Both the position numbers and the translations under genes were made by a program. Shown one piece after another: positions 1 through 64,000 of a DNA stretch of 64,000 nt; the first letter of the stretch is position 1; every line of letters begins with the position of its first letter. The stretch lies in contig CAWFAD010000016.1 of NCBI GenBank assembly GCA_963813815.1, forward strand, positions 1-64,000, given 5' to 3'. The stretch comes from an uncultured bacterium. Its GTDB lineage: Bacteria > Krumholzibacteriota > Krumholzibacteriia > Krumholzibacteriales > Krumholzibacteriaceae. The notes under the pieces were generated by a model. It was not told where the DNA came from, made no database searches, and saw nothing but the letters and a program-made list of their open reading frames with translations.

Positions 1-212
1 CTCTTCGAGTGGCCGATGGAGAAAAGATGAAATCCGTCGAGGCCCGAGAGGAGCGCGTCGTCGCCCTCGGGCGAGAACGAGAACCGCATCTCGCCGGCCA
101 CGCGCTCGAGCGCCTCGCGGCGCTTCTTTCCCAGGAGATGGCTGTGGTAGGCGAGGCCGCCGAAAAGAGCGGCGAACGCCATGATGGCGAGCGCAACTAC
201 GAATGGACTCAT
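1..212 (-). CDS. Hypothetical protein with N-terminal membrane anchor (runs off left edge)
   Basis: Manual translation from ATG at 212: MSPFVVALAIMAFAALFGGLAYHSHLLGKKRREALERVAGEMRFSF..., open to the edge; AGGAG RBS upstream; follows the TPR gene on the same strand. Confidence 0.6.
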   Translation of the reverse strand, partial: MSPFVVALAIMAFAALFGGLAYHSHLLGKKRREALERVAGEMRFSFSPEGDDALLSGLDGFHLFSIGHSK

Positions 213-237
213 TGCCGTCTCCTGCGCAAAGCGCCGC

Positions 238-1899
238 TTACTTCGGGCAGTACGTCACGACGAGCGAGGGGATGTAGTCCCCCGTTTCGATCCGCGCGGT
301 CTCTTCCTTCTTGCCGACCGCGAAGGCCGCCTCGGCGAGCTGGTAGCGATTGCTCGGCCAGTGCATGACCTCGACCTTCGCCGTGTAGCGGCCGGGCTTC
401 ACCGGCTTGCCGTCGAGGCCCTTGCAGTCCCACGCGTAGACGTAGTGGCCGACGTCGATGCTCGCGCCCGTCACGGCATCAGCCCCTTCGAACTTCGAGA
501 TCTCCGCCCAGACGGGAAGCGTGACCTGCCTCCCCTTGACGTTCCCGGCGAACCCCGAGACGAAAACCGTCTTAACGTGGGCGCCCGAGGCGTCCTCGAT
601 CCAGACGGCTACCTGCGGGGCGAGCTCGTCGCGGAAGCCGAGCACGAAGTCGATCGAAACGAACGGCCGCGGCTGCTTCGAGAGGTCAGGGACCGCGACG
701 ACCGGACGCATCCCGGCCATCGCCATCGCCGCGGCGTCGCTTGCGGGGTACTTCGTCGCGACGTCGAGCCAGAAGCGCATCGCCTGACGCTCGCGCGCGG
801 CGCCGAGCCAGTACATGGCCAGGGCGCTGTCGGCCGGAGAGGTCGTGTGCTTCAAGACGTATTCGAGATCGGCGTTCCCCTGATCGAACTTACCCACGAA
901 GAAAGGCATCGCGATTCCCATGACGCCGCGCTGGAGCCGTGCGGCGACGTCCCCCGGATCGAGCTCGACGATCTTCTCGGCGGCGCTCATCGCCTCGAAG
1001 GCGAGGTTCGTCCGGAAGTTCGTGTCCCCGGCGATTCGCGCGTCGTACCCCTGCTGCGCCACCCCGCTGACGGCGATGAAGAGAACCCTGTACGCGTCGG
1101 CGCTCGAGGGATCGATCGCGTTGTGCGCGATCATCGCCTCGCGCGCATCCTCGAAGCGGCCGGCCGCGACGAGCGCGCGCCCGAGATCGAGGATGAGCTT
1201 CGCGTTCGACGGCTCGGCCTCGGCGCGCTTCTTGAGAGCGGCGATCTCGGCCGAGTCCCCTTCTTGCGGAAGCAGCGCTTTCGGCCGCTCCTTCGGTGCC
1301 GCGGCGGCGAGCGCCGCCATTCGTTCCTCGGCCTTTTTGGCTTCGTCGCTCCCCGGGGCGAGCTCGAGAAGCGTCTCGTAGGTCGCGCGGGCGTCGACCG
1401 GATTGCCGGCGGCCTCGTACGCCGCGCCGAGCATCGAATAGGCGGGGACGAGCATCTCCGGGGGAACGGCCCCTTTCGATTTCTCGCTCATGGCGATCAC
1501 GCTTTTTAGATCGCTGATGCCGCCGGGGAGCTTCCCGAGAAACACGGGCACCCTGACGCCCATGACCCCCCGATAGAAATAGCCGATCGGATTCCCGGGA
1601 TCGAGCGCGACGGCCTTGTCGAGAAGGGCGAACGCCTCGGTCGTGAGACGTCCCGCTTCGACGTAGTTCACGGCTCGTCCGGCGCTCTGTCCCGTGTACA
1701 GACCGAGATATGCGTACAGATCGGCGCTCTGCGGATGCTCCTTCGTTCCCTCCTGCAGCAGCGCGAGCGCCTCGGCGAGCTTGCCGCCGCCCGCGAGGGC
1801 CTGCGCCTCGGATACATACGCGGTTACCTCTTTCGCCGCGAGCGCCGGGGAGGCGGCGAGGAGCATCGAGATCGCGAGCGCGATAAAGCACGATTTCAT
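238..1899 (-). CDS. Exported TPR-repeat protein with C-terminal DUF2271-like domain
   Basis: Signal peptide MKSCFIALAISMLLAASPALA after an AGGAGG RBS; TPR-like helical repeats; C-terminal PQVAVWIED...DAVTGAS...WDCK...GRY pattern. Confidence 0.7.
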   Translation of the reverse strand: MKSCFIALAISMLLAASPALAAKEVTAYVSEAQALAGGGKLAEALALLQEGTKEHPQSADLYAYLGLYTGQSAGRAVNYVEAGRLTTEAFALLDKAVALDPGNPIGYFYRGVMGVRVPVFLGKLPGGISDLKSVIAMSEKSKGAVPPEMLVPAYSMLGAAYEAAGNPVDARATYETLLELAPGSDEAKKAEERMAALAAAAPKERPKALLPQEGDSAEIAALKKRAEAEPSNAKLILDLGRALVAAGRFEDAREAMIAHNAIDPSSADAYRVLFIAVSGVAQQGYDARIAGDTNFRTNLAFEAMSAAEKIVELDPGDVAARLQRGVMGIAMPFFVGKFDQGNADLEYVLKHTTSPADSALAMYWLGAARERQAMRFWLDVATKYPASDAAAMAMAGMRPVVAVPDLSKQPRPFVSIDFVLGFRDELAPQVAVWIEDASGAHVKTVFVSGFAGNVKGRQVTLPVWAEISKFEGADAVTGASIDVGHYVYAWDCKGLDGKPVKPGRYTAKVEVMHWPSNRYQLAEAAFAVGKKEETARIETGDYIPSLVVTYCPK

Positions 1900-2090
1900 A
1901 TGACGATCCCTCCTGCTAAAACGGGGGCCTGGCGTTGTAATCTGAGATGGCGGCATGGTATCACACACTCTCTTACATGATAAGCACGAAGATATTCGCC
2001 GGCGAATATCATTATCCCCGCCTTGACCGTATCACGGCCTCCGCCGTACAATGCCTCTCGACCGTCGGCCGGCGCCGGCGCATACGCAAT

Positions 2091-3770
2091 ATGAAAATAT
2101 TCGACTATTTCATCGGTATCGTAGCGCTCGCGGCCTTCCTGCTGCTCATCGTCGAGCTCAGCGGATATTTCGCGGGCTACGCGCATCTCTTCCGGCTCGC
2201 GAACCTCGCGATTCTCGCTCTGTTCATGATCCACGTCGTGCTGAGATTCGTCCGAGCGCCGGGCAAGAGAGAGCACCTCAAGCGCAACTGGCTCGACGCC
2301 ATCGTGTTCGTTCCGCTCGTTCAGTTCGTCGGCGGCATCCGGAACTCCCCCGTCTGGGTCATCGTCTGGCAGGCGGTCATCGTTATCATGCTCCTGTCGC
2401 GGGCGCGGCGCACGAGCACGCTCGTTTCGACGCTCGGGCTCCGGCCCGCGCAGATCATGCTCGCGAGCTTCGCGTTTACGATCGGCATCGGCGCCATCCT
2501 TCTCATGCTGCCGGCGGCGACGGTCTCGGGAGAGGGCGCTACGCTCGTCGACGCGCTCTTCACCGCCACCTCGGCCACCTGCGTCACGGGCCTCGTGGTG
2601 CAGGACACGGCGACGTACTATACGCCGTTCGGCCAGGCCGTGATCCTCGCCCTCATACAGCTCGGCGCCCTCGGCATCATGACCTTCTCGGTCGCGCTCG
2701 CCATCCTCGTCAAGAAGAGGGTCGAGATGCAGCGCCAGATCGAGATGCAGGAGATGCTCGATCAGGACACGATCGCGAGCATCCGCGACCTCCTGGCGTT
2801 CATTCTCAAGATGACAATCGCGATCGAGGCGCTCGGGGCCGTCGCGCTCTTCTTCGCGTGGCGGGGCGAGATCGGCGGAGACCTCGCAACGGCGTGGCAC
2901 GCGGTCTTTCACTCGGTTTCGGCCTTCTGCAACGCTGGATTCTCGACGATGAGCGACAGCCTCGTACGGTTCGCAAAGGACATCGGAACCAACGCGACCA
3001 TCATCGCCCTTATCCTGTTGGGCGGCTTCGGATTCACCGTCGTGCGGGACCTCATGGGCAATTTTCGCGCGCGCTATTTCAGTCGGCGCCACCGCGTGCT
3101 GAGCCTGCGCGTGCAGACGAAGATCGTTCTCTCCGTGAGCTTCACCCTCGTCATCGCGGGCGCGGCGCTCTTCTACGCCCTCGAGCGAAACGGCGTTCTC
3201 GCGGATCTCGGCGTCAAAGACCGCGTTCTCGTGTCGCTCTTTCAATCGGTCACGACGCGCACGGCGGGATTCAACTCGTGCAATATCGGAGCGCTCTCCT
3301 CCGCCGCGCTCATGCTCTTCATCATCCTCATGTTCATCGGCGCCTCCCCCGGCTCGACGGGCGGCGGCATCAAGACCACGACCGTCGCCGTGCTCTGGGC
3401 GGCCGTCGCGAGCGGGCTCCGCAAGGAACCGCACGCCCAGCTCTACCGGCGAACCATTCCGCTCGAGGTGATCCAGAAGGCGGCGAGCGTGCTCGTCATC
3501 TCGCTCATCGTCGTCCTCGGCTTCGGGCTCGTGCTGCTCTCCTTCGAGCCGCTGCAGTTCCGGGACGTCATCTTCGAGACGGTGAGCGCGTTCGGCACGG
3601 TCGGTCTTTCGACGGGAGTCACCGGCGCTCTCTCGACGCCGGGCAAGATAACGATCACACTCCTGATGTTCGCGGGAAGGCTCGGACCGCTGACGATCGC
3701 CTACGCCTTCCTGCGGGCGCGCAAACCCGCGAACTACCGGTATGCGGAAGAGCGCGTCATGATCGGCTGA
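2091..3770 (+). CDS. ktrB: TrkH/KtrB-family potassium uptake membrane subunit with N-terminal TM extension
   Basis: Four pore-loop motifs ATCVTGL, AFCNAGF, TRTAGF, AFGTVGLS; GSTGGGIK; GRLGPLT. Confidence 0.92.
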   Translation: MKIFDYFIGIVALAAFLLLIVELSGYFAGYAHLFRLANLAILALFMIHVVLRFVRAPGKREHLKRNWLDAIVFVPLVQFVGGIRNSPVWVIVWQAVIVIMLLSRARRTSTLVSTLGLRPAQIMLASFAFTIGIGAILLMLPAATVSGEGATLVDALFTATSATCVTGLVVQDTATYYTPFGQAVILALIQLGALGIMTFSVALAILVKKRVEMQRQIEMQEMLDQDTIASIRDLLAFILKMTIAIEALGAVALFFAWRGEIGGDLATAWHAVFHSVSAFCNAGFSTMSDSLVRFAKDIGTNATIIALILLGGFGFTVVRDLMGNFRARYFSRRHRVLSLRVQTKIVLSVSFTLVIAGAALFYALERNGVLADLGVKDRVLVSLFQSVTTRTAGFNSCNIGALSSAALMLFIILMFIGASPGSTGGGIKTTTVAVLWAAVASGLRKEPHAQLYRRTIPLEVIQKAASVLVISLIVVLGFGLVLLSFEPLQFRDVIFETVSAFGTVGLSTGVTGALSTPGKITITLLMFAGRLGPLTIAYAFLRARKPANYRYAEERVMIG

Positions 3771-3789
3771 AGCGAAAGAGAGGAGCGCA

Positions 3790-4476
3790 ATGCGTTACGT
3801 CGCGGTGATCGGCTTGGGGAATTTCGGCAATACGGTGGCCCGCGAGCTCACCGACAAGGGGGCGAAGGTAATCGCGATCGACAAGAACCCCGACCGCGTC
3901 GAGGCGATCAAGGAGTCGGTTTCATACGCGGCGACGCTCGACAGCATCAACCAATCCGCCCTGCGGTCGGTCGGGATACAAGACGTCGACGTCGCCGTCG
4001 TCTGCATCGGCGACGACGTCGAGGCGAACCTCCTATCGACCCTCCTCCTCAAAAAGATGGGCGTGAAAAAGATCTGGGCGCGGGCCATCAGTCCGCTCCA
4101 GCAGGAAATCCTCCGGAGCCTCGACGTCGACGAGATCGTGAGCCTCGAGGAGGAAATGGGACGCATCGTCGCGCGCAGCCTCGTTTCCCCCGGCGTGAGC
4201 AAGTACATTTCGCTCGAGCGCAATCACGGCCTCGCCGAGATCGCGGTGCCGAGGGATCTCGTCGGCAAGACCATCGCCGAGATCAACCCCCGCGAGAAAT
4301 ATCGCATCATCGTAGCCGCCCTGCGGCGCCGGGAGCCTCACATCGACGACCGGGGCGAGCGCGTCTTCAAGGAAACGTTCGAGGTCGCGCCTCCGCCCGA
4401 TCGGCCCCTCGAGGAGGGCGACGTGATGCTCGTCGTAGGATCGGACGCCAATATCATCAAATTCTCGGAGCGTTGA
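3790..4476 (+). CDS. ktrA: TrkA/KtrA-family RCK regulatory subunit
   Basis: VIGLGNFG Rossmann motif plus TrkA-C region; directly after ktrB. Confidence 0.9.
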   Translation: MRYVAVIGLGNFGNTVARELTDKGAKVIAIDKNPDRVEAIKESVSYAATLDSINQSALRSVGIQDVDVAVVCIGDDVEANLLSTLLLKKMGVKKIWARAISPLQQEILRSLDVDEIVSLEEEMGRIVARSLVSPGVSKYISLERNHGLAEIAVPRDLVGKTIAEINPREKYRIIVAALRRREPHIDDRGERVFKETFEVAPPPDRPLEEGDVMLVVGSDANIIKFSER

Positions 4477-4479
4477 GCC

Positions 4480-5163
4480 ATGTTCAAGCACCTCATGAAA
4501 ATCGCCTGGTTCGGAATTCTCGCGATTTATATCGTCCTCTGGACGACCCTGCGGCGCGAAGCGACTCTCAACGGCTCGTACGAGTGGATCTCGTGGATCG
4601 GAGTCCTCGGATTCGTCTTCTGGGGATATCTCGCGCTCAGGCTCGGTTCGTTCAGCTCCAAGTTCAGAAAATTTTCCCGGCAGATCATCGACGGCAACTA
4701 CGAGACGGGCATCAGGCCGAGCCGATTTCTCCGCGATGAGGCGCACTCGCTCGAAACGCTCGTCAACAAAATCGCCGACCGGCTGCGCTTCTTCGACGCC
4801 CTCCGCGCCGAGAAGGTGGCTCTCAGCACCCGTGCCCGCGAGCTCATGCACGAGCGATCGAGCGAATCGATCGTCTTCGCCGACATCGATGCCGCCGTAT
4901 TCCGGTTCAACAAAACGGCGCGCGCCTTCTTCGGCGTCGATCAGGAGACGCTCTCCTTCGACGCGATCGAAAAACAGCCCGAAAACGCGGCCTTCGTAGC
5001 CTTTTTCAGGAACGCCGTCGAGCGTTACAAGGTGCCGCGCGAGGAACGCATCACAATCTCGCTCCCCGCGCGGGGCGCGGCCAGAGAGGCGCTCGCCGAG
5101 ATTATCCCGATCAAGGACCGCGAGGAGAAGGTGCGCCTGGCGCTCATCTTTCTCCGGCCGTAG
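4480..5163 (+). CDS. Two-TM membrane protein with HAMP-like and PAS-like regions
   Basis: Two N-terminal TM helices, DE..L...N HAMP-like segment, PAS-like FNKTARAFFG segment; 3 bp after ktrA. Confidence 0.55.
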   Translation: MFKHLMKIAWFGILAIYIVLWTTLRREATLNGSYEWISWIGVLGFVFWGYLALRLGSFSSKFRKFSRQIIDGNYETGIRPSRFLRDEAHSLETLVNKIADRLRFFDALRAEKVALSTRARELMHERSSESIVFADIDAAVFRFNKTARAFFGVDQETLSFDAIEKQPENAAFVAFFRNAVERYKVPREERITISLPARGAAREALAEIIPIKDREEKVRLALIFLRP

Positions 5164-5169
5164 AACCGC

Positions 5170-5655
5170 TCATCTCTGGCCGAAGAGGAGCCCCATCAAA
5201 ATCTTGAACTCGGGAATGTCGCCCGCGCCGAAGCGCGCCTCGACGTTGTACCAGCCGCTTTCGCCGAAAGCTATCCTCGCGCCGACGCCGAGCGAGAGGC
5301 CGATCTCGAGATCGTCGTCCACCTCGTCGAGCATCCAGTACGTGAGGGTCGGGCCGGCGAGGCCGTAAAAGGCGACCGAGGATTTCGGAAGCGGGAGAAA
5401 GCCCTTGAAGTCGCCGTTGAACGAAAGCGTCGTCACGTGGTCGCCGAAACCGCCGTCGATGCTCGGCACGAAATGAATGTTCCGGTAGAAAGAACCCATG
5501 TCGGCCTGAAGGCCCACGACGAACTGGTCGGGATCCGCTCCGTAGCCGAGCCGGAGCCCGTACGCCCGACCCTCGCCGTTTTGAGCGAGCGCGGCGGACG
5601 CGAAAAGGGCCGTCGAGACGAGGATGGCGAGCGCAAACCGAGACTTCCCGTTCAT
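5170..5655 (-). CDS. Small outer-membrane beta-barrel protein
   Basis: Signal peptide MNGKSRFALAILVSTALFASAALA, alternating amphipathic beta-strands, GGGAGG RBS. Confidence 0.7.
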   Translation of the reverse strand: MNGKSRFALAILVSTALFASAALAQNGEGRAYGLRLGYGADPDQFVVGLQADMGSFYRNIHFVPSIDGGFGDHVTTLSFNGDFKGFLPLPKSSVAFYGLAGPTLTYWMLDEVDDDLEIGLSLGVGARIAFGESGWYNVEARFGAGDIPEFKILMGLLFGQR

Positions 5656-5792
5656 TCGTTTCCTCCCTTGAAATGAAAATGGTTCTCGTACTGTACGCCA
5701 TGCGGGGCCGCGCCACAACAATTTTCTCCCCGGCGAGCTTGTGATACAATACCCGCGCATCATCACAGCGAACGACCAAGGAGGATGCCGCC

Positions 5793-6101
5793 ATGCTCGC
5801 GAGCTTTTCGATCGCGCCGGTCGGCGCGGGGGAGGAACTGAAACAGCACGTCGCCGAGATCCTCGACATCATCGACCGCTCGGGGCTGCCGTACAAGCTC
5901 GGCGCCATGCAGACCACGGTCGAGGGGGACGAGGAGCGGGTTATGGCCCTCATTATGGAGTGCCATCGCCACATGCGCCGCAAGGCCCGCCGCGTTCTCA
6001 CCCATATCGCGATCGACGACCGCGAGGGGGCCTCGGGCCGCCTCGACGGCAAGGTGGCGGACGTCGAAAAAACGCTCGGCCGCAAGCTATCGCACGATTG
6101 A
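5793..6101 (+). CDS. MTH1187/YkoF-family thiamine-binding protein
   Basis: FSIAPVG...SGLPYKLGAMQTTVEG...RVLTHIAIDDR...KV pattern; AGGAGG RBS. Confidence 0.88.
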   Translation: MLASFSIAPVGAGEELKQHVAEILDIIDRSGLPYKLGAMQTTVEGDEERVMALIMECHRHMRRKARRVLTHIAIDDREGASGRLDGKVADVEKTLGRKLSHD

Positions 6102-6123
6102 AGCCGCGTCGAGCGATCGCGCG

Positions 6124-6591
6124 CTAGCCGATCTGCTCGGTCAGGTAAATCTGGATCCCCATCTGCTTGATCTGCTCGATCTGAGCTTCGAGCCAGTCGA
6201 TGTGGTCTTCCTCGTCCTTGAGGATCGATTTCAGAAGCTCGTGCGTGCCGCCGTCGGCGACCTGCGCCGCGATCTTGAGCCCGTCGTTGTACGACTTGAC
6301 GGCGTCGCGCTCGGCGACCCAATCGTTCCGGTGCATCGACTCGACGTCCGCGCCGATGTGAATTTTCTTGAGCTCGCTCACAACGGGCCGGCCTTCGAGA
6401 AAGAGGATCCGGCCGATGAGCGACTCGGCGTGCTTCATCTCGGCGATCGCGCGCTTCTCGATGGCCGCGTGGAGCTTGCCGTATCCCCAGTCGTCGCACA
6501 TCTCCGAGTGAACCATGTACTGATTGATCGCGGTGAGCTCGTCTGCGAGAAGCTCGTTCAGCTTCTCGAGCATCTTGACGTTACCCTTCAT
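6124..6591 (-). CDS. bfr: Bacterioferritin
   Basis: MKGN...ELTAINQYMVH, EMKHAE (heme-ligand Met), DEEDHIDWLE ferroxidase motifs. Confidence 0.95.
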   Translation of the reverse strand: MKGNVKMLEKLNELLADELTAINQYMVHSEMCDDWGYGKLHAAIEKRAIAEMKHAESLIGRILFLEGRPVVSELKKIHIGADVESMHRNDWVAERDAVKSYNDGLKIAAQVADGGTHELLKSILKDEEDHIDWLEAQIEQIKQMGIQIYLTEQIG

Positions 6592-6797
6592 GACACTCCT
6601 CCTTCCCGACCGAGGGGACAGCGAAACGTGCCGCGGCGTGTGAGGTGGATGGCTATCAGTGTAGCACATCGGCCCTTTCGGGTCACGGAATTCCGCGCCG
6701 CCCGGCGCGGAGCCCGGATATGACGTGGAGCCCGGATTATGACTCTCGACGAAACGTCCGGCCCGCGATATACTGAACGGGAAAGGCGGTGTTCCGC

Positions 6798-7478
6798 ATG
6801 GGACTTGCAATTCTCCTCTTCGCCATCATACTCGCCTCCCTGGTCATAATCCGGGCGGGGGCGATCGCCCTCGAGCTCACCGGCATGGATCCCCCGAAGG
6901 CGCGGTTTCAGTCCCTCTCCGCCTTCACGAACACCGGCTTCACCACACGCGAGGCGGAGGAAATCACGAACCTTCCGATCAGGCGGCGCATCATCACGGT
7001 CCTCATCGTTCTCGGGTACGCCGAGACGGTCGGCGTCATCGCAACCTTCGCCACCTCGCTCCTCCAGCGCAATCTCACCTATTCCCTCGTGCGCATCATG
7101 ATCATATTTGCCGCGCTCTACGGAGTGTACCGACTCGCGGCGTGGAGGGGCATCACGAGGCCGCTCACCAACGCGTTCCGCCGTTTCCTCGTCAAGCGCT
7201 ACGGCATCCACGCGCCTTCCCTCGAGCAGATGCTCCGCATCGGCGAGGGGTTCGGCGTCATCAGGGCGATCGTTCCGCCCGATTCCCGCCTCGCTGGTCG
7301 TCCGCTCGCCGAGCTCGCTCTCAAGACGCATCAGATTCAGATCCTCGCGATCATCCGCAACGACGAGACCATCACCATCCCCTCGGGGTACGACGAGCTC
7401 CTCGCGGGAGACACGATCGTCTGTTTCGGCAAAATACAAGCCGTGAAGCGCCTCTTTTCGCCGGCGCCAGATGCGTAG
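6798..7478 (+). CDS. Membrane protein with potassium-channel-like pore helix and TrkA-C domain
   Basis: ARFQSLSAFTNTGFTTREAE motif; C-terminal RCK-C (ILAIIRND...IPSG...GDTIVCFG). Confidence 0.8.
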   Translation: MGLAILLFAIILASLVIIRAGAIALELTGMDPPKARFQSLSAFTNTGFTTREAEEITNLPIRRRIITVLIVLGYAETVGVIATFATSLLQRNLTYSLVRIMIIFAALYGVYRLAAWRGITRPLTNAFRRFLVKRYGIHAPSLEQMLRIGEGFGVIRAIVPPDSRLAGRPLAELALKTHQIQILAIIRNDETITIPSGYDELLAGDTIVCFGKIQAVKRLFSPAPDA

Positions 7479-7550
7479 CCCCGCATTTCGGAACCGGCGG
7501 CTCCCCGCCGCGTATAAGTTGCTAACGGCCTTCCACGAAAGGATTCGCCC

Positions 7551-8961
7551 ATGACGAAACGTCTCGTCCTCCTCATCCTTCTCGCCGCCATGCCGACGTT
7601 TCTCTTCTCAACCGCCCGCGCGTCGCGCGTCGAGTTCCCCGCGAACGAGGCGGGAAAACGCGCGGCCGCATACATCGCGGCCTTCAACGATCCGAACGAG
7701 GCGGCGCTCGCGGACTTCCTCGAGGCGAACCTCGCCCCCGGCGCGATCGCCGACCGGCCCGTCGCGCAGAGGATGGAGCAGCTCCGCCGCGTGCGCGGGG
7801 ACGTCGGAACGCTCGAGCCCGCACGCGTCGTCGAGGAGCGCGACGGCGGCATCACCGTCATCGCCCGCGGCTCGACGGGGCAATGGCTCGAGATGGGGTT
7901 CGTGTTCGAGAAAGAGGCGCCCCGGCGACTCGTCGGCGTGCGCTTCGCGCTGCTCGACGAGCCGCCCGACCTCGCCGCGCCCGCGACGCCGCTCACCGAG
8001 GCGGAGCTCGTGAAAGAGATCTCTTCCTACCTCGACGGCGCCGTCTCGGCGGACGACTTCTCCGGCGTCGCGCTTCTCGCGAGCGGGGAGAAACCCATTT
8101 TTAGGATGGCGTACGGCCTCGCGAGCAAGGAGTACGGCGCGCCGAACCGCGTCGACACGCGCTTCAACCTCGGCTCGATCAACAAATTCTTCACGCGCAT
8201 CGCGATCGAGCAGCTCGCCGGCGCGGGCAAGCTCTCGCTCGACGACCCTATCGCGAAGCACCTCCCCGACTATCCGAACGCAGACGCGGCCGCCAAGGTC
8301 ACGGTCCGCCACCTGCTCGAGATGAAATCGGGCATCGGAGATTTCTTCGGAGAAAAGTATGCGGCGACGCCCAAGAACGAGATCAGAAACCTCGAGGACT
8401 ACCTCCAGCTCTTCGCCTCCGATCCGCTCGAGTTCGAGCCCGGCGCCCGCGAGCGATACTCGAACGGCGGCTACGTCGTGCTCGGCCTCATCGTCGGAGA
8501 AGGCGAGCGGACAAAGCTACTTCGACTACGTGCGCGACCACGTCTGCGCGCCGGCCGGCATGACGGGCACGGGGCATCTCGAGGCGGACATCCCCGCGCC
8601 GAACGTCGCGAGCGGCTACACGCTCAGCTGGGACTTCGAGGAGCATCCCGGCGAGCCGCGGCGAAATAACGTTTACACGCGCCCCTGCCGCGGAAGCTCC
8701 GCGGGCGGCGGCTACTCGACCGTCGACGATCTCCTGAAGCTCGTTCTCGCCCTGCGGACCGGGAAGCTCGCCGCGCCCGAGACGACCCGCATGGTCGTCG
8801 AGCGCGGCGTCGCCCTCGCGGGAGGCGCCCCCGGCATCAACGCCTTCCTCGAAACGCGGCCCGAAACCGGCCACACGATCGTCGTTCTCTCGAACTACGA
8901 TCCCCCCGCGGCCGGCGCCGTCGGCCGCAAGATCGGAACGCTCCTCAAGCGGCTGCAATAG
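7551..8961 (+). CDS. Exported serine hydrolase, beta-lactamase class C-like; +1 frameshift near 8496, probably a sequencing error
   Basis: SxxK (GSINK), YSN and AGG motifs spread over ORFs 7551..8669 and 8359..8961; removing one G at 8496-8497 restores LGLIVEKASGQSY. Confidence 0.85.
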
Positions 8962-9119
8962 CGGCCGCGGCGACGAGCTCCGCGCAACTACCTGTTGCCT
9001 AAATGGAATATTTCTGTTCTGCTGTGGCTGTTGACCGCGTCAAGAGGGTCCCTGTGTTCCGACGGCTTCAGGGCATTTCAGGATATCCGGATCCCCGTCG
9101 CATCGAAAGGGAGTGTGAT

Positions 9120-10202
9120 ATGAGAATGCTCGTCTCGCTTCTCTTCGTCGCGGCTCTCTGCATCCCGCTCGCAGCGTTCGCCGGAGAAGGCGCGGCGGGG
9201 CCGAAGGCGCCGCCCGTCACGGAGACGCAGGCGCTCTGGCTGGGGCCGGTGAAGCTCGGAGCTCTCCCGGCGCCGCCGGTGCCGCCCGACAACCCGCAGA
9301 CCGAGAGAAAGATTCTTCTCGGCAAGCAGCTCTATTTCGACACGCGCCTCTCGAGCGACAACACGATAAGCTGCGCCACCTGCCACAGCCCGACGATGGG
9401 CTGGTCGGACAAGGGGCCGACGAGCGAGGGCATCGGCAAACAAATGGGAGGCCGTCGCGCGCCGCCGGCGTCGAACTCGGCCTACAACCCCCTCCAGTTC
9501 TGGGACGGCCGCTCCCCGAGCCTCGAGGATCAGGCCAAGGGACCGATCCAGAATCCGATCGAGATGGGGAACACGCATCAGGTCATGATCCGCACGGTGA
9601 ACGACATCCCCGGCTACGTCGAGGAGTTCAAGGCCGTGTTCGGCGCCACCCCCATCACGATCGATCAGGTGGCCGAGGCGATCGCGGCGTTCGAGCGCAC
9701 CATCGTGACCACCGATTCGCGCTTCGACCGGTTCGTTCTCGGCGACGAAGCGTCGCTTACGAAGCTCGAGCGCCGCGGCCTCGAGATATTCAACGGCAAG
9801 GGACGCTGCACGTGCTGCCACTGGGGCCCCAACACGAGCGACGGCCGGTTCCACAATCTCGGCGTGCCCAACATCGATCCCGCCAAGCCCGATCTCGGCC
9901 GCTACGAGATCACGAAGAATCCCGCCGACCGCGGCGCCTTCAAGACGCCGACGATGCGCGACGCGGGTCTTCGCCCGCCGCACCTCCACACGGGAGGCGA
10001 AAAAACGGTCACGGACGTCATCGTTTTCTACAACAAGGGCGGCGGCACGAAGGACCCGAACATCGATCGCATGATGATTCCGCTCGGGCTCTCGAAGGGC
10101 GAGATCGAGGCGCTCGTCGCGTTCATCGAGCGCGCGATGACGAGTCTCAACCCCGAAGTGGCCGGCGTACGGCCGATTCCCGCGTCGGAGCTGCCGCAGT
10201 AA
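9120..10202 (+). CDS. Diheme cytochrome c peroxidase (bCcP/MauG family)
   Basis: Signal peptide; heme motifs CATCH and CTCCH; QFWDGR, NPIEMG, AFKTPT. Confidence 0.9.
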   Translation: MRMLVSLLFVAALCIPLAAFAGEGAAGPKAPPVTETQALWLGPVKLGALPAPPVPPDNPQTERKILLGKQLYFDTRLSSDNTISCATCHSPTMGWSDKGPTSEGIGKQMGGRRAPPASNSAYNPLQFWDGRSPSLEDQAKGPIQNPIEMGNTHQVMIRTVNDIPGYVEEFKAVFGATPITIDQVAEAIAAFERTIVTTDSRFDRFVLGDEASLTKLERRGLEIFNGKGRCTCCHWGPNTSDGRFHNLGVPNIDPAKPDLGRYEITKNPADRGAFKTPTMRDAGLRPPHLHTGGEKTVTDVIVFYNKGGGTKDPNIDRMMIPLGLSKGEIEALVAFIERAMTSLNPEVAGVRPIPASELPQ

Positions 10203-10209
10203 GGAGGCG

Positions 10210-11490
10210 ATGAAGATGAAAAAGATATCTCTCGCAGCGCTCGTGCTCATCGTCCTCCCGCTCGTCGTTCCGGCGCCGGGACAGGCGATTCCCGCGTTCG
10301 CGCGCAAATACGGATTCAACTGCATGATGTGCCATACGGCCTATCCGAAGCTCAACGATTGGGGACAGCGCTACCGCGACAACGGCTATCAGCTTCCGGG
10401 CCAGACGGGCAAGGAAAAGACCATATTCGATTCGCACACGCCGATCTCGCTTCGCACGGGCGCCGCGCTGAACGGGTACACGGTGAAGCCGGGCGAGGAC
10501 ATGAACGCCTTGACGACCTCGGGCTTCGGTCTCAGGGGGCTCGACCTCCTCGCGGCGGGCGTGCTGCACAAGAACGTCTCGGTGCTCGTCATCTACACGC
10601 CGCGCATCGACGAGCCCTACGCCGACTATACCGGCACGGCCGAGTCGCAGCCCGGCGCGCTGGAGTCGGCGAACATCGTTTTCAGCAACATACTGCCGGG
10701 CGCCCTCAACGTGCGCGTCGGCCGGTTCGAGCCGGCCTTCCATCAGATGAGCTCGAAACGGTCGTACTATCTCACGCAGCCGTACGAGATCTACGGCTTC
10801 GCGCCGAACTCCACCGGGTTCGTATTCGACGACAATCAGATAGGCATCGAGGCCACGGGGTGGTTCCGGTCGGGGCTCAAGTACGCGGCCGGCGTCGTGA
10901 ACGGCACGGGCGCGGCCCCGGACAACAACAAGTGGAAGGACGTTTACGGGAGCCTGACGTACACGCTGGGGGCCGGCGACGGCCAGAACGCGGGGCAGCG
11001 CTTCGGCGTCTTCGCGTACTACGGCAAGGCGCCCCTTTCGCTCCACGACAACACGGTCGTCTCGCCGACGGGCGAGGCGCCGGGCTGCAGCGGCGACCCG
11101 TACTACCGCGCCGGCGGATCGGCGAGCTTCAACTGGAAAACGCTGAACCTCGGCGCGATGTACGTGTGGGGAAGCGACGACGAGGGCTTCAATCTCGCGA
11201 ATCCTTTGGAGAGCTACGACTACAGCGGCGGGTTCGTCGAGCTCGACTGGGCGGGGCTCTGGAACAACCGGCTCGTCGCCTCCGCTCTCTACAACTGGAT
11301 CGCGCCGCCCGATGAAGACGCGGGAAGCGCCAAGCTCAACGCCTACGCCGGTCTCGTGCGTTACTATATCGGCGACTGGAGCGCGGTGAACGTGGCGCTC
11401 CACGGCGAATACGCGTACCGGACGCTCGAGCTCGGAGAGGAGACGACGAAGGAGCATCTCTACACGATGCTCGTCGACTTCGCCTTCTAG
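10210..11490 (+). CDS. Cyc2-like fused monoheme cytochrome c / outer-membrane porin
   Basis: Signal peptide then IPAFARKYGFNCMMCHTAYPKLN..G..Y..NGY; beta-barrel body ending in F. Confidence 0.75.
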   Translation: MKMKKISLAALVLIVLPLVVPAPGQAIPAFARKYGFNCMMCHTAYPKLNDWGQRYRDNGYQLPGQTGKEKTIFDSHTPISLRTGAALNGYTVKPGEDMNALTTSGFGLRGLDLLAAGVLHKNVSVLVIYTPRIDEPYADYTGTAESQPGALESANIVFSNILPGALNVRVGRFEPAFHQMSSKRSYYLTQPYEIYGFAPNSTGFVFDDNQIGIEATGWFRSGLKYAAGVVNGTGAAPDNNKWKDVYGSLTYTLGAGDGQNAGQRFGVFAYYGKAPLSLHDNTVVSPTGEAPGCSGDPYYRAGGSASFNWKTLNLGAMYVWGSDDEGFNLANPLESYDYSGGFVELDWAGLWNNRLVASALYNWIAPPDEDAGSAKLNAYAGLVRYYIGDWSAVNVALHGEYAYRTLELGEETTKEHLYTMLVDFAF

Positions 11491-11509
11491 CGGATTGCGG
11501 AGCGTATTC

Positions 11510-12419
11510 GTGGCCAAGGGTCTCATCTTCGACATCAGGCGATACTCGATCCACGACGGGCCGGGCATCCGGACGACCGTTTTCTTCAAGGGCTGCCCGC
11601 TCGCGTGCTTCTGGTGCCACAACCCCGAGAGCCAGTCCCCCGCTCCGGAGCTCCTCTATCGCGAAAACCGCTGCCTGCGCTGCAGGGCGTGCGCGGCCGC
11701 CTGCATGAACGAGGCGATCTCGTGGAAAGGCGACGTTCCCGTCGTCGATCCGGAGCGCTGCGAGCGATGCGGCGCCTGCGAGGACACCTGCGCCGCCGAC
11801 GCGCGCGAGCTCGTCGGACGCGAGATGTCGGTCGACGAGGTCATGTCGGAGGTGGAGCGCGACCTGCCGTTCTACGAGGAGTCAGGGGGCGGCGTGACGC
11901 TCTCGGGGGGCGAGCCGCTCCTCCAGCCGGAGTTCGCGCTCGAGCTCCTCGAAGCGTGCAAGGCCGGCGGCATGCACACCGCCCTCGACACCTGCGGGTG
12001 CGCGCCGTGGGAGACGCTCGACCGGCTGCGGCCGCTCGTCGACCTCTTCCTCTACGACGTCAAGCTCATCGACGACGACAAGGCATCGGAGGTTCACCGG
12101 GGCCTCGAACGAGGCGTTGCTCAAGAATCTGGAATTGCTTTCGCGCCACGGCCACAACATTATTGTTGTCGTGCCCGTCATTCCCGGGGTGAACGACGAC
12201 GCCGAGTCCGTCCAGCTGCTCGGCGCCTTCGCGGCGGGGCTGCCGTCCCAGAGAGGCGTCGTCCTGCTGCCGTTTCACCGCCTCGGCATCGACAAGCACA
12301 AGCTCCTCGGACGCGAGCACCCCTTTCCCGGCCTCGAGGCGCCCGCCGAGGAGAAGATCGCGGAGATATCGAGAACGCTCGTCGGATACGGGCTTCGCGT
12401 GAGCGTCGGAGGCTCATGA
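11510..12419 (+). CDS. Glycyl-radical enzyme activating protein (radical SAM, with ferredoxin insert); +1 frameshift near 12082
   Basis: HDGPGIRTTVFFKGCPLACFWCHNPES, two CxxCxxC clusters, GGVTLSGGEP; C-terminus continues in ORF 12117..12419. Confidence 0.9.
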
Positions 12420-12420
12420 C

Positions 12421-14784
12421 ATGATGACGGATCGCGTGAGAAGGCTTCGCGAGGAGAGCCTCGCCGCGAAGCCATGGATCTCGACCGAGCGCGCCGAGCT
12501 CATCACCGAGTTTTACGGCGCGCACGGCGGGTTCATGTCGGAGCCGGTCCGGCGCGCGCTCGCCTTCAAGTACCTCCTCGAGCACATGACGATCCATTTC
12601 GGCGAGGGCGAGCTCATCGTCGGCGAAAAGGGGCCCGCGCCGAAGGCGACCCCGACCTTCCCCGAGCTCTGCTGCCACAGCCTCGACGATCTCGACATCC
12701 TGAGCTCGCGCGAGAAGATCCCCTACGCCGTGAGCGAGGAGGCCCGGCGCGTCTACGCGAAGATGATCATCCCCTTCTGGACCGGGCGCTCCGTGCGAGA
12801 CCTCATTTTCAGGGAGATGACCGACGACTGGAAGGCCGCGTACGACGCGGGCGTGTTCACCGAGTTCATGGAGCAGCGCGCCCCGGGTCACACGGTCCTC
12901 GACGACAAGATCTACCGGAAGGGCATGCTCGATTTTCAAAAGGACATCGAGCGGAGCTTCGCCTCCCTCGACTACCTGAAAGACCCCCGCGCCTACGCGA
13001 AGGAGCAGGAGCTCTTCGCCATGCACCTCGCCTCGGCCGCGCTCGTCTGCTTCGCCGAGCGTCACGCGGAGCGGGCGCGCGAGCTCGCCGGCTGCGAGGC
13101 CGATCCCGCGCGGCGGGCGGAGCTCGAGCGGATCGCGCAGGTCTGCGCCCGGGTGCCCGCGCACGCGCCGCGCGATTTTCACGAGGCGATCCAGTATTAC
13201 TGGTTCGTGCATCTCGGCGTCACGATCGAGCTCAACACGTGGGACTCGTTCTCGCCGGGGCACCTCGACCGGCACCTCGAGCCGTTCTACCGCGCGGGGC
13301 TCGAGGACGGCACGCTCACGCGCGAGCGCGCGGAGGAGCTCCTCCAGTGCCTCTGGATAAAGTTCAACAACCAGCCCGCGCCCCCCAAGGTCGGCGTCAC
13401 CGCCGCCGAGAGCGGCACGTACACGGATTTCGCGCAGATCAACGCCGGCGGGCTCCTCGAGGACGGAGCCGACGGCGTGAGCGACGTCACCTACCTCATC
13501 CTCGACGTCGTCGAGGAGATGCGCCTCCTGCAGCCGAGCTCGTCCATACAGGTGAGCAGGAAGAACCCCGACCGGTTCATCAGGCGCGCCGCGAAGATCA
13601 TCGGGACGGGCTTCGGGCAACCCTCGGTCTTCAACTCGGACCTCATCGTCGAGGAGCTCGTCCGGCAGGGCAAATCGATCGCCGACGCCCGCAGCGGCGG
13701 CTCGAGCGGCTGCGTCGAGGTCGGCGCCTTCGGCAAGGAGAACTACAACCTCACCGGCTACTTCAACATGCCGAAGGCGCTCGAGATCGCCCTCCACGAC
13801 GGCGTCGATCCGCGCACGGGAAGCCTCATCGGCCCCAAGACGGGCGATCCGCGGGGATTTCGGAGCTTTGACGAGCTCCTCGGCGCCTTCGAGCGCCAGG
13901 TCCGGCATTTCGTCGACATCAAGATCCGGGGGAACAACGTCATCGAGAGGCTCTACGCCGACTTCATGCCGGCGCCGTTCCTTTCGCTCCTCATCGACGA
14001 CTGCGTCGAGCGCGGGCGCGACTACCACGACGGGGGCGCGCGGTACAACACAAGCTACATCCAGGGAGTCGGGCTCGGCACGATGGCGGACGCGATGACG
14101 GCGATGAAATACCACGTCTTCGACGAGATCGCCGTTCCGATGGAGGACTTTCTCTCGGCGCTCGCGGCCGATTTCGCGAGGCACGAGCGGCTGCGGCAGA
14201 CGCTCCTCAACAAGACTCCCCGCTACGGCAACGACGACGATTACGCGGACGACGTCATGGTCCGGATATTCGAGGTCTACTTCAACGCCATCGACGGACG
14301 CCCCAACACGAAGGGGGGCGTCTACCACATCAACCTGCTCCCGACGACCGTTCACGTCTACTTCGGGTCGGTGACGGGGGCGACCCCCGACGGGCGCAGG
14401 GCCCGGGCGCCCCTTTCAGAAGGGATCTCCCCCGTGCAGGGCGCGGACCGCCGCGGCCCCACGGCCGTGCTCCGCTCCGTCGCCAAGATGGATCACGTGC
14501 GGACCGGCGGCACGCTCCTCAACCTGAAGTTCACGCCGCAGCTTCTCGCGGACGAGACGGGTCTCGACAAGCTCGTGCACCTCATCCGGGGATTCTTCCG
14601 GCTCGACGGACACCACGTGCAGTTCAACGTGGTCGACGCGGGGACGCTCCGCGCCGCGCAGACGAACCCAGAGCTGTACCGCAGCCTCATCGTCCGGGTG
14701 GCCGGCTACAGCGATTACTTCTGCGATCTCGGCAAGGCGCTCCAGGACGAGATCATCGCGCGCACCGAGCACGCGGAGCTCTAG
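12421..14784 (+). CDS. hypD: trans-4-hydroxy-L-proline dehydratase (glycyl radical enzyme)
   Basis: Motifs I recall from C. difficile HypD: FTEFMEQRAPGHTV, KFNNQPAPPKVG..ESxTYTDFA, SGCVE, LTGY, LPTT; Gly loop RVAGYS. Confidence 0.9.
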   Translation: MMTDRVRRLREESLAAKPWISTERAELITEFYGAHGGFMSEPVRRALAFKYLLEHMTIHFGEGELIVGEKGPAPKATPTFPELCCHSLDDLDILSSREKIPYAVSEEARRVYAKMIIPFWTGRSVRDLIFREMTDDWKAAYDAGVFTEFMEQRAPGHTVLDDKIYRKGMLDFQKDIERSFASLDYLKDPRAYAKEQELFAMHLASAALVCFAERHAERARELAGCEADPARRAELERIAQVCARVPAHAPRDFHEAIQYYWFVHLGVTIELNTWDSFSPGHLDRHLEPFYRAGLEDGTLTRERAEELLQCLWIKFNNQPAPPKVGVTAAESGTYTDFAQINAGGLLEDGADGVSDVTYLILDVVEEMRLLQPSSSIQVSRKNPDRFIRRAAKIIGTGFGQPSVFNSDLIVEELVRQGKSIADARSGGSSGCVEVGAFGKENYNLTGYFNMPKALEIALHDGVDPRTGSLIGPKTGDPRGFRSFDELLGAFERQVRHFVDIKIRGNNVIERLYADFMPAPFLSLLIDDCVERGRDYHDGGARYNTSYIQGVGLGTMADAMTAMKYHVFDEIAVPMEDFLSALAADFARHERLRQTLLNKTPRYGNDDDYADDVMVRIFEVYFNAIDGRPNTKGGVYHINLLPTTVHVYFGSVTGATPDGRRARAPLSEGISPVQGADRRGPTAVLRSVAKMDHVRTGGTLLNLKFTPQLLADETGLDKLVHLIRGFFRLDGHHVQFNVVDAGTLRAAQTNPELYRSLIVRVAGYSDYFCDLGKALQDEIIARTEHAEL

Positions 14785-14850
14785 GGCCGGACGGCTTCCC
14801 GCCGGCGGCCGGCCCGCCAGCGGCGACCGGGGAGATTCGGAGGCGCTTTC

Positions 14851-15834
14851 ATGGGCCCGAGCGACAGGCCGAAATACGACGGCGGCGCCTCGCGGCTCCG
14901 CCCGACGGGAACGATCGTGGGCGGCTACCGCCTCGGCGAAAAGATCGACGAGCGCGGCGCGGGCCTCGTCTACCGGGCCGTCGACACGAAGCTCGGCCGC
15001 ACGGTGGCGCTCAAGTTTCTCCACCCCGACCTCACGCGCGACCCGAAGGCGCGGGGCCGCTTCGTCCAAGAAGCGCGGGCCGCCTCCTCCCTCGACCATC
15101 CCAACATCTGCACCATCTTTCAGATCGACGAAACGGACGACGGGGAAATATTTCTCGCGATGGCGCACTACGAGGGGGAGATGCTCTCGAGGCGCCTCGC
15201 GCGAGGTCCGCTCCCGCTCGAGGAGGCGATCGACGTCGCCGCGCAGGCGGCGCAGGGGCTCTCGAAAGCGCACGCCCGGAACATCGTCCACCGCGACATC
15301 TCGCCGGCGAACATTTTCATCACGGTCGACGGCCTCGTGAAGATACTCGATTTCGGCGTCGCGAAGCTCGCCGGCGAGGCGAAGCCCGCGCGAGGGGCGG
15401 CGCCCGCGGCGTCCCGATACGCGTCTCCGGAGCAGGCGCGCGGCGGCGAGGAGGACGAGCGGAGCGACATCTGGTCGCTCGGCGCCGTGCTGTACGCGAT
15501 GGTGTCGGGGCGCCCGCCCGGGGATTCCCGGCCGCCCGGCGCTCTCCGGCCCGGCGCTCCCGCGGAGCTCGCGAGGATCGTCGGCAAGGCGCTCGCCGCG
15601 AGCGCCGCCGATCGCTACCAGCACGCCGAGGATCTCATGGTGGATCTCAAGCGTCTCGCGAAGTCGACCGCCCTCGACGGCGTCGCTTCGCAGATACTCG
15701 GCCGCGGGCGGGAGAGCGCGCCGGAGGCGATGCGGCGCCCGCGGAGGGCGATCATCGTGGCTCTCTGCGTCGCGATCGCCGCGCTCGCCCTCGCCGCGAT
15801 CGCTGCGATCCTCATGAGAGCCGCCGCCCGGTAA
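14851..15834 (+). CDS. Hanks-type Ser/Thr protein kinase with C-terminal TM helix
   Basis: VALK, HPNI, HRDISPANI, DFG, YASPEQ, SDIWSLG. Confidence 0.85.
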   Translation: MGPSDRPKYDGGASRLRPTGTIVGGYRLGEKIDERGAGLVYRAVDTKLGRTVALKFLHPDLTRDPKARGRFVQEARAASSLDHPNICTIFQIDETDDGEIFLAMAHYEGEMLSRRLARGPLPLEEAIDVAAQAAQGLSKAHARNIVHRDISPANIFITVDGLVKILDFGVAKLAGEAKPARGAAPAASRYASPEQARGGEEDERSDIWSLGAVLYAMVSGRPPGDSRPPGALRPGAPAELARIVGKALAASAADRYQHAEDLMVDLKRLAKSTALDGVASQILGRGRESAPEAMRRPRRAIIVALCVAIAALALAAIAAILMRAAAR

Positions 15835-15841
15835 CGAAGAA

Positions 15842-15864
15842 GGGGCGGAGAAGACCTCCGCCCC
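15842..15864. terminator. Hairpin between convergent genes
   Basis: GGGGCGGAG-aagac-CTCCGCCCC, perfect 9-bp stem. Confidence 0.55.
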
Positions 15865-15903
15865 CAGACCGGCGCGCCTCCCGCCTCGCAGGACGACTCC
15901 CCG

Positions 15904-16155
15904 TCAATCCCGCCGCCCGCCCTTCGCCCTCCGGTAGAAACCCGTGCCCACCATAGCGAGCGCGATGATCGCGAGCGTCGTGTGCGCGAGCACGTTGCTC
16001 TGGTTCATCCAGGCTTTGATCGCCGCCGCGACGAAATAGACCGCGAGGGCGAGCTGCGCGAAGAAGACCACCGGGCTCGACGCGAAGCGCTTCAGGTAGA
16101 GGCTCAGCGCGAACCCGGCCAGCATGAGAACGACTATGAGAATCGTCGCTGCCAT
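15904..16155 (-). CDS. Small three-TM membrane protein
   Basis: 83 aa, three hydrophobic segments, basic C-tail; AGGAGG RBS overlapping the stop of the upstream gene. Confidence 0.7.
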   Translation of the reverse strand: MAATILIVVLMLAGFALSLYLKRFASSPVVFFAQLALAVYFVAAAIKAWMNQSNVLAHTTLAIIALAMVGTGFYRRAKGGRRD

Positions 16156-16164
16156 CGATCCCTC

Positions 16165-16794
16165 CTAGGAGCAGGCTTCATTAACCCACCCGCCGAGACA
16201 GTAGGAGCAGAGCGCCTGATAGGCGCAGACGAAATAGACCCCTATGTTCATCGCGGCGATGGACGCGTTGGCGCACGTGAGCAATGCTACCAAAAACGGG
16301 ACCCATTTGCACGTCACGACACCCTTCTCCGGCGGATCGAGCGGAATGGCGACCTCGTCGTCCGAGAGGAGCCGGACGCCGGACCCGCCCTCGGCCGCCG
16401 CGGCGCCGGTCACGAGGGCCCCGAGGGCCGGAAAGCGGGCAAAGAGCCCATCCCGAAGCGCCTCGAGCCTCTGCCGCAGGAACGCGGCCTCCTCCTCGGA
16501 ATAGCCGAGCGTCGCCGCGAGATCCTTCGACCCGGCGGCCTGCAGCCGCGCGAGGTCGTCCACCGTCATGCCGCGCTCCGCGAGCCGCGCGGCCCCCTCC
16601 TGGAGCATTTCGATGAGCTCCCGGGTTTCCGGCGAGGCTCCGAGCTCCTCCTCGGCGCGTTCGAGCTCCGCGACGGCGGCCTCGCGCGTCCACAAGGTCT
16701 CCTCGGGGGGCTCGACCGGCTCTTCCGTCGCGCAGGAAAACGGGGCGCCTGCGATCGCCACAACGAGCATCAGAGAGAGCAGCTTTCTCGTCAT
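16165..16794 (-). CDS. Lipoprotein with Cys-rich hydrophobic C-terminal domain
   Basis: Lipobox PFSC; acidic helical body; last ~48 aa hydrophobic with 6 Cys; GGAGG RBS. Confidence 0.75.
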   Translation of the reverse strand: MTRKLLSLMLVVAIAGAPFSCATEEPVEPPEETLWTREAAVAELERAEEELGASPETRELIEMLQEGAARLAERGMTVDDLARLQAAGSKDLAATLGYSEEEAAFLRQRLEALRDGLFARFPALGALVTGAAAAEGGSGVRLLSDDEVAIPLDPPEKGVVTCKWVPFLVALLTCANASIAAMNIGVYFVCAYQALCSYCLGGWVNEACS

Positions 16795-17070
16795 CCTCCC
16801 TCACCTCCTACCCGTCCCGCATAACAAGTTCGGTTCCATCGCCGCACCGAGTCGAGAAATGCGGGGGAGCGGAGGAGAGGTCGGCAGGGGCTCGAAGCAA
16901 CGGACTTTATTTCAATGGGTTGCGCGAGCCGTGCGCGAGCCTCGAGCGAGGCCCGCGTCGAGGGCCGGGAGGCCAGAGAGAAACCGCATCGTCGGGGGCG
17001 TAAACTCCGTCGACGGCGCCGGAGGCCGGGGCGGGCCCGCCCCGCGGCCGGGCCGGGGCCGGCGCGAGCG

Positions 17071-17595
17071 TTAACCGCGTTGACCGGGAGGAACCGGCGG
17101 CTGCACCGCCCGCGAGTCGGGCGCCGAGAGCAGGAGGTCGCGGAGCTCCCTCGTCGCCTTTTCCACCTCGGGCGAAAGCGGCTCGCCGAGCTTCATGCTT
17201 TTCGGCTGGATGCCGACGAGAATCGCCTCTCCGCGCCAGACCTCGCGGAGGAACTGGATGCTGAAGTGAAGCGAAAGCCGGTGGGTGTTGCTCGCCGAGC
17301 GCATGAGATCCTCGATCGGGATGACGCGCCATTCGCCCGGCTCGCCGTCGAACACGACGGCGTCCACGAAGACGACCGCCTCGAGCCCCTGCTTCCCCGG
17401 CCATCCGCCGTAGTTCTCCGGGACCTCGGCGGCGTTCACGACCGGGAACGGGGCGTTTGAGGCGACGAGCAGATTCGCGAGCGCCGGCCCCGCGCCGTCA
17501 TCCCCCTTGAGCTCGTTCCCGACGCCGACCACGCCGAAGCGCTTGCCGGCGAGGCGGGAGGCGAGGGTTCGTGCCGAGGAATCGTTCATACCCAT
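17071..17595 (-). CDS. hycI: Hydrogenase maturation endopeptidase (HycI-like)
   Basis: GVGNELKGDDGAG, VPEN, VDAV, SNTH, GIQP motifs; last gene of the hydrogenase cluster. Confidence 0.9.
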   Translation of the reverse strand: MGMNDSSARTLASRLAGKRFGVVGVGNELKGDDGAGPALANLLVASNAPFPVVNAAEVPENYGGWPGKQGLEAVVFVDAVVFDGEPGEWRVIPIEDLMRSASNTHRLSLHFSIQFLREVWRGEAILVGIQPKSMKLGEPLSPEVEKATRELRDLLLSAPDSRAVQPPVPPGQRG

Positions 17596-17619
17596 AAAAA
17601 AGGCCCCGGAGCGGGGCCT
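17596..17619 (-). terminator. Intrinsic terminator-like hairpin immediately upstream of hycI
   Basis: Minus strand AGGCCCCG-ctc-CGGGGCCT followed by a T-run. Confidence 0.55.
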
Positions 17620-17647
17620 GTGTCCTTCGCCGCGATGGCCCGGCCCG

Positions 17648-18271
17648 TCAGCTCTCTCCCCATTCGTCGCTCAGAATGTAGGAAGAGCGGCAGTTCGGGC
17701 ACAGGACGCGCATGAAGTCGCTCCGCTCGAGCGGCCGCGGGTCGCGCGGGGCGACGTCCCGGGCGGCGCCGAGCATCTGGTGGCTCGCCACGGTCAGGGT
17801 CTGGTTCGCGTAGCTGAGCTCGCCGAGCTTGTCGCACATCCATCGCACGTGGTCGAGCGCCGTGATGGGGCTCCCGCAGCTTTCGCAGAACAGGAGCTCC
17901 TTGTCGTGCGTGTCCACGAAATCCGCCGGGTCGGTGGTCGATTTGTCGAAATCCTTGTCGAGGACGATGCCCTTCTTGGTGATGCAGTAGACGAAGCACT
18001 GGCTGCACATGATGCAGTTGCCCCAGTTGCGCTCGATGCGGCGCACCATCCGCTTCTTGTCCTCGCGATACTCGTCGACGACCGTGATCGCGCCCGCGGG
18101 GCAGACCTGGCCGCAGGCGCCGCAGCCGACGCACTCCTCGGGGTCGTAGGTCGGCACGCCGCGGAAATGCTCGGGCACCGTCGCCGGAACCTTGGGGAAC
18201 TTGGACGTGTACGGGCCCTTGATGAGGGCGATGGCCGCCTCTCTCAGCTCTCTCAATTTCGGCTTGCGCAT
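17648..18271 (-). CDS. NuoI/MbhN-like polyferredoxin subunit
   Basis: FRG..YDPEECVGCGACGQVCP and CIMCSQCFVYC, plus extra CESC and CPNC. Confidence 0.88.
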   Translation of the reverse strand: MRKPKLRELREAAIALIKGPYTSKFPKVPATVPEHFRGVPTYDPEECVGCGACGQVCPAGAITVVDEYREDKKRMVRRIERNWGNCIMCSQCFVYCITKKGIVLDKDFDKSTTDPADFVDTHDKELLFCESCGSPITALDHVRWMCDKLGELSYANQTLTVASHQMLGAARDVAPRDPRPLERSDFMRVLCPNCRSSYILSDEWGES

Positions 18272-18296
18272 GCTACTTCACAACTCCCGGTGCGGC

Positions 18297-18641
18297 TCAC
18301 GACTTGTCTTCGGCGCCCTCGCGGTCCTCGGCGTACTTGTCCACGTAGCTGCCTTCCCACAGCCGGATTCCCGACCGGTGGGCGGCACGCGATATCGCGT
18401 GCGCGGCCGTGGGCGAGGTGATGAGAATGAACCATATGCAGACCAGCGCCTTGACGCTGATCGCGTTGAATCCCGTGAAGAAGAGGACGCTCAGCAGGAT
18501 CGCGGAGGTGCCGAGCGTCACGCACTTCGTGCCCGCCTGGAGGCGGTTGTACACGTCGGGAAGGCGCAGGAGCCCGATGCAGCCGAGCACGTCGAAGCCG
18601 ATGCCGACGGACAGCAGGATGTATCCGATCGTCTCATTCAT
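18297..18641 (-). CDS. mnhG: Mrp antiporter subunit G
   Basis: GLLRLPDVYNRLQAGTK, TSPTAAHAISRAA. Confidence 0.92.
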   Translation of the reverse strand: MNETIGYILLSVGIGFDVLGCIGLLRLPDVYNRLQAGTKCVTLGTSAILLSVLFFTGFNAISVKALVCIWFILITSPTAAHAISRAAHRSGIRLWEGSYVDKYAEDREGAEDKS

Positions 18642-18888
18642 CGAAACCCCTTCCCTCGAGATACTTGGCGAGCGCCAGCGTCCCGATGAAGCTGAGAAGG
18701 GCCCATGAGATGGCGATGTTCATGTAGAGGTCTCTCTTCGTGATGATCGACCATATCGCGCAGAACCCGACGACGAGCGTGCCGAGGATATCGATGGCCA
18801 CGGTCCGGTCCGGCGCCGTCGGCCCCCGCCCCACGCGGTAGAGGCACATGAAAATGCACGCCAGCAGCAATATGATAAAGATGTTCAC
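18634..18888 (-). CDS. mnhF: Mrp antiporter subunit F
   Basis: GTG start; GPTAPDRTVAID, ALLSFIGTLALAKYL. Confidence 0.92.
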   Translation of the reverse strand: MNIFIILLLACIFMCLYRVGRGPTAPDRTVAIDILGTLVVGFCAIWSIITKRDLYMNIAISWALLSFIGTLALAKYLEGRGFDE

Positions 18889-19370
18889 TCGAATATCCTT
18901 TCGAGAAGCCGCTCGAACTGGCTCACGATAATCTCCGTGTCCTTCTGGATATCCGGGGAAACCACGTTGATCCAGTGGATGTAGAGATGGTCGCCGACGA
19001 TGTCGACGCTCATCGTGCCGGGGGTCAGCGTGATCGAATTCGCGAGGAACGTCCGCCCCATGTCGCTCTTGAGCTTCGTGCGCACCTTGACGATCCCGGG
19101 CTTGATCGGAAGATAGATGTTGAGCACGCGGTAGGCGACGTCGAAGTTGGCCTTGATCATCGCCCAGAGAAACACCCAGAAGTACACGAACAGCCAGAAG
19201 AAGCGGCGCGGATGGAAGATCTTGACCCCCTCGACGGGGAATATGTCGCCGAGCAGGAGATCGGCGAGGAGCGCGATGACGACGCCGGCGAGCACTTCCT
19301 GCCACTGGAACGACCACGTGAGCAGCAGCCAGACCGTCAAGATAATGAAGAAATGCAGGAACCGCTTCAT
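18885..19370 (-). CDS. mnhE: Mrp antiporter subunit E
   Basis: ANFDVA, IKPGIV, LANSITLTPGT, LYIHWI. Confidence 0.92.
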   Translation of the reverse strand: MKRFLHFFIILTVWLLLTWSFQWQEVLAGVVIALLADLLLGDIFPVEGVKIFHPRRFFWLFVYFWVFLWAMIKANFDVAYRVLNIYLPIKPGIVKVRTKLKSDMGRTFLANSITLTPGTMSVDIVGDHLYIHWINVVSPDIQKDTEIIVSQFERLLERIFE

Positions 19371-19375
19371 CCTGT

Positions 19376-20878
19376 TCACCCGCCGATGATGAATGCCATA
19401 TACGACATCTTGTCCAGGAGCGCGCGCCGCGCGGCCTCGAGAACGCCCTCGTCGACGATCGGGTACAGGACGCCGAGCGCCACGCACAGGACCGCGAGCA
19501 CGACGAGCGGCGCCGTCATGGCGAACGGCGACTCCTTGATGCCTTCGAGGCGCTTCGGCAGCCGACCGTACATCGCGAACTGCTGGAACCTCGTGAACGT
19601 CAGGAGCGTCAGGAACGCCACGAGGACCGCCACGCCGCCGTAGACGTAATATCCCGCCTGCATGAAGGCGACGATGATGACGAGCTTGCTCCAGAACCCG
19701 TTGAACGGCGGCACGCCCGCGATGGAGAGCGAGCCGATCGTGCACGCGGCCCCCGTCACCGGCATCCGCCGGATGAGGCCGCCGATTTCGTTGCGGTTTC
19801 TCGTCCCCGTGCGGTACTCGATCGAGCCGGCGCAGAGGAAGAGGAGCGACTTGAAGACCGCGTGGTTCACGAGATGATAGAGGGCGCCGAAGAGAGCGAG
19901 CGCCGAGATCGCCGCCGGCACGGCCGGATTGAGGCCGAGCCCGAGACCCATCATGACGTACCCGATCTGGCTGATCGAGCTATATGCCAGCATGCGCTTG
20001 ATGTCCGTCTGGCCGACCGCGAGCAGCACCCCCACGACCATCGAGAGGGCGCCGATGAACATGAAGATGCTCGATACCATCTCGTTCGGACCGATCACGC
20101 AGAACATGATGCGCGCGATGGCGTAGACGCCGAGCGCCTTGATGAGCACGCCCGAGAGCATCGCCGAGATGGGCGCCGGGGCGCTCGGGTGCGCGTCCGG
20201 GAGCCACGCGTGGAAGGGAACCGAGGAGGCCTTGAGACCGAACCCCATGATGAAGAGGGCGATCACGAAGGCGACCGCGCGGTTGATCCCGACGATCTCG
20301 ATCTGCCGGGCGAGATCGGGCATGTTGAGCGTGCCGGCGACCGAGTAGAGGAACGCGATCCCGAAGAGGATCGCCGTGCTCGCCACGGAGCCGAGGATGA
20401 GATACTTGAACGAGGCCTCGAGCTCCTCGTGCTCGCATCCGAACCCGACGAGCGCGTAGGAGGCGATCGACGCGATCTCGAGGAACACGAAGAGGTTGAA
20501 GAGATCGCCCGTGATGACGACGCCGTTCATGCCCGCGAGCATGAGGAGAAACAGCGAGAAGTACTTCGGCTTGGCCGTGTAGCCGTTCATGTACTGCAGG
20601 GAGTAGACGACGGAGAGGAAGCTCACGACGTTGATGATGAGGAGCATGAGCGAGCTCAGCCCGTCGGAGACGAGGAGAATGCCGAGCGGAGGAGGCCACC
20701 CGCCGACGTGGTAGGAGAAGGGCGTCTCGAAGATCATCCTGACCGCGAGGATCGCGAGCGCCGCCGTCACCGCCACCGCGATGTAATCGGCGAATCGCTT
20801 GTTGATCTTCGTCACGAGCAGGTTGAAGAACGCCGCCGCGAGCGGTATCGCCGTGAATAATGGATAGAGTCCCTGCAT
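19376..20878 (-). CDS. mnhD: Mrp antiporter subunit D / MbhH-like proton-translocating subunit
   Basis: GDLFNLFVFLE, PFHAWLPDAH..AP, KRMLAYSSISQIGY, GVPPFNGFWSK. Confidence 0.9.
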   Translation of the reverse strand: MQGLYPLFTAIPLAAAFFNLLVTKINKRFADYIAVAVTAALAILAVRMIFETPFSYHVGGWPPPLGILLVSDGLSSLMLLIINVVSFLSVVYSLQYMNGYTAKPKYFSLFLLMLAGMNGVVITGDLFNLFVFLEIASIASYALVGFGCEHEELEASFKYLILGSVASTAILFGIAFLYSVAGTLNMPDLARQIEIVGINRAVAFVIALFIMGFGLKASSVPFHAWLPDAHPSAPAPISAMLSGVLIKALGVYAIARIMFCVIGPNEMVSSIFMFIGALSMVVGVLLAVGQTDIKRMLAYSSISQIGYVMMGLGLGLNPAVPAAISALALFGALYHLVNHAVFKSLLFLCAGSIEYRTGTRNRNEIGGLIRRMPVTGAACTIGSLSIAGVPPFNGFWSKLVIIVAFMQAGYYVYGGVAVLVAFLTLLTFTRFQQFAMYGRLPKRLEGIKESPFAMTAPLVVLAVLCVALGVLYPIVDEGVLEAARRALLDKMSYMAFIIGG

Positions 20879-20900
20879 CGAAACCCCGTCTCGCTATCCG

Positions 20901-21251
20901 TCAGCCCTTGAGCCTGTTGATTTCACTCATATCGAACGTCTTGTATTTCTCGTACAGCCGCAGGCAGATCGCCACCATGAGCGCGAGGACGCCGAGCCCG
21001 ATCACGATCGAGGTGAGCACGAGGGCCTGCGGCAGCGGATCGACCGACGTCGCGTTGAACGTCGCGCGGTCCATGTCCTTGAAGAGAATCGGCGCCGTGC
21101 CGTTCCGCCGGTACCCGATGATGATGATGAAGAGGTTGACCGCGTAGTCCGTGATGGTGAGACCGATGATCTTCTTCACGATGTTCTTCTTCGCTATGAG
21201 GCAATAGACCCCCATCACGAACAGCACGAGCGTGAGAAAATAGAGAATCAT
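20901..21251 (-). CDS. mnhC: Mrp antiporter subunit C
   Basis: DPLPQALVLTSIVIG motif. Confidence 0.92.
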   Translation of the reverse strand: MILYFLTLVLFVMGVYCLIAKKNIVKKIIGLTITDYAVNLFIIIIGYRRNGTAPILFKDMDRATFNATSVDPLPQALVLTSIVIGLGVLALMVAICLRLYEKYKTFDMSEINRLKG

Positions 21252-21269
21252 GAACGAACCCCCGCTCCC

Positions 21270-21755
21270 TTATTCCTCTTCCTCGACGAGCTTCGAGACG
21301 AAGCGCCCGAATATCGACAGAGCCATGAAAATAGCGAAGAGCGACGCCGTCACCTTGAGCCCGATGACGATGTTGTACACCGGTATGAGCCCCGCGCTCA
21401 CCAGATGGAACGGCCTCCCCCGGTCGATGAAGTTGAGGAAGTACCATCCGAAGATAAGGCCGAACATCGGAATGACGGCGAACAGCAGCGCCGCCGTGTT
21501 GTCGAGGATCGAGGCGCCCTTGTCGCTCAGCTTCTTGAGACTCACATCCTTGCCGAACGCGAGCGTCAGCGCGACGTATCCGCACGCGAGGATGACGCCC
21601 CCCGCGAATCCCCCGCCCGGGGTCAGGTGGCCGTACAGTATGATGTACCAGCCGAACATGAAGATGATCCCCATGGCGAAGCGCACGACCGTCTTGACGA
21701 TCGTCGTCATGCCTTTCGGGCTTTCCGTGCTCACGATCTCGGGCTTCGTCGCCAT
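21270..21755 (-). CDS. mnhB: Mrp antiporter subunit B domain protein
   Basis: GHLTPGGGFAGG motif. Confidence 0.9.
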   Translation of the reverse strand: MATKPEIVSTESPKGMTTIVKTVVRFAMGIIFMFGWYIILYGHLTPGGGFAGGVILACGYVALTLAFGKDVSLKKLSDKGASILDNTAALLFAVIPMFGLIFGWYFLNFIDRGRPFHLVSAGLIPVYNIVIGLKVTASLFAIFMALSIFGRFVSKLVEEEE

Positions 21756-21758
21756 GCG

Positions 21759-22358
21759 TTACTCCCTGAACTCCTCGGAGTCTCCCCTGATCTCTTCGTC
21801 GGTCAGGATCCCGACCTTTTCCGTGTCCGCCGCCGAGCGCTGCTTGCGCCCGCGGCGCCGGAGGATGACGAACGCGCCGACGATCGAGGTAAAGAGCACC
21901 GTCGCCTCGCCGAGGGTGTCGTACCCGCGGAAGTCGAGGACGATGCTCGTCACGGCGTTCGCCGCGCCCGTCTTGTCGAGCGCCGTCTCCACGTACCGTT
22001 GCGACACTCGCATGAGCGGCTCGCCGAAGGGCCGGAGGTCCTGCACGGCGAGGAACGCGAACACGAGGAAGAGACCGAAGAAGATGAGGCTCGATACGAT
22101 GGAGAAGGTGTCCCAGTGAGCCTCGATCGCGGTGTTGTCCATGGTGATCGTGGCCCTGATGAGAACGATGAGGATGAGAATCTCGACCACCACCTGCGTG
22201 ATGGCGATGTCGGGCGCCTGCAGCATGAGGAACGCGATCGACACGCTGAAGCCCACGACGCCGCAGGAGATCACGGAGGAGAGGAGGTTCTTCGTCTCGA
22301 TCGCGATGATCGAGCCGACGATCATGAAGATGAGCAATATGAACAGGTACGATTCCAT
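21759..22358 (-). CDS. DUF4040 + MbhE-like membrane subunit
   Basis: APDIAITQ; NAVTSIVLDFRGYDTLGE. Confidence 0.85.
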   Translation of the reverse strand: MESYLFILLIFMIVGSIIAIETKNLLSSVISCGVVGFSVSIAFLMLQAPDIAITQVVVEILILIVLIRATITMDNTAIEAHWDTFSIVSSLIFFGLFLVFAFLAVQDLRPFGEPLMRVSQRYVETALDKTGAANAVTSIVLDFRGYDTLGEATVLFTSIVGAFVILRRRGRKQRSAADTEKVGILTDEEIRGDSEEFRE

Positions 22359-22379
22359 GCGTCCGCCTCGTCCGGCTCC

Positions 22380-24245
22380 TTACGGCTTGAAGATCAACAC
22401 GAACGACAGTATCCCGAGCCCGATGATGACCCAGGCGAGATAGGTCGACAGATTTCCGTTATGGATGGTTCTCAGAATCTGAACGAGCCCGCCGCCGAGC
22501 TTGCCGAAAATGTTGTACGGATCGATGGCCCCCTTCTCGCCGTCGGAGAACAGTATCTTCACCGCCGGGCCGAGGTCGTCCGTCACCGTTTTGTAGAACT
22601 GCGTCCCGGGAACGCGTATCTCCTCGTTGTCCATGACGTTGCCGCCGATCCAGACGTTCTCGTCCGTCCGGTAGGCCCCCCTGCCGCTGAAGGCGTAGAT
22701 GAGGAGCCCGAGAATGACGCCGGCGACGATGAACGCCGTCGCCGCGCCGGGGTTCCAGAAGCCGTCCGTGGGCAGGGTCGCGATGTTCCCCATCGAGATG
22801 TCAACGAGCTGCCCGTTCGCCACCGACGGGATGATGAACCGCTCGAGCGGGAACTGCGCGAAGATGCCGAACAGCACGCAGAGAATCGTGAGGAAGATCA
22901 TCGGGAGCTGCATCGAGAAGTCGACTTCCTTCACGCCCGCGAACCGGTCGGGCCGCCGGCCGAGGAAGACCGAGTGGAGCACCTTTACGAACGACGCGAG
23001 CGTGAGCGCGCTTCCGAAGATCGCCACCACGAGGAACACGACGTGCCGGCTCTCGAGCATGCCCTGATAGATGAGCCACTTCGAGGCGAAGCCGTTCATG
23101 GGCGGAATGCCCGAGATGGAGAGGGCCGCTATCGACATCGAGATGAACGTCACCGGCATGAGCTTCGCGAGGCCGCCGAGGTCTTCGAGCTCGCCGGTGC
23201 CGGTGCGCTTCTCCACCGCCCCCGCGCCGAAGAAGAGCGCGCTCTTGTAGATCGCGTTGTTGAGCATGTGGAACAGTCCGCCCACGATGGCGATCGGAAT
23301 CCCGCTTCCGACGCCGAGCACCATGTACCCCACCTGGCTCACGGCGTGGAAGGAGAGAAGCTTCTTGAGGTTGTGCTGCACGAGCGCCATGAGCACGGCG
23401 AAGATGATCGTCACGGCCCCCAGCGTCATCATGACGAGCGAGAGCGTCGAGCCCGCCTGAACGGCGAAGATGTCGATCGATACGCGGGCGAGGAAATAGA
23501 TGCCGAGGAGCTTGTCGAGCGAGGCGGGGAGAAACGCCATCGTCGGCGCCGGCGTCGCGGCCGCGATCGCGGGCACCCACGAATGCAGCGGGATCGCTCC
23601 GGCCTTGGCGATGGCGCCCGCGAAGAGCAGCAGGAACGAAACGGTCCCGAGCGTCGACCCCGTCGACACGTGGAGCTCCGAGATGGTGAGCGTGCCGGTC
23701 TGGAGCCAGACGAGAACGATGCCGGCCAGCATCGCCGCGTCGCTCAGCCCGAGGATCGTGAAGGCCTTGGCCGCGCCCTTTTCGTGATCCTTGTCCCCCA
23801 TGTTCGTCATGAAGAAGAGGAGCGCCGTGAGCGCTTCCCAGAACACGAGGAGCAGCAGGAGATTGTTCGAGAGAACGGCCCCCGTCGCCGCGGCCAGCGT
23901 CCAGAGAACGTAGGAGTAGTAAATGCTCGCCGTGGAGCGCTTCCAGAAATAGCCGAGCGAATAGAGGATCACGAGCACCGCGAAGATGGCGACGAAGAGC
24001 AGGATAAAGGCGCTCAGGGGATAGACCCGGAGCGAGAGATCGAAAGGAATCGTCCCGCCGAGGGAGAAAAGCGGCGCCGACCAGCTCGCCTCGCCGCCCC
24101 CGAAGAGCACGATCGCGTGCAGGAGCACCCACACCGCCGCCGCGAGGGCGACGATGCCGGCCACGAGCTTCGCCCGGCGCGGAACGAAGAGCGGAAACAC
24201 GCCCACCGCCGCCGCCACGACTATCGGATAGAGAAGTTGGTTCAT
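22380..24245 (-). CDS. NuoL/HyfB-like proton-translocating subunit
   Basis: LLVFWE, KAGAIPLHSW, KKLLSFHAVSQVGY, GIPPMNGFASKW. Confidence 0.88.
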   Translation of the reverse strand: MNQLLYPIVVAAAVGVFPLFVPRRAKLVAGIVALAAAVWVLLHAIVLFGGGEASWSAPLFSLGGTIPFDLSLRVYPLSAFILLFVAIFAVLVILYSLGYFWKRSTASIYYSYVLWTLAAATGAVLSNNLLLLLVFWEALTALLFFMTNMGDKDHEKGAAKAFTILGLSDAAMLAGIVLVWLQTGTLTISELHVSTGSTLGTVSFLLLFAGAIAKAGAIPLHSWVPAIAAATPAPTMAFLPASLDKLLGIYFLARVSIDIFAVQAGSTLSLVMMTLGAVTIIFAVLMALVQHNLKKLLSFHAVSQVGYMVLGVGSGIPIAIVGGLFHMLNNAIYKSALFFGAGAVEKRTGTGELEDLGGLAKLMPVTFISMSIAALSISGIPPMNGFASKWLIYQGMLESRHVVFLVVAIFGSALTLASFVKVLHSVFLGRRPDRFAGVKEVDFSMQLPMIFLTILCVLFGIFAQFPLERFIIPSVANGQLVDISMGNIATLPTDGFWNPGAATAFIVAGVILGLLIYAFSGRGAYRTDENVWIGGNVMDNEEIRVPGTQFYKTVTDDLGPAVKILFSDGEKGAIDPYNIFGKLGGGLVQILRTIHNGNLSTYLAWVIIGLGILSFVLIFKP

Positions 24246-24269
24246 TCGATTACGCTCCGGCGGACGAGT

Positions 24270-25478
24270 CTACGGGTTCCCCGCGCGCCGCGCCAGTCTT
24301 TTTCTCGTTTCCTCGGTCTTCTCATGGCTCATCCGCACCAGATCCGCTTCGGTGATCACGCGCCGCCCGCCGCCGCGGCAATCCACCACGCCGACGCGCT
24401 CCGTGCACGAGTAGCAGGGATCGACCGCCGCCGTGATGAGCCCCGCGTCGGCCACGGTGTTTCCCGGCACGCTCACCTCGTTCGTGAGGATGTTGTTGAA
24501 GCTCGGCGCGCGCACCTTGTGCCGCAACGGCATGTTGCCGCCGTTCGAGCGCACGTAGTGGAACACCTCGCCGCGCGGCGCTTCGTACGCGCCGAAGCCC
24601 TCCCCGGGCGGCACCTCGTTGATCTCCGCGCAGATGTCTCCGGCCTTCGTGTCCGCGATGAGCGCGAGGCACTGGCGGATGATCTTGATCGATTCGAAGT
24701 TCTCGAGCTGCCGGACGACCGCCTTGTCGAAGACGTCGCCGTGCTCGCACACGATCACGTTGAAGCTCACCTTGTCGTAGGCGTCGATCGGATGATCGCG
24801 CCGGATGTCGATGTCGTAGCCGGCCGAGCGGGCGGTGGGTCCGAGCGCGCCGTAGAGGCGGCACTGCTTCTTGTCGAGGACGCCGACGCCCTTGGTCCGC
24901 GCGTGGATGACCGGGTCGTCCACGATCGCCTTGGTGAGAAGGTCGTTCTCCTTCTCGATCCGGTCGAGGAGCTTCAGGATGTTCGGGATCTCCTCCGGCG
25001 GCAGATCGCGGCGCACGCCGCCCGGTTTCATGACGGCGTAGTGGTTGCGGTTCCCCGTGACCGCCTCGAGAATGTCGAGGAGCGGCTCGCGGAACTTCCA
25101 CGTCCACATGAACACGGTGTTGTATCCGAGAAAGTGGCCGGCGAGCCCCGTCCAGAGGAGGTGGCTGTGGAGACGCTCGAGCTCCGCGGCGACGCAGCGG
25201 ATGAACTGCGCCCGGAGCGGCACCTCGATCTGGCAGAGATCCTCGACCGCCTTGACGTAGGCGTACGGGTGCGAGCACGAGCAGATGCCGCAGATGCGCT
25301 CGACGAGGAAGGGCACCTGGTCCCACGTCTTGCGCTCGGAGAGGAGCTCGATCCCGCGGTGGCTCCAGCCGATCGTCTGATCGATCTTCACCACGCGCTC
25401 GCCCTCCACGTGGAGCTCGAAAAACTCGGGCTCCTCGAGGATCGGATGGAACGGGCCGATCGGGATCTTCTTGACCAT
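24270..25478 (-). CDS. Group 4 [NiFe]-hydrogenase large subunit
   Basis: L1 ERICGICSCSH and L2 DPCYSCTER Ni-binding motifs plus C-terminal extension for proteolytic maturation. Confidence 0.93.
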   Translation of the reverse strand: MVKKIPIGPFHPILEEPEFFELHVEGERVVKIDQTIGWSHRGIELLSERKTWDQVPFLVERICGICSCSHPYAYVKAVEDLCQIEVPLRAQFIRCVAAELERLHSHLLWTGLAGHFLGYNTVFMWTWKFREPLLDILEAVTGNRNHYAVMKPGGVRRDLPPEEIPNILKLLDRIEKENDLLTKAIVDDPVIHARTKGVGVLDKKQCRLYGALGPTARSAGYDIDIRRDHPIDAYDKVSFNVIVCEHGDVFDKAVVRQLENFESIKIIRQCLALIADTKAGDICAEINEVPPGEGFGAYEAPRGEVFHYVRSNGGNMPLRHKVRAPSFNNILTNEVSVPGNTVADAGLITAAVDPCYSCTERVGVVDCRGGGRRVITEADLVRMSHEKTEETRKRLARRAGNP

Positions 25479-25999
25479 TACGGATTCTTTCCTTTCGGCG
25501 GGCGCCCCGCAACCTCGTCCGAGCGCCAGTCGCCGTCGTCGCGCTGCCGCACGAGCGGCAGGCTATCCTTCATCTCGCGCTTCGCCGGGTAGAAATCGGC
25601 CGGACGGCTGTCGGAGCGCAGCAGCGGCCTGAGGTCCGGGTGATTCCTGAAGTTGACTTCGAACATCTCGAACATCTCCCGCTCGATCCACTTGGCGCCG
25701 GGGATCACCGGCGAGATCGAATCGAGCGTCGGATGCGGCTTGGAGGCGAAGGTCTTGATCGTCACGAAGAAATGGTCGCGGTCGAACGGGAAGAAGAACA
25801 TGACCTCGACGCCGTCGCGGTCGTCGACCGCGGCCCCCGTATCGAAACGCGCGTCGAGCGAGTCGAAGAGGAACCGGGCGAGGTCGACCCAGATTTCGTT
25901 CTCCGCGTAGACGTAGACGCGCTTCGGCGAGCGCTCCGCGATCCGCACCTTGGCGCCGTAGCGTTCCGCGATCCGACGTTTCACTTCTTCGCGTTCCAT
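25478..25999 (-). CDS. NuoC/MbhK-like hydrogenase subunit
   Basis: SISPVIPGAKWIEREMFEMF..F.NHP. Confidence 0.88.
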   Translation of the reverse strand: MEREEVKRRIAERYGAKVRIAERSPKRVYVYAENEIWVDLARFLFDSLDARFDTGAAVDDRDGVEVMFFFPFDRDHFFVTIKTFASKPHPTLDSISPVIPGAKWIEREMFEMFEVNFRNHPDLRPLLRSDSRPADFYPAKREMKDSLPLVRQRDDGDWRSDEVAGRPPKGKNP

Positions 26000-26040
26000 C
26001 GCTCTCTCTTCGCCCGCGGCCGGCGTTCCGTCCGCGGAGT

Positions 26041-26454
26041 CTATAGCTGGCTCAGAACCTTCACGATCCCGGAGATGATCGTCTCCGGTTTCGGCGGACA
26101 CCCCGGAATGTAGGCGTCCACCGGGATGTACTTGTCCATCGGGCCGACGACGTTGTAGGCGTCGCGGAAGATCCCGCACTTGCAGCCGCACGCGCCGAAC
26201 GCCACGACCTTGATCGGCCGGGGCGCCGCCTCGTAGAGGCGCCGCAGGCGGGGCAGCACGTTCGCCGTCACGGGGCCGCTCACGAGCAGCACGTCCGCGT
26301 GCCGGATGCTCCCGACGAGTATGACGCCGAACCGCTCCACGTCGAAGCGCGGCGTCAGGCAGTCGAGAATCTCGATATCGCAGTTGTTGCACGCCCCCGT
26401 GTTCACGTGGAACACCCACGGGGACTTCTTCAACGCCTTGAGCGCGAGCGACAT
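26041..26454 (-). CDS. Group 4 [NiFe]-hydrogenase small subunit (NuoB-like)
   Basis: GACNNCDIE, RHADVLLVSG, GAC, IPGCPP. Confidence 0.92.
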   Translation of the reverse strand: MSLALKALKKSPWVFHVNTGACNNCDIEILDCLTPRFDVERFGVILVGSIRHADVLLVSGPVTANVLPRLRRLYEAAPRPIKVVAFGACGCKCGIFRDAYNVVGPMDKYIPVDAYIPGCPPKPETIISGIVKVLSQL

Positions 26455-26467
26455 CAATGCCTCCGCA

Positions 26468-27400
26468 TCAGTATCCGAGCGTGGCGAGGATCAGCGCGAC
26501 GGCCGAGAGAACGAACATCGGCCCCCAGAAGAAGCGCAGCGCATGATCGATCCGCACCCGCGGATTCGTGTTCTTGACGACGACGATGATGACGACGATC
26601 GCGACGTACTTGAGAATCGAAGTGAGGATCCTCCAGCCGACGAAGCTCACGCCCCCCCAGAACATCGTGATGAGGAAGAGCGGCATCACGAGATACATGA
26701 TCGCCGTGTTGAGCCTGACGATGGCGAGCGGAGCTCCCGAATACTCGATGTGCGTGCCGCCCGCGATCTCCGTCTCGGCCTCGGGGATGTCGAAGGGGAT
26801 GAAGCCGAGCTTCGCCTGGGTGCAGAGCATCGCCACGATGAACGCGATGACGCCCGAGGCGCTCCCGAGCATCACGCCGTTGTATTCCTGATGGATGAGT
26901 ATCTTTTCGAAGGAAAAGCTCCCGACCTTGACGATCGTCGTGAGAACGGCCATCACGAGGGGAAGCTCGTAGCCGAAGAGCAGCTTCATCTCGCGGCTCG
27001 CTCCGAGAATGCCGAGCGGGTTGCCCGACGCGCTCCCGCCGATGATGAGGGCGAGCGCCGGGATCGTCATGATGTAGAGCGTGACGATCGAGTCGCCGAC
27101 GAACGACGCCGTGGGGTCGAGGTTGACGAGCCAGAGGATCGTCGAGGCGAGCGTCGCCGCGGCGAGGCCGACGACCGGCATGATGAGGAACCCGGTCGAG
27201 CGGGCGCCGGCGGGCACGACGACCTCCTTGCCGAGGAGCTTCACCGTGTCGGCGAACGGCTGGTACCACGGCGGGCCGACGCGGTACTGCACGCGGGCGG
27301 TGACCTTGCGGTCGACCCACGTCGTGAGAAGCCCGACGACCGCCGAGAAGACGAATCCCGGGAACACGAGATACTTCATCATGAATCCGAATACCTGCAT
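26468..27400 (-). CDS. NuoH/MbhM-like membrane anchor subunit
   Basis: DRKVTARVQYRVGPPWYQPFADTVKLLGKE; PFDIPEAETEI..G..IEYSG. Confidence 0.92.
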   Translation of the reverse strand: MQVFGFMMKYLVFPGFVFSAVVGLLTTWVDRKVTARVQYRVGPPWYQPFADTVKLLGKEVVVPAGARSTGFLIMPVVGLAAATLASTILWLVNLDPTASFVGDSIVTLYIMTIPALALIIGGSASGNPLGILGASREMKLLFGYELPLVMAVLTTIVKVGSFSFEKILIHQEYNGVMLGSASGVIAFIVAMLCTQAKLGFIPFDIPEAETEIAGGTHIEYSGAPLAIVRLNTAIMYLVMPLFLITMFWGGVSFVGWRILTSILKYVAIVVIIVVVKNTNPRVRIDHALRFFWGPMFVLSAVALILATLGY

Positions 27401-27411
27401 GATCTTCCTTG

Positions 27412-27891
27412 CTACCTCGGCAGCGTGAAGCGCGCGAGGTACCGCCCGCCCTCGACGGCGCGTTTCAGCTTTTTCTCGATCTCCGCGAGCTCCTCGAACA
27501 CGAGCGCCCCCGACGTGCACGTGGCGACGCAGCGCGGCTCCTTGCCCTCGGCGAGCCTGTCGGCGCAGAGGTCGCACTTGGGCGAGGTGTGCCACGTCGA
27601 GTACGGGAGCATGACGCCGAACGGGCATGCCATGATGCACGATTTGCAGCCGACGCAGAGGTTGCGCATCCGAGTAATCGTGCCGTTTTCGTCCTTTTTG
27701 ATCGCCTTCTGCGGGCACACGTTGAGGCAGAGCGGCTCCGCGCAATGACGGCAGTGGAGCGGCAGGGTCGCCTTTTCCTGGACGTGCCCGTGCTTGAGAT
27801 GCCCCTGCCCGTGGTGCGCCGCGGCGCACGCGGCCGCGCAGGAGCGGCACGAGGTGCAGAGGTTCATGTTGATATAAATTCTTTTTTCCAT
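27412..27891 (-). CDS. 4Fe-4S dicluster protein (HydN/CooF/DmsB-like)
   Basis: CTSCRSCAAAC, CRHCAEPLCLNVCP, CVGCKSCIMACPFG, KCDLC...PRCVATC. Confidence 0.9.
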   Translation of the reverse strand: MEKRIYINMNLCTSCRSCAAACAAAHHGQGHLKHGHVQEKATLPLHCRHCAEPLCLNVCPQKAIKKDENGTITRMRNLCVGCKSCIMACPFGVMLPYSTWHTSPKCDLCADRLAEGKEPRCVATCTSGALVFEELAEIEKKLKRAVEGGRYLARFTLPR

Positions 27892-27893
27892 AA

Positions 27894-29684
27894 TCAGTAT
27901 CTCGCGCTCTGGCGGCTCAGCTTCGCCGCGACCGGCCCGAGCACCGCCTCTCCCGCACCGGAGAGCCGCCACGGGAAGAGCTTGCGCACGGCGGGGAAGT
28001 GAATCGTCGCCGCCGCGACCTTGCCCGCGAGGCGCCCCGTGATTTCGACCGGAAGCACGATTTCGCCGCCGGCCGTCGACACGTCGACGCGGTCCCCCTT
28101 CGAGAGGCGGAGCCGCGCCGCGAGCTCCCCGGAGACCATGAGAACGGCGTCGGGACAGGTGATCTGCGACCAGTGGAAGTTTCTGCTGGCGGAGCCGTCC
28201 GCCGCGTGCACGGCCTCGCTCCACGGAATGAGCACGGCCTCGGCGCCGTCGAGATCCTTGACGAACGAAACGTACTCGGACCACTCGACGGCGAGGCCGT
28301 CGGTCGAGGCGGCGCGCCCCGCGATCCGCCGCGGATTCGAGACGGGGGCGAGCTCGCTTCCCATCTCCCGGGCGAGCATCGCGAGAAAATCGCCGTCCGA
28401 CACGCAGCCGGCCAGCGGCTTCATGACCTCCGTCCGCGCGAGGTCCTCGCCGAAGGCCGGAGATACGGTCCCCGGTTTCTCCATGAGGGTCGCCGCGGGA
28501 ATGACGATGTTGGCCCGCTCGGCCGTTTGGTTCCAGAACACCTGCGTCGTCACGGTGAACCGTTTCTCGCGCATCGCCTTTTCGATCGGGCCGGCCGGGT
28601 ACGCCGAGAAGAGGTCGAGCCCGAGAATGACGAGCGCCCGCAGCTCCGCGTCGGCGAGCTTGCGGATGCAATCGCTCTTGAGGGAGGCGGCGGCGAGCAC
28701 CGAGTGGATGCCCCACGTGTTCTGCTGAACGAGCTGGGGCGCGAACTCCCGATCCCCCGGCATGAGGAGCGTGAGCGCTTCGGCGAACGAGTAGACGAGC
28801 CCCGGCGCTCCGAAACGCCCGAATATGTTCGAAAGGTACGTCGAGACCTTCGCGGCGCCGAGCATCGATTGCGCGGCGGCGGCGATCGCGGCCTTCGGCA
28901 CGCCGCCGAGATGCTCGATCTCGCTCCAGTCGATCTTGTCGAGCAGCTGCTTGAGCCCCGCGGGCAGCTCGGCCTTCGTTTTCTCGACGGCCGCCTTGAG
29001 GAGTCCGGCCGCGACAGCGGCCTCGCCGCCGGGCCTCGTCCGCAGGTGCCGGTTCGCGAACCACGCCGTGTGGTTCACGTCGGGGCTCACCACGATCACT
29101 TCGCTCCCGCGCGATCCGTACTTGCCCGGCAGGACGCTCTTCGCCGTGCACGGATGCTCCGAAAACGGATCGCCGAAGACGAGCGAGACGGTCCGGTCGC
29201 CGGCGGGCTTGGTCCCGGCCGGCTTCACTCCCGAGAAGTCCCGCGCGAGGTGCGCGCGGAAGAGCGGCGCGTCGTCGGGGGCGAAGAGCGCGACGTTGTC
29301 CGTGCCGACGACCTCGCGGGCGAACCGCACGGCGAGCGCGGCCTCCTCGATCGTGAGGTTCTCGCCGAGGAGCACGCCGATCGAGCCGGGTCCGTGCGCC
29401 GCCTTGACGTCGGCGAGGCTCTTCGCCGTCTCGCGCACGGCGGCGGCGATCGTCGTCCGCTCGCCGAGCATGAACGGATAGTCGATGCGCCGCGGATGCG
29501 AGAGGAGCTCGGCGATCGCGTTGCCGCGCGCGCAGAGGCTGCCGCCGAACTTCGAGCCCTCCCCGCGGTCCCAGTCGACCGAGAGAAGCGATTCCTTGCC
29601 GAAGATCGGCCCGCGCGAGCCCCCCGCGATGACGAGCGGGCAGGCGAGCGAGCAGAGCGAGCAGTTGCCTTTCAGTTCCTTCAT
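27894..29684 (-). CDS. Molybdopterin-oxidoreductase-fold (FdhF/NuoG-like) Fe-S subunit lacking the FDH metal ligand
   Basis: N-terminal CSLCSLAC...LCARG cluster; TAERANIVIPAAT..EKPGT; C-terminal Molydop_binding-like region; no C/U-H motif found. Confidence 0.75.
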   Translation of the reverse strand: MKELKGNCSLCSLACPLVIAGGSRGPIFGKESLLSVDWDRGEGSKFGGSLCARGNAIAELLSHPRRIDYPFMLGERTTIAAAVRETAKSLADVKAAHGPGSIGVLLGENLTIEEAALAVRFAREVVGTDNVALFAPDDAPLFRAHLARDFSGVKPAGTKPAGDRTVSLVFGDPFSEHPCTAKSVLPGKYGSRGSEVIVVSPDVNHTAWFANRHLRTRPGGEAAVAAGLLKAAVEKTKAELPAGLKQLLDKIDWSEIEHLGGVPKAAIAAAAQSMLGAAKVSTYLSNIFGRFGAPGLVYSFAEALTLLMPGDREFAPQLVQQNTWGIHSVLAAASLKSDCIRKLADAELRALVILGLDLFSAYPAGPIEKAMREKRFTVTTQVFWNQTAERANIVIPAATLMEKPGTVSPAFGEDLARTEVMKPLAGCVSDGDFLAMLAREMGSELAPVSNPRRIAGRAASTDGLAVEWSEYVSFVKDLDGAEAVLIPWSEAVHAADGSASRNFHWSQITCPDAVLMVSGELAARLRLSKGDRVDVSTAGGEIVLPVEITGRLAGKVAAATIHFPAVRKLFPWRLSGAGEAVLGPVAAKLSRQSARY

Positions 29685-29727
29685 GCGCTTTCCGTGGCGC
29701 CGTGACGGCCCGCGCCGTCGACGCCTC

Positions 29728-30546
29728 TCAGCCGAACACGTTCGGAACGTGCTTGATCTTGTCGTAACACATGTCGGGCCCGTCGACGCAGAGGTAGTAG
29801 TGCCCGACGTTGCAGCGGCCGCACTTTCCCATGCCGCAGGACATCTTGCGGTTCATCGAGAGATAGATCTGCGGCGGCTGGTAGCCGACCTCGAGCAGCT
29901 TCAGCGTGACGAACTTGAGCATGATCTCGGGGCCGCAGGAGAGCGCGATCGAGTTGTCGAGATCGATGTCGAGGCCGTCGAGGAGCGTCGTGACGAGCCC
30001 CACCCGGCCGTTCCATCCCGCCGCCGGCACGTCGATCGTGTTCGTGAAGTCGACGTTCGACGCGACCTTTCCCCAGCCGTCGTACTGCCGCTTGAAGCAG
30101 AGCTCCTCGGGGCTCCGGGCCCCGTACTTGATCGAGACCCTCTTGTATTTCTTCGGATTTTCGATCAGGGCGTAAATGAGGGAGCGCAGCGGCGCGAGCC
30201 CCACGCCTCCGCCCACGACGAGAACTTCCTTCCCCTCGAGCTTCTCGAGCGGATAGCCCTTGCCGAACGGCCCGCGCAGCCCCACCTCGGCGCCCGGCTT
30301 GAGCGCGTGGAGCGCGTCGGTGATCTTGCCGGTGCGGAGTATCGAGATCTCCATCTTCTCCGCGACGCTCGGGGAGGAGCTCGGCGTGAACGGCGCCTCG
30401 CCGTACCCGGGCACGGAGAGCTGCATGAACTGGCCGGCCTTGAACTTGATCGGGCGCGAGGGCACGAGGACGAACGTCTTGATCGTCGGCGTTTCGACGA
30501 CGACGTCCTCGACGACGGTCTCGATGGGATAGTACGGGTTCTTCAT
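29728..30546 (-). CDS. FAD/NAD(P)-binding 2Fe-2S subunit (AsrB / sulfhydrogenase gamma-like)
   Basis: GQF..GEAPF, RGPFGKGY, VGGGVGLAP, CGPEIM, MSCGMGKCGRC..CVDGP. Confidence 0.9.
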   Translation of the reverse strand: MKNPYYPIETVVEDVVVETPTIKTFVLVPSRPIKFKAGQFMQLSVPGYGEAPFTPSSSPSVAEKMEISILRTGKITDALHALKPGAEVGLRGPFGKGYPLEKLEGKEVLVVGGGVGLAPLRSLIYALIENPKKYKRVSIKYGARSPEELCFKRQYDGWGKVASNVDFTNTIDVPAAGWNGRVGLVTTLLDGLDIDLDNSIALSCGPEIMLKFVTLKLLEVGYQPPQIYLSMNRKMSCGMGKCGRCNVGHYYLCVDGPDMCYDKIKHVPNVFG

Positions 30547-30549
30547 GCC

Positions 30550-31614
30550 CTAGGCTTTCTTGCTCCCGGCCTTTTCCTTGATCGTGCGCAGCGACTCCCG
30601 CATGTCGATGCTCGCCGAACAGGTGTCGACGCAGCGGCCGCAGCCCGTGCAGAACACGGCGCCGTGGCTCTCCACGAGGTAATCGAATTTATGGAAATAG
30701 CGGTGCTTCACGCGGTCGGCGAGTCGCGGCCGCGGGTTGAGCATTCCCGCCATCCGGGCGTACCCGGTCACCTGGCAGGAATCCCAGGTGAATATTCTCT
30801 GGAAATGGTCCCCGCCCGCCCGCTGGTCGAAGAGCAGGAAGCAGTAGCAGGTCGGGCAGATGTTGGTGCAGGCGCCGCATTCGACGCAACGCGCCGCGAT
30901 GGCGTCCCAGGCTTCGCTCTGCAGCGACGCGCGGACGATCTCGGTGAGCTTGGCGTCGGCCTTCGGAAAGGCGCGGTTCTGCTCCTCGAGCTGCTTCACG
31001 ACCGCGGCGCGCGTCTCGTCGCGCATTTTGACCTGCGCGTCACGCGCCTCGGTGAAGAGATTGTCGCTCTCCTTGATGAGCTTTTCGCCGCGCGCGCTCG
31101 CCGCCTCGGCGAGATAGCCGCCCTGAATCTTCGCGATCGAAACGTCGCACCCTTTCTCGGGCCAGGGCTTGCCGCCGAGCAGATTGCAGAAGCAGCTCGC
31201 GCCGCATTCGCCGCAGTCGGCGCCGATGAGGATCATCCGGTCGCGGCGGATCTTGTAGAAGGGATCCGTGAACTCCCCCTCGGTCTCCACCTTGTCGACG
31301 AGGGCGAAGGCGGCGAGATCGCAGCCGCGCGCCCCGACGATCACCGTCACGGGGAAGGTCTTCTCGTCCGGCATCTCGTCCCCCTCCGTCGAGGGGTAAT
31401 CCGCGACGGGACAGCGGAGGAGCTGCGCGAAGCTCTTGAGCGGCTCGATCGCGCGCCGGCCGTCGAGGCCGAGGTTTTCGGGAAGCGGGAAGTGCTCGAC
31501 GCGCTCGAAACGGAGCTTGCCCGTTTCGGCGTTGCGCACGGGAACGAAAAGCTCTCCGTCCGTTGAGAGCTTCTTCAGGAAGCGCTCGAAATTGGTTGCG
31601 TCAATAAAATACAT
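30550..31614 (-). CDS. 4Fe-4S subunit (AsrA / sulfhydrogenase beta-like)
   Basis: RGCD, CGASCFC, CVECGACTNICPTCYCF, WDSC, HKF, CTGCGRCVDTC. Confidence 0.9.
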   Translation of the reverse strand: MYFIDATNFERFLKKLSTDGELFVPVRNAETGKLRFERVEHFPLPENLGLDGRRAIEPLKSFAQLLRCPVADYPSTEGDEMPDEKTFPVTVIVGARGCDLAAFALVDKVETEGEFTDPFYKIRRDRMILIGADCGECGASCFCNLLGGKPWPEKGCDVSIAKIQGGYLAEAASARGEKLIKESDNLFTEARDAQVKMRDETRAAVVKQLEEQNRAFPKADAKLTEIVRASLQSEAWDAIAARCVECGACTNICPTCYCFLLFDQRAGGDHFQRIFTWDSCQVTGYARMAGMLNPRPRLADRVKHRYFHKFDYLVESHGAVFCTGCGRCVDTCSASIDMRESLRTIKEKAGSKKA

Positions 31615-31709
31615 GTGCCCGCTAGTCAGAGACAAAATCGACCACTGAAGCTGCAACCGGCCCAACCTTCGAGTCGACGGCGGCCTCAGTGGCCCCCAAA
31701 ACAGCGTTA

Positions 31710-31737
31710 ATTATCCACGAACCCGAGAGGGTGTCAA
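31710..31737 (-). promoter_or_regulatory. Candidate sigma70-type promoter of the hydrogenase operon
   Basis: Minus strand TTGACA-16 nt-GATAAT about 95 bp upstream of the asrA-like start. Confidence 0.5.
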
Positions 31738-31746
31738 TAGGTTTTT

Positions 31747-32670
31747 TTATTTCTCCGCGAGAAGCGCTTCGACCGCTTCCCGGAGCTTCGGGCCCCGCAC
31801 GTTTCTGTACCGCAGAACGCCCTTTCGGTCAACGAGAAACGTCGCCGGGATGGCGTTGACGGCGTAGCTCTTTGCGGCGGCGGTCGCCCAGCCCTTGCCG
31901 TCGTAGATCTGCGGCCAATCCATCTTGTTATCGCGTATGAACTTGTCGAATTTGGCCCTGTCCTCGTCGAGGGAGACGCCGATGACCTCAAACCCCTTTT
32001 TCTTGAGGTCCTTATAGGTCCTTATCACGTTCGGCATCTCCTGCCGGCAGGGGGCGCACCAGGCGGCCCAGAAATCGATCAGCACCACCTTGCCGCGGTA
32101 CTTCGCGAGATCGATCTTCTTCCCCTCGTGCGAGGTGCCGACGATGCCCGCGGCGGGCGATCCGATCTTGATCCGCCGCAGCGCGTCGATGCGGGCGAGC
32201 TCGCTCCGCGCCCCGTCGGAGATGCGCTGGTCGATGGAGAGCCCCGCGTCCACGAGCTCGCGGAAGAGCTTTTCCGCCTCGTCGAAGCGCTCGACGGCGA
32301 GGTAGCTCGAGGCGAGGACCAGCTTGGCCGCAGCCGCCATGGACGCGTTCTTCACCGCGGGGGAGGCCATGAACGCCTCGGTGTGCTCGATCGCCTTGGC
32401 CGTCGATCCCGTGGCCGAGTAGACCGTTCCGAGCGCGAAGTGCGCTTCGCCCGCCTCCGGGGCCTTCGGGTATTTCCTGATGAAATCCCCGAGCGAGCGC
32501 TCGAGGAGCATGAAGTACTCGTTCATGGCCATCGTGCCCTGCTTCGCCCGCAGCTCGTCCGAGAGGCGCTTGTACTCGCGCGCCGCCTCGGTCTCGGCCG
32601 ACGCGCGGTCCGCCGCGGCGAGGGCGGCGAGAGCGATGACGCAGGCGGCGATGAAGGTCCTCATTTTCAT
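31747..32670 (-). CDS. Exported TlpA-family redoxin with N-terminal TPR-like region
   Basis: Signal peptide; GKVVLIDFWAAWCAPCRQEMP; cis-Pro motif AIPATFLVD. Confidence 0.9.
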   Translation of the reverse strand: MKMRTFIAACVIALAALAAADRASAETEAAREYKRLSDELRAKQGTMAMNEYFMLLERSLGDFIRKYPKAPEAGEAHFALGTVYSATGSTAKAIEHTEAFMASPAVKNASMAAAAKLVLASSYLAVERFDEAEKLFRELVDAGLSIDQRISDGARSELARIDALRRIKIGSPAAGIVGTSHEGKKIDLAKYRGKVVLIDFWAAWCAPCRQEMPNVIRTYKDLKKKGFEVIGVSLDEDRAKFDKFIRDNKMDWPQIYDGKGWATAAAKSYAVNAIPATFLVDRKGVLRYRNVRGPKLREAVEALLAEK

Positions 32671-32754
32671 GCGAAGCTCCCTCGGTTCGATCGGTTCAAA
32701 CGCGAAGATGCGCCGCGGGCGGCGCACCTTCGTCGATTCCATATCGAGCTCCGG

Positions 32755-33840
32755 CTACTTGCCGGTCTTCAGTTGCCCGCCGCTCCCCTCCCCCACGCGG
32801 ACGCTCCCGATGAGGTCGAGGTTCAGGATCTTGTACCTCGGATGGTTCGTGTAGATCTTCACGGAGCCCATGTACTGCCCGATCCGGCTCGTGGGCCGCA
32901 CCCAGACGGTTCCGCGGAACGACTTGCCGGGCACGAGCTCCTGTATTTTCACGGTGATGTCGTCGCGGCTCGGCTCGATCTTGAGGATCTCGAGCGAATC
33001 GCCGCGCGCGAGGATGACGTTGAACTGCCGGTCGAAGGTCTTCGTCGCGCCGGGCGGTATCACCATCTCGCTGAAATAGATGCGGTTCGGCTGGAGCTCC
33101 ACGTCGGGCGCGATCGTGATCGAGAGCTGCATTTTCTTCTCCGGGAGCTTCGCGAAATCAGTCGCGAGCACGATCCCGGCGACGAAGCTCTCCGGCGCCA
33201 TCTCTTTCTTGCGCCACACCTTGAGACGATACTTCTTCCCCTTCTCGATCGTCTCGAGCTTGAGCCCGATCCTGTCCTCGTACCCCTTCCGCTTCGACTC
33301 GTCGTCCCAACGGACGCTCGTCAAGTGCACGGCGTTCGGCAGAAGGTTCGTGATGATGCTCTCCAGCTTGAACTCTTCGTCGACGAATCCCGCCCACCTG
33401 AGCTCCCGCGAGAACTCGAACACCTTCTTGATGTTCATCTGAATATTGAGCCCGAAGGTCGCGTTCTGAGGATCGTTCGTCTTGACGGTGTAATGCTTCT
33501 CCGAAAAGCCGGGGTAGAGCTTCCGTCCATCCACCTTTACGTTTATCCGGCCCTCCTTCCCGGGAGGGATGACCTTGTCGTAGTCGGCCACTGAGCAGCC
33601 TCAACCAGGTTTGACGCTCAGGATCTGGAGCTCAGCCGTTCCCCCGTTCTTTACGATGAAGGTGTGGGTGTAATCCTGCCCTTCGAGCACATCCCCGAGA
33701 TTGATCGACTTCTCGGCGATTATCACGATAGGGGTCTTCTCGGGCGCCTTGCCCTTCGGGTTCGCCTGGGCGAACGAGGCGGCCGAGAAAGCTGCGACAA
33801 AGACGAAAACGAGAGCCAACGCAATGATTCTGTTGCGCAT
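32755..33840 (-). CDS. Exported DUF1573-domain protein, probable selenoprotein (in-frame UGA at 33603-33601)
   Basis: ORFs 33601..33891 and 32755..33591 share a frame and are joined by TGA GGC TGC: HTFIVKNGG..LQILSVKPG-U-GCSVADYDKVIPPGKEG, matching the DUF1573 CGC motif. Confidence 0.82.
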
Positions 33841-34004
33841 AGCCTGACTGCCCTCCAACCGGTTTGGTTCCTGAAGGGGCGACGTATCCATACATTATAT
33901 GCAATCGCGGCCCGCGGATTCCACTGAAAAATTCCCGGCGCCTTCGCGCGGGGGCCCTCGCGCGTCCCCGCCAGCTCGCCGGCCGGGCAGCGGGGGGGGC
34001 TCGC

Positions 34005-34033
34005 TTGACAGGGGGGGTCCCGGGCGTTATGTT
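34005..34033 (+). promoter_or_regulatory. Candidate sigma70-type promoter for gdh
   Basis: TTGACA-17 nt-TATGTT, 40 bp upstream of the ATG. Confidence 0.5.
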
Positions 34034-34073
34034 CGCTGGGACGAGAAATCTCGTTCAAGAAAGGATGGGTTTC

Positions 34074-35360
34074 ATGGCCGACAAATCGTTCAACGCCTTC
34101 GAAATGGCCCAAGCCCAGTTCGACCGGGTCGCGGGGCTCCTCGACCTCGACGAGGCGACGCGGCAGCTCCTCAGAGTCAACCTCCGCGAATATCACGTGA
34201 GCATTCCCGTCCGCATGGACGACGGGACCCACCGGGTGTTCCGCGGATTCCGCGTGCAGCACAACGACGCGCGCGGGCCGGCGAAGGGCGGCATCCGCTT
34301 CCACCCGATGGAGACGATCGACACGGTTCGCGCGCTCGCCATGTGGATGACGTGGAAGTGCGCGGTCGTCGACATCCCTCTCGGGGGCGGAAAGGGCGGG
34401 GTCGTGTGCGATCCGCACCACCTGAGCCTGCGCGAGCAGGAGCAGATCTGCCGCGGCTGGGTGAGACAGCTCTCGAGAAACGTGGGGCCCGTCTCGGACG
34501 TGCCGGCCCCCGACGTCATGACGAGCGCCCAGCACATGCTCTGGATGCTCGACGAGTTCGAGACAATCCGCGGGGAGAGGCTCCCCGGTTTCATCACCGG
34601 CAAGCCGGTCGGCATGGGCGGCTCGCTCGGGCGCACCGAGGCCACCGGGTACGGCGTGGTCTTCACGATCCGCGAGGCCCTCAAGGAGCTCAATATCCCG
34701 CCGAGCGAAACGACGGCGAGCGTTCAGGGCTTCGGCAACGTCGCCCAGTACGCCATCGATCTCTACCAGCAGATCTGGGGCAAGGTCGTCTGCGTCTCCT
34801 GCTGGGATCAGACCGACCAGACCTCCTACTCGTTCCGCAAGCGCAACGGCATCGATCTCGCCGAGCTTCGCGGGATCACGGACCGCTTCGGCGGCATCGA
34901 CAAGGCCAAAGCGAAGGAGCTCGGGTACGAGGTCCTTCCGGGCGAGGCGTGGCTCGAGCAGGACGTCGACATCCTCATCCCGGCGGCGCTCGAGAACCAG
35001 ATCACCGCGGCGAACGTGAAGAAGATCGCCGATCGCGTCAAGATCATCGCCGAGGGCGCGAACGGCCCGACGACCCCCGAGGCGGACGCGGCGATCGCCA
35101 AGCGCAAGATTTTCATGATCCCCGATTTCCTCGCGAACGCGGGCGGCGTGACCTGCAGCTACTTCGAGCAGGTCCAGAGCAACATGAACTACTTCTGGGA
35201 AAAGGACGAGGTGCTCGGCAAGCTCGACGTCAAGATGACCTCGGCCTTCGCCGCCGTGAGCGCGCTCGCGAAGAAGCGCAACCTCTACATGCGCGACGCC
35301 GCGTACGTCATCGCCGTCGGACGCGTCGCGCAGGCCTGCAAGGACCGCGGGTGGGTGTAG
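34074..35360 (+). CDS. gdhA: Glutamate dehydrogenase (Glu/Leu/Phe/Val dehydrogenase)
   Basis: KGGIRFHP, MTWKCA, GGGKGG, DVPAPD, GRTEATGYG, QGFGNV, EGANGP, NAGGV..SYFE. Confidence 0.93.
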   Translation: MADKSFNAFEMAQAQFDRVAGLLDLDEATRQLLRVNLREYHVSIPVRMDDGTHRVFRGFRVQHNDARGPAKGGIRFHPMETIDTVRALAMWMTWKCAVVDIPLGGGKGGVVCDPHHLSLREQEQICRGWVRQLSRNVGPVSDVPAPDVMTSAQHMLWMLDEFETIRGERLPGFITGKPVGMGGSLGRTEATGYGVVFTIREALKELNIPPSETTASVQGFGNVAQYAIDLYQQIWGKVVCVSCWDQTDQTSYSFRKRNGIDLAELRGITDRFGGIDKAKAKELGYEVLPGEAWLEQDVDILIPAALENQITAANVKKIADRVKIIAEGANGPTTPEADAAIAKRKIFMIPDFLANAGGVTCSYFEQVQSNMNYFWEKDEVLGKLDVKMTSAFAAVSALAKKRNLYMRDAAYVIAVGRVAQACKDRGWV

Positions 35361-35431
35361 CCCTCCCCGAGGCACGGACGCCGCACGCGCCGCAGCGCGC
35401 GGCGTCCGCCGCGGGAGACAGGTGAGGCCCG

Positions 35432-37189
35432 ATGCGAAGACGTTCGTACAACCCGCACCGCGGCACGCTCACGCGCTTCGCCCGGGAGTTCTACTCGCCG
35501 GCGGAGCGGTTCACGTACATCGGCTCGGGCGAGCTCGGCGGCAAAGCTCACGGGCTCGCCCGCGTCAAAGGCATCCTCGACTCGAAGTTCCGGGGGGCGT
35601 TCGCCCCCGACGTCGAGGTCGCGATCCCTTCCCTCACCGTCATCACGACGGACATGTTCGATCTCTTCATGAAGGAGAACGACCTCTACGAGACGGCGTA
35701 CTCGGGCGACCGCGACGACATCGTCGCGCACGAGTTTCAGCGCGCCTCGCTTCCCGTGCAGCTCGTCGGAGATCTCCGCGCGCTCGTGGAGCAGGTCCGC
35801 TCCCCGCTCGCGATCCGCTCGTCGAGCCTTCTCGAGGACGCCATGTTCGAGCCGTTCGCGAGCGTCTACGCGACCAAGATGGTGCCGAACAACCAGCCGG
35901 ACGCCGACGGCCGTTTCCGGCGCCTCGCCGAGGCGATCAAGTTCGTCTACGCGTCGACCTTTTTCCGCTCGGCGCGCAACTACATGAAGGCGACGCATCA
36001 CGCGACGATCGACGAGAAGATGGCGGTGATCATACAGGAGGTCGTCGGCACGCGCTTCGGCGACCGGTTCTACCCGCACGTGTCGGGAGTGCTGCGCTCG
36101 TACAACTTTTATCCGGTCGGATACGCGAAGCCCGAGGAGGGCGTGGTCGAGCTCGCGCTCGGCCTCGGCCGGACGATCGTCGACGAGGGCGTCTCGTGGT
36201 CGTTCTCGCCCGCGTACCCGGCGATCGGGCCGCCCTTCAAGTCGATGCGGGACATGCTCAAGCACACGCAGACGCGGCTCTGGGCGGTCAACATGGGCAA
36301 GCCCCCCGAGTACGATCCGATCAACGAGACCGAGTACCTCGTGCGCTGCGGCCTCGAGGAGGCGGAGTACGACGGAACCATCCGGCATCTCGCCTCGACG
36401 TACATTCCCGCCGACGACGGCGTCGAGATGGGGATCGAGGCGCGCGGGCCGCGGATCGTCGATTTCGCGCCGATCCTCAAGGGCGGCGTCCTGCCGCTCG
36501 CCGACCTCCTCGGCCGCCTCAAGGCGACGTGCGAGGAGATGCTCGGCGCCATGGTCGAGGTGGAGTTCGCCATGAAGCTCGGCCGCGAGCTCGCCGCCCC
36601 CGCTTCCTTCGGCTTTCTGCAGGTGCGCCCGATGGTCGTCTCGACGGAGGCGGTCGACGTCGGCGAGGCGGAGCTCTCGGGGGAACGCGTGCTTCTCTCG
36701 TCCGAGAACGTGCTCGGAAACGGCGTCCTCGAGACGATCCGCGACGTCGTCTACGTCGACCCCGAGCGGTTCGACGTCCTGAAATCGCGCGACATCGCCT
36801 CCGAGATCGAGCGCCTGAACGGCCCGCTCGTCGAGGCGCGGCGCCCCTATCTCCTCATCGGCTTCGGCCGATGGGGGACGACCGACCCGCTCGGCGGGAT
36901 CCCGGTCGACTTCGGACAAATCTCGGGCGCCGCGGCGATCGTGGAGGCGTCGCTGCCGAACCTGCCCTTCACGCTCAGCCAGGGCTCGCATTTTTTCCAT
37001 AACGTGACGAGTTTCAAGATCCTCTACTTTTCGATCCGCCATCACGACGGACGCGGCATCGACTGGGAGTGGCTGCGGCGGCAGGAGCGGCGGCAGGACG
37101 GCGCCTTCGCGAGCCGCGTCGAGCTCGCCTCGCCGCTCGTCGTGAAGGTGGACGGCAGATGCGGCCGGGGAGTGATACTGCATGCCTGA
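35432..37189 (+). CDS. PPDK_N (ATP-grasp, PEP/pyruvate-binding) domain protein without phospho-His and PEP-binding domains
   Basis: LGGKAHGL, PLAIRSSSLLED, MAVIIQEVVG, LGLGRT, EVEFA, LQVRP, GRWG, SQGSHFF. Confidence 0.85.
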   Translation: MRRRSYNPHRGTLTRFAREFYSPAERFTYIGSGELGGKAHGLARVKGILDSKFRGAFAPDVEVAIPSLTVITTDMFDLFMKENDLYETAYSGDRDDIVAHEFQRASLPVQLVGDLRALVEQVRSPLAIRSSSLLEDAMFEPFASVYATKMVPNNQPDADGRFRRLAEAIKFVYASTFFRSARNYMKATHHATIDEKMAVIIQEVVGTRFGDRFYPHVSGVLRSYNFYPVGYAKPEEGVVELALGLGRTIVDEGVSWSFSPAYPAIGPPFKSMRDMLKHTQTRLWAVNMGKPPEYDPINETEYLVRCGLEEAEYDGTIRHLASTYIPADDGVEMGIEARGPRIVDFAPILKGGVLPLADLLGRLKATCEEMLGAMVEVEFAMKLGRELAAPASFGFLQVRPMVVSTEAVDVGEAELSGERVLLSSENVLGNGVLETIRDVVYVDPERFDVLKSRDIASEIERLNGPLVEARRPYLLIGFGRWGTTDPLGGIPVDFGQISGAAAIVEASLPNLPFTLSQGSHFFHNVTSFKILYFSIRHHDGRGIDWEWLRRQERRQDGAFASRVELASPLVVKVDGRCGRGVILHA

Positions 37190-40100
37190 TCAGCAGCGAA
37201 AGCTGGACGATATCATCCGGTTCTCGCGCGAGCGCGAGAAAGAGCTCGAGTGCCTCTACCGGATCGAGGAGATCCTCAAGAGGCCCGGCATCGACATGAA
37301 CTCGGCGATCAGGGCGATCGTCGACGCGGTGCCGTCGGGATGGCAGTACCCCGAGGTCTGCCGCGCGAGGATCGACATCGGCACCGAAACGTACGCGCCC
37401 CGGGGCTTCAAGGAAACGCCTTGGGCCCAGCGGGCGGACGTCTTCGTGCAGGGGAAAAAGGCGGGCGAGATCGGCGTCTACTACGCGAAGGAGATGCCTC
37501 CCGCCGACGACGGGCCCTTCCTCACGCACGAAGCGAGGCTCCTGCGGGCCATCGCCGATCGTCTCGGGATCTTCATATTTCACCGGCAGGTCGAGCAGGC
37601 CGTCAAGGACCTTCCCGCGCTGCGGCCGGACGAGGGCGGGGGCGACTGGCAGGTCGTTCTCGACATCCTGCGGCAGACCGACCGCAACCTCCTCGTCGCC
37701 ATGAGCGAGCGAATGCTCAATCTCCTCTGCTGGAGCGGCGTCGAGGAAGCGGAGCGGCTGCGCGACGGCGCCGGCGCGCCCGAGCCGGCCGTCAATGACG
37801 AGGCCTCCGGGCTCGTGAACCGGCCCGGCCGGCGCACCGCCATCGAGATCACCGACGAGCGGAGCCGCGAGATCTTCCGCATCGCAGCGGAGCATTACAC
37901 CGACGATCGGCTCCTCGCCTACATACGGAAATGGCTCCTCGACGACAAGCTCAAGTTTCTCGCCCGCGTGGCGAGCCGCAACCTCCCCCTCGCCGAGGTG
38001 ATCGACGCGCTCCGGCAGTACCGCGACATCCGGCTCGACGGCGTGGGGCTGTCGGACGCTTCGAAGACGGGCGTCGTCGTCTCGCTCATCCGCCGGTTCC
38101 TCTCGAGCCAGCTCAACTACATACGAATCGCGAAGAGCTACGTCGACGTGAAGGATTTCTTCGAGTTTCTCGACCGCACGATCTACTCGACGGAGAGCAG
38201 CGGCAAGCTCGGCGGAAAATGCGCGGGTCTCTTTCTCGCGCGGCAGATCATCGAGAAATCCCCCGAGTCGAACGACCTGCTGCGGGCGATCAAGACGCCC
38301 CGGAGCTGGTACATCACCTCCGACATCCTGCTCCGCTTCCTCAGCTACAACAACATGGACGAGGTGGGCGAGCAGAAATACAAGGACATCAACCAGATCC
38401 GCCTCGAATACCCGCACGTGATACAGGCTTTCAAGAACGCGCGCTTCCCGTCCGAGATCGTTCAGGCGCTCTCGGTCGTGCTCGACGAGTTCGAGGACCG
38501 GCCGCTCATCATCCGCAGCTCGAGCCTCCTCGAGGACAGCCTCGGCTACTCGTTCTCGGGCAAGTACCGCAGCCTCTTCCTCGCGAATCAGGGCACGAAG
38601 CAGGAGCGGCTCGAGGCCCTCATGGACGCGATCGCGGAGGTCTACGCCTCCGTCTTCGGGCCCGACCCGATCGAATACCGGGCGGAGCGTGGGCTCCTCG
38701 ACATCAGCGAGGAGATGGGGGTCATGATCCAGGAGGTCGTCGGCACGCGCGTCGGGAACTACTTCTTTCCGGCGCTCGCCGGGGTCGCCTTCTCCAGAAA
38801 CGAGTTCCGGTGGTCGCCCCGCATCAAGCGCGAGGACGGGCTCATCCGCATGGTTCCCGGCCTCGGCACGCGGGCGGTGGACCGCACGAGCGACGACTAT
38901 CCCGTCCTCCTCGCGCCGGGCCAGCCGGGGCTGAGGGTCAACGTGGCGGTCGAGGAGATCGTGTACTACTCGCCGCGAAAGCTCGACGTCATCAACCTCG
39001 AGACGAACACCTTCGAGACGATGGACGCGCGCGAGCTGCTGCGCCGCCACGGCGGAGAGATTCCCATGCTCGAGAAGCTCGTCTCGGTGTACGACGGGCA
39101 ACACCTTCGCCGGCCGCTCGCCATGAGCGTCGACACCGAGAGAGACTCGCTGTCGTTCACCTTCGAGGGCCTCATGACGGACGGCGTCTTCGTGCCGCAG
39201 ATGAACGGCCTCCTCAAGCTGCTCGAGTCGAAGCTCGGCACGCCGGTCGACATCGAGTTCGCGCACGACGGCCGGGATTTCTACCTCCTTCAGTGCCGGC
39301 CCCAGAGCTTCGGCGAGGACGCCGCCCCCGCCCCGATACCGAAGGACGTGCCGCCGGACTCCGTCGTCTTTTCCGCCCGCCGCCACGTCTCGAACGGCCG
39401 CGTGCCGGACATCACGCACATCGTGTACGTCGATCCGGAGCGGTACGGGGAGCTCGCCGGAGCGGAGCGACCTCGTCGCCGTCGGGCGCGCCGTCGGACG
39501 CCTCAACAAGCTCCTTCCGAAGCGGCAGTTCATTCTCATGGGCCCCGGCCGGTGGGGAAGCAGGGGCGACATCAAGCTCGGCGTCAGCATCACCTACTCC
39601 GACATCAACCGAACGGCCGTGCTCATCGAGATCGCGCGCCGCTCGGGGGGATACACGCCGGATCTCTCGTTCGGAACGCACTTCTTCCAGGATCTCGTCG
39701 AGGGAGAGATCCGCTACCTGCCCCTCTACCCCGACGACGAGGGGATCGTCTTCAACGACCGCTTTCTCAGCGGATCGCCCAACATCCTCGCCGATCTGCT
39801 CCCCGAGTACGCGCACCTCGCCGGCGCGGTGAAGCTCATCGACGTGCCGCGCGCCACGGGCGGAAAGGTGCTGAGGGTTCTCATGAACGCCGAGCTCAAC
39901 GAGGCGATCGGCATCCTCGCGGAGCCCCAGACGGGGACCCGGCTCGCCCCGGCGGCGCCGGAGGAGGGGGCGCGGCCGGCGGAGCAGTTCTGGGTGTGGC
40001 GCCTCCACATGGCCGAGCGCCTCGCGAGCGAGCTCGACGCCGGACGCTTCGGGGTCGTCGCCCTCTACGTGTTCGGCAGCACGAAGAACGCGACCGCCGG

Positions 40101-40359
40101 GCTCAAGAGCGACATCGATCTCCTCGTCCACTTCCGCGGCACGCCGGAGCAGCGCGCCGAGCTCGGCCTGTGGCTCGAGGGTTGGAGCCTCGCGCTCGAC
40201 GAGATGAACTACCAGAAGACGGGGTACCGCACGGGGGGCCTGCTCGACGCTCACGTCGTCACCGACGAGGACATCGCCAACAAGACGAGCTACGCGATCA
40301 AGATCGGCGCCGTCACCGACGCCGCGAGGGCGCTTCCGATGAAAAAGAAGAGCGAGTGA
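37182..40359 (+). CDS. PPDK_N-domain protein with N-terminal sensor-like region and C-terminal nucleotidyltransferase; +1 frameshift near 39460
   Basis: LGGKCAGL, RSSSLLED..FSGKY, GLGTRAVDR, DIEFA, LQCRP; after removing one G at 39459-39460: GPGRWGS, SFGTHFF and Pol-beta motif FGSTK...SDIDL. Confidence 0.82.
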
Positions 40360-40363
40360 CCCG

Positions 40364-41212
40364 TCAGAGAAGCTCGCGGCGGGCGTCTCCCGGATTCTCC
40401 AAATCGAACCGGACGAGCGCGAGCTCGGGGCCGTCATGGGCCGCCGAGATCGCCACGGTGCGCCCGATGCGCACGCTCCACGTTCCCGTCAGGCGCGCCG
40501 ACTCGTGCACGTGCCCGTGGAGCGTCACGAGCGGGGCGCGCTCCTCGATGAAGCGGCGTATCGCGATGCTGCCGACGTGGACGTCGAGCGGGACGTGGTC
40601 GATCTTCATCCCGTCGAGCGCGGCCCGGTCGAGCCCCGAATCGTGCGGCGGCGCGTGGAAAAGGAAGACGGCGAGCGCGAGATCGTCCTCGCCGGCGAGC
40701 GCCTCGAGATCGTCCTTGATCGTGGCGTACTCGAGCTCGTCGGCGGGAACGCGCACCGTCAGCGCTCCGTCGGCGGGGGCGACGCACCCCGGGTCGACGT
40801 GCCGGGAGACGTCGTAGCGTTCCCAGTCCTTGAGGCGGAAGGGCGTCGGCGGCACGTACGCGTACCCGTACACCGTCCACCGCTCGAAGCGCTCCCGGCG
40901 TCCGTGGATGTACGAGACGACTCCGTCCCGCGAGGCCTCCTCGAGCGCCGTCTCGCCGTGCCGTCCGTCGTCGTTGCCGAGGATGACGAACACGCGGGGG
41001 TAGGCGGCGCCGAGCGCGTCGCGCAGCCGCGCGAGCCCCGCGAGGAAAACGTCCTCCAGAAAATCCCCGGCCGGGCCGCCCGCGTGGAAGTGCGGCAGGA
41101 TGTCCCCGCCGACGAAGACCGCCCGGGGCTTCTCGGCGGCGATGGCGTCGAAAAGCTTGAGACAGCGCTCGCGCTTACCGTGAAGGTCGGACACGAAAAA
41201 GCAGCTCGTCAT
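40364..41212 (-). CDS. Metallophosphoesterase (Icc-like)
   Basis: SDLHG, GGD, GNDD, HAPP, HGHVHE. Confidence 0.88.
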   Translation of the reverse strand: MTSCFFVSDLHGKRERCLKLFDAIAAEKPRAVFVGGDILPHFHAGGPAGDFLEDVFLAGLARLRDALGAAYPRVFVILGNDDGRHGETALEEASRDGVVSYIHGRRERFERWTVYGYAYVPPTPFRLKDWERYDVSRHVDPGCVAPADGALTVRVPADELEYATIKDDLEALAGEDDLALAVFLFHAPPHDSGLDRAALDGMKIDHVPLDVHVGSIAIRRFIEERAPLVTLHGHVHESARLTGTWSVRIGRTVAISAAHDGPELALVRFDLENPGDARRELL

Positions 41213-41401
41213 TTCGCCTTCGTCCGTTCGCTCGCCGCCTCCGAAGCCCGGAACCGCAGGGGCCATAATACCATATTTTCCTTTAATTTCGGCCCCGCAT
41301 GCTATAGATTATCTTCCGTCGGCGAGCCGTCGCTCATAATAATCGCAACAGCAGTTGTACTATAAGGTATGGAGGAAGGGCGTTCGCCCGCCGTGACAAA
41401 A

Positions 41402-42581
41402 ATGAGTGCCGCACGAAATAAAGAAATATACATGGACCACATAGCCGCCGGGCCGGTGCGCCCGGAGGCCGCGCGAGCCATGTCGGAGCTCCTGCGGGAC
41501 GGGTTCGGGAACCCCTTGAGCGTGCATTCCCGCGGACAGACCGCCGCGGAGGCGCTCGCCCGGGCGCGGGAGCAGGTGGCCTCCCTCGTCGGCGCCGAGC
41601 CCTGGGACGTGATATTCACCGCGACGGGGTCGGAGGCCAACAACCTCGCCCTCAAGGGTATCGCCCCGGCGCGAAAAAAGAAATCGAACCGGATCGTGGT
41701 CTCCGCGGTCGAGCACCACTCGATTTTGAACCCGGCGCGCACGCTCGCCAAGGAAGGGTACGAGCTCAGCGTCCTCCCCGTCGACGGGCACGGGCTCGTT
41801 TCGGCCGCGAGGCTCCGCGAGGAGCTCGCGAAAGGCGCCGCGCTCGTCTCCATCATGCACGCCAACACCGAGATCGGAACGATCGAGCCCATCGAGGAGC
41901 TCGCCGCCGCGTGCCGCGAGTTCGACGTTCCGCTTCACTCGGACGGATGGGGAACGGCGGGCGTCGTCCCGGTCGACGTGAAGCGGCTCGGCGTGGCCGC
42001 CTACTCGATCGCCGCGCAGAACTTCGGCGGCCCGCCGGGGGCGGCCGCGCTCATTCTCCCGAAAGGCACGCCGGCGCGCGCCCTCATCGAGGGCGGGGTG
42101 CAGGAGCGGGGGCTCCGCGCCGGACAGGAAAACCTCCCCGCCATCGCGGGGATGGGCGTCGCCGCGGAGCTCGCGCTCGCGGAGCCTCGAGGAAACGGCC
42201 GCGCGCACGCGCGCCGTCCGCGACGCCCTGCTCGCGCGGCTGCCGTCCGAGATCGCCGACGTCATCGTGACGGGGCATCCGGAGCGCCGGCTCCCCAACC
42301 ACGCGAGCTTCTGCGTGAAGTACATCGAGGGAGAGGGAATGCTCCTCCTCCTCGACGGCGCCGGGATCATGGCGGCGAGCGGCTCGGCCTGCACCTCGAA
42401 AGCGCTCAAGGGAAGCTACGTACTCGAGGCGATCGGCGTCGACACCGCCGTCGCGCAGGGCTCGATCGTTTTCACGATGGGGCCGGAGAGCGAGCTCGCG
42501 GACGTCGACGCGATCGTCGCAACGATGAAGCCCGCCGTCGCGCGGCTGCGCGAGATGTCACCGTTATACCGGAGGAAGTAA
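41402..42581 (+). CDS. nifS: NifS/IscS-family cysteine desulfurase homolog, PLP Lys replaced by Asn; +1 frameshift near 42185
   Basis: FGNPLSVH, TGSEANN, EHHS, HANTEIGTI, LRAGQEN, SGSACTS; removing one C at 42185-42186 joins the two ORFs. Confidence 0.85.
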
Positions 42582-42585
42582 GGTC

Positions 42586-43167
42586 ATGGCTCTCTACAGC
42601 GACAAGGTGATGGATCATTTCATGAATCCCCGCAACGTCGGCGAGATCCCCGGCGCGGACGGCGTCGGCGAGGTCGGCAATCCCGTCTGCGGCGACATGA
42701 TGACCTTTTACATCAAGGTGAAGGGTAACCGCCTCGCCGACATCAAGTTCAAGACCTTCGGTTGCGGCGCGGCGATCGCCGTCTCGAGCATGGTGAGCGA
42801 GATGGCGACGGGGAAAACGATCGAGGAGGCGCTCGAGATCACCAACGAGTCGGTCGCCGAGGAGCTCGGCGGGCTTCCGAAGAACAAGATGCACTGCTCC
42901 AACCTCGGCGCCGACGCGCTCCACGCGGCGATCGAGAACTACCGCGCGCGCAAGCGCGGCGAGCCGGCGGCGTCCGCGGCCGCCGGGCACGGGCACGATC
43001 ACGAGGAGTGCACGTGCCCCTTCTGCGACGCGGAGATCGACGGGGAGGACCCGATCTGCAGGACCTGCGGCGTGGAGTTTCTCGAGTGCCCCGCCTGCGG
43101 CAAGCTCGCCTCGAACAAGGACACGGCCTGCCCCCACTGCGGCGCGGGGCTCGGGAAGAAGGAATAG
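42586..43167 (+). CDS. iscU: IscU/NifU-type Fe-S scaffold with C-terminal double zinc ribbon
   Basis: YSDKVMDHFMNPRN, NPVCGD, FGCGAAIA, KMHCS; tail CPFC/CRTC/CPAC/CPHC. Confidence 0.92.
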   Translation: MALYSDKVMDHFMNPRNVGEIPGADGVGEVGNPVCGDMMTFYIKVKGNRLADIKFKTFGCGAAIAVSSMVSEMATGKTIEEALEITNESVAEELGGLPKNKMHCSNLGADALHAAIENYRARKRGEPAASAAAGHGHDHEECTCPFCDAEIDGEDPICRTCGVEFLECPACGKLASNKDTACPHCGAGLGKKE

Positions 43168-43191
43168 GCGGCGCCACGCCGAAGACTCGAT

Positions 43192-44103
43192 ATGCCACGA
43201 CATGAAATCGTAGCGGCCATCAATCGGCTCAAGGCCGAGCGCGGGGCCGTCATACTCGCGCACAACTACCAGCCCCCCGAAATTCAGAACGTCGCCGACC
43301 GGCTCGGCGACTCCCTCGATCTCAGCCGCTTCGCCGCCTCGACGGACGCCGCGGTCATCGTGTTCTGCGGCGTTCACTTCATGGCGGAGACGGCCGCGAT
43401 GCTCGCCCCCGGCAAAACGGTCATCCTGCCCGAGCCCTCCGCCGGCTGCCCGATGGCGGACATGATGAGCGCCGAGGACCTCGCGGCGCTCAAGGCCAAG
43501 CATCCCGGCGCCGTCGTCGTCACCTACGTGAACTCGACCGCCGAGGTCAAGGCCGAGACGGATATCTGCTGCACCTCGGCGAACGCCGTGCAGGTGGTGC
43601 GCTCGATACCGGAGGACCGCAAGATCATCTTCGGCCCCGACAAGTATCTCGGCGGATGGGTCAAGAGGCAGACCGGCCGCCGCATGATCATTTGGAACGG
43701 CTGGTGCCCGACGCACCAGAAGATCCACCCCGAGCAGATCGAGCAGCTTCGGAAAATACATATCGACGCCGTCGTCATGGCGCACCCCGAGGTCAATCCG
43801 GCGGTGGCGGAGGTCGCGGACGTCGTGCTCGGCACGGGCGGCATGCTCCGCTACGTGCGGGAGAGCTCCGTGAACACCTTCATCGTCGCCACGGAGATCG
43901 GGATGATCCATCGCCTCGCGAAGGAGTTCCCCGGCCGGGAGTTCATCGCGGCGTCGAAGCACGCGCTCTGTCCGAACATGAAAAAGATCACCCTCGAAAA
44001 GGTCGCCTCCTCCCTCGAGCGCCTCGAACCGGCGATCACGGTGCCGCCGGGCGTGGCCGATCGCGCGCGAGCTGCGATTCAGCGAATGGTCGAGCTCGGT
44101 TAG
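43192..44103 (+). CDS. nadA: Quinolinate synthase
   Basis: ILAHNYQ, GDSL, FCGVHFMAETA, AGCPMA, YVNS, CPTH, HPE, CPNMK. Confidence 0.96.
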   Translation: MPRHEIVAAINRLKAERGAVILAHNYQPPEIQNVADRLGDSLDLSRFAASTDAAVIVFCGVHFMAETAAMLAPGKTVILPEPSAGCPMADMMSAEDLAALKAKHPGAVVVTYVNSTAEVKAETDICCTSANAVQVVRSIPEDRKIIFGPDKYLGGWVKRQTGRRMIIWNGWCPTHQKIHPEQIEQLRKIHIDAVVMAHPEVNPAVAEVADVVLGTGGMLRYVRESSVNTFIVATEIGMIHRLAKEFPGREFIAASKHALCPNMKKITLEKVASSLERLEPAITVPPGVADRARAAIQRMVELG

Positions 44104-44260
44104 CGGCGCCCGCCCTCCGCGCCCGAGCCGGCTCGCCGGGCGCTACAAACACCTTGAGTTTTTTCGCCGCTGCGCTAAATTATGCGGATTATTCGCTCCG
44201 CCGCGGGGCCGCCCTCGGCGACCGAAGGCCGTCATCACCACTCGCTCACGGGAGGATCGC

Positions 44261-45472
44261 ATGAAACGGTTCGCCATTCTCGTCGCTCTTCTCTCGATCG
44301 CCCTCGTCTCCGCGGCGGCGGCCGAGGAGAAGGCGCCCGCGTACACGTTCACCTGGAGCGGCTACATCAAGGCGGATTTCGCGTACGACGACGCGCGCGT
44401 CAGCTCCGGCAACTACGCCCTCTACGTGCTCGAGCGCACGAGCGGCGCCGAGAAGAACGGCTTCACGAGCATCACGGCGCGCGAATCGCGCCTCGGCTTC
44501 GATTTCAAATGGATCGAGGACGAATACAAGACGGCGGCCAAGGTCGAGTTCGATTTCTACGGCCTCGGCGTTTCGTCGGCGAGCCTCACCTCGCAGGAGA
44601 ACAAGGCGACGGCGATGCTGCGGCACGCCTACGTCGAGGTCGCGCGGGGCCGCTGGTCGCTGCTCGCGGGGCAGACGAGCGACGTCATGTCGCCGCTCGT
44701 GCCGAAGACCGTGAACTACACGGTCTGCTGGGATCAGGGCAACATCGGATACCGCCGCCCGCAGCTTCGCCTCTCCGCCTACGCGAACGCGTCGGAGCGG
44801 GCGAGGGTGTCGCTCGCCGTGGCGGCCGCGCGGACCATCGGCGGCGACCTCGACGGAGACAAGATCGACGACGGCGCCGATTCGGCCCTGCCCACGCTCG
44901 AGGGCCGTCTCGGGCTCGCGATGAAGATGTGCGATCGCGGATCGTTCGACGTCGGCGTTTCGGGGCACTACGGGCAGGAGACCTATTCCGCCGACGTCGA
45001 GGAGATCGAGTCGTGGTCGGCGAACGGCGACTTCAAGGCCGTCTTCTGCGCCAAGCTCGAGCTCGCCGGCGAGATCTTCGTGGGACAGAACCTCGGCGCG
45101 TACTACGGCGGCGTCGGCCAGACCGTGAATCCGCTCTCGGAGGAGATCGGCTCGAAGGGCGGCTGGGCGCAGGTGTCGTACTCGCCGGCGCCGCGCATCT
45201 CCTTCAACGCCGGCTACGGCATCGACGATCCGGACGACGAGGATCTCGCGATCGCCGAGGGGGGCGCCCAGACGACCTTCATCGACGCGAACGAGAACAT
45301 CTTCGGCAGCGTCTTCTACTCGATCACGAGCAACGTGCAGGCGATGCTCGAGGTCTCGCGGATGACGACGAGCTATCTGTACCGGGTATACGACGACGGC
45401 ACGCTCATGACCGACGCGAAGGAGTTCGACGATCTGCGCGTGCAGTTCGCCCTGAAGGCCGCGATCAAGTAG
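44261..45472 (+). CDS. Outer-membrane porin (DcaP-like)
   Basis: Signal peptide; GYIKADF.YD, ARESRLG, EFDFYG, LRHAY, LAGQT, YRRPQLR. Confidence 0.75.
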   Translation: MKRFAILVALLSIALVSAAAAEEKAPAYTFTWSGYIKADFAYDDARVSSGNYALYVLERTSGAEKNGFTSITARESRLGFDFKWIEDEYKTAAKVEFDFYGLGVSSASLTSQENKATAMLRHAYVEVARGRWSLLAGQTSDVMSPLVPKTVNYTVCWDQGNIGYRRPQLRLSAYANASERARVSLAVAAARTIGGDLDGDKIDDGADSALPTLEGRLGLAMKMCDRGSFDVGVSGHYGQETYSADVEEIESWSANGDFKAVFCAKLELAGEIFVGQNLGAYYGGVGQTVNPLSEEIGSKGGWAQVSYSPAPRISFNAGYGIDDPDDEDLAIAEGGAQTTFIDANENIFGSVFYSITSNVQAMLEVSRMTTSYLYRVYDDGTLMTDAKEFDDLRVQFALKAAIK

Positions 45473-45554
45473 CGCCGCCGTCTCGTGGCCGGCCCCGAAA
45501 GGCTTCAGCCGGCGGAGAAGGCATCATTTAAATATCTCGGGGAGTTTGCTTCGC

Positions 45555-45809
45555 TCAATCCGAGGAGAGCGAGCGCAGGATGGTTTTCTTTTTCTCTTCG
45601 CTGAATTCGTTTCCGTAGAACCGGAGAAAAAGCTCTCGCCGCAGATCCACGCGCTCGCCCTTCCGCGCGGCCTCGGCCAATATGCCCGCCGCCGCGAGAG
45701 TTTTCGCCGTTTGAAACATCTCGCACGCCATCCTGAGTCTCCGGGCCGGCGCGAGAGACATCATGAGTCGCCGATGCAAGGCTTCATATTTGGAAGACGT
45801 ATCTTTCAT
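45555..45809 (-). CDS. Small helical hypothetical protein coupled to a nucleotidyltransferase gene
   Basis: MKDTS...RRLRMACEMF...ELFLRFYG; ATGA overlap with the upstream gene. Confidence 0.65.
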   Translation of the reverse strand: MKDTSSKYEALHRRLMMSLAPARRLRMACEMFQTAKTLAAAGILAEAARKGERVDLRRELFLRFYGNEFSEEKKKTILRSLSSD

Positions 45810-46354
45810 ATCGCGCGAACCAGCTCCACAAGCTCGCGAACGCCCAGCTCGTCCGCCCACTCGAGAATATACACCCAATCGAGATTCTGTGCGCACCTCG
45901 CTATGGCCCCGGCGTCACGAAGCTGAAGCTGCGACCCCGCATCCTTGCCCCACGAGAGCTTTGAGAGCAGCAGGTCCTCCGGGGCAACAACCGACACGGC
46001 GGTTCCCTCGATATCGAATTTCCGGCGGCGCTGGAACTCCATTTCTCGATACGGGCCGGCCTTGCGAACGATAAAATCGACCTTGACGAGCGACTCTTTA
46101 TGAATCGCGTTGAACATTCCCCGGCGGCGCGCCGCATCGATCGCGTCTTCTCGGTCGATATAGCAATCGGCCTCGAAAAGAGCCGCGACCCGAGCGGCGT
46201 CCTCGGTTCCGATGTCGATGACGACGTCGATATCGCGCGTCATGCGCGGTTCGGCGTAAAGCGCGAGCGCCACCGATCCCGTCAGCATGTAAGGAACGTT
46301 GCCCCGCTCCAGCCGCTCAACGATCTCTTTCAAGAATAACGACTGCTCATCCAT
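45806..46354 (-). CDS. Pol-beta-superfamily nucleotidyltransferase
   Basis: YMLTGSVA...PRMTRDIDVV, KVDF, PEDLLLSKL. Confidence 0.8.
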   Translation of the reverse strand: MDEQSLFLKEIVERLERGNVPYMLTGSVALALYAEPRMTRDIDVVIDIGTEDAARVAALFEADCYIDREDAIDAARRRGMFNAIHKESLVKVDFIVRKAGPYREMEFQRRRKFDIEGTAVSVVAPEDLLLSKLSWGKDAGSQLQLRDAGAIARCAQNLDWVYILEWADELGVRELVELVRAI

Positions 46355-46372
46355 GATCCGTTTTCCTCTACG

Positions 46373-47860
46373 CTAGGCCGCCGGAAGAGACGTCATCCCG
46401 AACCGTTTCGCCTCGCGCTCCATGAGCTCATGGAGATGCGCGGCCACGGCCGCGTCGAGCGGCTCGCTCGCGTGCGAGGCGAGAATCTTCTCGACGCGCT
46501 CCGAGGCGCGCCGGAGCGCGTCCTTGCTCCCCTGACGCTGCCACTCGTCGAGGGCGTTGCGATCGACGACCTCGCCGGGGTAGTACACCTCTTTCCGGAA
46601 CCAGCGCATCGTGTGGGCGAGGGCGAGGAAGCTCCCCCGTTCGATCCCCTCGCGCATGAGCTCGGGGGGCAGGATGGGGTCGTCGCGGAGCTCGATCCCC
46701 GAGACGAGCCGCAGCGCCATTCCGCAGACCTCGTTGTCGAGCACGAGCTTCTCGAGGCTCTGGCACGACTCGAAATCGAGCATGCCGGGGCCGGAGACGT
46801 TGTTGATCCCGGAGAGCGCGGCGATCACGGCGCCCATCGCCGTCTCCATTCCCGCCTGATAGTCGGGGAGCTTCGAGTCGGAGAGGGCCATGTACGCCTG
46901 CACGGGAAGCCCGAGATGCTTGCCGATCTCCGCGTAGGCGCCGTCTATCATCATCGTCTCGACGGCGCCCATCGGCGTCGTGCCCTTCCGCATGTCGAAG
47001 CACGCGGGGGATCCCCCGTACACGATCGGGGCGCCGGGACCTGCGAGCTGATGAATGACGACCCCGCTCAGGCTCTCCGCGCAGTGCTGCGCGACGGCGC
47101 CGGCGAGCGTCACGGGGGAGGTGGCGCCGGTGAGCGGCATCGAGATGAGCTCCGCCACGAGTCCCGTCCGCGCGCAATCGATGAGCGCCTGCGCCGTGAG
47201 GTCGCTCCACTTGAGGGGCGGCGACGGGCAGCAGTCGAAGATCGCGTTCGGCTTCTCGCGGAGCGTCTCCGCGTCGCCCGCGACCGCGGCGAGCATCTCG
47301 TGCATCACCTTGAAGGCCTCGATCTTGAAGGTGCCCGTCACGATCGGCTTCGACGAGTGGAGGAGCCCGAGGTACACGCGGTAGCGGTCCTGAATGTCCT
47401 GCGGCACGTCGCTCGAGATGAGGCCGGTGCTCTGCGCGGCGTAGGACGGGAGCGCGTCGGTGAGCCGCACGAAGCGCACGAGGTCGGCCGTGACCGCCTG
47501 GCGCGGGCGCCCCGCAGCGGCGTCATAGATGCGAAGCGCGGCCGAGCCAGGATTGAAATGCACGCGGTCCCCGCCGAGGTCCATGGCCGGCTCCCCGCGG
47601 CGGTTATGCAGCACGACGCGCGACGGCGCGCTCTCGACCGCCTTCTCGACGACCGCGGCCGGTATCTTCACGCGGCGCGTCCCCTTCTCGACGCCGCACC
47701 CCGCGCCGTCGAGCATCGAGACCGCCTCGTCGTTCTCGACGAAGACGCCGATCTCCGAGAGAATGCGTTTCGCGTCGTCGACGATCTTCTTTCGCGTCTT
47801 TTCGCCGAACCAGGTGACGCGCGGATTAATCTTCTTCTCCAAGACGGGCCTCCCTCTCAT
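46373..47860 (-). CDS. MttB-superfamily methyltransferase, non-pyrrolysine (start uncertain)
   Basis: SPPLKW, GATSPVTLAG, PGAPIVYG, DMRKG, SDSKLPDYQAGME, GML..S.EKLVLDNE; no in-frame UAG. Confidence 0.88.
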   Translation of the reverse strand: MRGRPVLEKKINPRVTWFGEKTRKKIVDDAKRILSEIGVFVENDEAVSMLDGAGCGVEKGTRRVKIPAAVVEKAVESAPSRVVLHNRRGEPAMDLGGDRVHFNPGSAALRIYDAAAGRPRQAVTADLVRFVRLTDALPSYAAQSTGLISSDVPQDIQDRYRVYLGLLHSSKPIVTGTFKIEAFKVMHEMLAAVAGDAETLREKPNAIFDCCPSPPLKWSDLTAQALIDCARTGLVAELISMPLTGATSPVTLAGAVAQHCAESLSGVVIHQLAGPGAPIVYGGSPACFDMRKGTTPMGAVETMMIDGAYAEIGKHLGLPVQAYMALSDSKLPDYQAGMETAMGAVIAALSGINNVSGPGMLDFESCQSLEKLVLDNEVCGMALRLVSGIELRDDPILPPELMREGIERGSFLALAHTMRWFRKEVYYPGEVVDRNALDEWQRQGSKDALRRASERVEKILASHASEPLDAAVAAHLHELMEREAKRFGMTSLPAA

Positions 47861-48506
47861 CGGGCCGGTACTCGCAATCTTTCCGTCCGCAGTTCTCGCA
47901 CGAATTTTCGCTCCGCAGCGACTCGGGCTCGCGGGCGACGTGCACCGCGAAGGACACCGATTTCCGCGGAATCATCATGCAGCTCGAGCTGAGCCGCACG
48001 CCGATTCTATCCGCCGCCACGAGCTCGAAGATCGAGCGCTGCCCGCTCACGTCCCAATCGCCGTATCCCGGGCTCGCGCGGCAGCTCGTCTTGAGCCCCT
48101 CCCGCGCCGCCTCCGCCGCAATGAGCCGGTCGAGCCGGTCGGCCGTCGCCTCCGCGGCGACCGAGCCCGCGGCGTCGAGCATGATCGCTCGAAGGAGCTC
48201 GTCGCGCTTCGAGAGCCGCGCGACCTCATCCTCGAGCCCGGGGCCGATCGTGCAAACGCAGAAGGCCATCCGGTCGAGGCGCTCGAACATTTTCGATCGC
48301 GGAAGGTCGCGCCCGGCGGCGTACACGTAGACGCCGCGCGGCGCGATGAGCGAGCGGGCCGCGTCGAGCGCCTCGGCGACGGCGCTCCCGACGCGCGGAT
48401 CGTCCGAGGACCCGCCGGCGCGGCGGGCGCCCTTTTTCCCGAGAAGCATGCGGATCTCGGCCGGATCGATCTCGATATCGAATCCCTCGACGACCACGGG
48501 CTCCAT
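47826..48506 (-). CDS. Methionine synthase B12 reactivation (AdoMet-binding) domain protein
   Basis: VCTIG, DAAGSVAAE, SPGYGDW..Q, IGV.L....M.P.KSVS. Confidence 0.85.
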   Translation of the reverse strand: MEPVVVEGFDIEIDPAEIRMLLGKKGARRAGGSSDDPRVGSAVAEALDAARSLIAPRGVYVYAAGRDLPRSKMFERLDRMAFCVCTIGPGLEDEVARLSKRDELLRAIMLDAAGSVAAEATADRLDRLIAAEAAREGLKTSCRASPGYGDWDVSGQRSIFELVAADRIGVRLSSSCMMIPRKSVSFAVHVAREPESLRSENSCENCGRKDCEYRPDEREARLGEED

Positions 48507-48533
48507 GGACTCGTCTCCGCGCGGCGCCCCGTC

Positions 48534-49439
48534 TCAGGCGCCGTGTGTCATGCGCTCGTGCACCGCCCGTATGAAATCCGGCGTCGTCCCGCAGCATCCG
48601 CCGACGGCGCTCGCGCCCTTCGCGACGATCCGCATGACGTCCCCGGCGAAATCCTCCGGGCGCTGCTGGTAGACGGGCTCGCCGCGCTCCATCACGGGCT
48701 GCCCCGCGTTCGGCTGAAAAAGGAGGAGCCCGTCCGTCACGAGCCGGTACTCCTCGGCGAGATCCACCATATCGTGGGCTTGGAGCGTGCAGTTGGCGCC
48801 GAGGGCCGTCGCGCCCTCTTTCGGCAGGATCTCGACGGCCTTCTCGGTCGTGTCGCCCATCATGGTGAAGTACCCCTTCGCTCTCCGCTCGAAGGTGAGC
48901 GTGACGGCGACGGGGCGGGATGAGACCTCGCGCACCGCCCGGAGGGCCTCGACCGCCTCCCGGACGTCGTACATCGTCTCGATGACGAAGAGATCGACCC
49001 CCGCGCGCTCGAGGGCGCGCGCCTGCTCTCGAAAGGCCGCGCGCGCCGCGTCCGCTTTGAGCGCGCCGACGGGCGGAAAAAACTGCCCCGTCGGCCCGAT
49101 GTCCCCCGCGACGAACCGCTCGTGCTTGCCGCTGTGGTCGATCGCGCGGCGCGCGAGCTCGACCGCTTTCTCGTTCACCGCGGCGACGTCGAGCTTCCGT
49201 CCGGCCTCGGCGGCATGCATCTTGACGCCCGTCGCGCCGAACGTGGCAGTCGTCAGAACCTCGGCGCCCGCGTCGAGGTAGGCCGCGTGAATGCGCGATA
49301 TCGTCTCGGGCTGGGCGAGCACCCACGCCTCGGGCAGGTCGCGCCGGGCGAGCCCGGCGGCGATGAGCATGCTCCCCATGCCGCCGTCGAAAATGACGAC
49401 CCGCTGCTTCATGATCGACAGAAAATCGTGCTTGTGCAT
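48534..49439 (-). CDS. Homocysteine S-methyltransferase domain protein
   Basis: DGGMGS, HAAYLDAGA, GDIGPTG, ETM, GANC, PNAG, GGCCGTTP (Zn ligands). Confidence 0.92.
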   Translation of the reverse strand: MHKHDFLSIMKQRVVIFDGGMGSMLIAAGLARRDLPEAWVLAQPETISRIHAAYLDAGAEVLTTATFGATGVKMHAAEAGRKLDVAAVNEKAVELARRAIDHSGKHERFVAGDIGPTGQFFPPVGALKADAARAAFREQARALERAGVDLFVIETMYDVREAVEALRAVREVSSRPVAVTLTFERRAKGYFTMMGDTTEKAVEILPKEGATALGANCTLQAHDMVDLAEEYRLVTDGLLLFQPNAGQPVMERGEPVYQQRPEDFAGDVMRIVAKGASAVGGCCGTTPDFIRAVHERMTHGA

Positions 49440-49482
49440 CGGCTCTCCCGGGAGCGCCGGCTCCCGTTCTCCCGCCGGTCCG

Positions 49483-50133
49483 CTAGCCGCGCGCCCCCAT
49501 GAGGCTTCCCGCGAGCGCCACCGCCGCCACGGCGTCTCCGGCGTACCCGTCGGCGCCGATGTCGCGCGCCCACTCGTCGTTGCACGGAGCGCCGCCGACC
49601 ATGACCTTGATCTTTTCGCGGAGCGAGCGCTTGCGTATCTCGTCCACGACGCGCTTCTGCCCCGACATCGTCGTCGTGAGAAGCGCCGATATGGCGATGC
49701 AGCCGGCGCCCTTCGCGACCGCTTCGTCCACGAAGCGCGCGACGGGCACGTCCGCGCCGAGGTCCGTGATCTCGAACCCGTTCGCCGAGAGCATCGTCGC
49801 GACGAGCGTCTTTCCGATGTCGTGGATGTCGCCCTCGATCGTGCCGATCACCACGTGGCCGAGGGATTTCGGGCGCGCGCTTCCCTTGGAGAGCTCCGGC
49901 TGAAGCACGGTCATCGCGCGCTTCATCGCCTCGGCCCCCATGACGAGCTCGGGGAGAAAGAGCGAGCCCTCTTCCCAGAGGCGTCCGACCTCCTTGATCC
50001 CCGCGACGAAACCCTTCTCGATCACCGCGAGGGGGGAATATTTTTTGGCGAGCGACTCTCGGGCGAGCTCTTCGGCCCTCTCGCCGTCGCCGGAGCGGAC
50101 GGCCTCGGCGCAGCTTGCGAGGAATGCCTCCAT
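49483..50133 (-). CDS. Corrinoid (cobalamin-binding) protein
   Basis: Cap domain FLPELV plus GDIHDIGK, DLG, SALLTTT, VGGAP. Confidence 0.93.
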   Translation of the reverse strand: MEAFLASCAEAVRSGDGERAEELARESLAKKYSPLAVIEKGFVAGIKEVGRLWEEGSLFLPELVMGAEAMKRAMTVLQPELSKGSARPKSLGHVVIGTIEGDIHDIGKTLVATMLSANGFEITDLGADVPVARFVDEAVAKGAGCIAISALLTTTMSGQKRVVDEIRKRSLREKIKVMVGGAPCNDEWARDIGADGYAGDAVAAVALAGSLMGARG

Positions 50134-50219
50134 CGTGTCCTCCTTAAGCTATGTAGAGACAAAAGTTTAGGGGAGCCTTGGGACGAAGTCAATAGCCTTT
50201 TCGCGGGCGGACAAAGCAA

Positions 50220-50308
50220 AGGGCCGGTCGCCTCAGGGTATCTCCAACACAAAGTCAACTTTCCCCCACGAAGGTCGACCTTTGAGTTAGGAGTAGGCTC
50301 CCGGCCCT
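50220..50308 (-). other. Long imperfect RNA hairpin followed by a U-rich tract
   Basis: Nested pairings GGGCCGG/CCGGCCC, GCCT/AGGC, CTCC/GGAG, AAC/GTT, CAAA/TTTG, GTCGAC/GTTGAC, then TTTGCTTTGT. Confidence 0.55.
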
Positions 50309-50327
50309 ATCTCTCTACAATTATTCC

Positions 50328-52010
50328 TTACTTCAGGGTCCCTCCGAACTCCGACTCGATCGCGAATCTCGGCTCGATGTCGACGGGAATCGCGGCGAAC
50401 CCCTCGATCTGCACGCGGAGCTCCTCGGGCATCTCGCCGTATTTCGCGAAGAAGGCCTTCGTCCCTTCGTAATCGCCGCGAGCCTGCAGCATGAGGATGT
50501 CGCTCGCAAGAGCCTTGACCGCGCCTTTGATTTTCGTGAAATCGACCGACCAGAGGCCCGTGGCCGGATCTCTGAGGTATGCTCCCTTTTCCCGCAGGTA
50601 ATTGAAGATTACCATGACGGCCTTCCCGTGCGCCTCATCCACCCCGAACCGCACCGACCGGAAGAAGCCCGCGAGGTACGTCGCGGCGGCTTCCTTCATG
50701 AGGGATTCAGGGAAAAACCCCTCGTCGATAAGATAATAAATGTTGTACGCCCCCACAATATCCGCTTTCGCTTCCTCGCATCCCGAGTACGTTTCCCGAA
50801 GCGCCTTGTTCACCGTCGTCGCGGTGCCGTCGGGGAGCCGGAGCGTGCCGGGGCCGAGGCCGTGCGAGAACTCGTGGAGCAGTATCTCGTTGAAATACGC
50901 GTCGAAGGTGACGTAGGGGATGAGCTCCGGCGCCATGACCTGCCCGGCGATAGGGACGAGGATCTTGTCGAACTTGGCGCGGCAGATGTTGCGGAGCATG
51001 ACCTTCTTCGTGCCCTTCGCCTCTCGCACCTTCTCGTCGTTCGGCAGGTTGAAGGCGATCGTCTGGACGCCCGCCTTCGTGTCGCCCGCCGAGAAGATCT
51101 CGTCGACGACCGAGATGGGCGACTCGGCGCCGCGCGTCGTGTTCTTGTGCGCGTCGGGGATGGGGAGGTTCGCTTCCATCTTCGTCTGGTACGCCTTGAG
51201 CCCGTCGAGCTTTTTCGTCTCCTCGGGATCGCGCACGCAGAGGAACGCCTCGAAGGCGGTCTTGTAGTTGAAGAGATTGTCCTCGTACACCTCGTAGGGG
51301 CCGATCGTGATGTCGATGACGTTGTCCGTAATGTCCATCCACGCCATGTCGCTCTCGAAGTAGTCGTCGATCCGGAGCCCCTTCGCGCGGAGCCGCAGGA
51401 AATTCGCGAGCGACTCGTTGTCGACGAGGGCCGCCGCTTCTTCGAGGAGCAGCGCCGCGCGCTCGATGAGCTGGGCGTACTCGAGAGAGTAGGGGACGGC
51501 CTCGAGCCCCTTGTCGGCGGTGCGCTTGATGACCGTGAAGCCGCTCTCGAAGGCTTCCTTGACCTCGGGGTGGTTCCGGACCCAATTCTCGAACTCCTCC
51601 TTCGTCATGTCCTCGGGGTAGAAGTTCGCGCCGTCGGGTTTCGGCGTTTTGACGAGCACCGGGGCGTGGGCCTTGAGGCGGTCCCACGGTCCGACGTTCC
51701 GCCAGAAGAACCTGAGAAGATCCGGCTTTCCGAGGCGCACGAGCTCGTCTCGAAGCTCCGCGTTCTTCGCCCAGACCTGCCGCATGAAGAGCTCGTCCAT
51801 GATGGATGCGGCCTCGAAGAGCTTGCGGAGCGCCGGGCGCCGCTCCTCGCCGATGAGGTTCCAGGGAACGGCGATGTCGACCGCGGCGTAGGGCTTGAGC
51901 TGCTCGGTCACGTCGACCGGTTCGATCATGATTCGCTCCTTCTTCGAGCAGCCGGGGCTCATGGCGAGGGCGATGAACACCATACACATGACGATGAGGC
52001 CTCGAGACAT
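50328..52010 (-). CDS. Zinc metallopeptidase lipoprotein, peptidase M49 (DPP III)-like
   Basis: Lipobox SPGC; GANFYP.DMT, IGPYEVYED, AFNLPND, HEFSHGLG, EEAKAD, RSVRFG..EAHG; AAGGAG RBS. Confidence 0.85.
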   Translation of the reverse strand: MSRGLIVMCMVFIALAMSPGCSKKERIMIEPVDVTEQLKPYAAVDIAVPWNLIGEERRPALRKLFEAASIMDELFMRQVWAKNAELRDELVRLGKPDLLRFFWRNVGPWDRLKAHAPVLVKTPKPDGANFYPEDMTKEEFENWVRNHPEVKEAFESGFTVIKRTADKGLEAVPYSLEYAQLIERAALLLEEAAALVDNESLANFLRLRAKGLRIDDYFESDMAWMDITDNVIDITIGPYEVYEDNLFNYKTAFEAFLCVRDPEETKKLDGLKAYQTKMEANLPIPDAHKNTTRGAESPISVVDEIFSAGDTKAGVQTIAFNLPNDEKVREAKGTKKVMLRNICRAKFDKILVPIAGQVMAPELIPYVTFDAYFNEILLHEFSHGLGPGTLRLPDGTATTVNKALRETYSGCEEAKADIVGAYNIYYLIDEGFFPESLMKEAAATYLAGFFRSVRFGVDEAHGKAVMVIFNYLREKGAYLRDPATGLWSVDFTKIKGAVKALASDILMLQARGDYEGTKAFFAKYGEMPEELRVQIEGFAAIPVDIEPRFAIESEFGGTLK

Positions 52011-52030
52011 TGCTGCCACTCCTTTCCAGC

Positions 52031-54152
<2,122 letters not shown>

Positions 54153-54368
54153 TTCTTCCTTACCTCGCGGCTCAAGGATACCCCCTGCCCCGGCCGCCGT
54201 TCAACTGATATCGCTCGCCGGCGCGACGCGCCCCGCTCTCCCCGCCGCAGCAAATCGCCTTGACGGCGCCCCGGGGCGGTGATAGCGTCGGAGTTCGCCA
54301 AAAACGGCGCATCGGCGAGCCGCGCCGCGCCGTCCCGATACCGAAAGCTCAACCGAAGGGGGATCCCG

Positions 54369-55610
54369 ATGGACAAGAAGCTCCTCAAGAAGGCGTTCGC
54401 GAAGATCGACGGCTATCGCGACGAGATGATCGACGTGCAGACCAAGCTCACCGCCATCCCGGCGCTCGCCCCGGTGAACGGCGGCGAGGGCGAGTGGAAG
54501 AAATCCGAGTTCTTCAAGGGCTATCTGCAGCAGTCCGGCATCTTCGACACGATCGATCAGTACGACTCCCCCGACTCCGAGGTGCCGAGCGGCAAGCGCC
54601 CGAACCTCGTCGCCGTGATGAAGGGCGCCTCCTCCGCCCGCCGCGTGTGGGTCATGGGGCACCTCGACATCGTGCCGCCGGGCGATCTCGCGAAGTGGTC
54701 GAGCGACCCGTACAAGGTGAAGATCGCGGACGGCAAGATCTACGGCCGCGGCGTCGAGGACAACCAGCACGGGATCGTGACCCCGCTCTTCGCCGCGAAG
54801 GCGCTCCGCGAGCTCGGCGCCAAGCCGCCCTACGACATCGGCCTCATTCTCGTCGCGGATGAGGAGACCGGCAGCAAGCACGGCATCCAGTATCTCCTCA
54901 AGCAGCACGGGAACCTCTTTCAGAAGAGCGATTTCATCGTGGTCCCGGACGCCGGCGTCCCCGACGGCACGATGATCGAGGTCGCCGAAAAGTCGATCTT
55001 CTGGCTCAAGATCGAAACCAAGGGGAAACAGTGCCACGCCTCGACGCCGAAGGAAGGCATAAACGCCCATCGCGCCGCGGCGCATCTCATCACGAAGATC
55101 GACAAGCTCTACCGGATGTTCCCTCAGAAGAACAAGGTCTTCGATCCCCCGATCAGCACCTTCGAGCCGACGAAGAAAGAGGCGAACGTCCCGAACATCA
55201 ACACCATCCCCGGCGACGACGTCATCTACATCGACATGCGCGTTCTCCCCGAGATCAAGCTCGACGACGTGTACGGCGCCATTAAGGGGATGATCAAAGA
55301 GGTCGAGGAGAAATTCGGCGTCACGATCTCGACGAACGCGGCGCAGCGCGAGGACGCGGCTCCCGCCACCCCGGCAGACGCCCCGGTCGTGCTCGCCCTT
55401 TCGGCCGCGATCAAGGACGTCTACCGCGTCAAGGCCAAGCCCAAGGGGATCGGGGGCGGCACGGTCGCGGCCTTCTTCCGCCGCCACGGCATCGGAGCGG
55501 TCGTTTGGTCCAAGATCGACGAGGTCGCCCATCAGCCGAACGAGTACACGATCATCGACAACATGGTCGGCGACGCCAAGGTCTTCGCGCACCTCTTTAT
55601 GCAGGAGTAG
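54369..55610 (+). CDS. M20-family metallo-hydrolase (DapE/ArgE-like)
   Basis: GHLDIVPPG, GRGVEDN, DEETGS, AEKS, GKQCHAS, GGGT, AHQPNEY. Confidence 0.9.
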   Translation: MDKKLLKKAFAKIDGYRDEMIDVQTKLTAIPALAPVNGGEGEWKKSEFFKGYLQQSGIFDTIDQYDSPDSEVPSGKRPNLVAVMKGASSARRVWVMGHLDIVPPGDLAKWSSDPYKVKIADGKIYGRGVEDNQHGIVTPLFAAKALRELGAKPPYDIGLILVADEETGSKHGIQYLLKQHGNLFQKSDFIVVPDAGVPDGTMIEVAEKSIFWLKIETKGKQCHASTPKEGINAHRAAAHLITKIDKLYRMFPQKNKVFDPPISTFEPTKKEANVPNINTIPGDDVIYIDMRVLPEIKLDDVYGAIKGMIKEVEEKFGVTISTNAAQREDAAPATPADAPVVLALSAAIKDVYRVKAKPKGIGGGTVAAFFRRHGIGAVVWSKIDEVAHQPNEYTIIDNMVGDAKVFAHLFMQE

Positions 55611-55658
55611 CCGGCGGGGCGCTCATGGCGCCGCCGCGCTTCCGCGCTCATCAAACCT

Positions 55659-55684
55659 CGAGGGCCCGCCCGCGCGGGCCCTCG
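55659..55684. terminator. Hairpin between convergent genes
   Basis: CGAGGGCCCGC-ccgc-GCGGGCCCTCG, perfect 11-bp stem. Confidence 0.55.
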
Positions 55685-55709
55685 GTCATTTTCCACGAAG
55701 CCTCTTCGC

Positions 55710-55928
55710 TTACCCGTCCTGCCGCGCGGCGGCCTCGTCGTCGAACAGAAAGACCTCCTCGATGGGCAGGCGGAAGCGGAGCGCGATATCGTGCGCCAGC
55801 CTGAGCGAGGGATTGTACTTGCCCTTTTCGAGGAAGACGATCGTTTCGCGCCTGACCCCCACAAGCCGCGCGAGCTCGAGCTGCGAAAGGTCGTGCTTGG
55901 CGCGCAACTCCTTAATTCGATTATACAT
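55710..55928 (-). CDS. XRE-family HTH transcriptional regulator
   Basis: NRIKELR...[32 protein letters not shown]...IEEVF. Confidence 0.92.
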
Positions 55929-56319
55929 TTCTCGTTCCGAGCGTTTTCACGCCGAGCCAGCAAATGAAAAAGACGACGGCCATGCCCAAAATCCCCGCGC
56001 CAACGAGGCTGTGCGCCTCGAGCGAGGTCTTGTCGCTCACATACATGACGAAGAGCCAGAGGTAGATCGAAACATAGTAGGCAAGGGAAGACGCCCGGGT
56101 CATCACCTTCTTCGAGAGCTCGTCATCTGCCGGTTCGCCGCGCCGGTGGCTCCGAAGCCTCATAACGCCGAGATACACGGCGAATCCGACGACCACGAGA
56201 AGGAGAGCGGCCGTAAGGATCTCCCGCGCGTCCCCGGCGAAATGCCCCTTGAGAGCCCACACGGCAAGGCTTGCCAGTATCAGGACGCTGATTGCGAATG
56301 AGACGATCGCTTTCTTCAT
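55921..56319 (-). CDS. DUF2178-like four-TM membrane protein
   Basis: Four TM helices with central DDELS..V...A; overlaps the XRE gene; GAGGAGG RBS. Confidence 0.75.
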
Positions 56320-56340
56320 GGGTCCTCCTCTCTTGAAAAC

Positions 56341-56377
56341 GTTAACTAATTCTAACACATTGTTAGAAATAGTCAAC
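56341..56377 (-). promoter_or_regulatory. Palindromic operator overlapping the promoter of the DUF2178-XRE operon
   Basis: 17-bp arms GTTAACTAATTCTAACA / TGTTAGAAATAGTCAAC (15/17 complementary, 3-bp spacer); minus strand TTGACT-16 nt-TAGAAT. Confidence 0.7.
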
Positions 56378-56534
56378 ACTTTTTTGAATCATCGATCTCT
56401 TTAGCCTCTTTAGCGGAGCCATCGCCGCGTTTCCGCTGGACACGCCGACTCCGGGTTCCATACCATTCGGCTCGAAATCATATGCGGCAGCGCATCCAGC
56501 GCCGGCCCGGCATGCCGGGCCCGAAAGGAGCCAT

Positions 56535-57074
56535 ATGCGACCCTCTCTCGTGCTCATTGCGTGTGTATTCGTCTTGGGCTTCGTTGCCGGCTGCGGCGAC
56601 GACGAATGCGACCCGTACGTGCCCGTCGTCTCCGAGGAGCCGCTCGCTCAAATCAGCATCACCGGGGGCGGCGGAGCGGCCTACCTCACCGATACCCTGC
56701 GGATAAATTTCGTCTCGTCGAGCTACGATACGCTGTTCAACCTGCTCATTACAGCCGCGGACGAGGGTACGGCGAGGATGATCGACGCCGCGACCTATCC
56801 TGCGTTCGCCGATGCGGCCGCGCGACTCGCGGACGGCGTGAACGATCAGTGGACGTTCTGGGTCCGCCTGTACCCGAGCAGCTCCGGCGGGGGATGGGGG
56901 ACCAGCGAAACGAACTGGATCGACGGCGGGCTCACGGGCGAATACGTTCCCGATCTTTTGGGCGCGGAGATCACGAAGGCCCGGCTCATTCTGGATAGAG
57001 TGGATATCGTCGCGGATGCCGGCTATACCAACTACGATATCGAGGCCCGCATCGTCATTATCGGGAAACCCTGA
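56535..57074 (+). CDS. Hypothetical lipoprotein
   Basis: Lipobox VAGC; AAGGAG RBS; beta-rich body. Confidence 0.7.
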   Translation: MRPSLVLIACVFVLGFVAGCGDDECDPYVPVVSEEPLAQISITGGGGAAYLTDTLRINFVSSSYDTLFNLLITAADEGTARMIDAATYPAFADAAARLADGVNDQWTFWVRLYPSSSGGGWGTSETNWIDGGLTGEYVPDLLGAEITKARLILDRVDIVADAGYTNYDIEARIVIIGKP

Positions 57075-57108
57075 GCGCCCCTCCACGCCGCGGCGGCATG
57101 GTCTCAAC

Positions 57109-57141
57109 AAAGCGGCGACCCCGAGGTGGGGTCGCCGCTTT
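57109..57141. terminator. Bidirectional intrinsic terminator
   Basis: AAAGCGGCGACCCC-gaggt-GGGGTCGCCGCTTT, perfect 14-bp stem between convergent genes. Confidence 0.75.
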
Positions 57142-57166
57142 CAGAGAGATGCGTTTCGCCGCGATC

Positions 57167-58177
57167 TCAATCCTTGCCCGGAATATCCCTGCCGCCTCCG
57201 CTGCTGGGCTTGATGTAGATTTCCAGCACGCTCGCGCTTCCGTCAGCCGCGAGCTTGGGCTCGTAGACGACGACTTCCGGATCGCTGTAGCCGAGCAGGT
57301 CGGCGGGGTCGAGACTCGCGATCCTCGTGTTGCGCGGATACGTGTGGACCACGCCGTCGTAATCGGTATAGCTCGCCTCCGCATCCAGACCGAAGGTGAG
57401 CCGGTACCAACCGCTCCGCACGGCAAGAGTCACGGTTCGGACGTCCCAGTTGAAACCGTAGATGCACTTGCCGCCCATGTTGATCTCGGCCGAATAGGCA
57501 TCGGTCGGACCATCAATGAAATACTTTTCGTAGCAGGGGCTGTCGTAGATGACCGCCGTCGGCGTTCCGCCCTGCACGTCCAGCTTCTCGATCTTCAGGC
57601 GAGCCACGTTCGAGTACACCGTGGCGGTCGTGGCCTGATATTTCGTGGTGTTCGTCACGAACACCTCTTCGAGCTTCAGGCCCCCGAGCGAGTACATGTT
57701 GTAGCCGGTCAGCGGATGCGCCACCGGATCGATGTTGTCGGCGAATAGAACAACTTCGACGCGAACCTTCGACTTGTCGGTCCACGTCTGGCGGGTCATG
57801 TTGTCCGCCCAGTCGAGCCTGACGCCCACTTCGCCCCAGGTCGTGCCGTCGGCCCAATCGGCGCACCATTCGTTGATCGACGGGTTCTGATACACCGGAT
57901 ACCCGTCGATGAGAGTCGCGTCATACGGTGCGACGAAGTACTCGACGCCGGGGATCCCCCGGAGCCCCGTCAAGTGCGTGGGGTCCTCGCCGGTGAGGCC
58001 GTGTCCTTCAGCGAACACCACCGGCATCGAGAGGCAGTTGACATAAACAGAGGGCTTTGCAGTGACGATCTCTCCTATCGTCTGGTTCTCGGCGACACTG
58101 GCAGGGTCCTCCGAGCAGCCGGACAGGAACACTACCGCCAGCAGCACGCAAATTGCGGCAATAGACAGTCTACCCAC
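57167..58177 (-). CDS. Hypothetical lipoprotein
   Basis: GTG start with AGGAGG RBS; lipobox LSGC; aromatic, beta-rich body. Confidence 0.7.
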   Translation of the reverse strand: MGRLSIAAICVLLAVVFLSGCSEDPASVAENQTIGEIVTAKPSVYVNCLSMPVVFAEGHGLTGEDPTHLTGLRGIPGVEYFVAPYDATLIDGYPVYQNPSINEWCADWADGTTWGEVGVRLDWADNMTRQTWTDKSKVRVEVVLFADNIDPVAHPLTGYNMYSLGGLKLEEVFVTNTTKYQATTATVYSNVARLKIEKLDVQGGTPTAVIYDSPCYEKYFIDGPTDAYSAEINMGGKCIYGFNWDVRTVTLAVRSGWYRLTFGLDAEASYTDYDGVVHTYPRNTRIASLDPADLLGYSDPEVVVYEPKLAADGSASVLEIYIKPSSGGGRDIPGKD

Positions 58178-58499
58178 AGTGCACCTCCTGCGAGTAAGTT
58201 GAGCTGTGTTGTTAAGTATAGCAACCCAGGGCCCGTTGCCCTACAGTCCACCCGGTCCCCGGCCGGTAAACATAACTTTACCAGAGTAAGAATTTCTTGT
58301 CAATGAGAATAGTTCGAGATAGAAAAAATCTTTCTTTATGCCATGCTCGCTTGCAACTCTATATAAGATTGATGCGCTGGAAGCGGGATGCGGTCGCTTC
58401 ATCTTTCCGGGGAATCGCCGGGTCGCTATCAAAGCTTTGCAAGAGAAACTCTCTATGCTATAGTGCCGCGAAACTCGCCTTTCTCGCGGGAGGGGACTC

Positions 58500-59825
58500 G
58501 TGAGCACACTTTTGAAAAACCTGCTTTTGCTCGCCTTGTTCATGGGCCTGAGCCTCGCCTTTTTCTATCTCGCCCTCGACAACGGCTTCTGGCACGCCGA
58601 CGATTTCACTTACCTCGGGCACAACCTGCGCATGACGACCGGCAAGACGGCGCTCTTCGACAGCGATCCGCCGTTCAAGTTTCAGCCGCTCGTGTACGGA
58701 TTGTCCTACGTGCTGTTTCACCGGTTCGGATTCAATCCGCAGGGGTATTTTATCTTCAACATCCTGCTCCACGGGCTCAACTCCTTCCTCGTCTATATCC
58801 TCGTGTGGACGCTCCTCAAGGACCGCGCCGTGGCGATCGTATCCGCCCTTCTCTTCGTGTTCACCGTCGGAAGCTACGGCAAGGCGATCATGATCATGTC
58901 GGGGCTCGAGGACCTCGTCATCACGGCGCTCACGCTCTTTACGATGGTCTTCTATTTCAAGAACGAGCTCGACGGCAAGGGGAAGATGCTCTCCCCGTGG
59001 TTCGTCCTCGCGTTCATCTTCTTCGTCGGCTCGATGTTCACGAGGAGCACGAGCTTCGCCATCCTCGGCGCGTTTCTCGCCTTCAACTTCTTTTTCCGGT
59101 TCGAAACGGGGCGCCGCGTCATGAGCAGAAACTTCGTTCTCCTGCTCCTCGTGGCCGTCGCGGCCGTGGTCGTGAAATCGCTCGTGTTTCAATACCGGCC
59201 GCCCTTCTACTCGACGGCGAATCCCGGCCCGCTCGAGGTCGTCTACTACTTCGCGAAGAACATCATCAGCTACCTCGTCCGGATGATCTTCCCCGTGCAC
59301 ACGTCCCACCTCGTCACCGAGGCCGGGCCCCTCGTGCGCTTCGTCTACGCCTTCGCGACCGCCATCAGAATTCTCATCGCGCTCGTCGTGGTTTCGTACT
59401 CCTTCTTCGGCTTCCTCTTCGGAAACCACACGATCCGCTTCTTCATCGCGTGGACGTACATCATGGTGATCCCCTTCGCCTTCTTCCAGTTTCCGGGGGA
59501 CTGGCTCAACATCCGGCACCTCTACCTCGTTTCGATCGGCCTCGCGATGGTCATCGCCGCCGGGGCCGTCTACTGCTCCCGCCTCATCTCGCACCGCCGC
59601 TGGCGCCGGTTCGTCCCCTTCGCCGTGCCCCTCTTTTTCATCGTCATGGCCCGCTTCATCGTGCACGAGCTCGACCAAAGCTACGAGCTCAGGAGAACGA
59701 GCGAGCTCGCGCTGGAACGCAAGAAAGCGATCGTCCAGAGATATCCGTGGGTCATGATCGAGGAGGGGCGCCTTCGCTACCGGCCCGAGGTGCCGCCCGA
59801 CGCGGCGGGCGCCGGAGAGCCCTAG
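58500..59825 (+). CDS. Polytopic membrane protein, GT-C-fold glycosyltransferase-like
   Basis: First loop FWHADDF, F.PL, NILLHGLN, late RHLYL motif, many TM helices. Confidence 0.7.
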   Translation: MSTLLKNLLLLALFMGLSLAFFYLALDNGFWHADDFTYLGHNLRMTTGKTALFDSDPPFKFQPLVYGLSYVLFHRFGFNPQGYFIFNILLHGLNSFLVYILVWTLLKDRAVAIVSALLFVFTVGSYGKAIMIMSGLEDLVITALTLFTMVFYFKNELDGKGKMLSPWFVLAFIFFVGSMFTRSTSFAILGAFLAFNFFFRFETGRRVMSRNFVLLLLVAVAAVVVKSLVFQYRPPFYSTANPGPLEVVYYFAKNIISYLVRMIFPVHTSHLVTEAGPLVRFVYAFATAIRILIALVVVSYSFFGFLFGNHTIRFFIAWTYIMVIPFAFFQFPGDWLNIRHLYLVSIGLAMVIAAGAVYCSRLISHRRWRRFVPFAVPLFFIVMARFIVHELDQSYELRRTSELALERKKAIVQRYPWVMIEEGRLRYRPEVPPDAAGAGEP

Positions 59826-61192
59826 GAAAATTTCAGCCGGACGGACGCCGAGCGCTCGAGGGCCGAAACGTCGCGCCGGCGAACCCGCACGCGGAGCACG
59901 AGATTGCGGCCGATGATCTTGCGCGAGAGGACGTGCGCCATCCGCTCGACGGCCGCCGCGGCGCGGCCGTCATCGCTCGGCACGATGATCTCCGCCTCGA
60001 CGAAATCCCCCGCGCGATGAGTCTCGATCCGCTCGAGGAGCTCCTCGATCCCCTCCCCCGTCGCCGCGCTCGCGAGAACGGCGTCCGGATGCCGGAGCGA
60101 GAGCGCCGATCTCGCCTCCGCCCCGGAGACGAGATCGACCTTGTTGAGAACGAGGAGCGAGGGCACCCGCGCGCCCGCATCGCCCGCCTCGCCGCCGGGG
60201 CGGGCTCCCCGCTTGCGATCCGGGGCGGCGGCCCCGGCGCCGTGCCGCTCCTTCGAGAGGACGCCGTCGAGAACCGTGTTGACGATCTCGATGTGATCGT
60301 CGCGGCGGGGGTTCGAGGCGTCGACGACGTGGAGGAGGAGCTCGGCCTCGCTCACGTCGAGGAGCGTCGCCCGGAAGCTCGCCACGAGATGCGGGGGAAG
60401 CTTGCGTATGAATCCGATCGTGTCGGTGAGGAGAAACGGCTCGCCCGAAGGGCCCCGCACGCGCCGCGTCGTGGAATCGAGCGTCGAGAAGAGGCGCGGG
60501 GACTCGAGCACCTCGCTCCCGGACACGCGATTCAGGAGCGTCGACTTGCCGGCGTTCGTGTAGCCGACGATCGCGACGTTGAAAAGACCCTCCCGGCGCC
60601 TGCGCCGCTCCTCGACCCCCCGGTGGATCCGGTCGAGCTCGCGGCCGAGGCTCGCCATCCGATCGTACGCGCGGCGGCGGTCGACCTCGATCTGCGTCTC
60701 GCCCGGCCCGCGCGTTCCGATGCCGGCCTCCTGCCTCTCGAGATGCGCCCAGAGGCGCCGCAGGCGCGGCAGCATGTATTTGAGCTGGGCGATTTCGACT
60801 TGGATCCTCGCCTGCTTCGTGCGGGCGCGTCGGGCGAAGATGTCGAGGATGAGCTCCGAGCGGTCGATGACGTTGACGTCGAGCCGCTTCTCGATGTTGC
60901 GCGCCTGCGCCGGGGAAAGATCGTCGTCGAAGATGACGAGATTGACGTCTCTTTCGTGAATGATTCCGGCGAGCTCGTCGAGCTTGCCCGAGCCGATGAA
61001 GGTCGACCCGTCGATGCGCGTGCGGTTCTGGATGGTGCTGCCCGCGATGTCGGCTCCTGCGCTGCGGGCGAGCGCCTCGAGCTCGCGGAGGTTCTCGGCC
61101 TCCGCCTCGCGGCGCACCGCGGGGAGGGTCACTCCCACGAGGAACGCCCGTTCGACGGGCGCCTTTGACTGCGGGACTCGATGGGACCGCAT
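59822..61192 (-). CDS. hflX: GTPase HflX
   Basis: ILDIFARRA, GIGTRGPGETQIE.DRR, GYTNAGKSTL, DTIGFI, NKVD. Confidence 0.95.
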   Translation of the reverse strand: MRSHRVPQSKAPVERAFLVGVTLPAVRREAEAENLRELEALARSAGADIAGSTIQNRTRIDGSTFIGSGKLDELAGIIHERDVNLVIFDDDLSPAQARNIEKRLDVNVIDRSELILDIFARRARTKQARIQVEIAQLKYMLPRLRRLWAHLERQEAGIGTRGPGETQIEVDRRRAYDRMASLGRELDRIHRGVEERRRRREGLFNVAIVGYTNAGKSTLLNRVSGSEVLESPRLFSTLDSTTRRVRGPSGEPFLLTDTIGFIRKLPPHLVASFRATLLDVSEAELLLHVVDASNPRRDDHIEIVNTVLDGVLSKERHGAGAAAPDRKRGARPGGEAGDAGARVPSLLVLNKVDLVSGAEARSALSLRHPDAVLASAATGEGIEELLERIETHRAGDFVEAEIIVPSDDGRAAAAVERMAHVLSRKIIGRNLVLRVRVRRRDVSALERSASVRLKFS

Positions 61193-63733
61193 CTACTTCC
61201 CGGGCTCCTCGCTCTCGTCTTCCGCTTCCTCCGCCCCGTTCACCTCTTCCGTCTCGTCCGCTCCGAGATCCTCCTCGCCCTCCTCGCCGAGCGGGCCCTC
61301 TTCCTTCTCCCGCTCGCCCGCGACGGCGAGACCGACCACGGCGTCTCCCTCGGCGAGATTGATGAGCCTCACACCCTTCGCGGGTCTTCCGAGAATGGGG
61401 AAGTCTTTCGCCGGGCTCCGGATGATGATGCCGCCGCGGGTGATGACCATGATTTCGTCGGTGTCGAGAACCTCCTTGACGGCGACGAGCGGGCCGTTGC
61501 GCTCGTCGGTGTCGATCGCGATGACGCCGAGGCCGCCCCGCTTGATGTTCCGGAAGTCGTTGATGCGCGTGCGTTTGCCGTAGCCGTTCTCGGTGACGAC
61601 GAGGATCTCCGTGCCGCGCTTGACGACGACCATCTCGACGACTTCGTCCCCCTGCTTGTCGAGCCGCACGCCGGTGACCCCCTGCGTGGCCCGTCCCATG
61701 ACGCGGACGTCCCGCTCGCTGAAGCGGATCGCCTTGCCCCGCCGCTTCGCCAGGATGACGTCGTCGCCGCCGGCGGTGAGCCGGGCCGCGATGAGCTGGT
61801 CGCCGTCCCGGAGCAGCACGGCGATGATGCCGTCGCGGCGGGGGTTCGCGTACGCCGAGATGTGGGTCTTCTTGATGAACCCGTGCTTCGTCGCCATGAT
61901 GAGGTAGGCGTCCTGCGTGAAATCGCTCACCGGCACGAAGGCGGAGATCGTTTCCTCGCGCGACATTTCGAGGAGATTCACGATCGCCTTGCCGCGGGCG
62001 AGGCGTCCCGCCTGCGGGAGCTCGTGCACCTTGAGCCAGTAGCACTTGCCCTTGTCGGTGAAAAAGAGGATGTAGCTGTGCGTCGAGGCGATGAAGAGGT
62101 GCTCGACGAAGTCCTCGTCCTTCATGCCGAGCGCGGAGAGCCCTTTCCCGCCGCGGCGCTGGCGCCGGTAGGTGCCGGTGGGGATGCGCTTGATGTATCC
62201 CGTGTGGGTGATCGTGATGATCATGTCCTCTTCGGCGATGAGATCCTCGATCTGGAACTCCCCTTCTTGATCGACGATCTCGGTGCGGCGATCGTCGCCG
62301 AAGCGGGCCTTCAGATCCTCGAGCTCGTCCCGGATGATCCCGAGGAGCCGCGTGCGGCTCTCGAGGATCGAGCGGTAGTACTCGATCTTCTTGATGAGCT
62401 CGCCGTACTCGTCCTCGATCTTCTTGCGCTCGAGGCCGGTGAGGCGCTGGAGCCGCAGGTCGAGGATCGCCTGCGCCTGAACCTCGCTCAGCTTGAACTT
62501 CTTCATGAGACCCTTGCGGGCCTCATCGGGAGAGGCGCTCTTCTTGATGAGCTGGACGATCTCGTCGATATGGTCGAGGGCGATCCGGTATCCCTCGAGG
62601 ATGTGGGCCCTCTCCTCGGCGCGGGCGAGATCGAAACGAGTGCGCCTCGTGATGACTTCCTCGCGGTGGGCGAGGTAGCGCTCCATGAGCTCCTTGAGGT
62701 TCATCACGACGGGCTTCATGTCGACGAGCGCCAGCATGATGATCCCGTAGGTTTCCTGGAGCTGCGTGTGCGCGTAGAGCTGATTCAGGACGACCTTGGG
62801 GTAGGAGTCCTTCTTGAGATCGACGACGATCCGCATCCCTTCCTTGTCCGACTCGTCGCGGACGTCCGAGATGCCGGTGAGCTTTTCCTCGCGCACGAGC
62901 TCGGCGATCTTCGCGATGATGGCCGCCTTGTTCGTTTGGTAGGGGATCTCGCTCACGACGACGCTCGTCTTGCCATTTTGCTGCGTCTCGATCGTGGCGC
63001 GCGCGCGGATCGTTATCTTGCCCCTCCCCGTGCGGTACGCCTCGTTGATGCCCCCCCGGCCGTAGATGATCGCGCCGGTCGGGAAATCGGGCCCCTTCAC
63101 GATCCGGCAGATCTGGTCGATCGACACGTCCGGATCGTCGAGGATCGCCTCGAGCCCGCTCACGATCTCGCGGAGGTTGTGCGGAGGAATGTTCGTGGCC
63201 ATGCCGACGGCGATGCCGGCCGAGCCGTTCACGAGGAGGTTCGGAACCTTCGCGGGGAGCACGACGGCCTGCATGCGCGTCTCGTCGTAGTTCGGAACGA
63301 ACTCGACCGTCTCCTTTTCGAGGTCGAAGAGAAGCTCCTCGGCGAACTCCGTCATCCGGACTTCGGTGTACCGCTCGGCCGCGGGCGGGTCGCCGTCGAC
63401 GGATCCGAAGTTGCCCTGCCCGTCGACGAGCGGGTAGCGCATCGAGAAATCCTGGGCGAGACGGGCGACGGCGTCGTACACGGCCGAGGTTCCGTGGGGA
63501 TGGTAGTTGCCCGTAACGTCTCCGGTGAGCTTGGCCGATTTGCGGTAGGGCTTGTTGTGCGCGAGGCTGAGGTCGTTCATCGCGAGCAGGATGCGCCGGT
63601 GCACGGGCTTCAGGCCGTCCCGCACGTCGGGGAGCGCCCGCGACACGATGACGCTCATCGCGTAGTCGAGATAGCTTTCCTTCATCTCGTCTTCTATGTA
63701 GACGGGGAGAATCCGCTGGCGCGTGATGTCCAT
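61193..63733 (-). CDS. gyrA: DNA gyrase subunit A
   Basis: SYLDYAMSVIVSRALPDVRDGLKPVHRR, YHPHG, catalytic RYTE, GyrA-box QRRGGKG, acidic tail. Confidence 0.97.
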   Translation of the reverse strand: MDITRQRILPVYIEDEMKESYLDYAMSVIVSRALPDVRDGLKPVHRRILLAMNDLSLAHNKPYRKSAKLTGDVTGNYHPHGTSAVYDAVARLAQDFSMRYPLVDGQGNFGSVDGDPPAAERYTEVRMTEFAEELLFDLEKETVEFVPNYDETRMQAVVLPAKVPNLLVNGSAGIAVGMATNIPPHNLREIVSGLEAILDDPDVSIDQICRIVKGPDFPTGAIIYGRGGINEAYRTGRGKITIRARATIETQQNGKTSVVVSEIPYQTNKAAIIAKIAELVREEKLTGISDVRDESDKEGMRIVVDLKKDSYPKVVLNQLYAHTQLQETYGIIMLALVDMKPVVMNLKELMERYLAHREEVITRRTRFDLARAEERAHILEGYRIALDHIDEIVQLIKKSASPDEARKGLMKKFKLSEVQAQAILDLRLQRLTGLERKKIEDEYGELIKKIEYYRSILESRTRLLGIIRDELEDLKARFGDDRRTEIVDQEGEFQIEDLIAEEDMIITITHTGYIKRIPTGTYRRQRRGGKGLSALGMKDEDFVEHLFIASTHSYILFFTDKGKCYWLKVHELPQAGRLARGKAIVNLLEMSREETISAFVPVSDFTQDAYLIMATKHGFIKKTHISAYANPRRDGIIAVLLRDGDQLIAARLTAGGDDVILAKRRGKAIRFSERDVRVMGRATQGVTGVRLDKQGDEVVEMVVVKRGTEILVVTENGYGKRTRINDFRNIKRGGLGVIAIDTDERNGPLVAVKEVLDTDEIMVITRGGIIIRSPAKDFPILGRPAKGVRLINLAEGDAVVGLAVAGEREKEEGPLGEEGEEDLGADETEEVNGAEEAEDESEEPGK

Positions 63734-63750
63734 TCACTGCTCCTTGCGTA

Positions 63751-64000
63751 TCAAATATCCAGGTTCTTCACCGACAGGGCGTTCTCGACGATGAAGTTCT
63801 TGCGGGGCTCGACCGCGTCTCCCATGAGGATCGTGAAGATCTGGTCGGCCTCGATCGCGTCCTCGAGCGTGATTTTGCGCAGCGTGCGCCGCTCGGGGTC
63901 CATCGTCGTCATCCAGAGCTGATCGGGGTTCATTTCCCCGAGACCCTTGTAGCGCTGGAGATAGGCGCCCTGGCTGCCGCCGAGCTCCTTGAGGACCTTG
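63751..64000 (-). CDS. gyrB: DNA gyrase subunit B, C-terminal part (continues beyond the window)
   Basis: [21 protein letters not shown]...[13 protein letters not shown]. Confidence 0.95.

What the first reader, a model, noticed from the sequence alone, without database searches (positions are those of the whole stretch)
17071..31614. Mrp-coupled group 4 [NiFe]-hydrogenase with its own flavin/NAD(P)H input module
Seen: one 18-gene minus-strand run: AsrA-like, AsrB-like (FAD/NAD, 2Fe-2S), FdhF/NuoG-fold Fe-S protein, HydN-like ferredoxin, NuoH/B/C-like subunits, large subunit with intact Ni ligands, NuoL-like subunit, MbhE-like subunit, MnhB-C-D-E-F-G, NuoI-like subunit and protease. Known: Mbh-Mrp of Thermococcales uses ferredoxin, while AsrAB/sulfhydrogenase beta-gamma subunits exchange electrons with NAD(P)H in soluble enzymes. 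Inference: a membrane complex linking NAD(P)H and H2 to Na+/H+ translocation, either ion-driven H2 evolution from NADH (useful to an amino-acid fermenter) or energy-conserving H2 oxidation.
Basis: partly seen in the sequence, partly recalled or inferred. Interest (0 to 1): 0.75.

Follow-up and report, generated by a model that had tools for sequence, protein, structure and literature searches.

The report
Hun-type NADH-linked membrane hydrogenase operon
This is an intact 18-gene cluster for a membrane-bound nickel-iron hydrogenase joined to a sodium/proton antiporter, a new copy of the published "Hun" complex, which likely turns NADH rather than ferredoxin into hydrogen gas and likely uses its formate-dehydrogenase-like subunit only as a cofactor-free scaffold.

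Summary
In detail: 18 intact minus-strand genes (31614 to 17071), a near-consensus promoter ahead of asrA, and all four Ni-binding cysteines.

It is not new. It is the "Hun" complex of Glass et al. (bioRxiv 10.1101/536078), matching the Saganbacteria cluster in PMC6349859; this scan reported it before on other DNA. The large subunit nests among Hun-type sequences (support 1.0). asrA and asrB lie upstream in 58 of 58 related loci with enough flank.

New here:
(1) The FdhF-fold subunit has Asp at the Mo-ligand position and lacks the catalytic His and Arg. It persists in 11 of 11 genomes of its genus, where moeA and moaC were found in none, so it is likely a cofactor-free scaffold.
(2) The AsrB-like subunit has an invariant Asp (79 of 79) where NADPH-using sulfhydrogenase I has Thr-Arg, favouring NADH over the published ferredoxin model.
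With Mbh polarity, NADH→H2 pumping works only at about 0.02–14 Pa H2.

The parts
31710..31737 (-). sigma-70-type promoter-like site TTGACA-16-GATAAT; no Rex box
   Evidence: similar sites in 27 of 66 loci vs 0.8 expected; Rex pattern absent
30550..31614 (-). HunA: AsrA / sulfhydrogenase-beta-like Fe-S protein, 354 aa, about three [4Fe-4S] clusters predicted
   Evidence: best PDB hit P. furiosus SHI beta 9NEZ_B, E 9.5e-38; 9 Cys invariant in 68 of 68, four more in 61-67 of 68
29728..30546 (-). HunB: AsrB / sulfhydrogenase-gamma-like FAD, NAD, [2Fe-2S] subunit, 272 aa; invariant Asp172 suggests NADH
   Evidence: best PDB hit SHI gamma 9NEZ_C, E 2.9e-46; D172 in 79 of 79
27894..29684 (-). FdhF-fold subunit, 596 aa: N-terminal [4Fe-4S] Cys kept; Asp138 at the Cys/Sec Mo-ligand position; catalytic His and Arg lost; likely cofactor-free scaffold
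   Evidence: AlphaFold pLDDT 93.5; Foldseek TM 0.79-0.80 to Fdh and Nap; moeA and moaC not found in the genus
27412..27891 (-). HunC: HycB/HydN/CooF-like multi-[4Fe-4S] ferredoxin, 159 aa
26468..27400 (-). NuoH-like membrane subunit, 310 aa
   Evidence: charged residues conserved
26041..26454 (-). small subunit (NuoB-like), 137 aa
   Evidence: C22, C25, C89, C119 in 111-112 of 112
25478..25999 (-). NuoC-like subunit, 173 aa
24270..25478 (-). HunG: group 4 [NiFe] large subunit, 402 aa; L1 RICGIC, L2 DPCYSC; C-terminal extension
   Evidence: best PDB hits MbhL 6CFW_L (E 9e-85) and HycE 7Z0S_E; tree
22380..24245 (-). first antiporter-like subunit (NuoL/MrpA-D type), 621 aa; Glu137 kept here, Gly in 41 of 91 sequences
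21759..22358 (-). MbhD+MbhE fusion (MrpA C-terminal-like), 199 aa
21270..21755 (-). MnhB/MrpB, 161 aa
20901..21251 (-). MnhC/MrpC, 116 aa
19376..20878 (-). second antiporter-like subunit MnhD/MbhH, 500 aa; E134, K216, K247, K398 conserved
18885..19370 (-). MnhE, 161 aa
18634..18888 (-). MnhF, 84 aa
18297..18641 (-). MnhG, 114 aa
17648..18271 (-). HunP: NuoI/HycF-like 2x[4Fe-4S] subunit with extra CxxC...CxxC, 207 aa
   Evidence: (best NCBIfam hit is the FHL Fe-S subunit PRK12387)
17601..17619 (-). terminator-like hairpin between hunP and the protease gene
   Evidence: 19 such sites vs 10.8 expected in the region, so weak alone
17071..17595 (-). HycI-type maturation protease, 172-174 aa

Best explanation
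The 18 genes encode a Hun-type group 4 [NiFe]-hydrogenase with a full Mrp antiporter set, and the complex likely oxidises NADH at its AsrB-like flavoprotein and likely passes the electrons through a predicted Fe-S chain to make H2, likely coupled to outward H+/Na+ movement as in Mbh. Inferred path: NADH to FAD and [2Fe-2S] (HunB), then HunA, HunC, HunP, the small subunit and the NiFe site. The FdhF-fold subunit is inferred to be a Mo-free scaffold, like NuoG of complex I. In this fermenter, Rnf (ferredoxin to NAD+) and Hun (NADH to H2) would form a two-step chain. Pumping would work only when partners keep H2 at a few Pa or less; above that the enzyme would stall or reverse. Shown: genes, motifs, synteny, clade, and failure to find moeA, moaC or a true moaA. 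Inferred: assembly, donor, direction and coupling.
For: asrA, asrB and the ferredoxin gene are upstream in 58 of 58 loci with at least 7 kb of flank. HunA and HunB are closest to the diaphorase subunits of SHI. Asp172 is invariant in 79 of 79. It aligns with T-D in PyrK and NfnA and S-D in NqrF, against T-R in NADPH-using SHI gamma. Rat cytochrome b5 reductase D239T switches NAD to NADP (PMC5817062 table passage; that D239 is the equivalent position is recalled). Rex-like boxes occur upstream of asrA in 15 of 38 distant loci vs 4.1 expected, fitting NADH disposal. The FdhF-fold gene is absent with a gap of at most 100 nt in 42 of 82 loci. It lacks the catalytic residues, and 14 of the 32 family genomes that carry it show neither moeA nor moaC. 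The host has Rnf, Nfn, POR, two V/A-ATPases, HypABCDEF and a hydroxyproline dehydratase. No FeFe hydrogenase, COX1 or second NuoH was found.
Against: No biochemistry. The window has no Rex box and no rex gene was found in its genome; only 2 of 26 close loci have a box, vs 1.2 expected. One charge out per H2 needs H2 below 0.02-14 Pa depending on NADH/NAD+ and membrane force; two charges need below 0.3 Pa. This copy keeps both pump-type glutamates. The Asp rule is imperfect: NADH-using Physarum b5 reductase has Asn there, and HunB also keeps the GAR motif (R or K in 78 of 79) seen in SHI gamma. Published work assigns ferredoxin. The genomes are 81-96% complete.
Confidence: 0.42

Rival explanations
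1. Ferredoxin-driven Mbh-type pump (published Hun model): reduced ferredoxin feeds the Fe-S arm, H2 is made and H+/Na+ are pumped; HunAB is a relay or side branch.
For: Glass et al. passage; group 4g is generally read as ferredoxin-coupled. Fd to H2 yields -18 to -45 kJ/mol, enough for two antiporter-like subunits. POR is present.
Against: HunB keeps FAD, NAD and [2Fe-2S] motifs in 76-79 of 79. An NAD+-reducing flavin on the same wire would short-circuit ferredoxin to NAD+ (inference). HunP is HycF-like, a type that binds a fixed HycB partner (FHL layout recalled). Rex-like boxes occur in distant loci.
Confidence: 0.2
2. One reading: coupling reversed relative to Mbh, so ion influx drives NADH to H2 at high H2, or H2 oxidation to NAD+ pumps ions out. 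Net Na+ influx through the Mrp module could give this.
For: One charge in allows NADH to H2 up to 700-74,000 Pa. This fits a fermenter with no FeFe hydrogenase found and Rex-like boxes in relatives. A full Mrp set is present.
Against: Mbh couples H2 evolution to building the gradient (passage), and no reversed member of the complex I / group 4 superfamily is known to me (recalled). NuoH- and antiporter-type charged residues are conventional.
Confidence: 0.17
3. Same NADH-linked enzyme with Mbh polarity, used in vivo backwards: ion influx drives oxidation of trace H2 to supply NADH for reductive (Stickland-type) or biosynthetic steps.
For: Above about 0.02-14 Pa H2 the coupled equilibrium favours H2 to NAD+. 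A hydroxyproline dehydratase and glutamate dehydrogenase lie in the window. This genome shows no Rex control.
Against: Rnf (32 of 35 family genomes) already makes NADH. An Mvh-Hdr uptake system is present. Rex-like boxes in relatives point to NADH disposal.
Confidence: 0.15
4. The FdhF-fold subunit is a true Mo/W enzyme with an Asp ligand, and its unknown substrate is the electron donor, as in formate hydrogenlyase.
For: Fold intact (TM 0.79-0.80). Asp138 in 94 of 95 aligned sequences. Several pocket-side motifs are conserved in close homologues. Asp ligands occur in NarG-type enzymes (recalled). Other genera of the family have moeA and moaC.
Against: moeA 0 of 11 and moaC 0 of 11 in the genus; no moaA over cut-off in the window's genome. 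The gene is missing from 42 of 82 loci and shortened to 380-480 aa in some. Asp138 precedes a helix and may be a cap.
Confidence: 0.04

Closest known systems
Hun Ni-Fe hydrogenase-Na+/H+ antiporter supercomplex (Glass et al., bioRxiv 10.1101/536078; HydDB group 4g)
   Same: AsrAB-like front module, Fe-S subunit, hydrogenase core, Mrp set; optional molybdopterin-domain gene between hunB and hunC; L1 CGIC (passages).
   Different: L2 is CYSC, not the CYCC given as the Hun signature (56 CYSC, 65 CYCC among 122 related large subunits). Krumholzibacteriota are not named in the passages read. The paper proposes ferredoxin as donor; the evidence here favours NADH.
'Enigmatic' group 4 hydrogenase of Saganbacteria RX5A (Matheus Carnevali et al. 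2019, PMC6349859)
   Same: asrA, asrB, cooF-like gene, unclassified molybdopterin oxidoreductase with one [4Fe-4S], Mrp subunits.
   Different: Donor left unknown and the Mo protein treated as a putative enzyme; here it is argued to be cofactor-free.
Mbh (Mrp-MBH) of Pyrococcus furiosus, PDB 6CFW
   Same: Best solved match for the large subunit and both antiporter-like subunits.
   Different: Ferredoxin-fed, one antiporter-like subunit, no diaphorase (recalled); this cluster has two such subunits and a four-gene input module.
Sulfhydrogenase I beta/gamma (group 3b), PDB 9NEZ
   Same: Best solved match for HunA and HunB.
   Different: Soluble and NADPH-linked, with Thr-Arg where HunB has Asp.
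Formate hydrogenlyase FdhF-HycB-HycF arm (7Z0S/7Z0T) and complex I NuoG
   Same: FdhF-fold, HycB-like and HycF-like subunits. NuoG is a cofactor-free FdhF-fold scaffold (recalled).
   Different: No Cys/Sec ligand, His or Arg. The NADH module is AsrAB-type, not NuoEF.

Membership tests
Hun supercomplex | AsrA- and AsrB-like genes heading a 16-subunit hydrogenase + Mrp cluster | tested here: met
   against the description
Hun supercomplex | optional [4Fe-4S] molybdopterin-domain gene between hunB and hunC | tested here: met
   27894-29684
Hun supercomplex | large subunit L1 CGIC | tested here: met
   RICGIC
Hun supercomplex | large subunit L2 CYCC | tested here: inconclusive
   The window has CYSC, so the literal motif is absent. 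CYSC occurs in several branches inside the CYCC clade with the same gene order, so the motif does not separate members.
Hun supercomplex | large subunit forms a clade apart from other group 4 enzymes | tested here: met
   Clade support 1.0 with 66 locus sequences; 53 of 56 unnamed representatives fall outside, 3 inside. The published HunG reference itself was not in the tree.
HydDB group 4g | assignment by the HydDB classifier | not testable with these tools
   taken from Glass et al. for HunG
Group 4 [NiFe]-hydrogenase (not Ehr/Mbx) | four metal-binding Cys, maturation protease and Hyp proteins | tested here: met
Group 4 [NiFe]-hydrogenase (not Ehr/Mbx) | H2 evolution or uptake and ion translocation | not testable with these tools
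   needs biochemistry
Mo/W formate dehydrogenase (FdhF) | Cys/Sec ligand, adjacent His, catalytic Arg | tested here: not met
   Asp138, variable residue 139, Val319 (the Arg position is matched from the recalled RGQNN motif)
Mo/W formate dehydrogenase (FdhF) | host can make molybdenum cofactor | tested here: not met
   no moeA, moaC or over-cut-off moaA found in the 90.8%-complete genome; moeA and moaC in 0 of 11 of the genus
Anaerobic sulfite reductase AsrABC | AsrC catalytic subunit in the cluster; curated cut-offs for AsrA and AsrB | tested here: not met
   none of the 18 genes is AsrC-like; AsrA 120 vs 323 bits, AsrB 196 vs 289 bits
Rex regulon | Rex box upstream and rex gene | tested here: not met

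The most novel reading that the evidence does not exclude
Hun is a proton-reducing counterpart of complex I, assembled independently: a sulfhydrogenase-type NADH module and a cofactor-free FdhF scaffold sit on a group 4 hydrogenase with a full Mrp. It conserves energy from NADH to H2 at the thermodynamic limit, and the Glu-to-Gly change in one pump subunit (41 of 91 sequences) tunes the ion stoichiometry.
Probability: 0.3. Interest if true: 0.8.

Novelty: new member of a known kind. Interest (0 to 1): 0.36.

Why it matters
Hun is widespread in uncultured anaerobes. In the searches made I found only genomic descriptions of it, which assume ferredoxin or leave the donor open. If NADH is the donor, it would be an ion-coupled NADH:H+ oxidoreductase, changing energy budgets drawn for many subsurface and digester fermenters and giving a parallel to the origin of complex I's NADH module. 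The sequence evidence gives specific tests: Asp172 in HunB, the empty cofactor site, and the Glu/Gly137 switch. The locus itself is one more copy of a named system.

Tried and rejected
Complex prediction of HunA with HunC and HunP was not available, so no interface result exists. A VIA second look was not run. No RNA holder was listed for the locus, which is no evidence either way. Rex control was tested after an earlier-finding lead and not found for this genome. Formate dehydrogenase and sulfite reductase roles were rejected (see the membership tests). A simple Mbx/Ehr reading was rejected because all four Cys are present. No paper held Krumholzibacter + hydrogenase + Mrp. The SHI structure paper was not found in the library, so its NADP contacts were not read. 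The rat b5 reductase alignment was listed but not printed. HydDB could not be run. bioRxiv supplements of Glass et al. (Table S5, list of hun genomes) are closed and may already include this lineage. 17 of 29 supplementary files of PMC6349859 were not searched.
Full report
OBSERVATION. The window holds 18 open minus-strand genes from 31614 to 17071 in the order given. Pfam and NCBIfam assign them as AsrA-like, AsrB-like, FdhF-fold, HycB/HydN-like, NuoH, NuoB, NuoC, large subunit, NuoL-like, MbhD+E, MnhB, C, D, E, F, G, NuoI/HycF-like and HycI. Gaps among the first 17 genes are -8 to +43 nt. An 11-of-12 sigma-70-type site lies about 95 nt ahead of asrA, and a terminator-like hairpin separates the last structural gene from the protease. 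A promoter pattern modelled on the window's site occurs upstream of asrA in 27 of 66 loci, against 0.8 in shuffles. One transcript is therefore likely but not shown. The large subunit has RICGIC and DPCYSC, and hypABCDEF are elsewhere in the genome.

HOST. The closest named records are Ca. Krumholzibacteriota, at 75-92% large-subunit identity. At E<=1e-120 the large subunit was found in 29 of 155 genomes of the phylum, all in the window's own order. The genome (90.8% complete) encodes Rnf, NfnAB, POR, HdrABC-MvhADG, three NuoF-type modules and two V/A-ATPases, and a hydroxyproline dehydratase above cut-off. One ATPase K subunit has a recalled Na+-type motif. No FeFe hydrogenase, COX1 or second NuoH was found. 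It reads as an anaerobic amino-acid fermenter (inference).

SYNTENY AND FAMILY. All 58 with at least 7 kb upstream carry asrA, asrB and the ferredoxin gene there. Among 82 loci with asrB and the ferredoxin gene, blastp found the FdhF-fold gene in 38. In 42 the two genes are at most 100 nt apart; the other 2 have 1.7 kb gaps holding copies found otherwise. In a FastTree tree of 123 large subunits (11 close loci kept; metagenome loci of unknown FdhF status left out), the window groups with all 66 locus sequences at support 1.0, and 53 of 56 unnamed representatives fall outside. CYSC and the FdhF-fold gene are both scattered within this clade. This is the Hun complex. Glass et al. (passages) describe AsrAB-like HunAB, an optional molybdopterin-domain protein, group 4g, L2 CYCC and ferredoxin as donor. 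Matheus Carnevali et al. (passages and Supplementary Note 5) describe the same set in Saganbacteria. Earlier notes of this scan report it from other genomes, including a Krumholzibacteriota.

FDHF-FOLD SUBUNIT. The model is confident (pLDDT 93.5) and matches Fdh and Nap (TM 0.79-0.80). The [4Fe-4S] cysteines are kept in 94-95 of 95 sequences. The profile alignment puts Asp138 (94 of 95) on the Cys/Sec ligand and a variable residue on the catalytic His; Val319 replaces the Arg (position from a recalled motif). In the genus, 11 of 11 genomes have this gene, while 0 of 11 show moeA and 0 of 11 show moaC (completeness 81-96%). Family-wide, 14 of 32 carriers show neither, although moeA matched in 19 and moaC in 20 of 35 genomes. 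The window's genome has no moaA over cut-off. Some distant copies are cut to 380-480 aa. A cofactor-free scaffold, as NuoG is (recalled), is the likely reading. The conserved Asp is the main point against it.

NADH MODULE. HunA and HunB are closest to the beta and gamma subunits of P. furiosus sulfhydrogenase I. The FAD, GGGxG, GP and [2Fe-2S] motifs are kept in 76-79 of 79. Asp172 is invariant; PyrK, NfnA and NqrF have Asp at or next to this place, and SHI gamma has Thr-Arg. Rat b5 reductase D239T changes NAD to NADP use (table passage, PMC5817062; positional equivalence recalled). Against: Physarum b5 reductase has Asn there, and a GAR/K motif is shared with SHI gamma. Rex-like boxes (up to 3 mismatches) lie upstream of asrA in 15 of 38 distant loci vs 4.1 expected, but in only 2 of 26 close loci vs 1.2. 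The window has none and no rex gene was found. These loci are related, so the counts are not independent.

MEMBRANE ARM AND DIRECTION. Both antiporter-like subunits match MbhH best. MnhD keeps E134, K216, K247 and K398 in 62-65 of 65. The first subunit has Glu137 in 50 and Gly in 41 of 91 sequences, Glu in the window; this tracks lineage. Mbh makes H2 while building the gradient (passage). With textbook potentials that I entered, NADH to H2 with one charge out needs H2 below 0.02-14 Pa across NADH/NAD+ of 0.1-10 and 100-150 mV, and two charges need below 0.3 Pa. With one charge in, it runs up to 700-74,000 Pa. I therefore favour NADH to H2 with Mbh polarity at low H2 (0.42). The rivals are ferredoxin input (0.20), reversed polarity (0.17), H2 uptake in vivo (0.15) and a Mo enzyme (0.04). 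No interface could be computed.

LITERATURE SEEN. Passages: 10.1101/536078, PMC6349859 (plus supplement file 11, part 3), PMC5817062, PMC8542988, PMC9324843, PMC13582414, PMC7382037. Listings only for the rest. Searches showed no biochemical study of Hun and no paper proposing NADH specificity or a cofactor-free subunit; the library lacks most subscription journals. The NAD(P)H idea itself appears in earlier scan notes.

VERDICT. A real, intact operon and a new member of a named system with only genomic descriptions found. The added value is the residue-level and genome-level evidence on donor and scaffold. Interest 0.36.

Noticed in passing
G000:C5:41446-42906 minus (L052, L139); relatives L140-L168: The MvhA-like (group 3c) large subunit has an in-frame TGA at the second Cys of the N-terminal motif (CxxU). 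TGA occurs in 14 of 30 loci and TGC/TGT in 16, with a conserved downstream hairpin-forming stretch. The genome has SelA and tRNA-Sec. PMC13582414 (passages) reports N-terminal Sec for group 4 and says groups 1 and 3 predominantly carry C-terminal Sec, so this may be an unreported group 3 variant; no dedicated literature search was made.
   Followed up: partly
window 22380-24245 and related loci: The Glu (position 137) of the first antiporter-like subunit is Gly in 41 of 91 sequences, mostly those without the FdhF-fold gene (26 Gly, 8 Glu), suggesting one disabled pump in many Hun complexes.
   Followed up: partly
G000:C16:478293-484334 minus (L051:10293-16334): NuoE/NuoF-like genes plus a 1229-aa GltD-like protein with a second degenerate FdhF-fold domain, resembling NfnABC/Bfu transhydrogenases.
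   Followed up: no
window 11495-14784 plus: Glycyl-radical activase and trans-4-hydroxy-L-proline dehydratase (above cut-off). The activase ORF appears to change frame near 12100-12420.
   Followed up: partly
L125 and L091: A more distant AsrAB-linked hydrogenase (group 3b-like; L125) or a second group 4 hydrogenase (L091) lies directly upstream of the Hun cluster.
   Followed up: no
family genus g12 (G013, G014): The one genus where neither the Hun genes nor MvhA was found has FeFe-domain matches and Rnf.
   Followed up: no
window 16165-16794 minus: 209-aa lipoprotein-like ORF with a Cys-rich C-terminus and no Pfam match, downstream of the protease.
   Followed up: no

Follow-up and report, generated by a model that had tools for sequence, protein, structure and literature searches.

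A dikinase-like protein pair with a predicted phospho-histidine swivel travels with bacterial glutamate dehydrogenase and may regulate it

The window analyzed here, a stretch of 64,000 nucleotides from an uncultured member of the Krumholzibacteriaceae (contig CAWFAD010000016.1), contains a glutamate dehydrogenase (GDH) gene followed on the same strand by two paralogs, A and B, whose reading frames overlap by 8 nt (Table 1). The coordinates confirm this part of the original prediction, as well as its claim that a metallophosphoesterase gene converges on the operon; the product of that gene scores above the Pfam Metallophos cut-off. Paralog B is composed, in order, of a GAF domain, a helical region, an ATP-grasp domain, a His swivel, and a Pol-beta-type nucleotidyltransferase (NTase).

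Table 1. Genes and domains of the gdh locus, in window coordinates
Feature	Position	Strand	Remarks
Glutamate dehydrogenase gene (gdh)	34074..35360	+	428 aa
Paralog A	35432..37189	+	585 aa; PPDK/PEPS-type ATP-grasp and predicted divergent His-swivel, without acceptor domain
ATP-grasp (PPDK_N), paralog A	35531..36658	+	Pfam match
Predicted divergent swiveling phospho-His domain, paralog A	36644..37186	+	His520 codon 36989-36991, starts a helix
Paralog B	37182..40359	+	~1058 aa in relatives; one frameshift near 39456-39459 here
GAF sensor domain, paralog B	37212..37622	+	3cit Z 13.0; NifA GAF 8jrc Z 11.9; leads under 0.9
ATP-grasp (PPDK_N), paralog B	38205..39344	+	Pfam match and structure model
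Predicted His-swivel domain, paralog B	39360..39930	+	Across frameshift; conserved His codon 39679-39681
Pol-beta-type NTase domain, paralog B	39982..40356	+	GS, DxD, third Asp conserved
Calcineurin-like metallophosphoesterase	40364..41212	-	Convergent; stop codon 4 nt from B stop; candidate NTase eraser

The frameshift in B is probably an assembly error. A near-identical public contig aligns 828 letters over 829 window bases with one gap, the position of which within the overlap is not displayed. The NTase is in frame with B in 62 of the 63 related loci long enough to include it. We reject a genuine split of B. In the frameshift-free relative L003, the conserved swivel His of B is His833.

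The window GDH carries both Pfam domains of the Glu/Leu/Phe/Val dehydrogenases together with the glutamate-binding and catalytic residues (K71, K95, K107, D147, R187, T191, and S362 are all present). Its top NCBIfam model, GdhA_Arch, gives 466 bits, under the cut-off of 750, and the protein is a member of a distinct clade, which we name GDH1. The catalytic residues are preserved in 94 of 99 GDH1 sequences. Catalytic Lys107 is lost in three of the 99 cassette sequences, and pseudo-GDHs persist in some cassettes; the loss suits a GDH that acts as scaffold or holds a ligand as well as one that is a target. Partners of the A/B type are found with two separate GDH families.

Both paralogs score far above the Pfam cut-off of 27 for PPDK_N (108 and 198 bits) and have intact PPDK/PEP-synthase ATP-grasp motifs, as originally described. 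A motif survey shows that these motifs are kept in nearly all family members, as are the GRWG and S.G[STA]HF motifs that mark the predicted C-terminal domain (GRWG...S.G.HFF) shared by the two paralogs. The closest structural match to the ATP-grasp of B is rifampin phosphotransferase (RPH; 5hv3, Z 25.8). Also in agreement with the earlier claim, Pfam and the structure model reveal no PEP/pyruvate-binding barrel, with A stopping at the swivel and B running on into the NTase, and neighborhood clustering reveals no barrel gene among the recurrent neighbors. On A and B, the NCBIfam PEPS/PPDK models reach 15-50 bits (cut-offs 598-740), the RPH models 24-42 bits (cut-offs 999-1700), and PRK05878, which we take to be the model of the VadK (Rv1127c) group, 16 bits (cut-off 456). 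The same genome encodes a complete 936-aa PPDK elsewhere.

The original prediction called the two paralogs PPDK_N-only, without a phospho-His swivel, and named a His-swivel domain as an observation that would count against it. Here, this part of the prediction does not hold: by its modeled fold, the shared C-domain is a phospho-His swivel domain of divergent type, in which one His is nearly invariant, even though the Pfam swivel profile PF00391 does not detect the domain. For the isolated C-domain, the top structural matches are the PPDK carrier 2fm4 (Z 6.8) and the swivel domains of pyruvate kinase, RPH, PPDK, and Enzyme I. A Z of 6.8 is also reached by commonplace arrangements, and a DRTGG domain equals it; Foldseek ranks PPDK first, but at E 0.03. 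In the full B model, the ATP-grasp and swivel superpose on PEP synthase and PPDK as one body: residues 303-914 align with residues 13-467 of PEP synthase 2ols from the ATP-grasp through the swivel (Z 25.1, 363 residues, rmsd 3.9), and residues 303-928 align with residues 12-522 of PPDK 1dik (Z 18.1). The swivel His, whose register is assigned from secondary-structure order rather than coordinates, is conserved in 153 of 154 aligned stretches. The support for the swivel identity is structural and comes from models: hhalign of the C-domain against 26 swivel domains scores no better than shuffled controls, a PDB profile search with the C-domain returns no relevant match, an Atlas search returns unnamed clusters only, and the swivel motif T/SxxGGxxxH, as given in the accessible part of its source (PMC12167813), has no match in the C-domain.

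Structure comparison also bears out the additional N-terminal sensor-like region ascribed to B, which is modeled as a GAF fold (residues ~11-147, Z up to 13.7) and, after it, a helical stretch. The A' subfamily carries receiver domains, the second of which, judged by eye, keeps the acidic-pocket, Asp, Ser, and Lys positions. Fusion proteins of A and B also occur (L072; P0123-P0125).

The neighborhood survey shows the conserved linkage to gdh that the original prediction anticipated. Specifically, 72 of 80 loci have GDH1 directly upstream, no more than 1 kb away, a B core is present in all 65 sampled genomes with GDH1, and 71 of 76 GDH1 genes are within 8 kb of a B core. From the side of B, 19 of 94 B-core places have no GDH1 in the surrounding 8 kb, and five of 70 B-bearing genomes have no GDH1 match. 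Eleven GDH1 genes that seemed to be cassette-free were examined as a control. A short B-type gene turned up close to nine of them, and in the remaining two genomes such a gene is located on a different contig, which leaves no clean control set. The only recurrent neighbor families are GDH and the phosphoesterase, and a sigma-54 response regulator is found in 11 of 138 clustered loci. The family comprises 814 clusters (50% identity) at E values up to 1e-30 and 2574 at E values up to 0.001, and its members are called PEP synthase in database names. Among Bacteroidota, a family member is within 7 kb of a gdh in 21 of the 24 genomes that have the family; one Prevotella record (L199) shows no gdh within 7 kb of its family member. 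Family members adjoin gdh in gut Bacteroidales, and in Bacteroides thetaiotaomicron, BT1972, a probable homolog by context, sits between two gdh genes. Altogether, the A/B pair keeps the phospho-His arm without the pyruvate-binding part and travels with GDH across many bacterial groups.

The NTase, the GAF domain, and the phosphoesterase are optional parts of the system. The C-terminus of B passes the NTP_transf_2 cut-off of 21 (27.7 bits) with the catalytic residues of the Pol-beta NTase motif conserved, as had been predicted, and Pfam and NCBIfam give no GlnE or GlnD family match for B. Of 55 genomes with the phosphoesterase, 54 also have the NTase, as expected if the phosphoesterase is the eraser it was suggested to be; it is absent from all seven genomes that have B without an NTase and from 10 of the 64 NTase-bearing genomes. 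Many B-core columns differ with NTase presence, a difference that is confounded by clade. An MntA-type antitoxin NTase (toxin-antitoxin) was considered and rejected (NF047752 20.6 bits against 60; no HEPN among the annotated recurrent neighbors).

Several known systems share features with this one. GlnE and GlnD, which serve in nitrogen control, likewise link a Pol-beta NTase to a nitrogen enzyme and involve an eraser of the phosphoesterase type; unlike them, B has a single minimal NTase fused to a dikinase, the candidate eraser is a separate gene, and the NTase is dispensable in part of the family. In Thermus (GdhA/GdhB) and Bacillus (GudB-GltAB), partner proteins control GDH, and a GDH subunit without catalytic activity is among these partners. 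Some A/B cassettes contain pseudo-GDHs as well. The Thermus and Bacillus systems involve no kinase or NTase. Relative to PEP synthase and PPDK (2ols, 1dik), A and B have the same arrangement of ATP-grasp followed by swivel His and keep the catalytic motifs, but they have no barrel, replace the canonical GGxTSH, and fall under all family cut-offs. A precedent is mycobacterial VadK (Rv1127c), which the accessible part of its report describes as a PPDK-derived His autokinase that regulates a central metabolic enzyme, the role we propose for A/B on GDH, and whose target binding is proposed to depend on phosphorylation state (PMC13400623). By the same partial account, VadK resembles A/B in having an ATP-grasp and a phospho-His domain without a pyruvate/PEP domain, is sensorless and about 50 kDa in size, and is not credited with phosphate transfer to its target (PMC13400623). 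A and B differ from it in their enlarged, motif-divergent swivel (S.G[ST]HFF), GAF/receiver inputs, NTase, paired paralogs, and gdh partner. RPH and HpeHI/phenylphosphate synthase combine dikinase chemistry with different acceptor modules, even across separate proteins, and have a dedicated substrate-binding domain, so far as the available part of the source extends (PMC12167813); none is found in A or among the recurrent neighbors.

On balance, we lean toward the interpretation that A and B are His autokinases exerting post-translational control over GDH, to which a nucleotidyl writer/eraser layer is an optional addition. The two proteins would be descendants of PEP synthase/PPDK that lack the barrel and serve as dedicated regulators of the adjoining GDH. 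The ATP-grasp would transfer phosphate from ATP to the conserved His in the swivel of the same protein; the architecture is observed, and the autophosphorylation chemistry is very likely. As neither protein has a built-in acceptor domain, the phospho-His arm would then act on the GDH oligomer, a step that we consider probable. It could do so either by phosphate transfer to GDH or by phosphorylation-state-dependent GDH binding, as proposed for VadK, with about even weight on the two modes. B would be the obligate partner of GDH, and A probably acts with it as a heteromer. The GAF domain, or the receiver domains in A', could bring in a carbon/nitrogen signal, and the NTase and phosphoesterase may supplement this as an optional writer/eraser pair directed at either the kinase or GDH. 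GDH stands at the junction of carbon and nitrogen metabolism, and to our knowledge, no dedicated modifying cascade has been described for bacterial GDH.

A and B could instead form a two-component small-molecule dikinase in which GDH, active or pseudo, is the missing acceptor-binding module and phosphate passes from the phospho-His to a ligand bound by GDH (2-oxoglutarate or a reaction intermediate, glutamate, or NAD(H)), so that ATP is coupled to the GDH reaction rather than to a switch; the phosphorylated product could in turn be the substrate to which the NTase adds NMP. We regard this as unlikely, given that the GDH active site is buried in a deep cleft, that catalytic residues are intact in most GDH1 sequences, and that sensors and a writer/eraser pair suit regulation better. 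The persistence of pseudo-GDHs speaks for it, as do the characterized swivel dikinases HpeHI and RPH, which, in the accessible part of the source, act on small molecules, HpeHI being divided between two proteins (PMC12167813). In the available fitness data, BT1972 is cofit (0.82) with korB and korA (2-oxoglutarate synthase), an association that also counts in favor of the autokinase interpretation. These two are its only partners in Table S3 of PMC8121099, which covers pairs scoring 0.8 or higher; the absence of gdh BT1970 from them fits the dikinase alternative and speaks against the autokinase one.

Nucleotidylation of GDH by the B NTase in the manner of GlnE/GlnD, reversed by the phosphoesterase, was the core function originally envisaged. 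The conserved NTase residues, the in-frame fusion, and the tracking of NTase by phosphoesterase all favor it. Nevertheless, the GDH1 clade is also partnered by B-type proteins without an NTase, so nucleotidylation could hardly be the core function, and no Ser, Thr, Tyr, His, or Lys of GDH1 is specific to NTase-bearing loci (59+13 vs 10 sequences); every group compared retains Tyr285, Tyr363, and Tyr411. Together with the missing GlnE/GlnD match and the NTase genomes without phosphoesterase, this makes the proposal quite unlikely as the core function. A phosphorelay from phospho-His to a receiver Asp and on to gene expression or another target, with GDH as a sensor input or a co-regulated neighbor, would make use of the A' receivers and of the sigma-54 response regulator seen at some loci; it is very unlikely, as A and B themselves have no receiver domain, no receiver gene is a constant neighbor, and VadK is reported, in the accessible part of its source, not to act through transcription (PMC13400623). 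Finally, an ordinary PEP synthase/PPDK with its barrel supplied in trans is suggested by the database names and the PPDK_N match, but this is extremely unlikely: the barrel is missing from A, B, and the recurrent neighbors, scores are far under the family cut-offs, and the genome has a complete PPDK. On these grounds, we reject PEP synthase identity for A and B, a conclusion already drawn in the original prediction.

Under the favored interpretation of A and B as autokinases acting on GDH, the pair probably represents a switch, so far undescribed, for an enzyme central to nitrogen metabolism. It would take the idea of regulators derived from dikinases, as seen in VadK, to a much broader range of bacteria. 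The searchable literature, which excludes most subscription journals, yields no description of a gdh-linked A/B family and no match for the BT locus tags. Baggio and Morrison reportedly found a trans-acting GdhA factor in Bacteroides in 1996. A bolder possibility, which we consider doubtful, is that widespread PEP-synthase-derived kinases phosphorylate GDH directly from the swivel phospho-His, are tuned by GAF/receiver inputs and by the NTase/phosphoesterase pair, and correspond to that factor. If true, GDH would have its own cascade of nitrogen control, comparable to the one that PII, GlnD, and GlnE form for glutamine synthetase. The family is large, mis-annotated as PEP synthase, and present beside gdh in gut Bacteroidales; the recognized swivel His offers a single residue to mutate and B. 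thetaiotaomicron, with BT1972, a tractable host, which together make the old report directly testable.

Genes of the glutamate dehydrogenase (GDH) cassette in the window
Gene	Position	Strand	Pfam domains above cut-off
gdh	34074-35360	+	both GDH domains
A	35432-37189	+	PPDK_N
B	37182-40359	+	PPDK_N; NTP_transf_2 at C-terminal end
MPE (metallophosphoesterase)	40364-41212	-	Metallophos

All four genes lie where the original prediction placed them. The paralogs A and B (29% identity between A and intact B, 568 columns) share a C-terminal domain, the C-domain. The swivel profile PF00391 matches neither, which accounts for the earlier statement that both lack a phospho-His swivel; that statement is overturned by fold, by position and by a conserved His, and our models indicate that the C-domain is a hidden swivel. 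When residues 400-585 of A are modelled with AlphaFold (pLDDT 89; 94 alignment rows, picked by His motif), a strand and a loop precede His520, which opens a helix, and a beta hairpin closes the domain, an order of elements that we take to be that of the PPDK carrier domain. Among 48,161 chains, the best matches to this model were DRTGG (Z 6.9), PPDK carrier 2fm4 (6.8) and pyruvate kinase swivel (6.8) domains, RPH (6.7), maize PPDK (6.3) and Enzyme I (5.6), with other swiveling beta/beta/alpha folds after them. Taken alone, these Z values for the isolated model are middling, and a profile-profile comparison of the C-domain with swivel domains did no better than 30 shuffled controls.

Stronger evidence comes from the model of intact B from a relative, L003 (pLDDT 82.5). 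As a single unit, this model superposes on PEP synthase 2ols (303-914 to 13-467; 363 residues, rmsd 3.9, Z 25.1), and likewise on PPDK 1dik (303-928 to 12-522, Z 18.1) and RPH-AMPPNP 5hv3 (Z 25.8), so that the C-domain would occupy the swivel's docking place on the ATP-grasp; with other PPDK entries (1vbg, 2r82, 5jvn), the model aligned to residue 712 only. Structure comparison also shows its residues 11-147 to have the fold of GAF domains, with Z values reaching 13.7. Across the best 150 cluster representatives, 153 of 154 stretches retain the swivel His. The S.G[STA]HF motif is found in 78/81 A, 85/85 B, 11/11 short B and 38/38 A' proteins (A' being a related subfamily with receiver domains), and RSSS..ED in 214 of 215 proteins of these four kinds. 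The swivel motif T/SxxGGxxxH, as given in the accessible part of PMC12167813, has no match in the C-domain, which is thus divergent.

We surveyed gene neighborhoods in the best 80 of 358 confirmed matches to A, whose record titles span Krumholzibacteriota (also the label of the window's closest named relatives), Zixiibacteriota, Ignavibacteria, Bacteroidales, Calditrichota, KSB1, Acidobacteriota, Aminicenantes, Phycisphaerae, Eisenbacteria, Coatesbacteria and proteobacterial MAGs. Among these 80, GDH1, the clade of the window's gdh, lies upstream within 1 kb in 72, bearing out the anticipated gdh linkage; it lies further off in 1, other GDHs occur in 2, and 5 have none, 4 of which stop at a contig edge. 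B directly follows A in 73 of the 74 loci with room. In 50 of 60 loci, MPE is convergent and no more than 250 nt away; 3 others have it nearby and 7 lack it. The family is present in 94 of 101 genomes sampled evenly from the window's phylum, where kin are not independent and counts are not statistics. In this sample, the B core occurs in 65/65 GDH1 genomes and GDH1 in 65/70 B genomes, with neither in 31; 71 of 76 GDH1 genes have a B core within 8 kb, and 75 of 94 B places have GDH1 nearby (GDH1 places, at least 68% identity, comprise 76 of 90 rows after 12 distant GDHs and 2 fragments were dropped). The C-terminal nucleotidyltransferase (NTase) of B is present in 54 of 55 MPE genomes (one 39% match dropped), and MPE is missing from 10 of 64 NTase genomes and from all 7 with B but no NTase.

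Four architectures occur: GDH1-A-B(GAF, NTase)-MPE, as in the window (I); A'(receiver domains)-GDH1-B, in which B has the NTase but no GAF, and MPE is absent (II); GDH1 with an adjoining 775-aa B lacking both GAF and NTase (III); and family-I GdhA with an adjoining A' (IV). A and A' form one group, B and short B another. What stays constant is thus GDH plus an ATP-grasp/His-swivel protein; the GAF, the NTase, A and MPE are optional additions. A-B fusions of 1523-1663 aa (L072:4122-9113 and P0123-P0125, the latter being three representatives with two C-domains each) suggest that A and B work jointly.

Given the arrangement of domains, the preserved catalytic residues, and the linkage and co-occurrence observed here, the best explanation overall, held with moderate confidence, is that these proteins are His autokinases and putative regulators of GDH. 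The ATP-grasp/swivel protein would very probably autophosphorylate its His; the object of control is probably GDH, acted on through phosphotransfer or state-dependent binding, with GAF as candidate metabolite sensor and NTase plus MPE as a putative optional writer/eraser pair. A/B resemble the swivel dikinases in mode of working, and in particular VadK (Rv1127c), a barrel-less dikinase of mycobacteria that, according to the available text of PMC13400623, autophosphorylates its own His and tunes a metabolic enzyme, with phosphorylation-dependent binding as its authors' proposal. A two-component small-molecule dikinase with GDH as acceptor module is a less likely possibility. The original prediction put GlnE/GlnD-like nucleotidylation at the core, which we now consider doubtful: NTase and MPE are dispensable among the architectures, no modifiable GDH1 residue was found specific to NTase-bearing loci, and the system is not a member of the GlnE/GlnD group. 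A phospho-His relay to receiver domains is slightly less probable still. Ordinary PEP synthase activity is very improbable, in line with the original prediction: unlike PEPS/PPDK, A and B have no barrel and so are not members, all their scores against PEPS, PPDK and RPH equivalog models fall far under cut-off, and a separate full PPDK is encoded elsewhere in the window's genome (91% complete). That genome also encodes an Enzyme I-sized swivel protein. No description of a gdh-linked ATP-grasp/His-swivel family was found in the literature searched, which took in few subscription journals; new here are the recognition of the swivel, a minimal unit of GDH plus B, the dependence of MPE on NTase, the VadK precedent and the BT1972 cofitness described below.

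In Bacteroidota, the family occurs in 24 of 121 genomes, with a member within 7 kb of gdh in 21 of the 24 (one being the seed genome) and for 34 of 41 matches. Three of three plasmid-collection matches were examined: the Parabacteroides distasonis and Phocaeicola massiliensis records have an A' homolog between two gdh genes, and the Prevotella record lacks any gdh within 7 kb. A trans-acting GdhA factor of Bacteroides, described by Baggio and Morrison in 1996, reportedly involved a 3-kb segment, and the A' gene is that size. BT1972 of B. thetaiotaomicron carries the annotation PEP synthase/PPDK, and its number falls between those of the gdh genes BT1970 and BT1973 (PMC8121099, in part); from position and label we infer that it is A'. 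In the same portion of that source, its only partners at cofitness of at least 0.8 are korB (0.82) and korA (0.82), encoding 2-oxoglutarate synthase, and BT1970 is cofit with amino-acid biosynthesis genes. This ties the probable A' gene to the 2-oxoglutarate/glutamate node, not specifically to GdhA. The accessible text of PMC5552732 adds nothing on this gene. In P. distasonis (L197:10000-13211), the interval from A' to the second gdh holds nucleotidyltransferase-family, endonuclease/exonuclease/phosphatase and RapZ-annotated genes.

The catalytic set is retained in 94 of 99 GDH1 sequences, and Lys107 is lost in 3 of 99. GDH homologs without the catalytic lysine occur within cassettes at L150:12668-14149, L151:4362-5813, L029, L047, L078 and L174; L150 and L151 carry a separate pseudo-GDH before A besides an intact GDH1, which precedes the phosphoesterase on the opposite strand. 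The window's genome has a second, family-I (GdhA-type) GDH (G000:C16:134910-135644). This gene seems to carry a frameshift close to its start, and no ATP-grasp partner lies within about 10 kb of it.

In related genomes with architecture II (L157, L158, L160, L166-L169, L176), saccharopine dehydrogenase, AlaDh/PNT-family and aldehyde dehydrogenase genes adjoin the cassette, a set that is likely lysine-catabolic and would then cycle 2-oxoglutarate and glutamate. A' proteins including L047:762-3737 have a DUF5752 segment N-terminal to the ATP-grasp, a first receiver domain that looks degenerate and a second that retains phospho-acceptor features. L174:4665-8852 (1395 aa) is a putative fusion of MASE1, PAS and partial SpoIIE with the C-terminal part of B including the NTase; downstream are a Lys-less family-I GDH and then a phosphoesterase. 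L175 has a stand-alone 183-aa NTase copy (7346-7897) and, about 2.7 kb away, a phosphoesterase (10605-11459); neither a B core nor a GDH1 match occurs in that genome. An extra B-like paralog (44-47% identity) is convergent with the B gene at G202:C99, G203:C6, G210:C13 and G192:C32.

B changes frame near 39456-39459, and compared with relatives L001-L003 the window carries an extra base. Of the 63 loci that extend to the NTase, 62 have it in frame. In a public contig from run X1, 828 letters span 829 window bases, with 5 mismatches and a single gap (position not listed); the frameshift is likely an assembly error. A frame change somewhere between about 42200 and 42280 interrupts an adjoining IscS-like cysteine desulfurase gene (41369-42610), which is apparently continuous in L001 and L003; this break, too, is probably an assembly error. 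More frame changes relative to L001 fall at 27059-27891, within an iron-sulfur oxidoreductase gene cluster.
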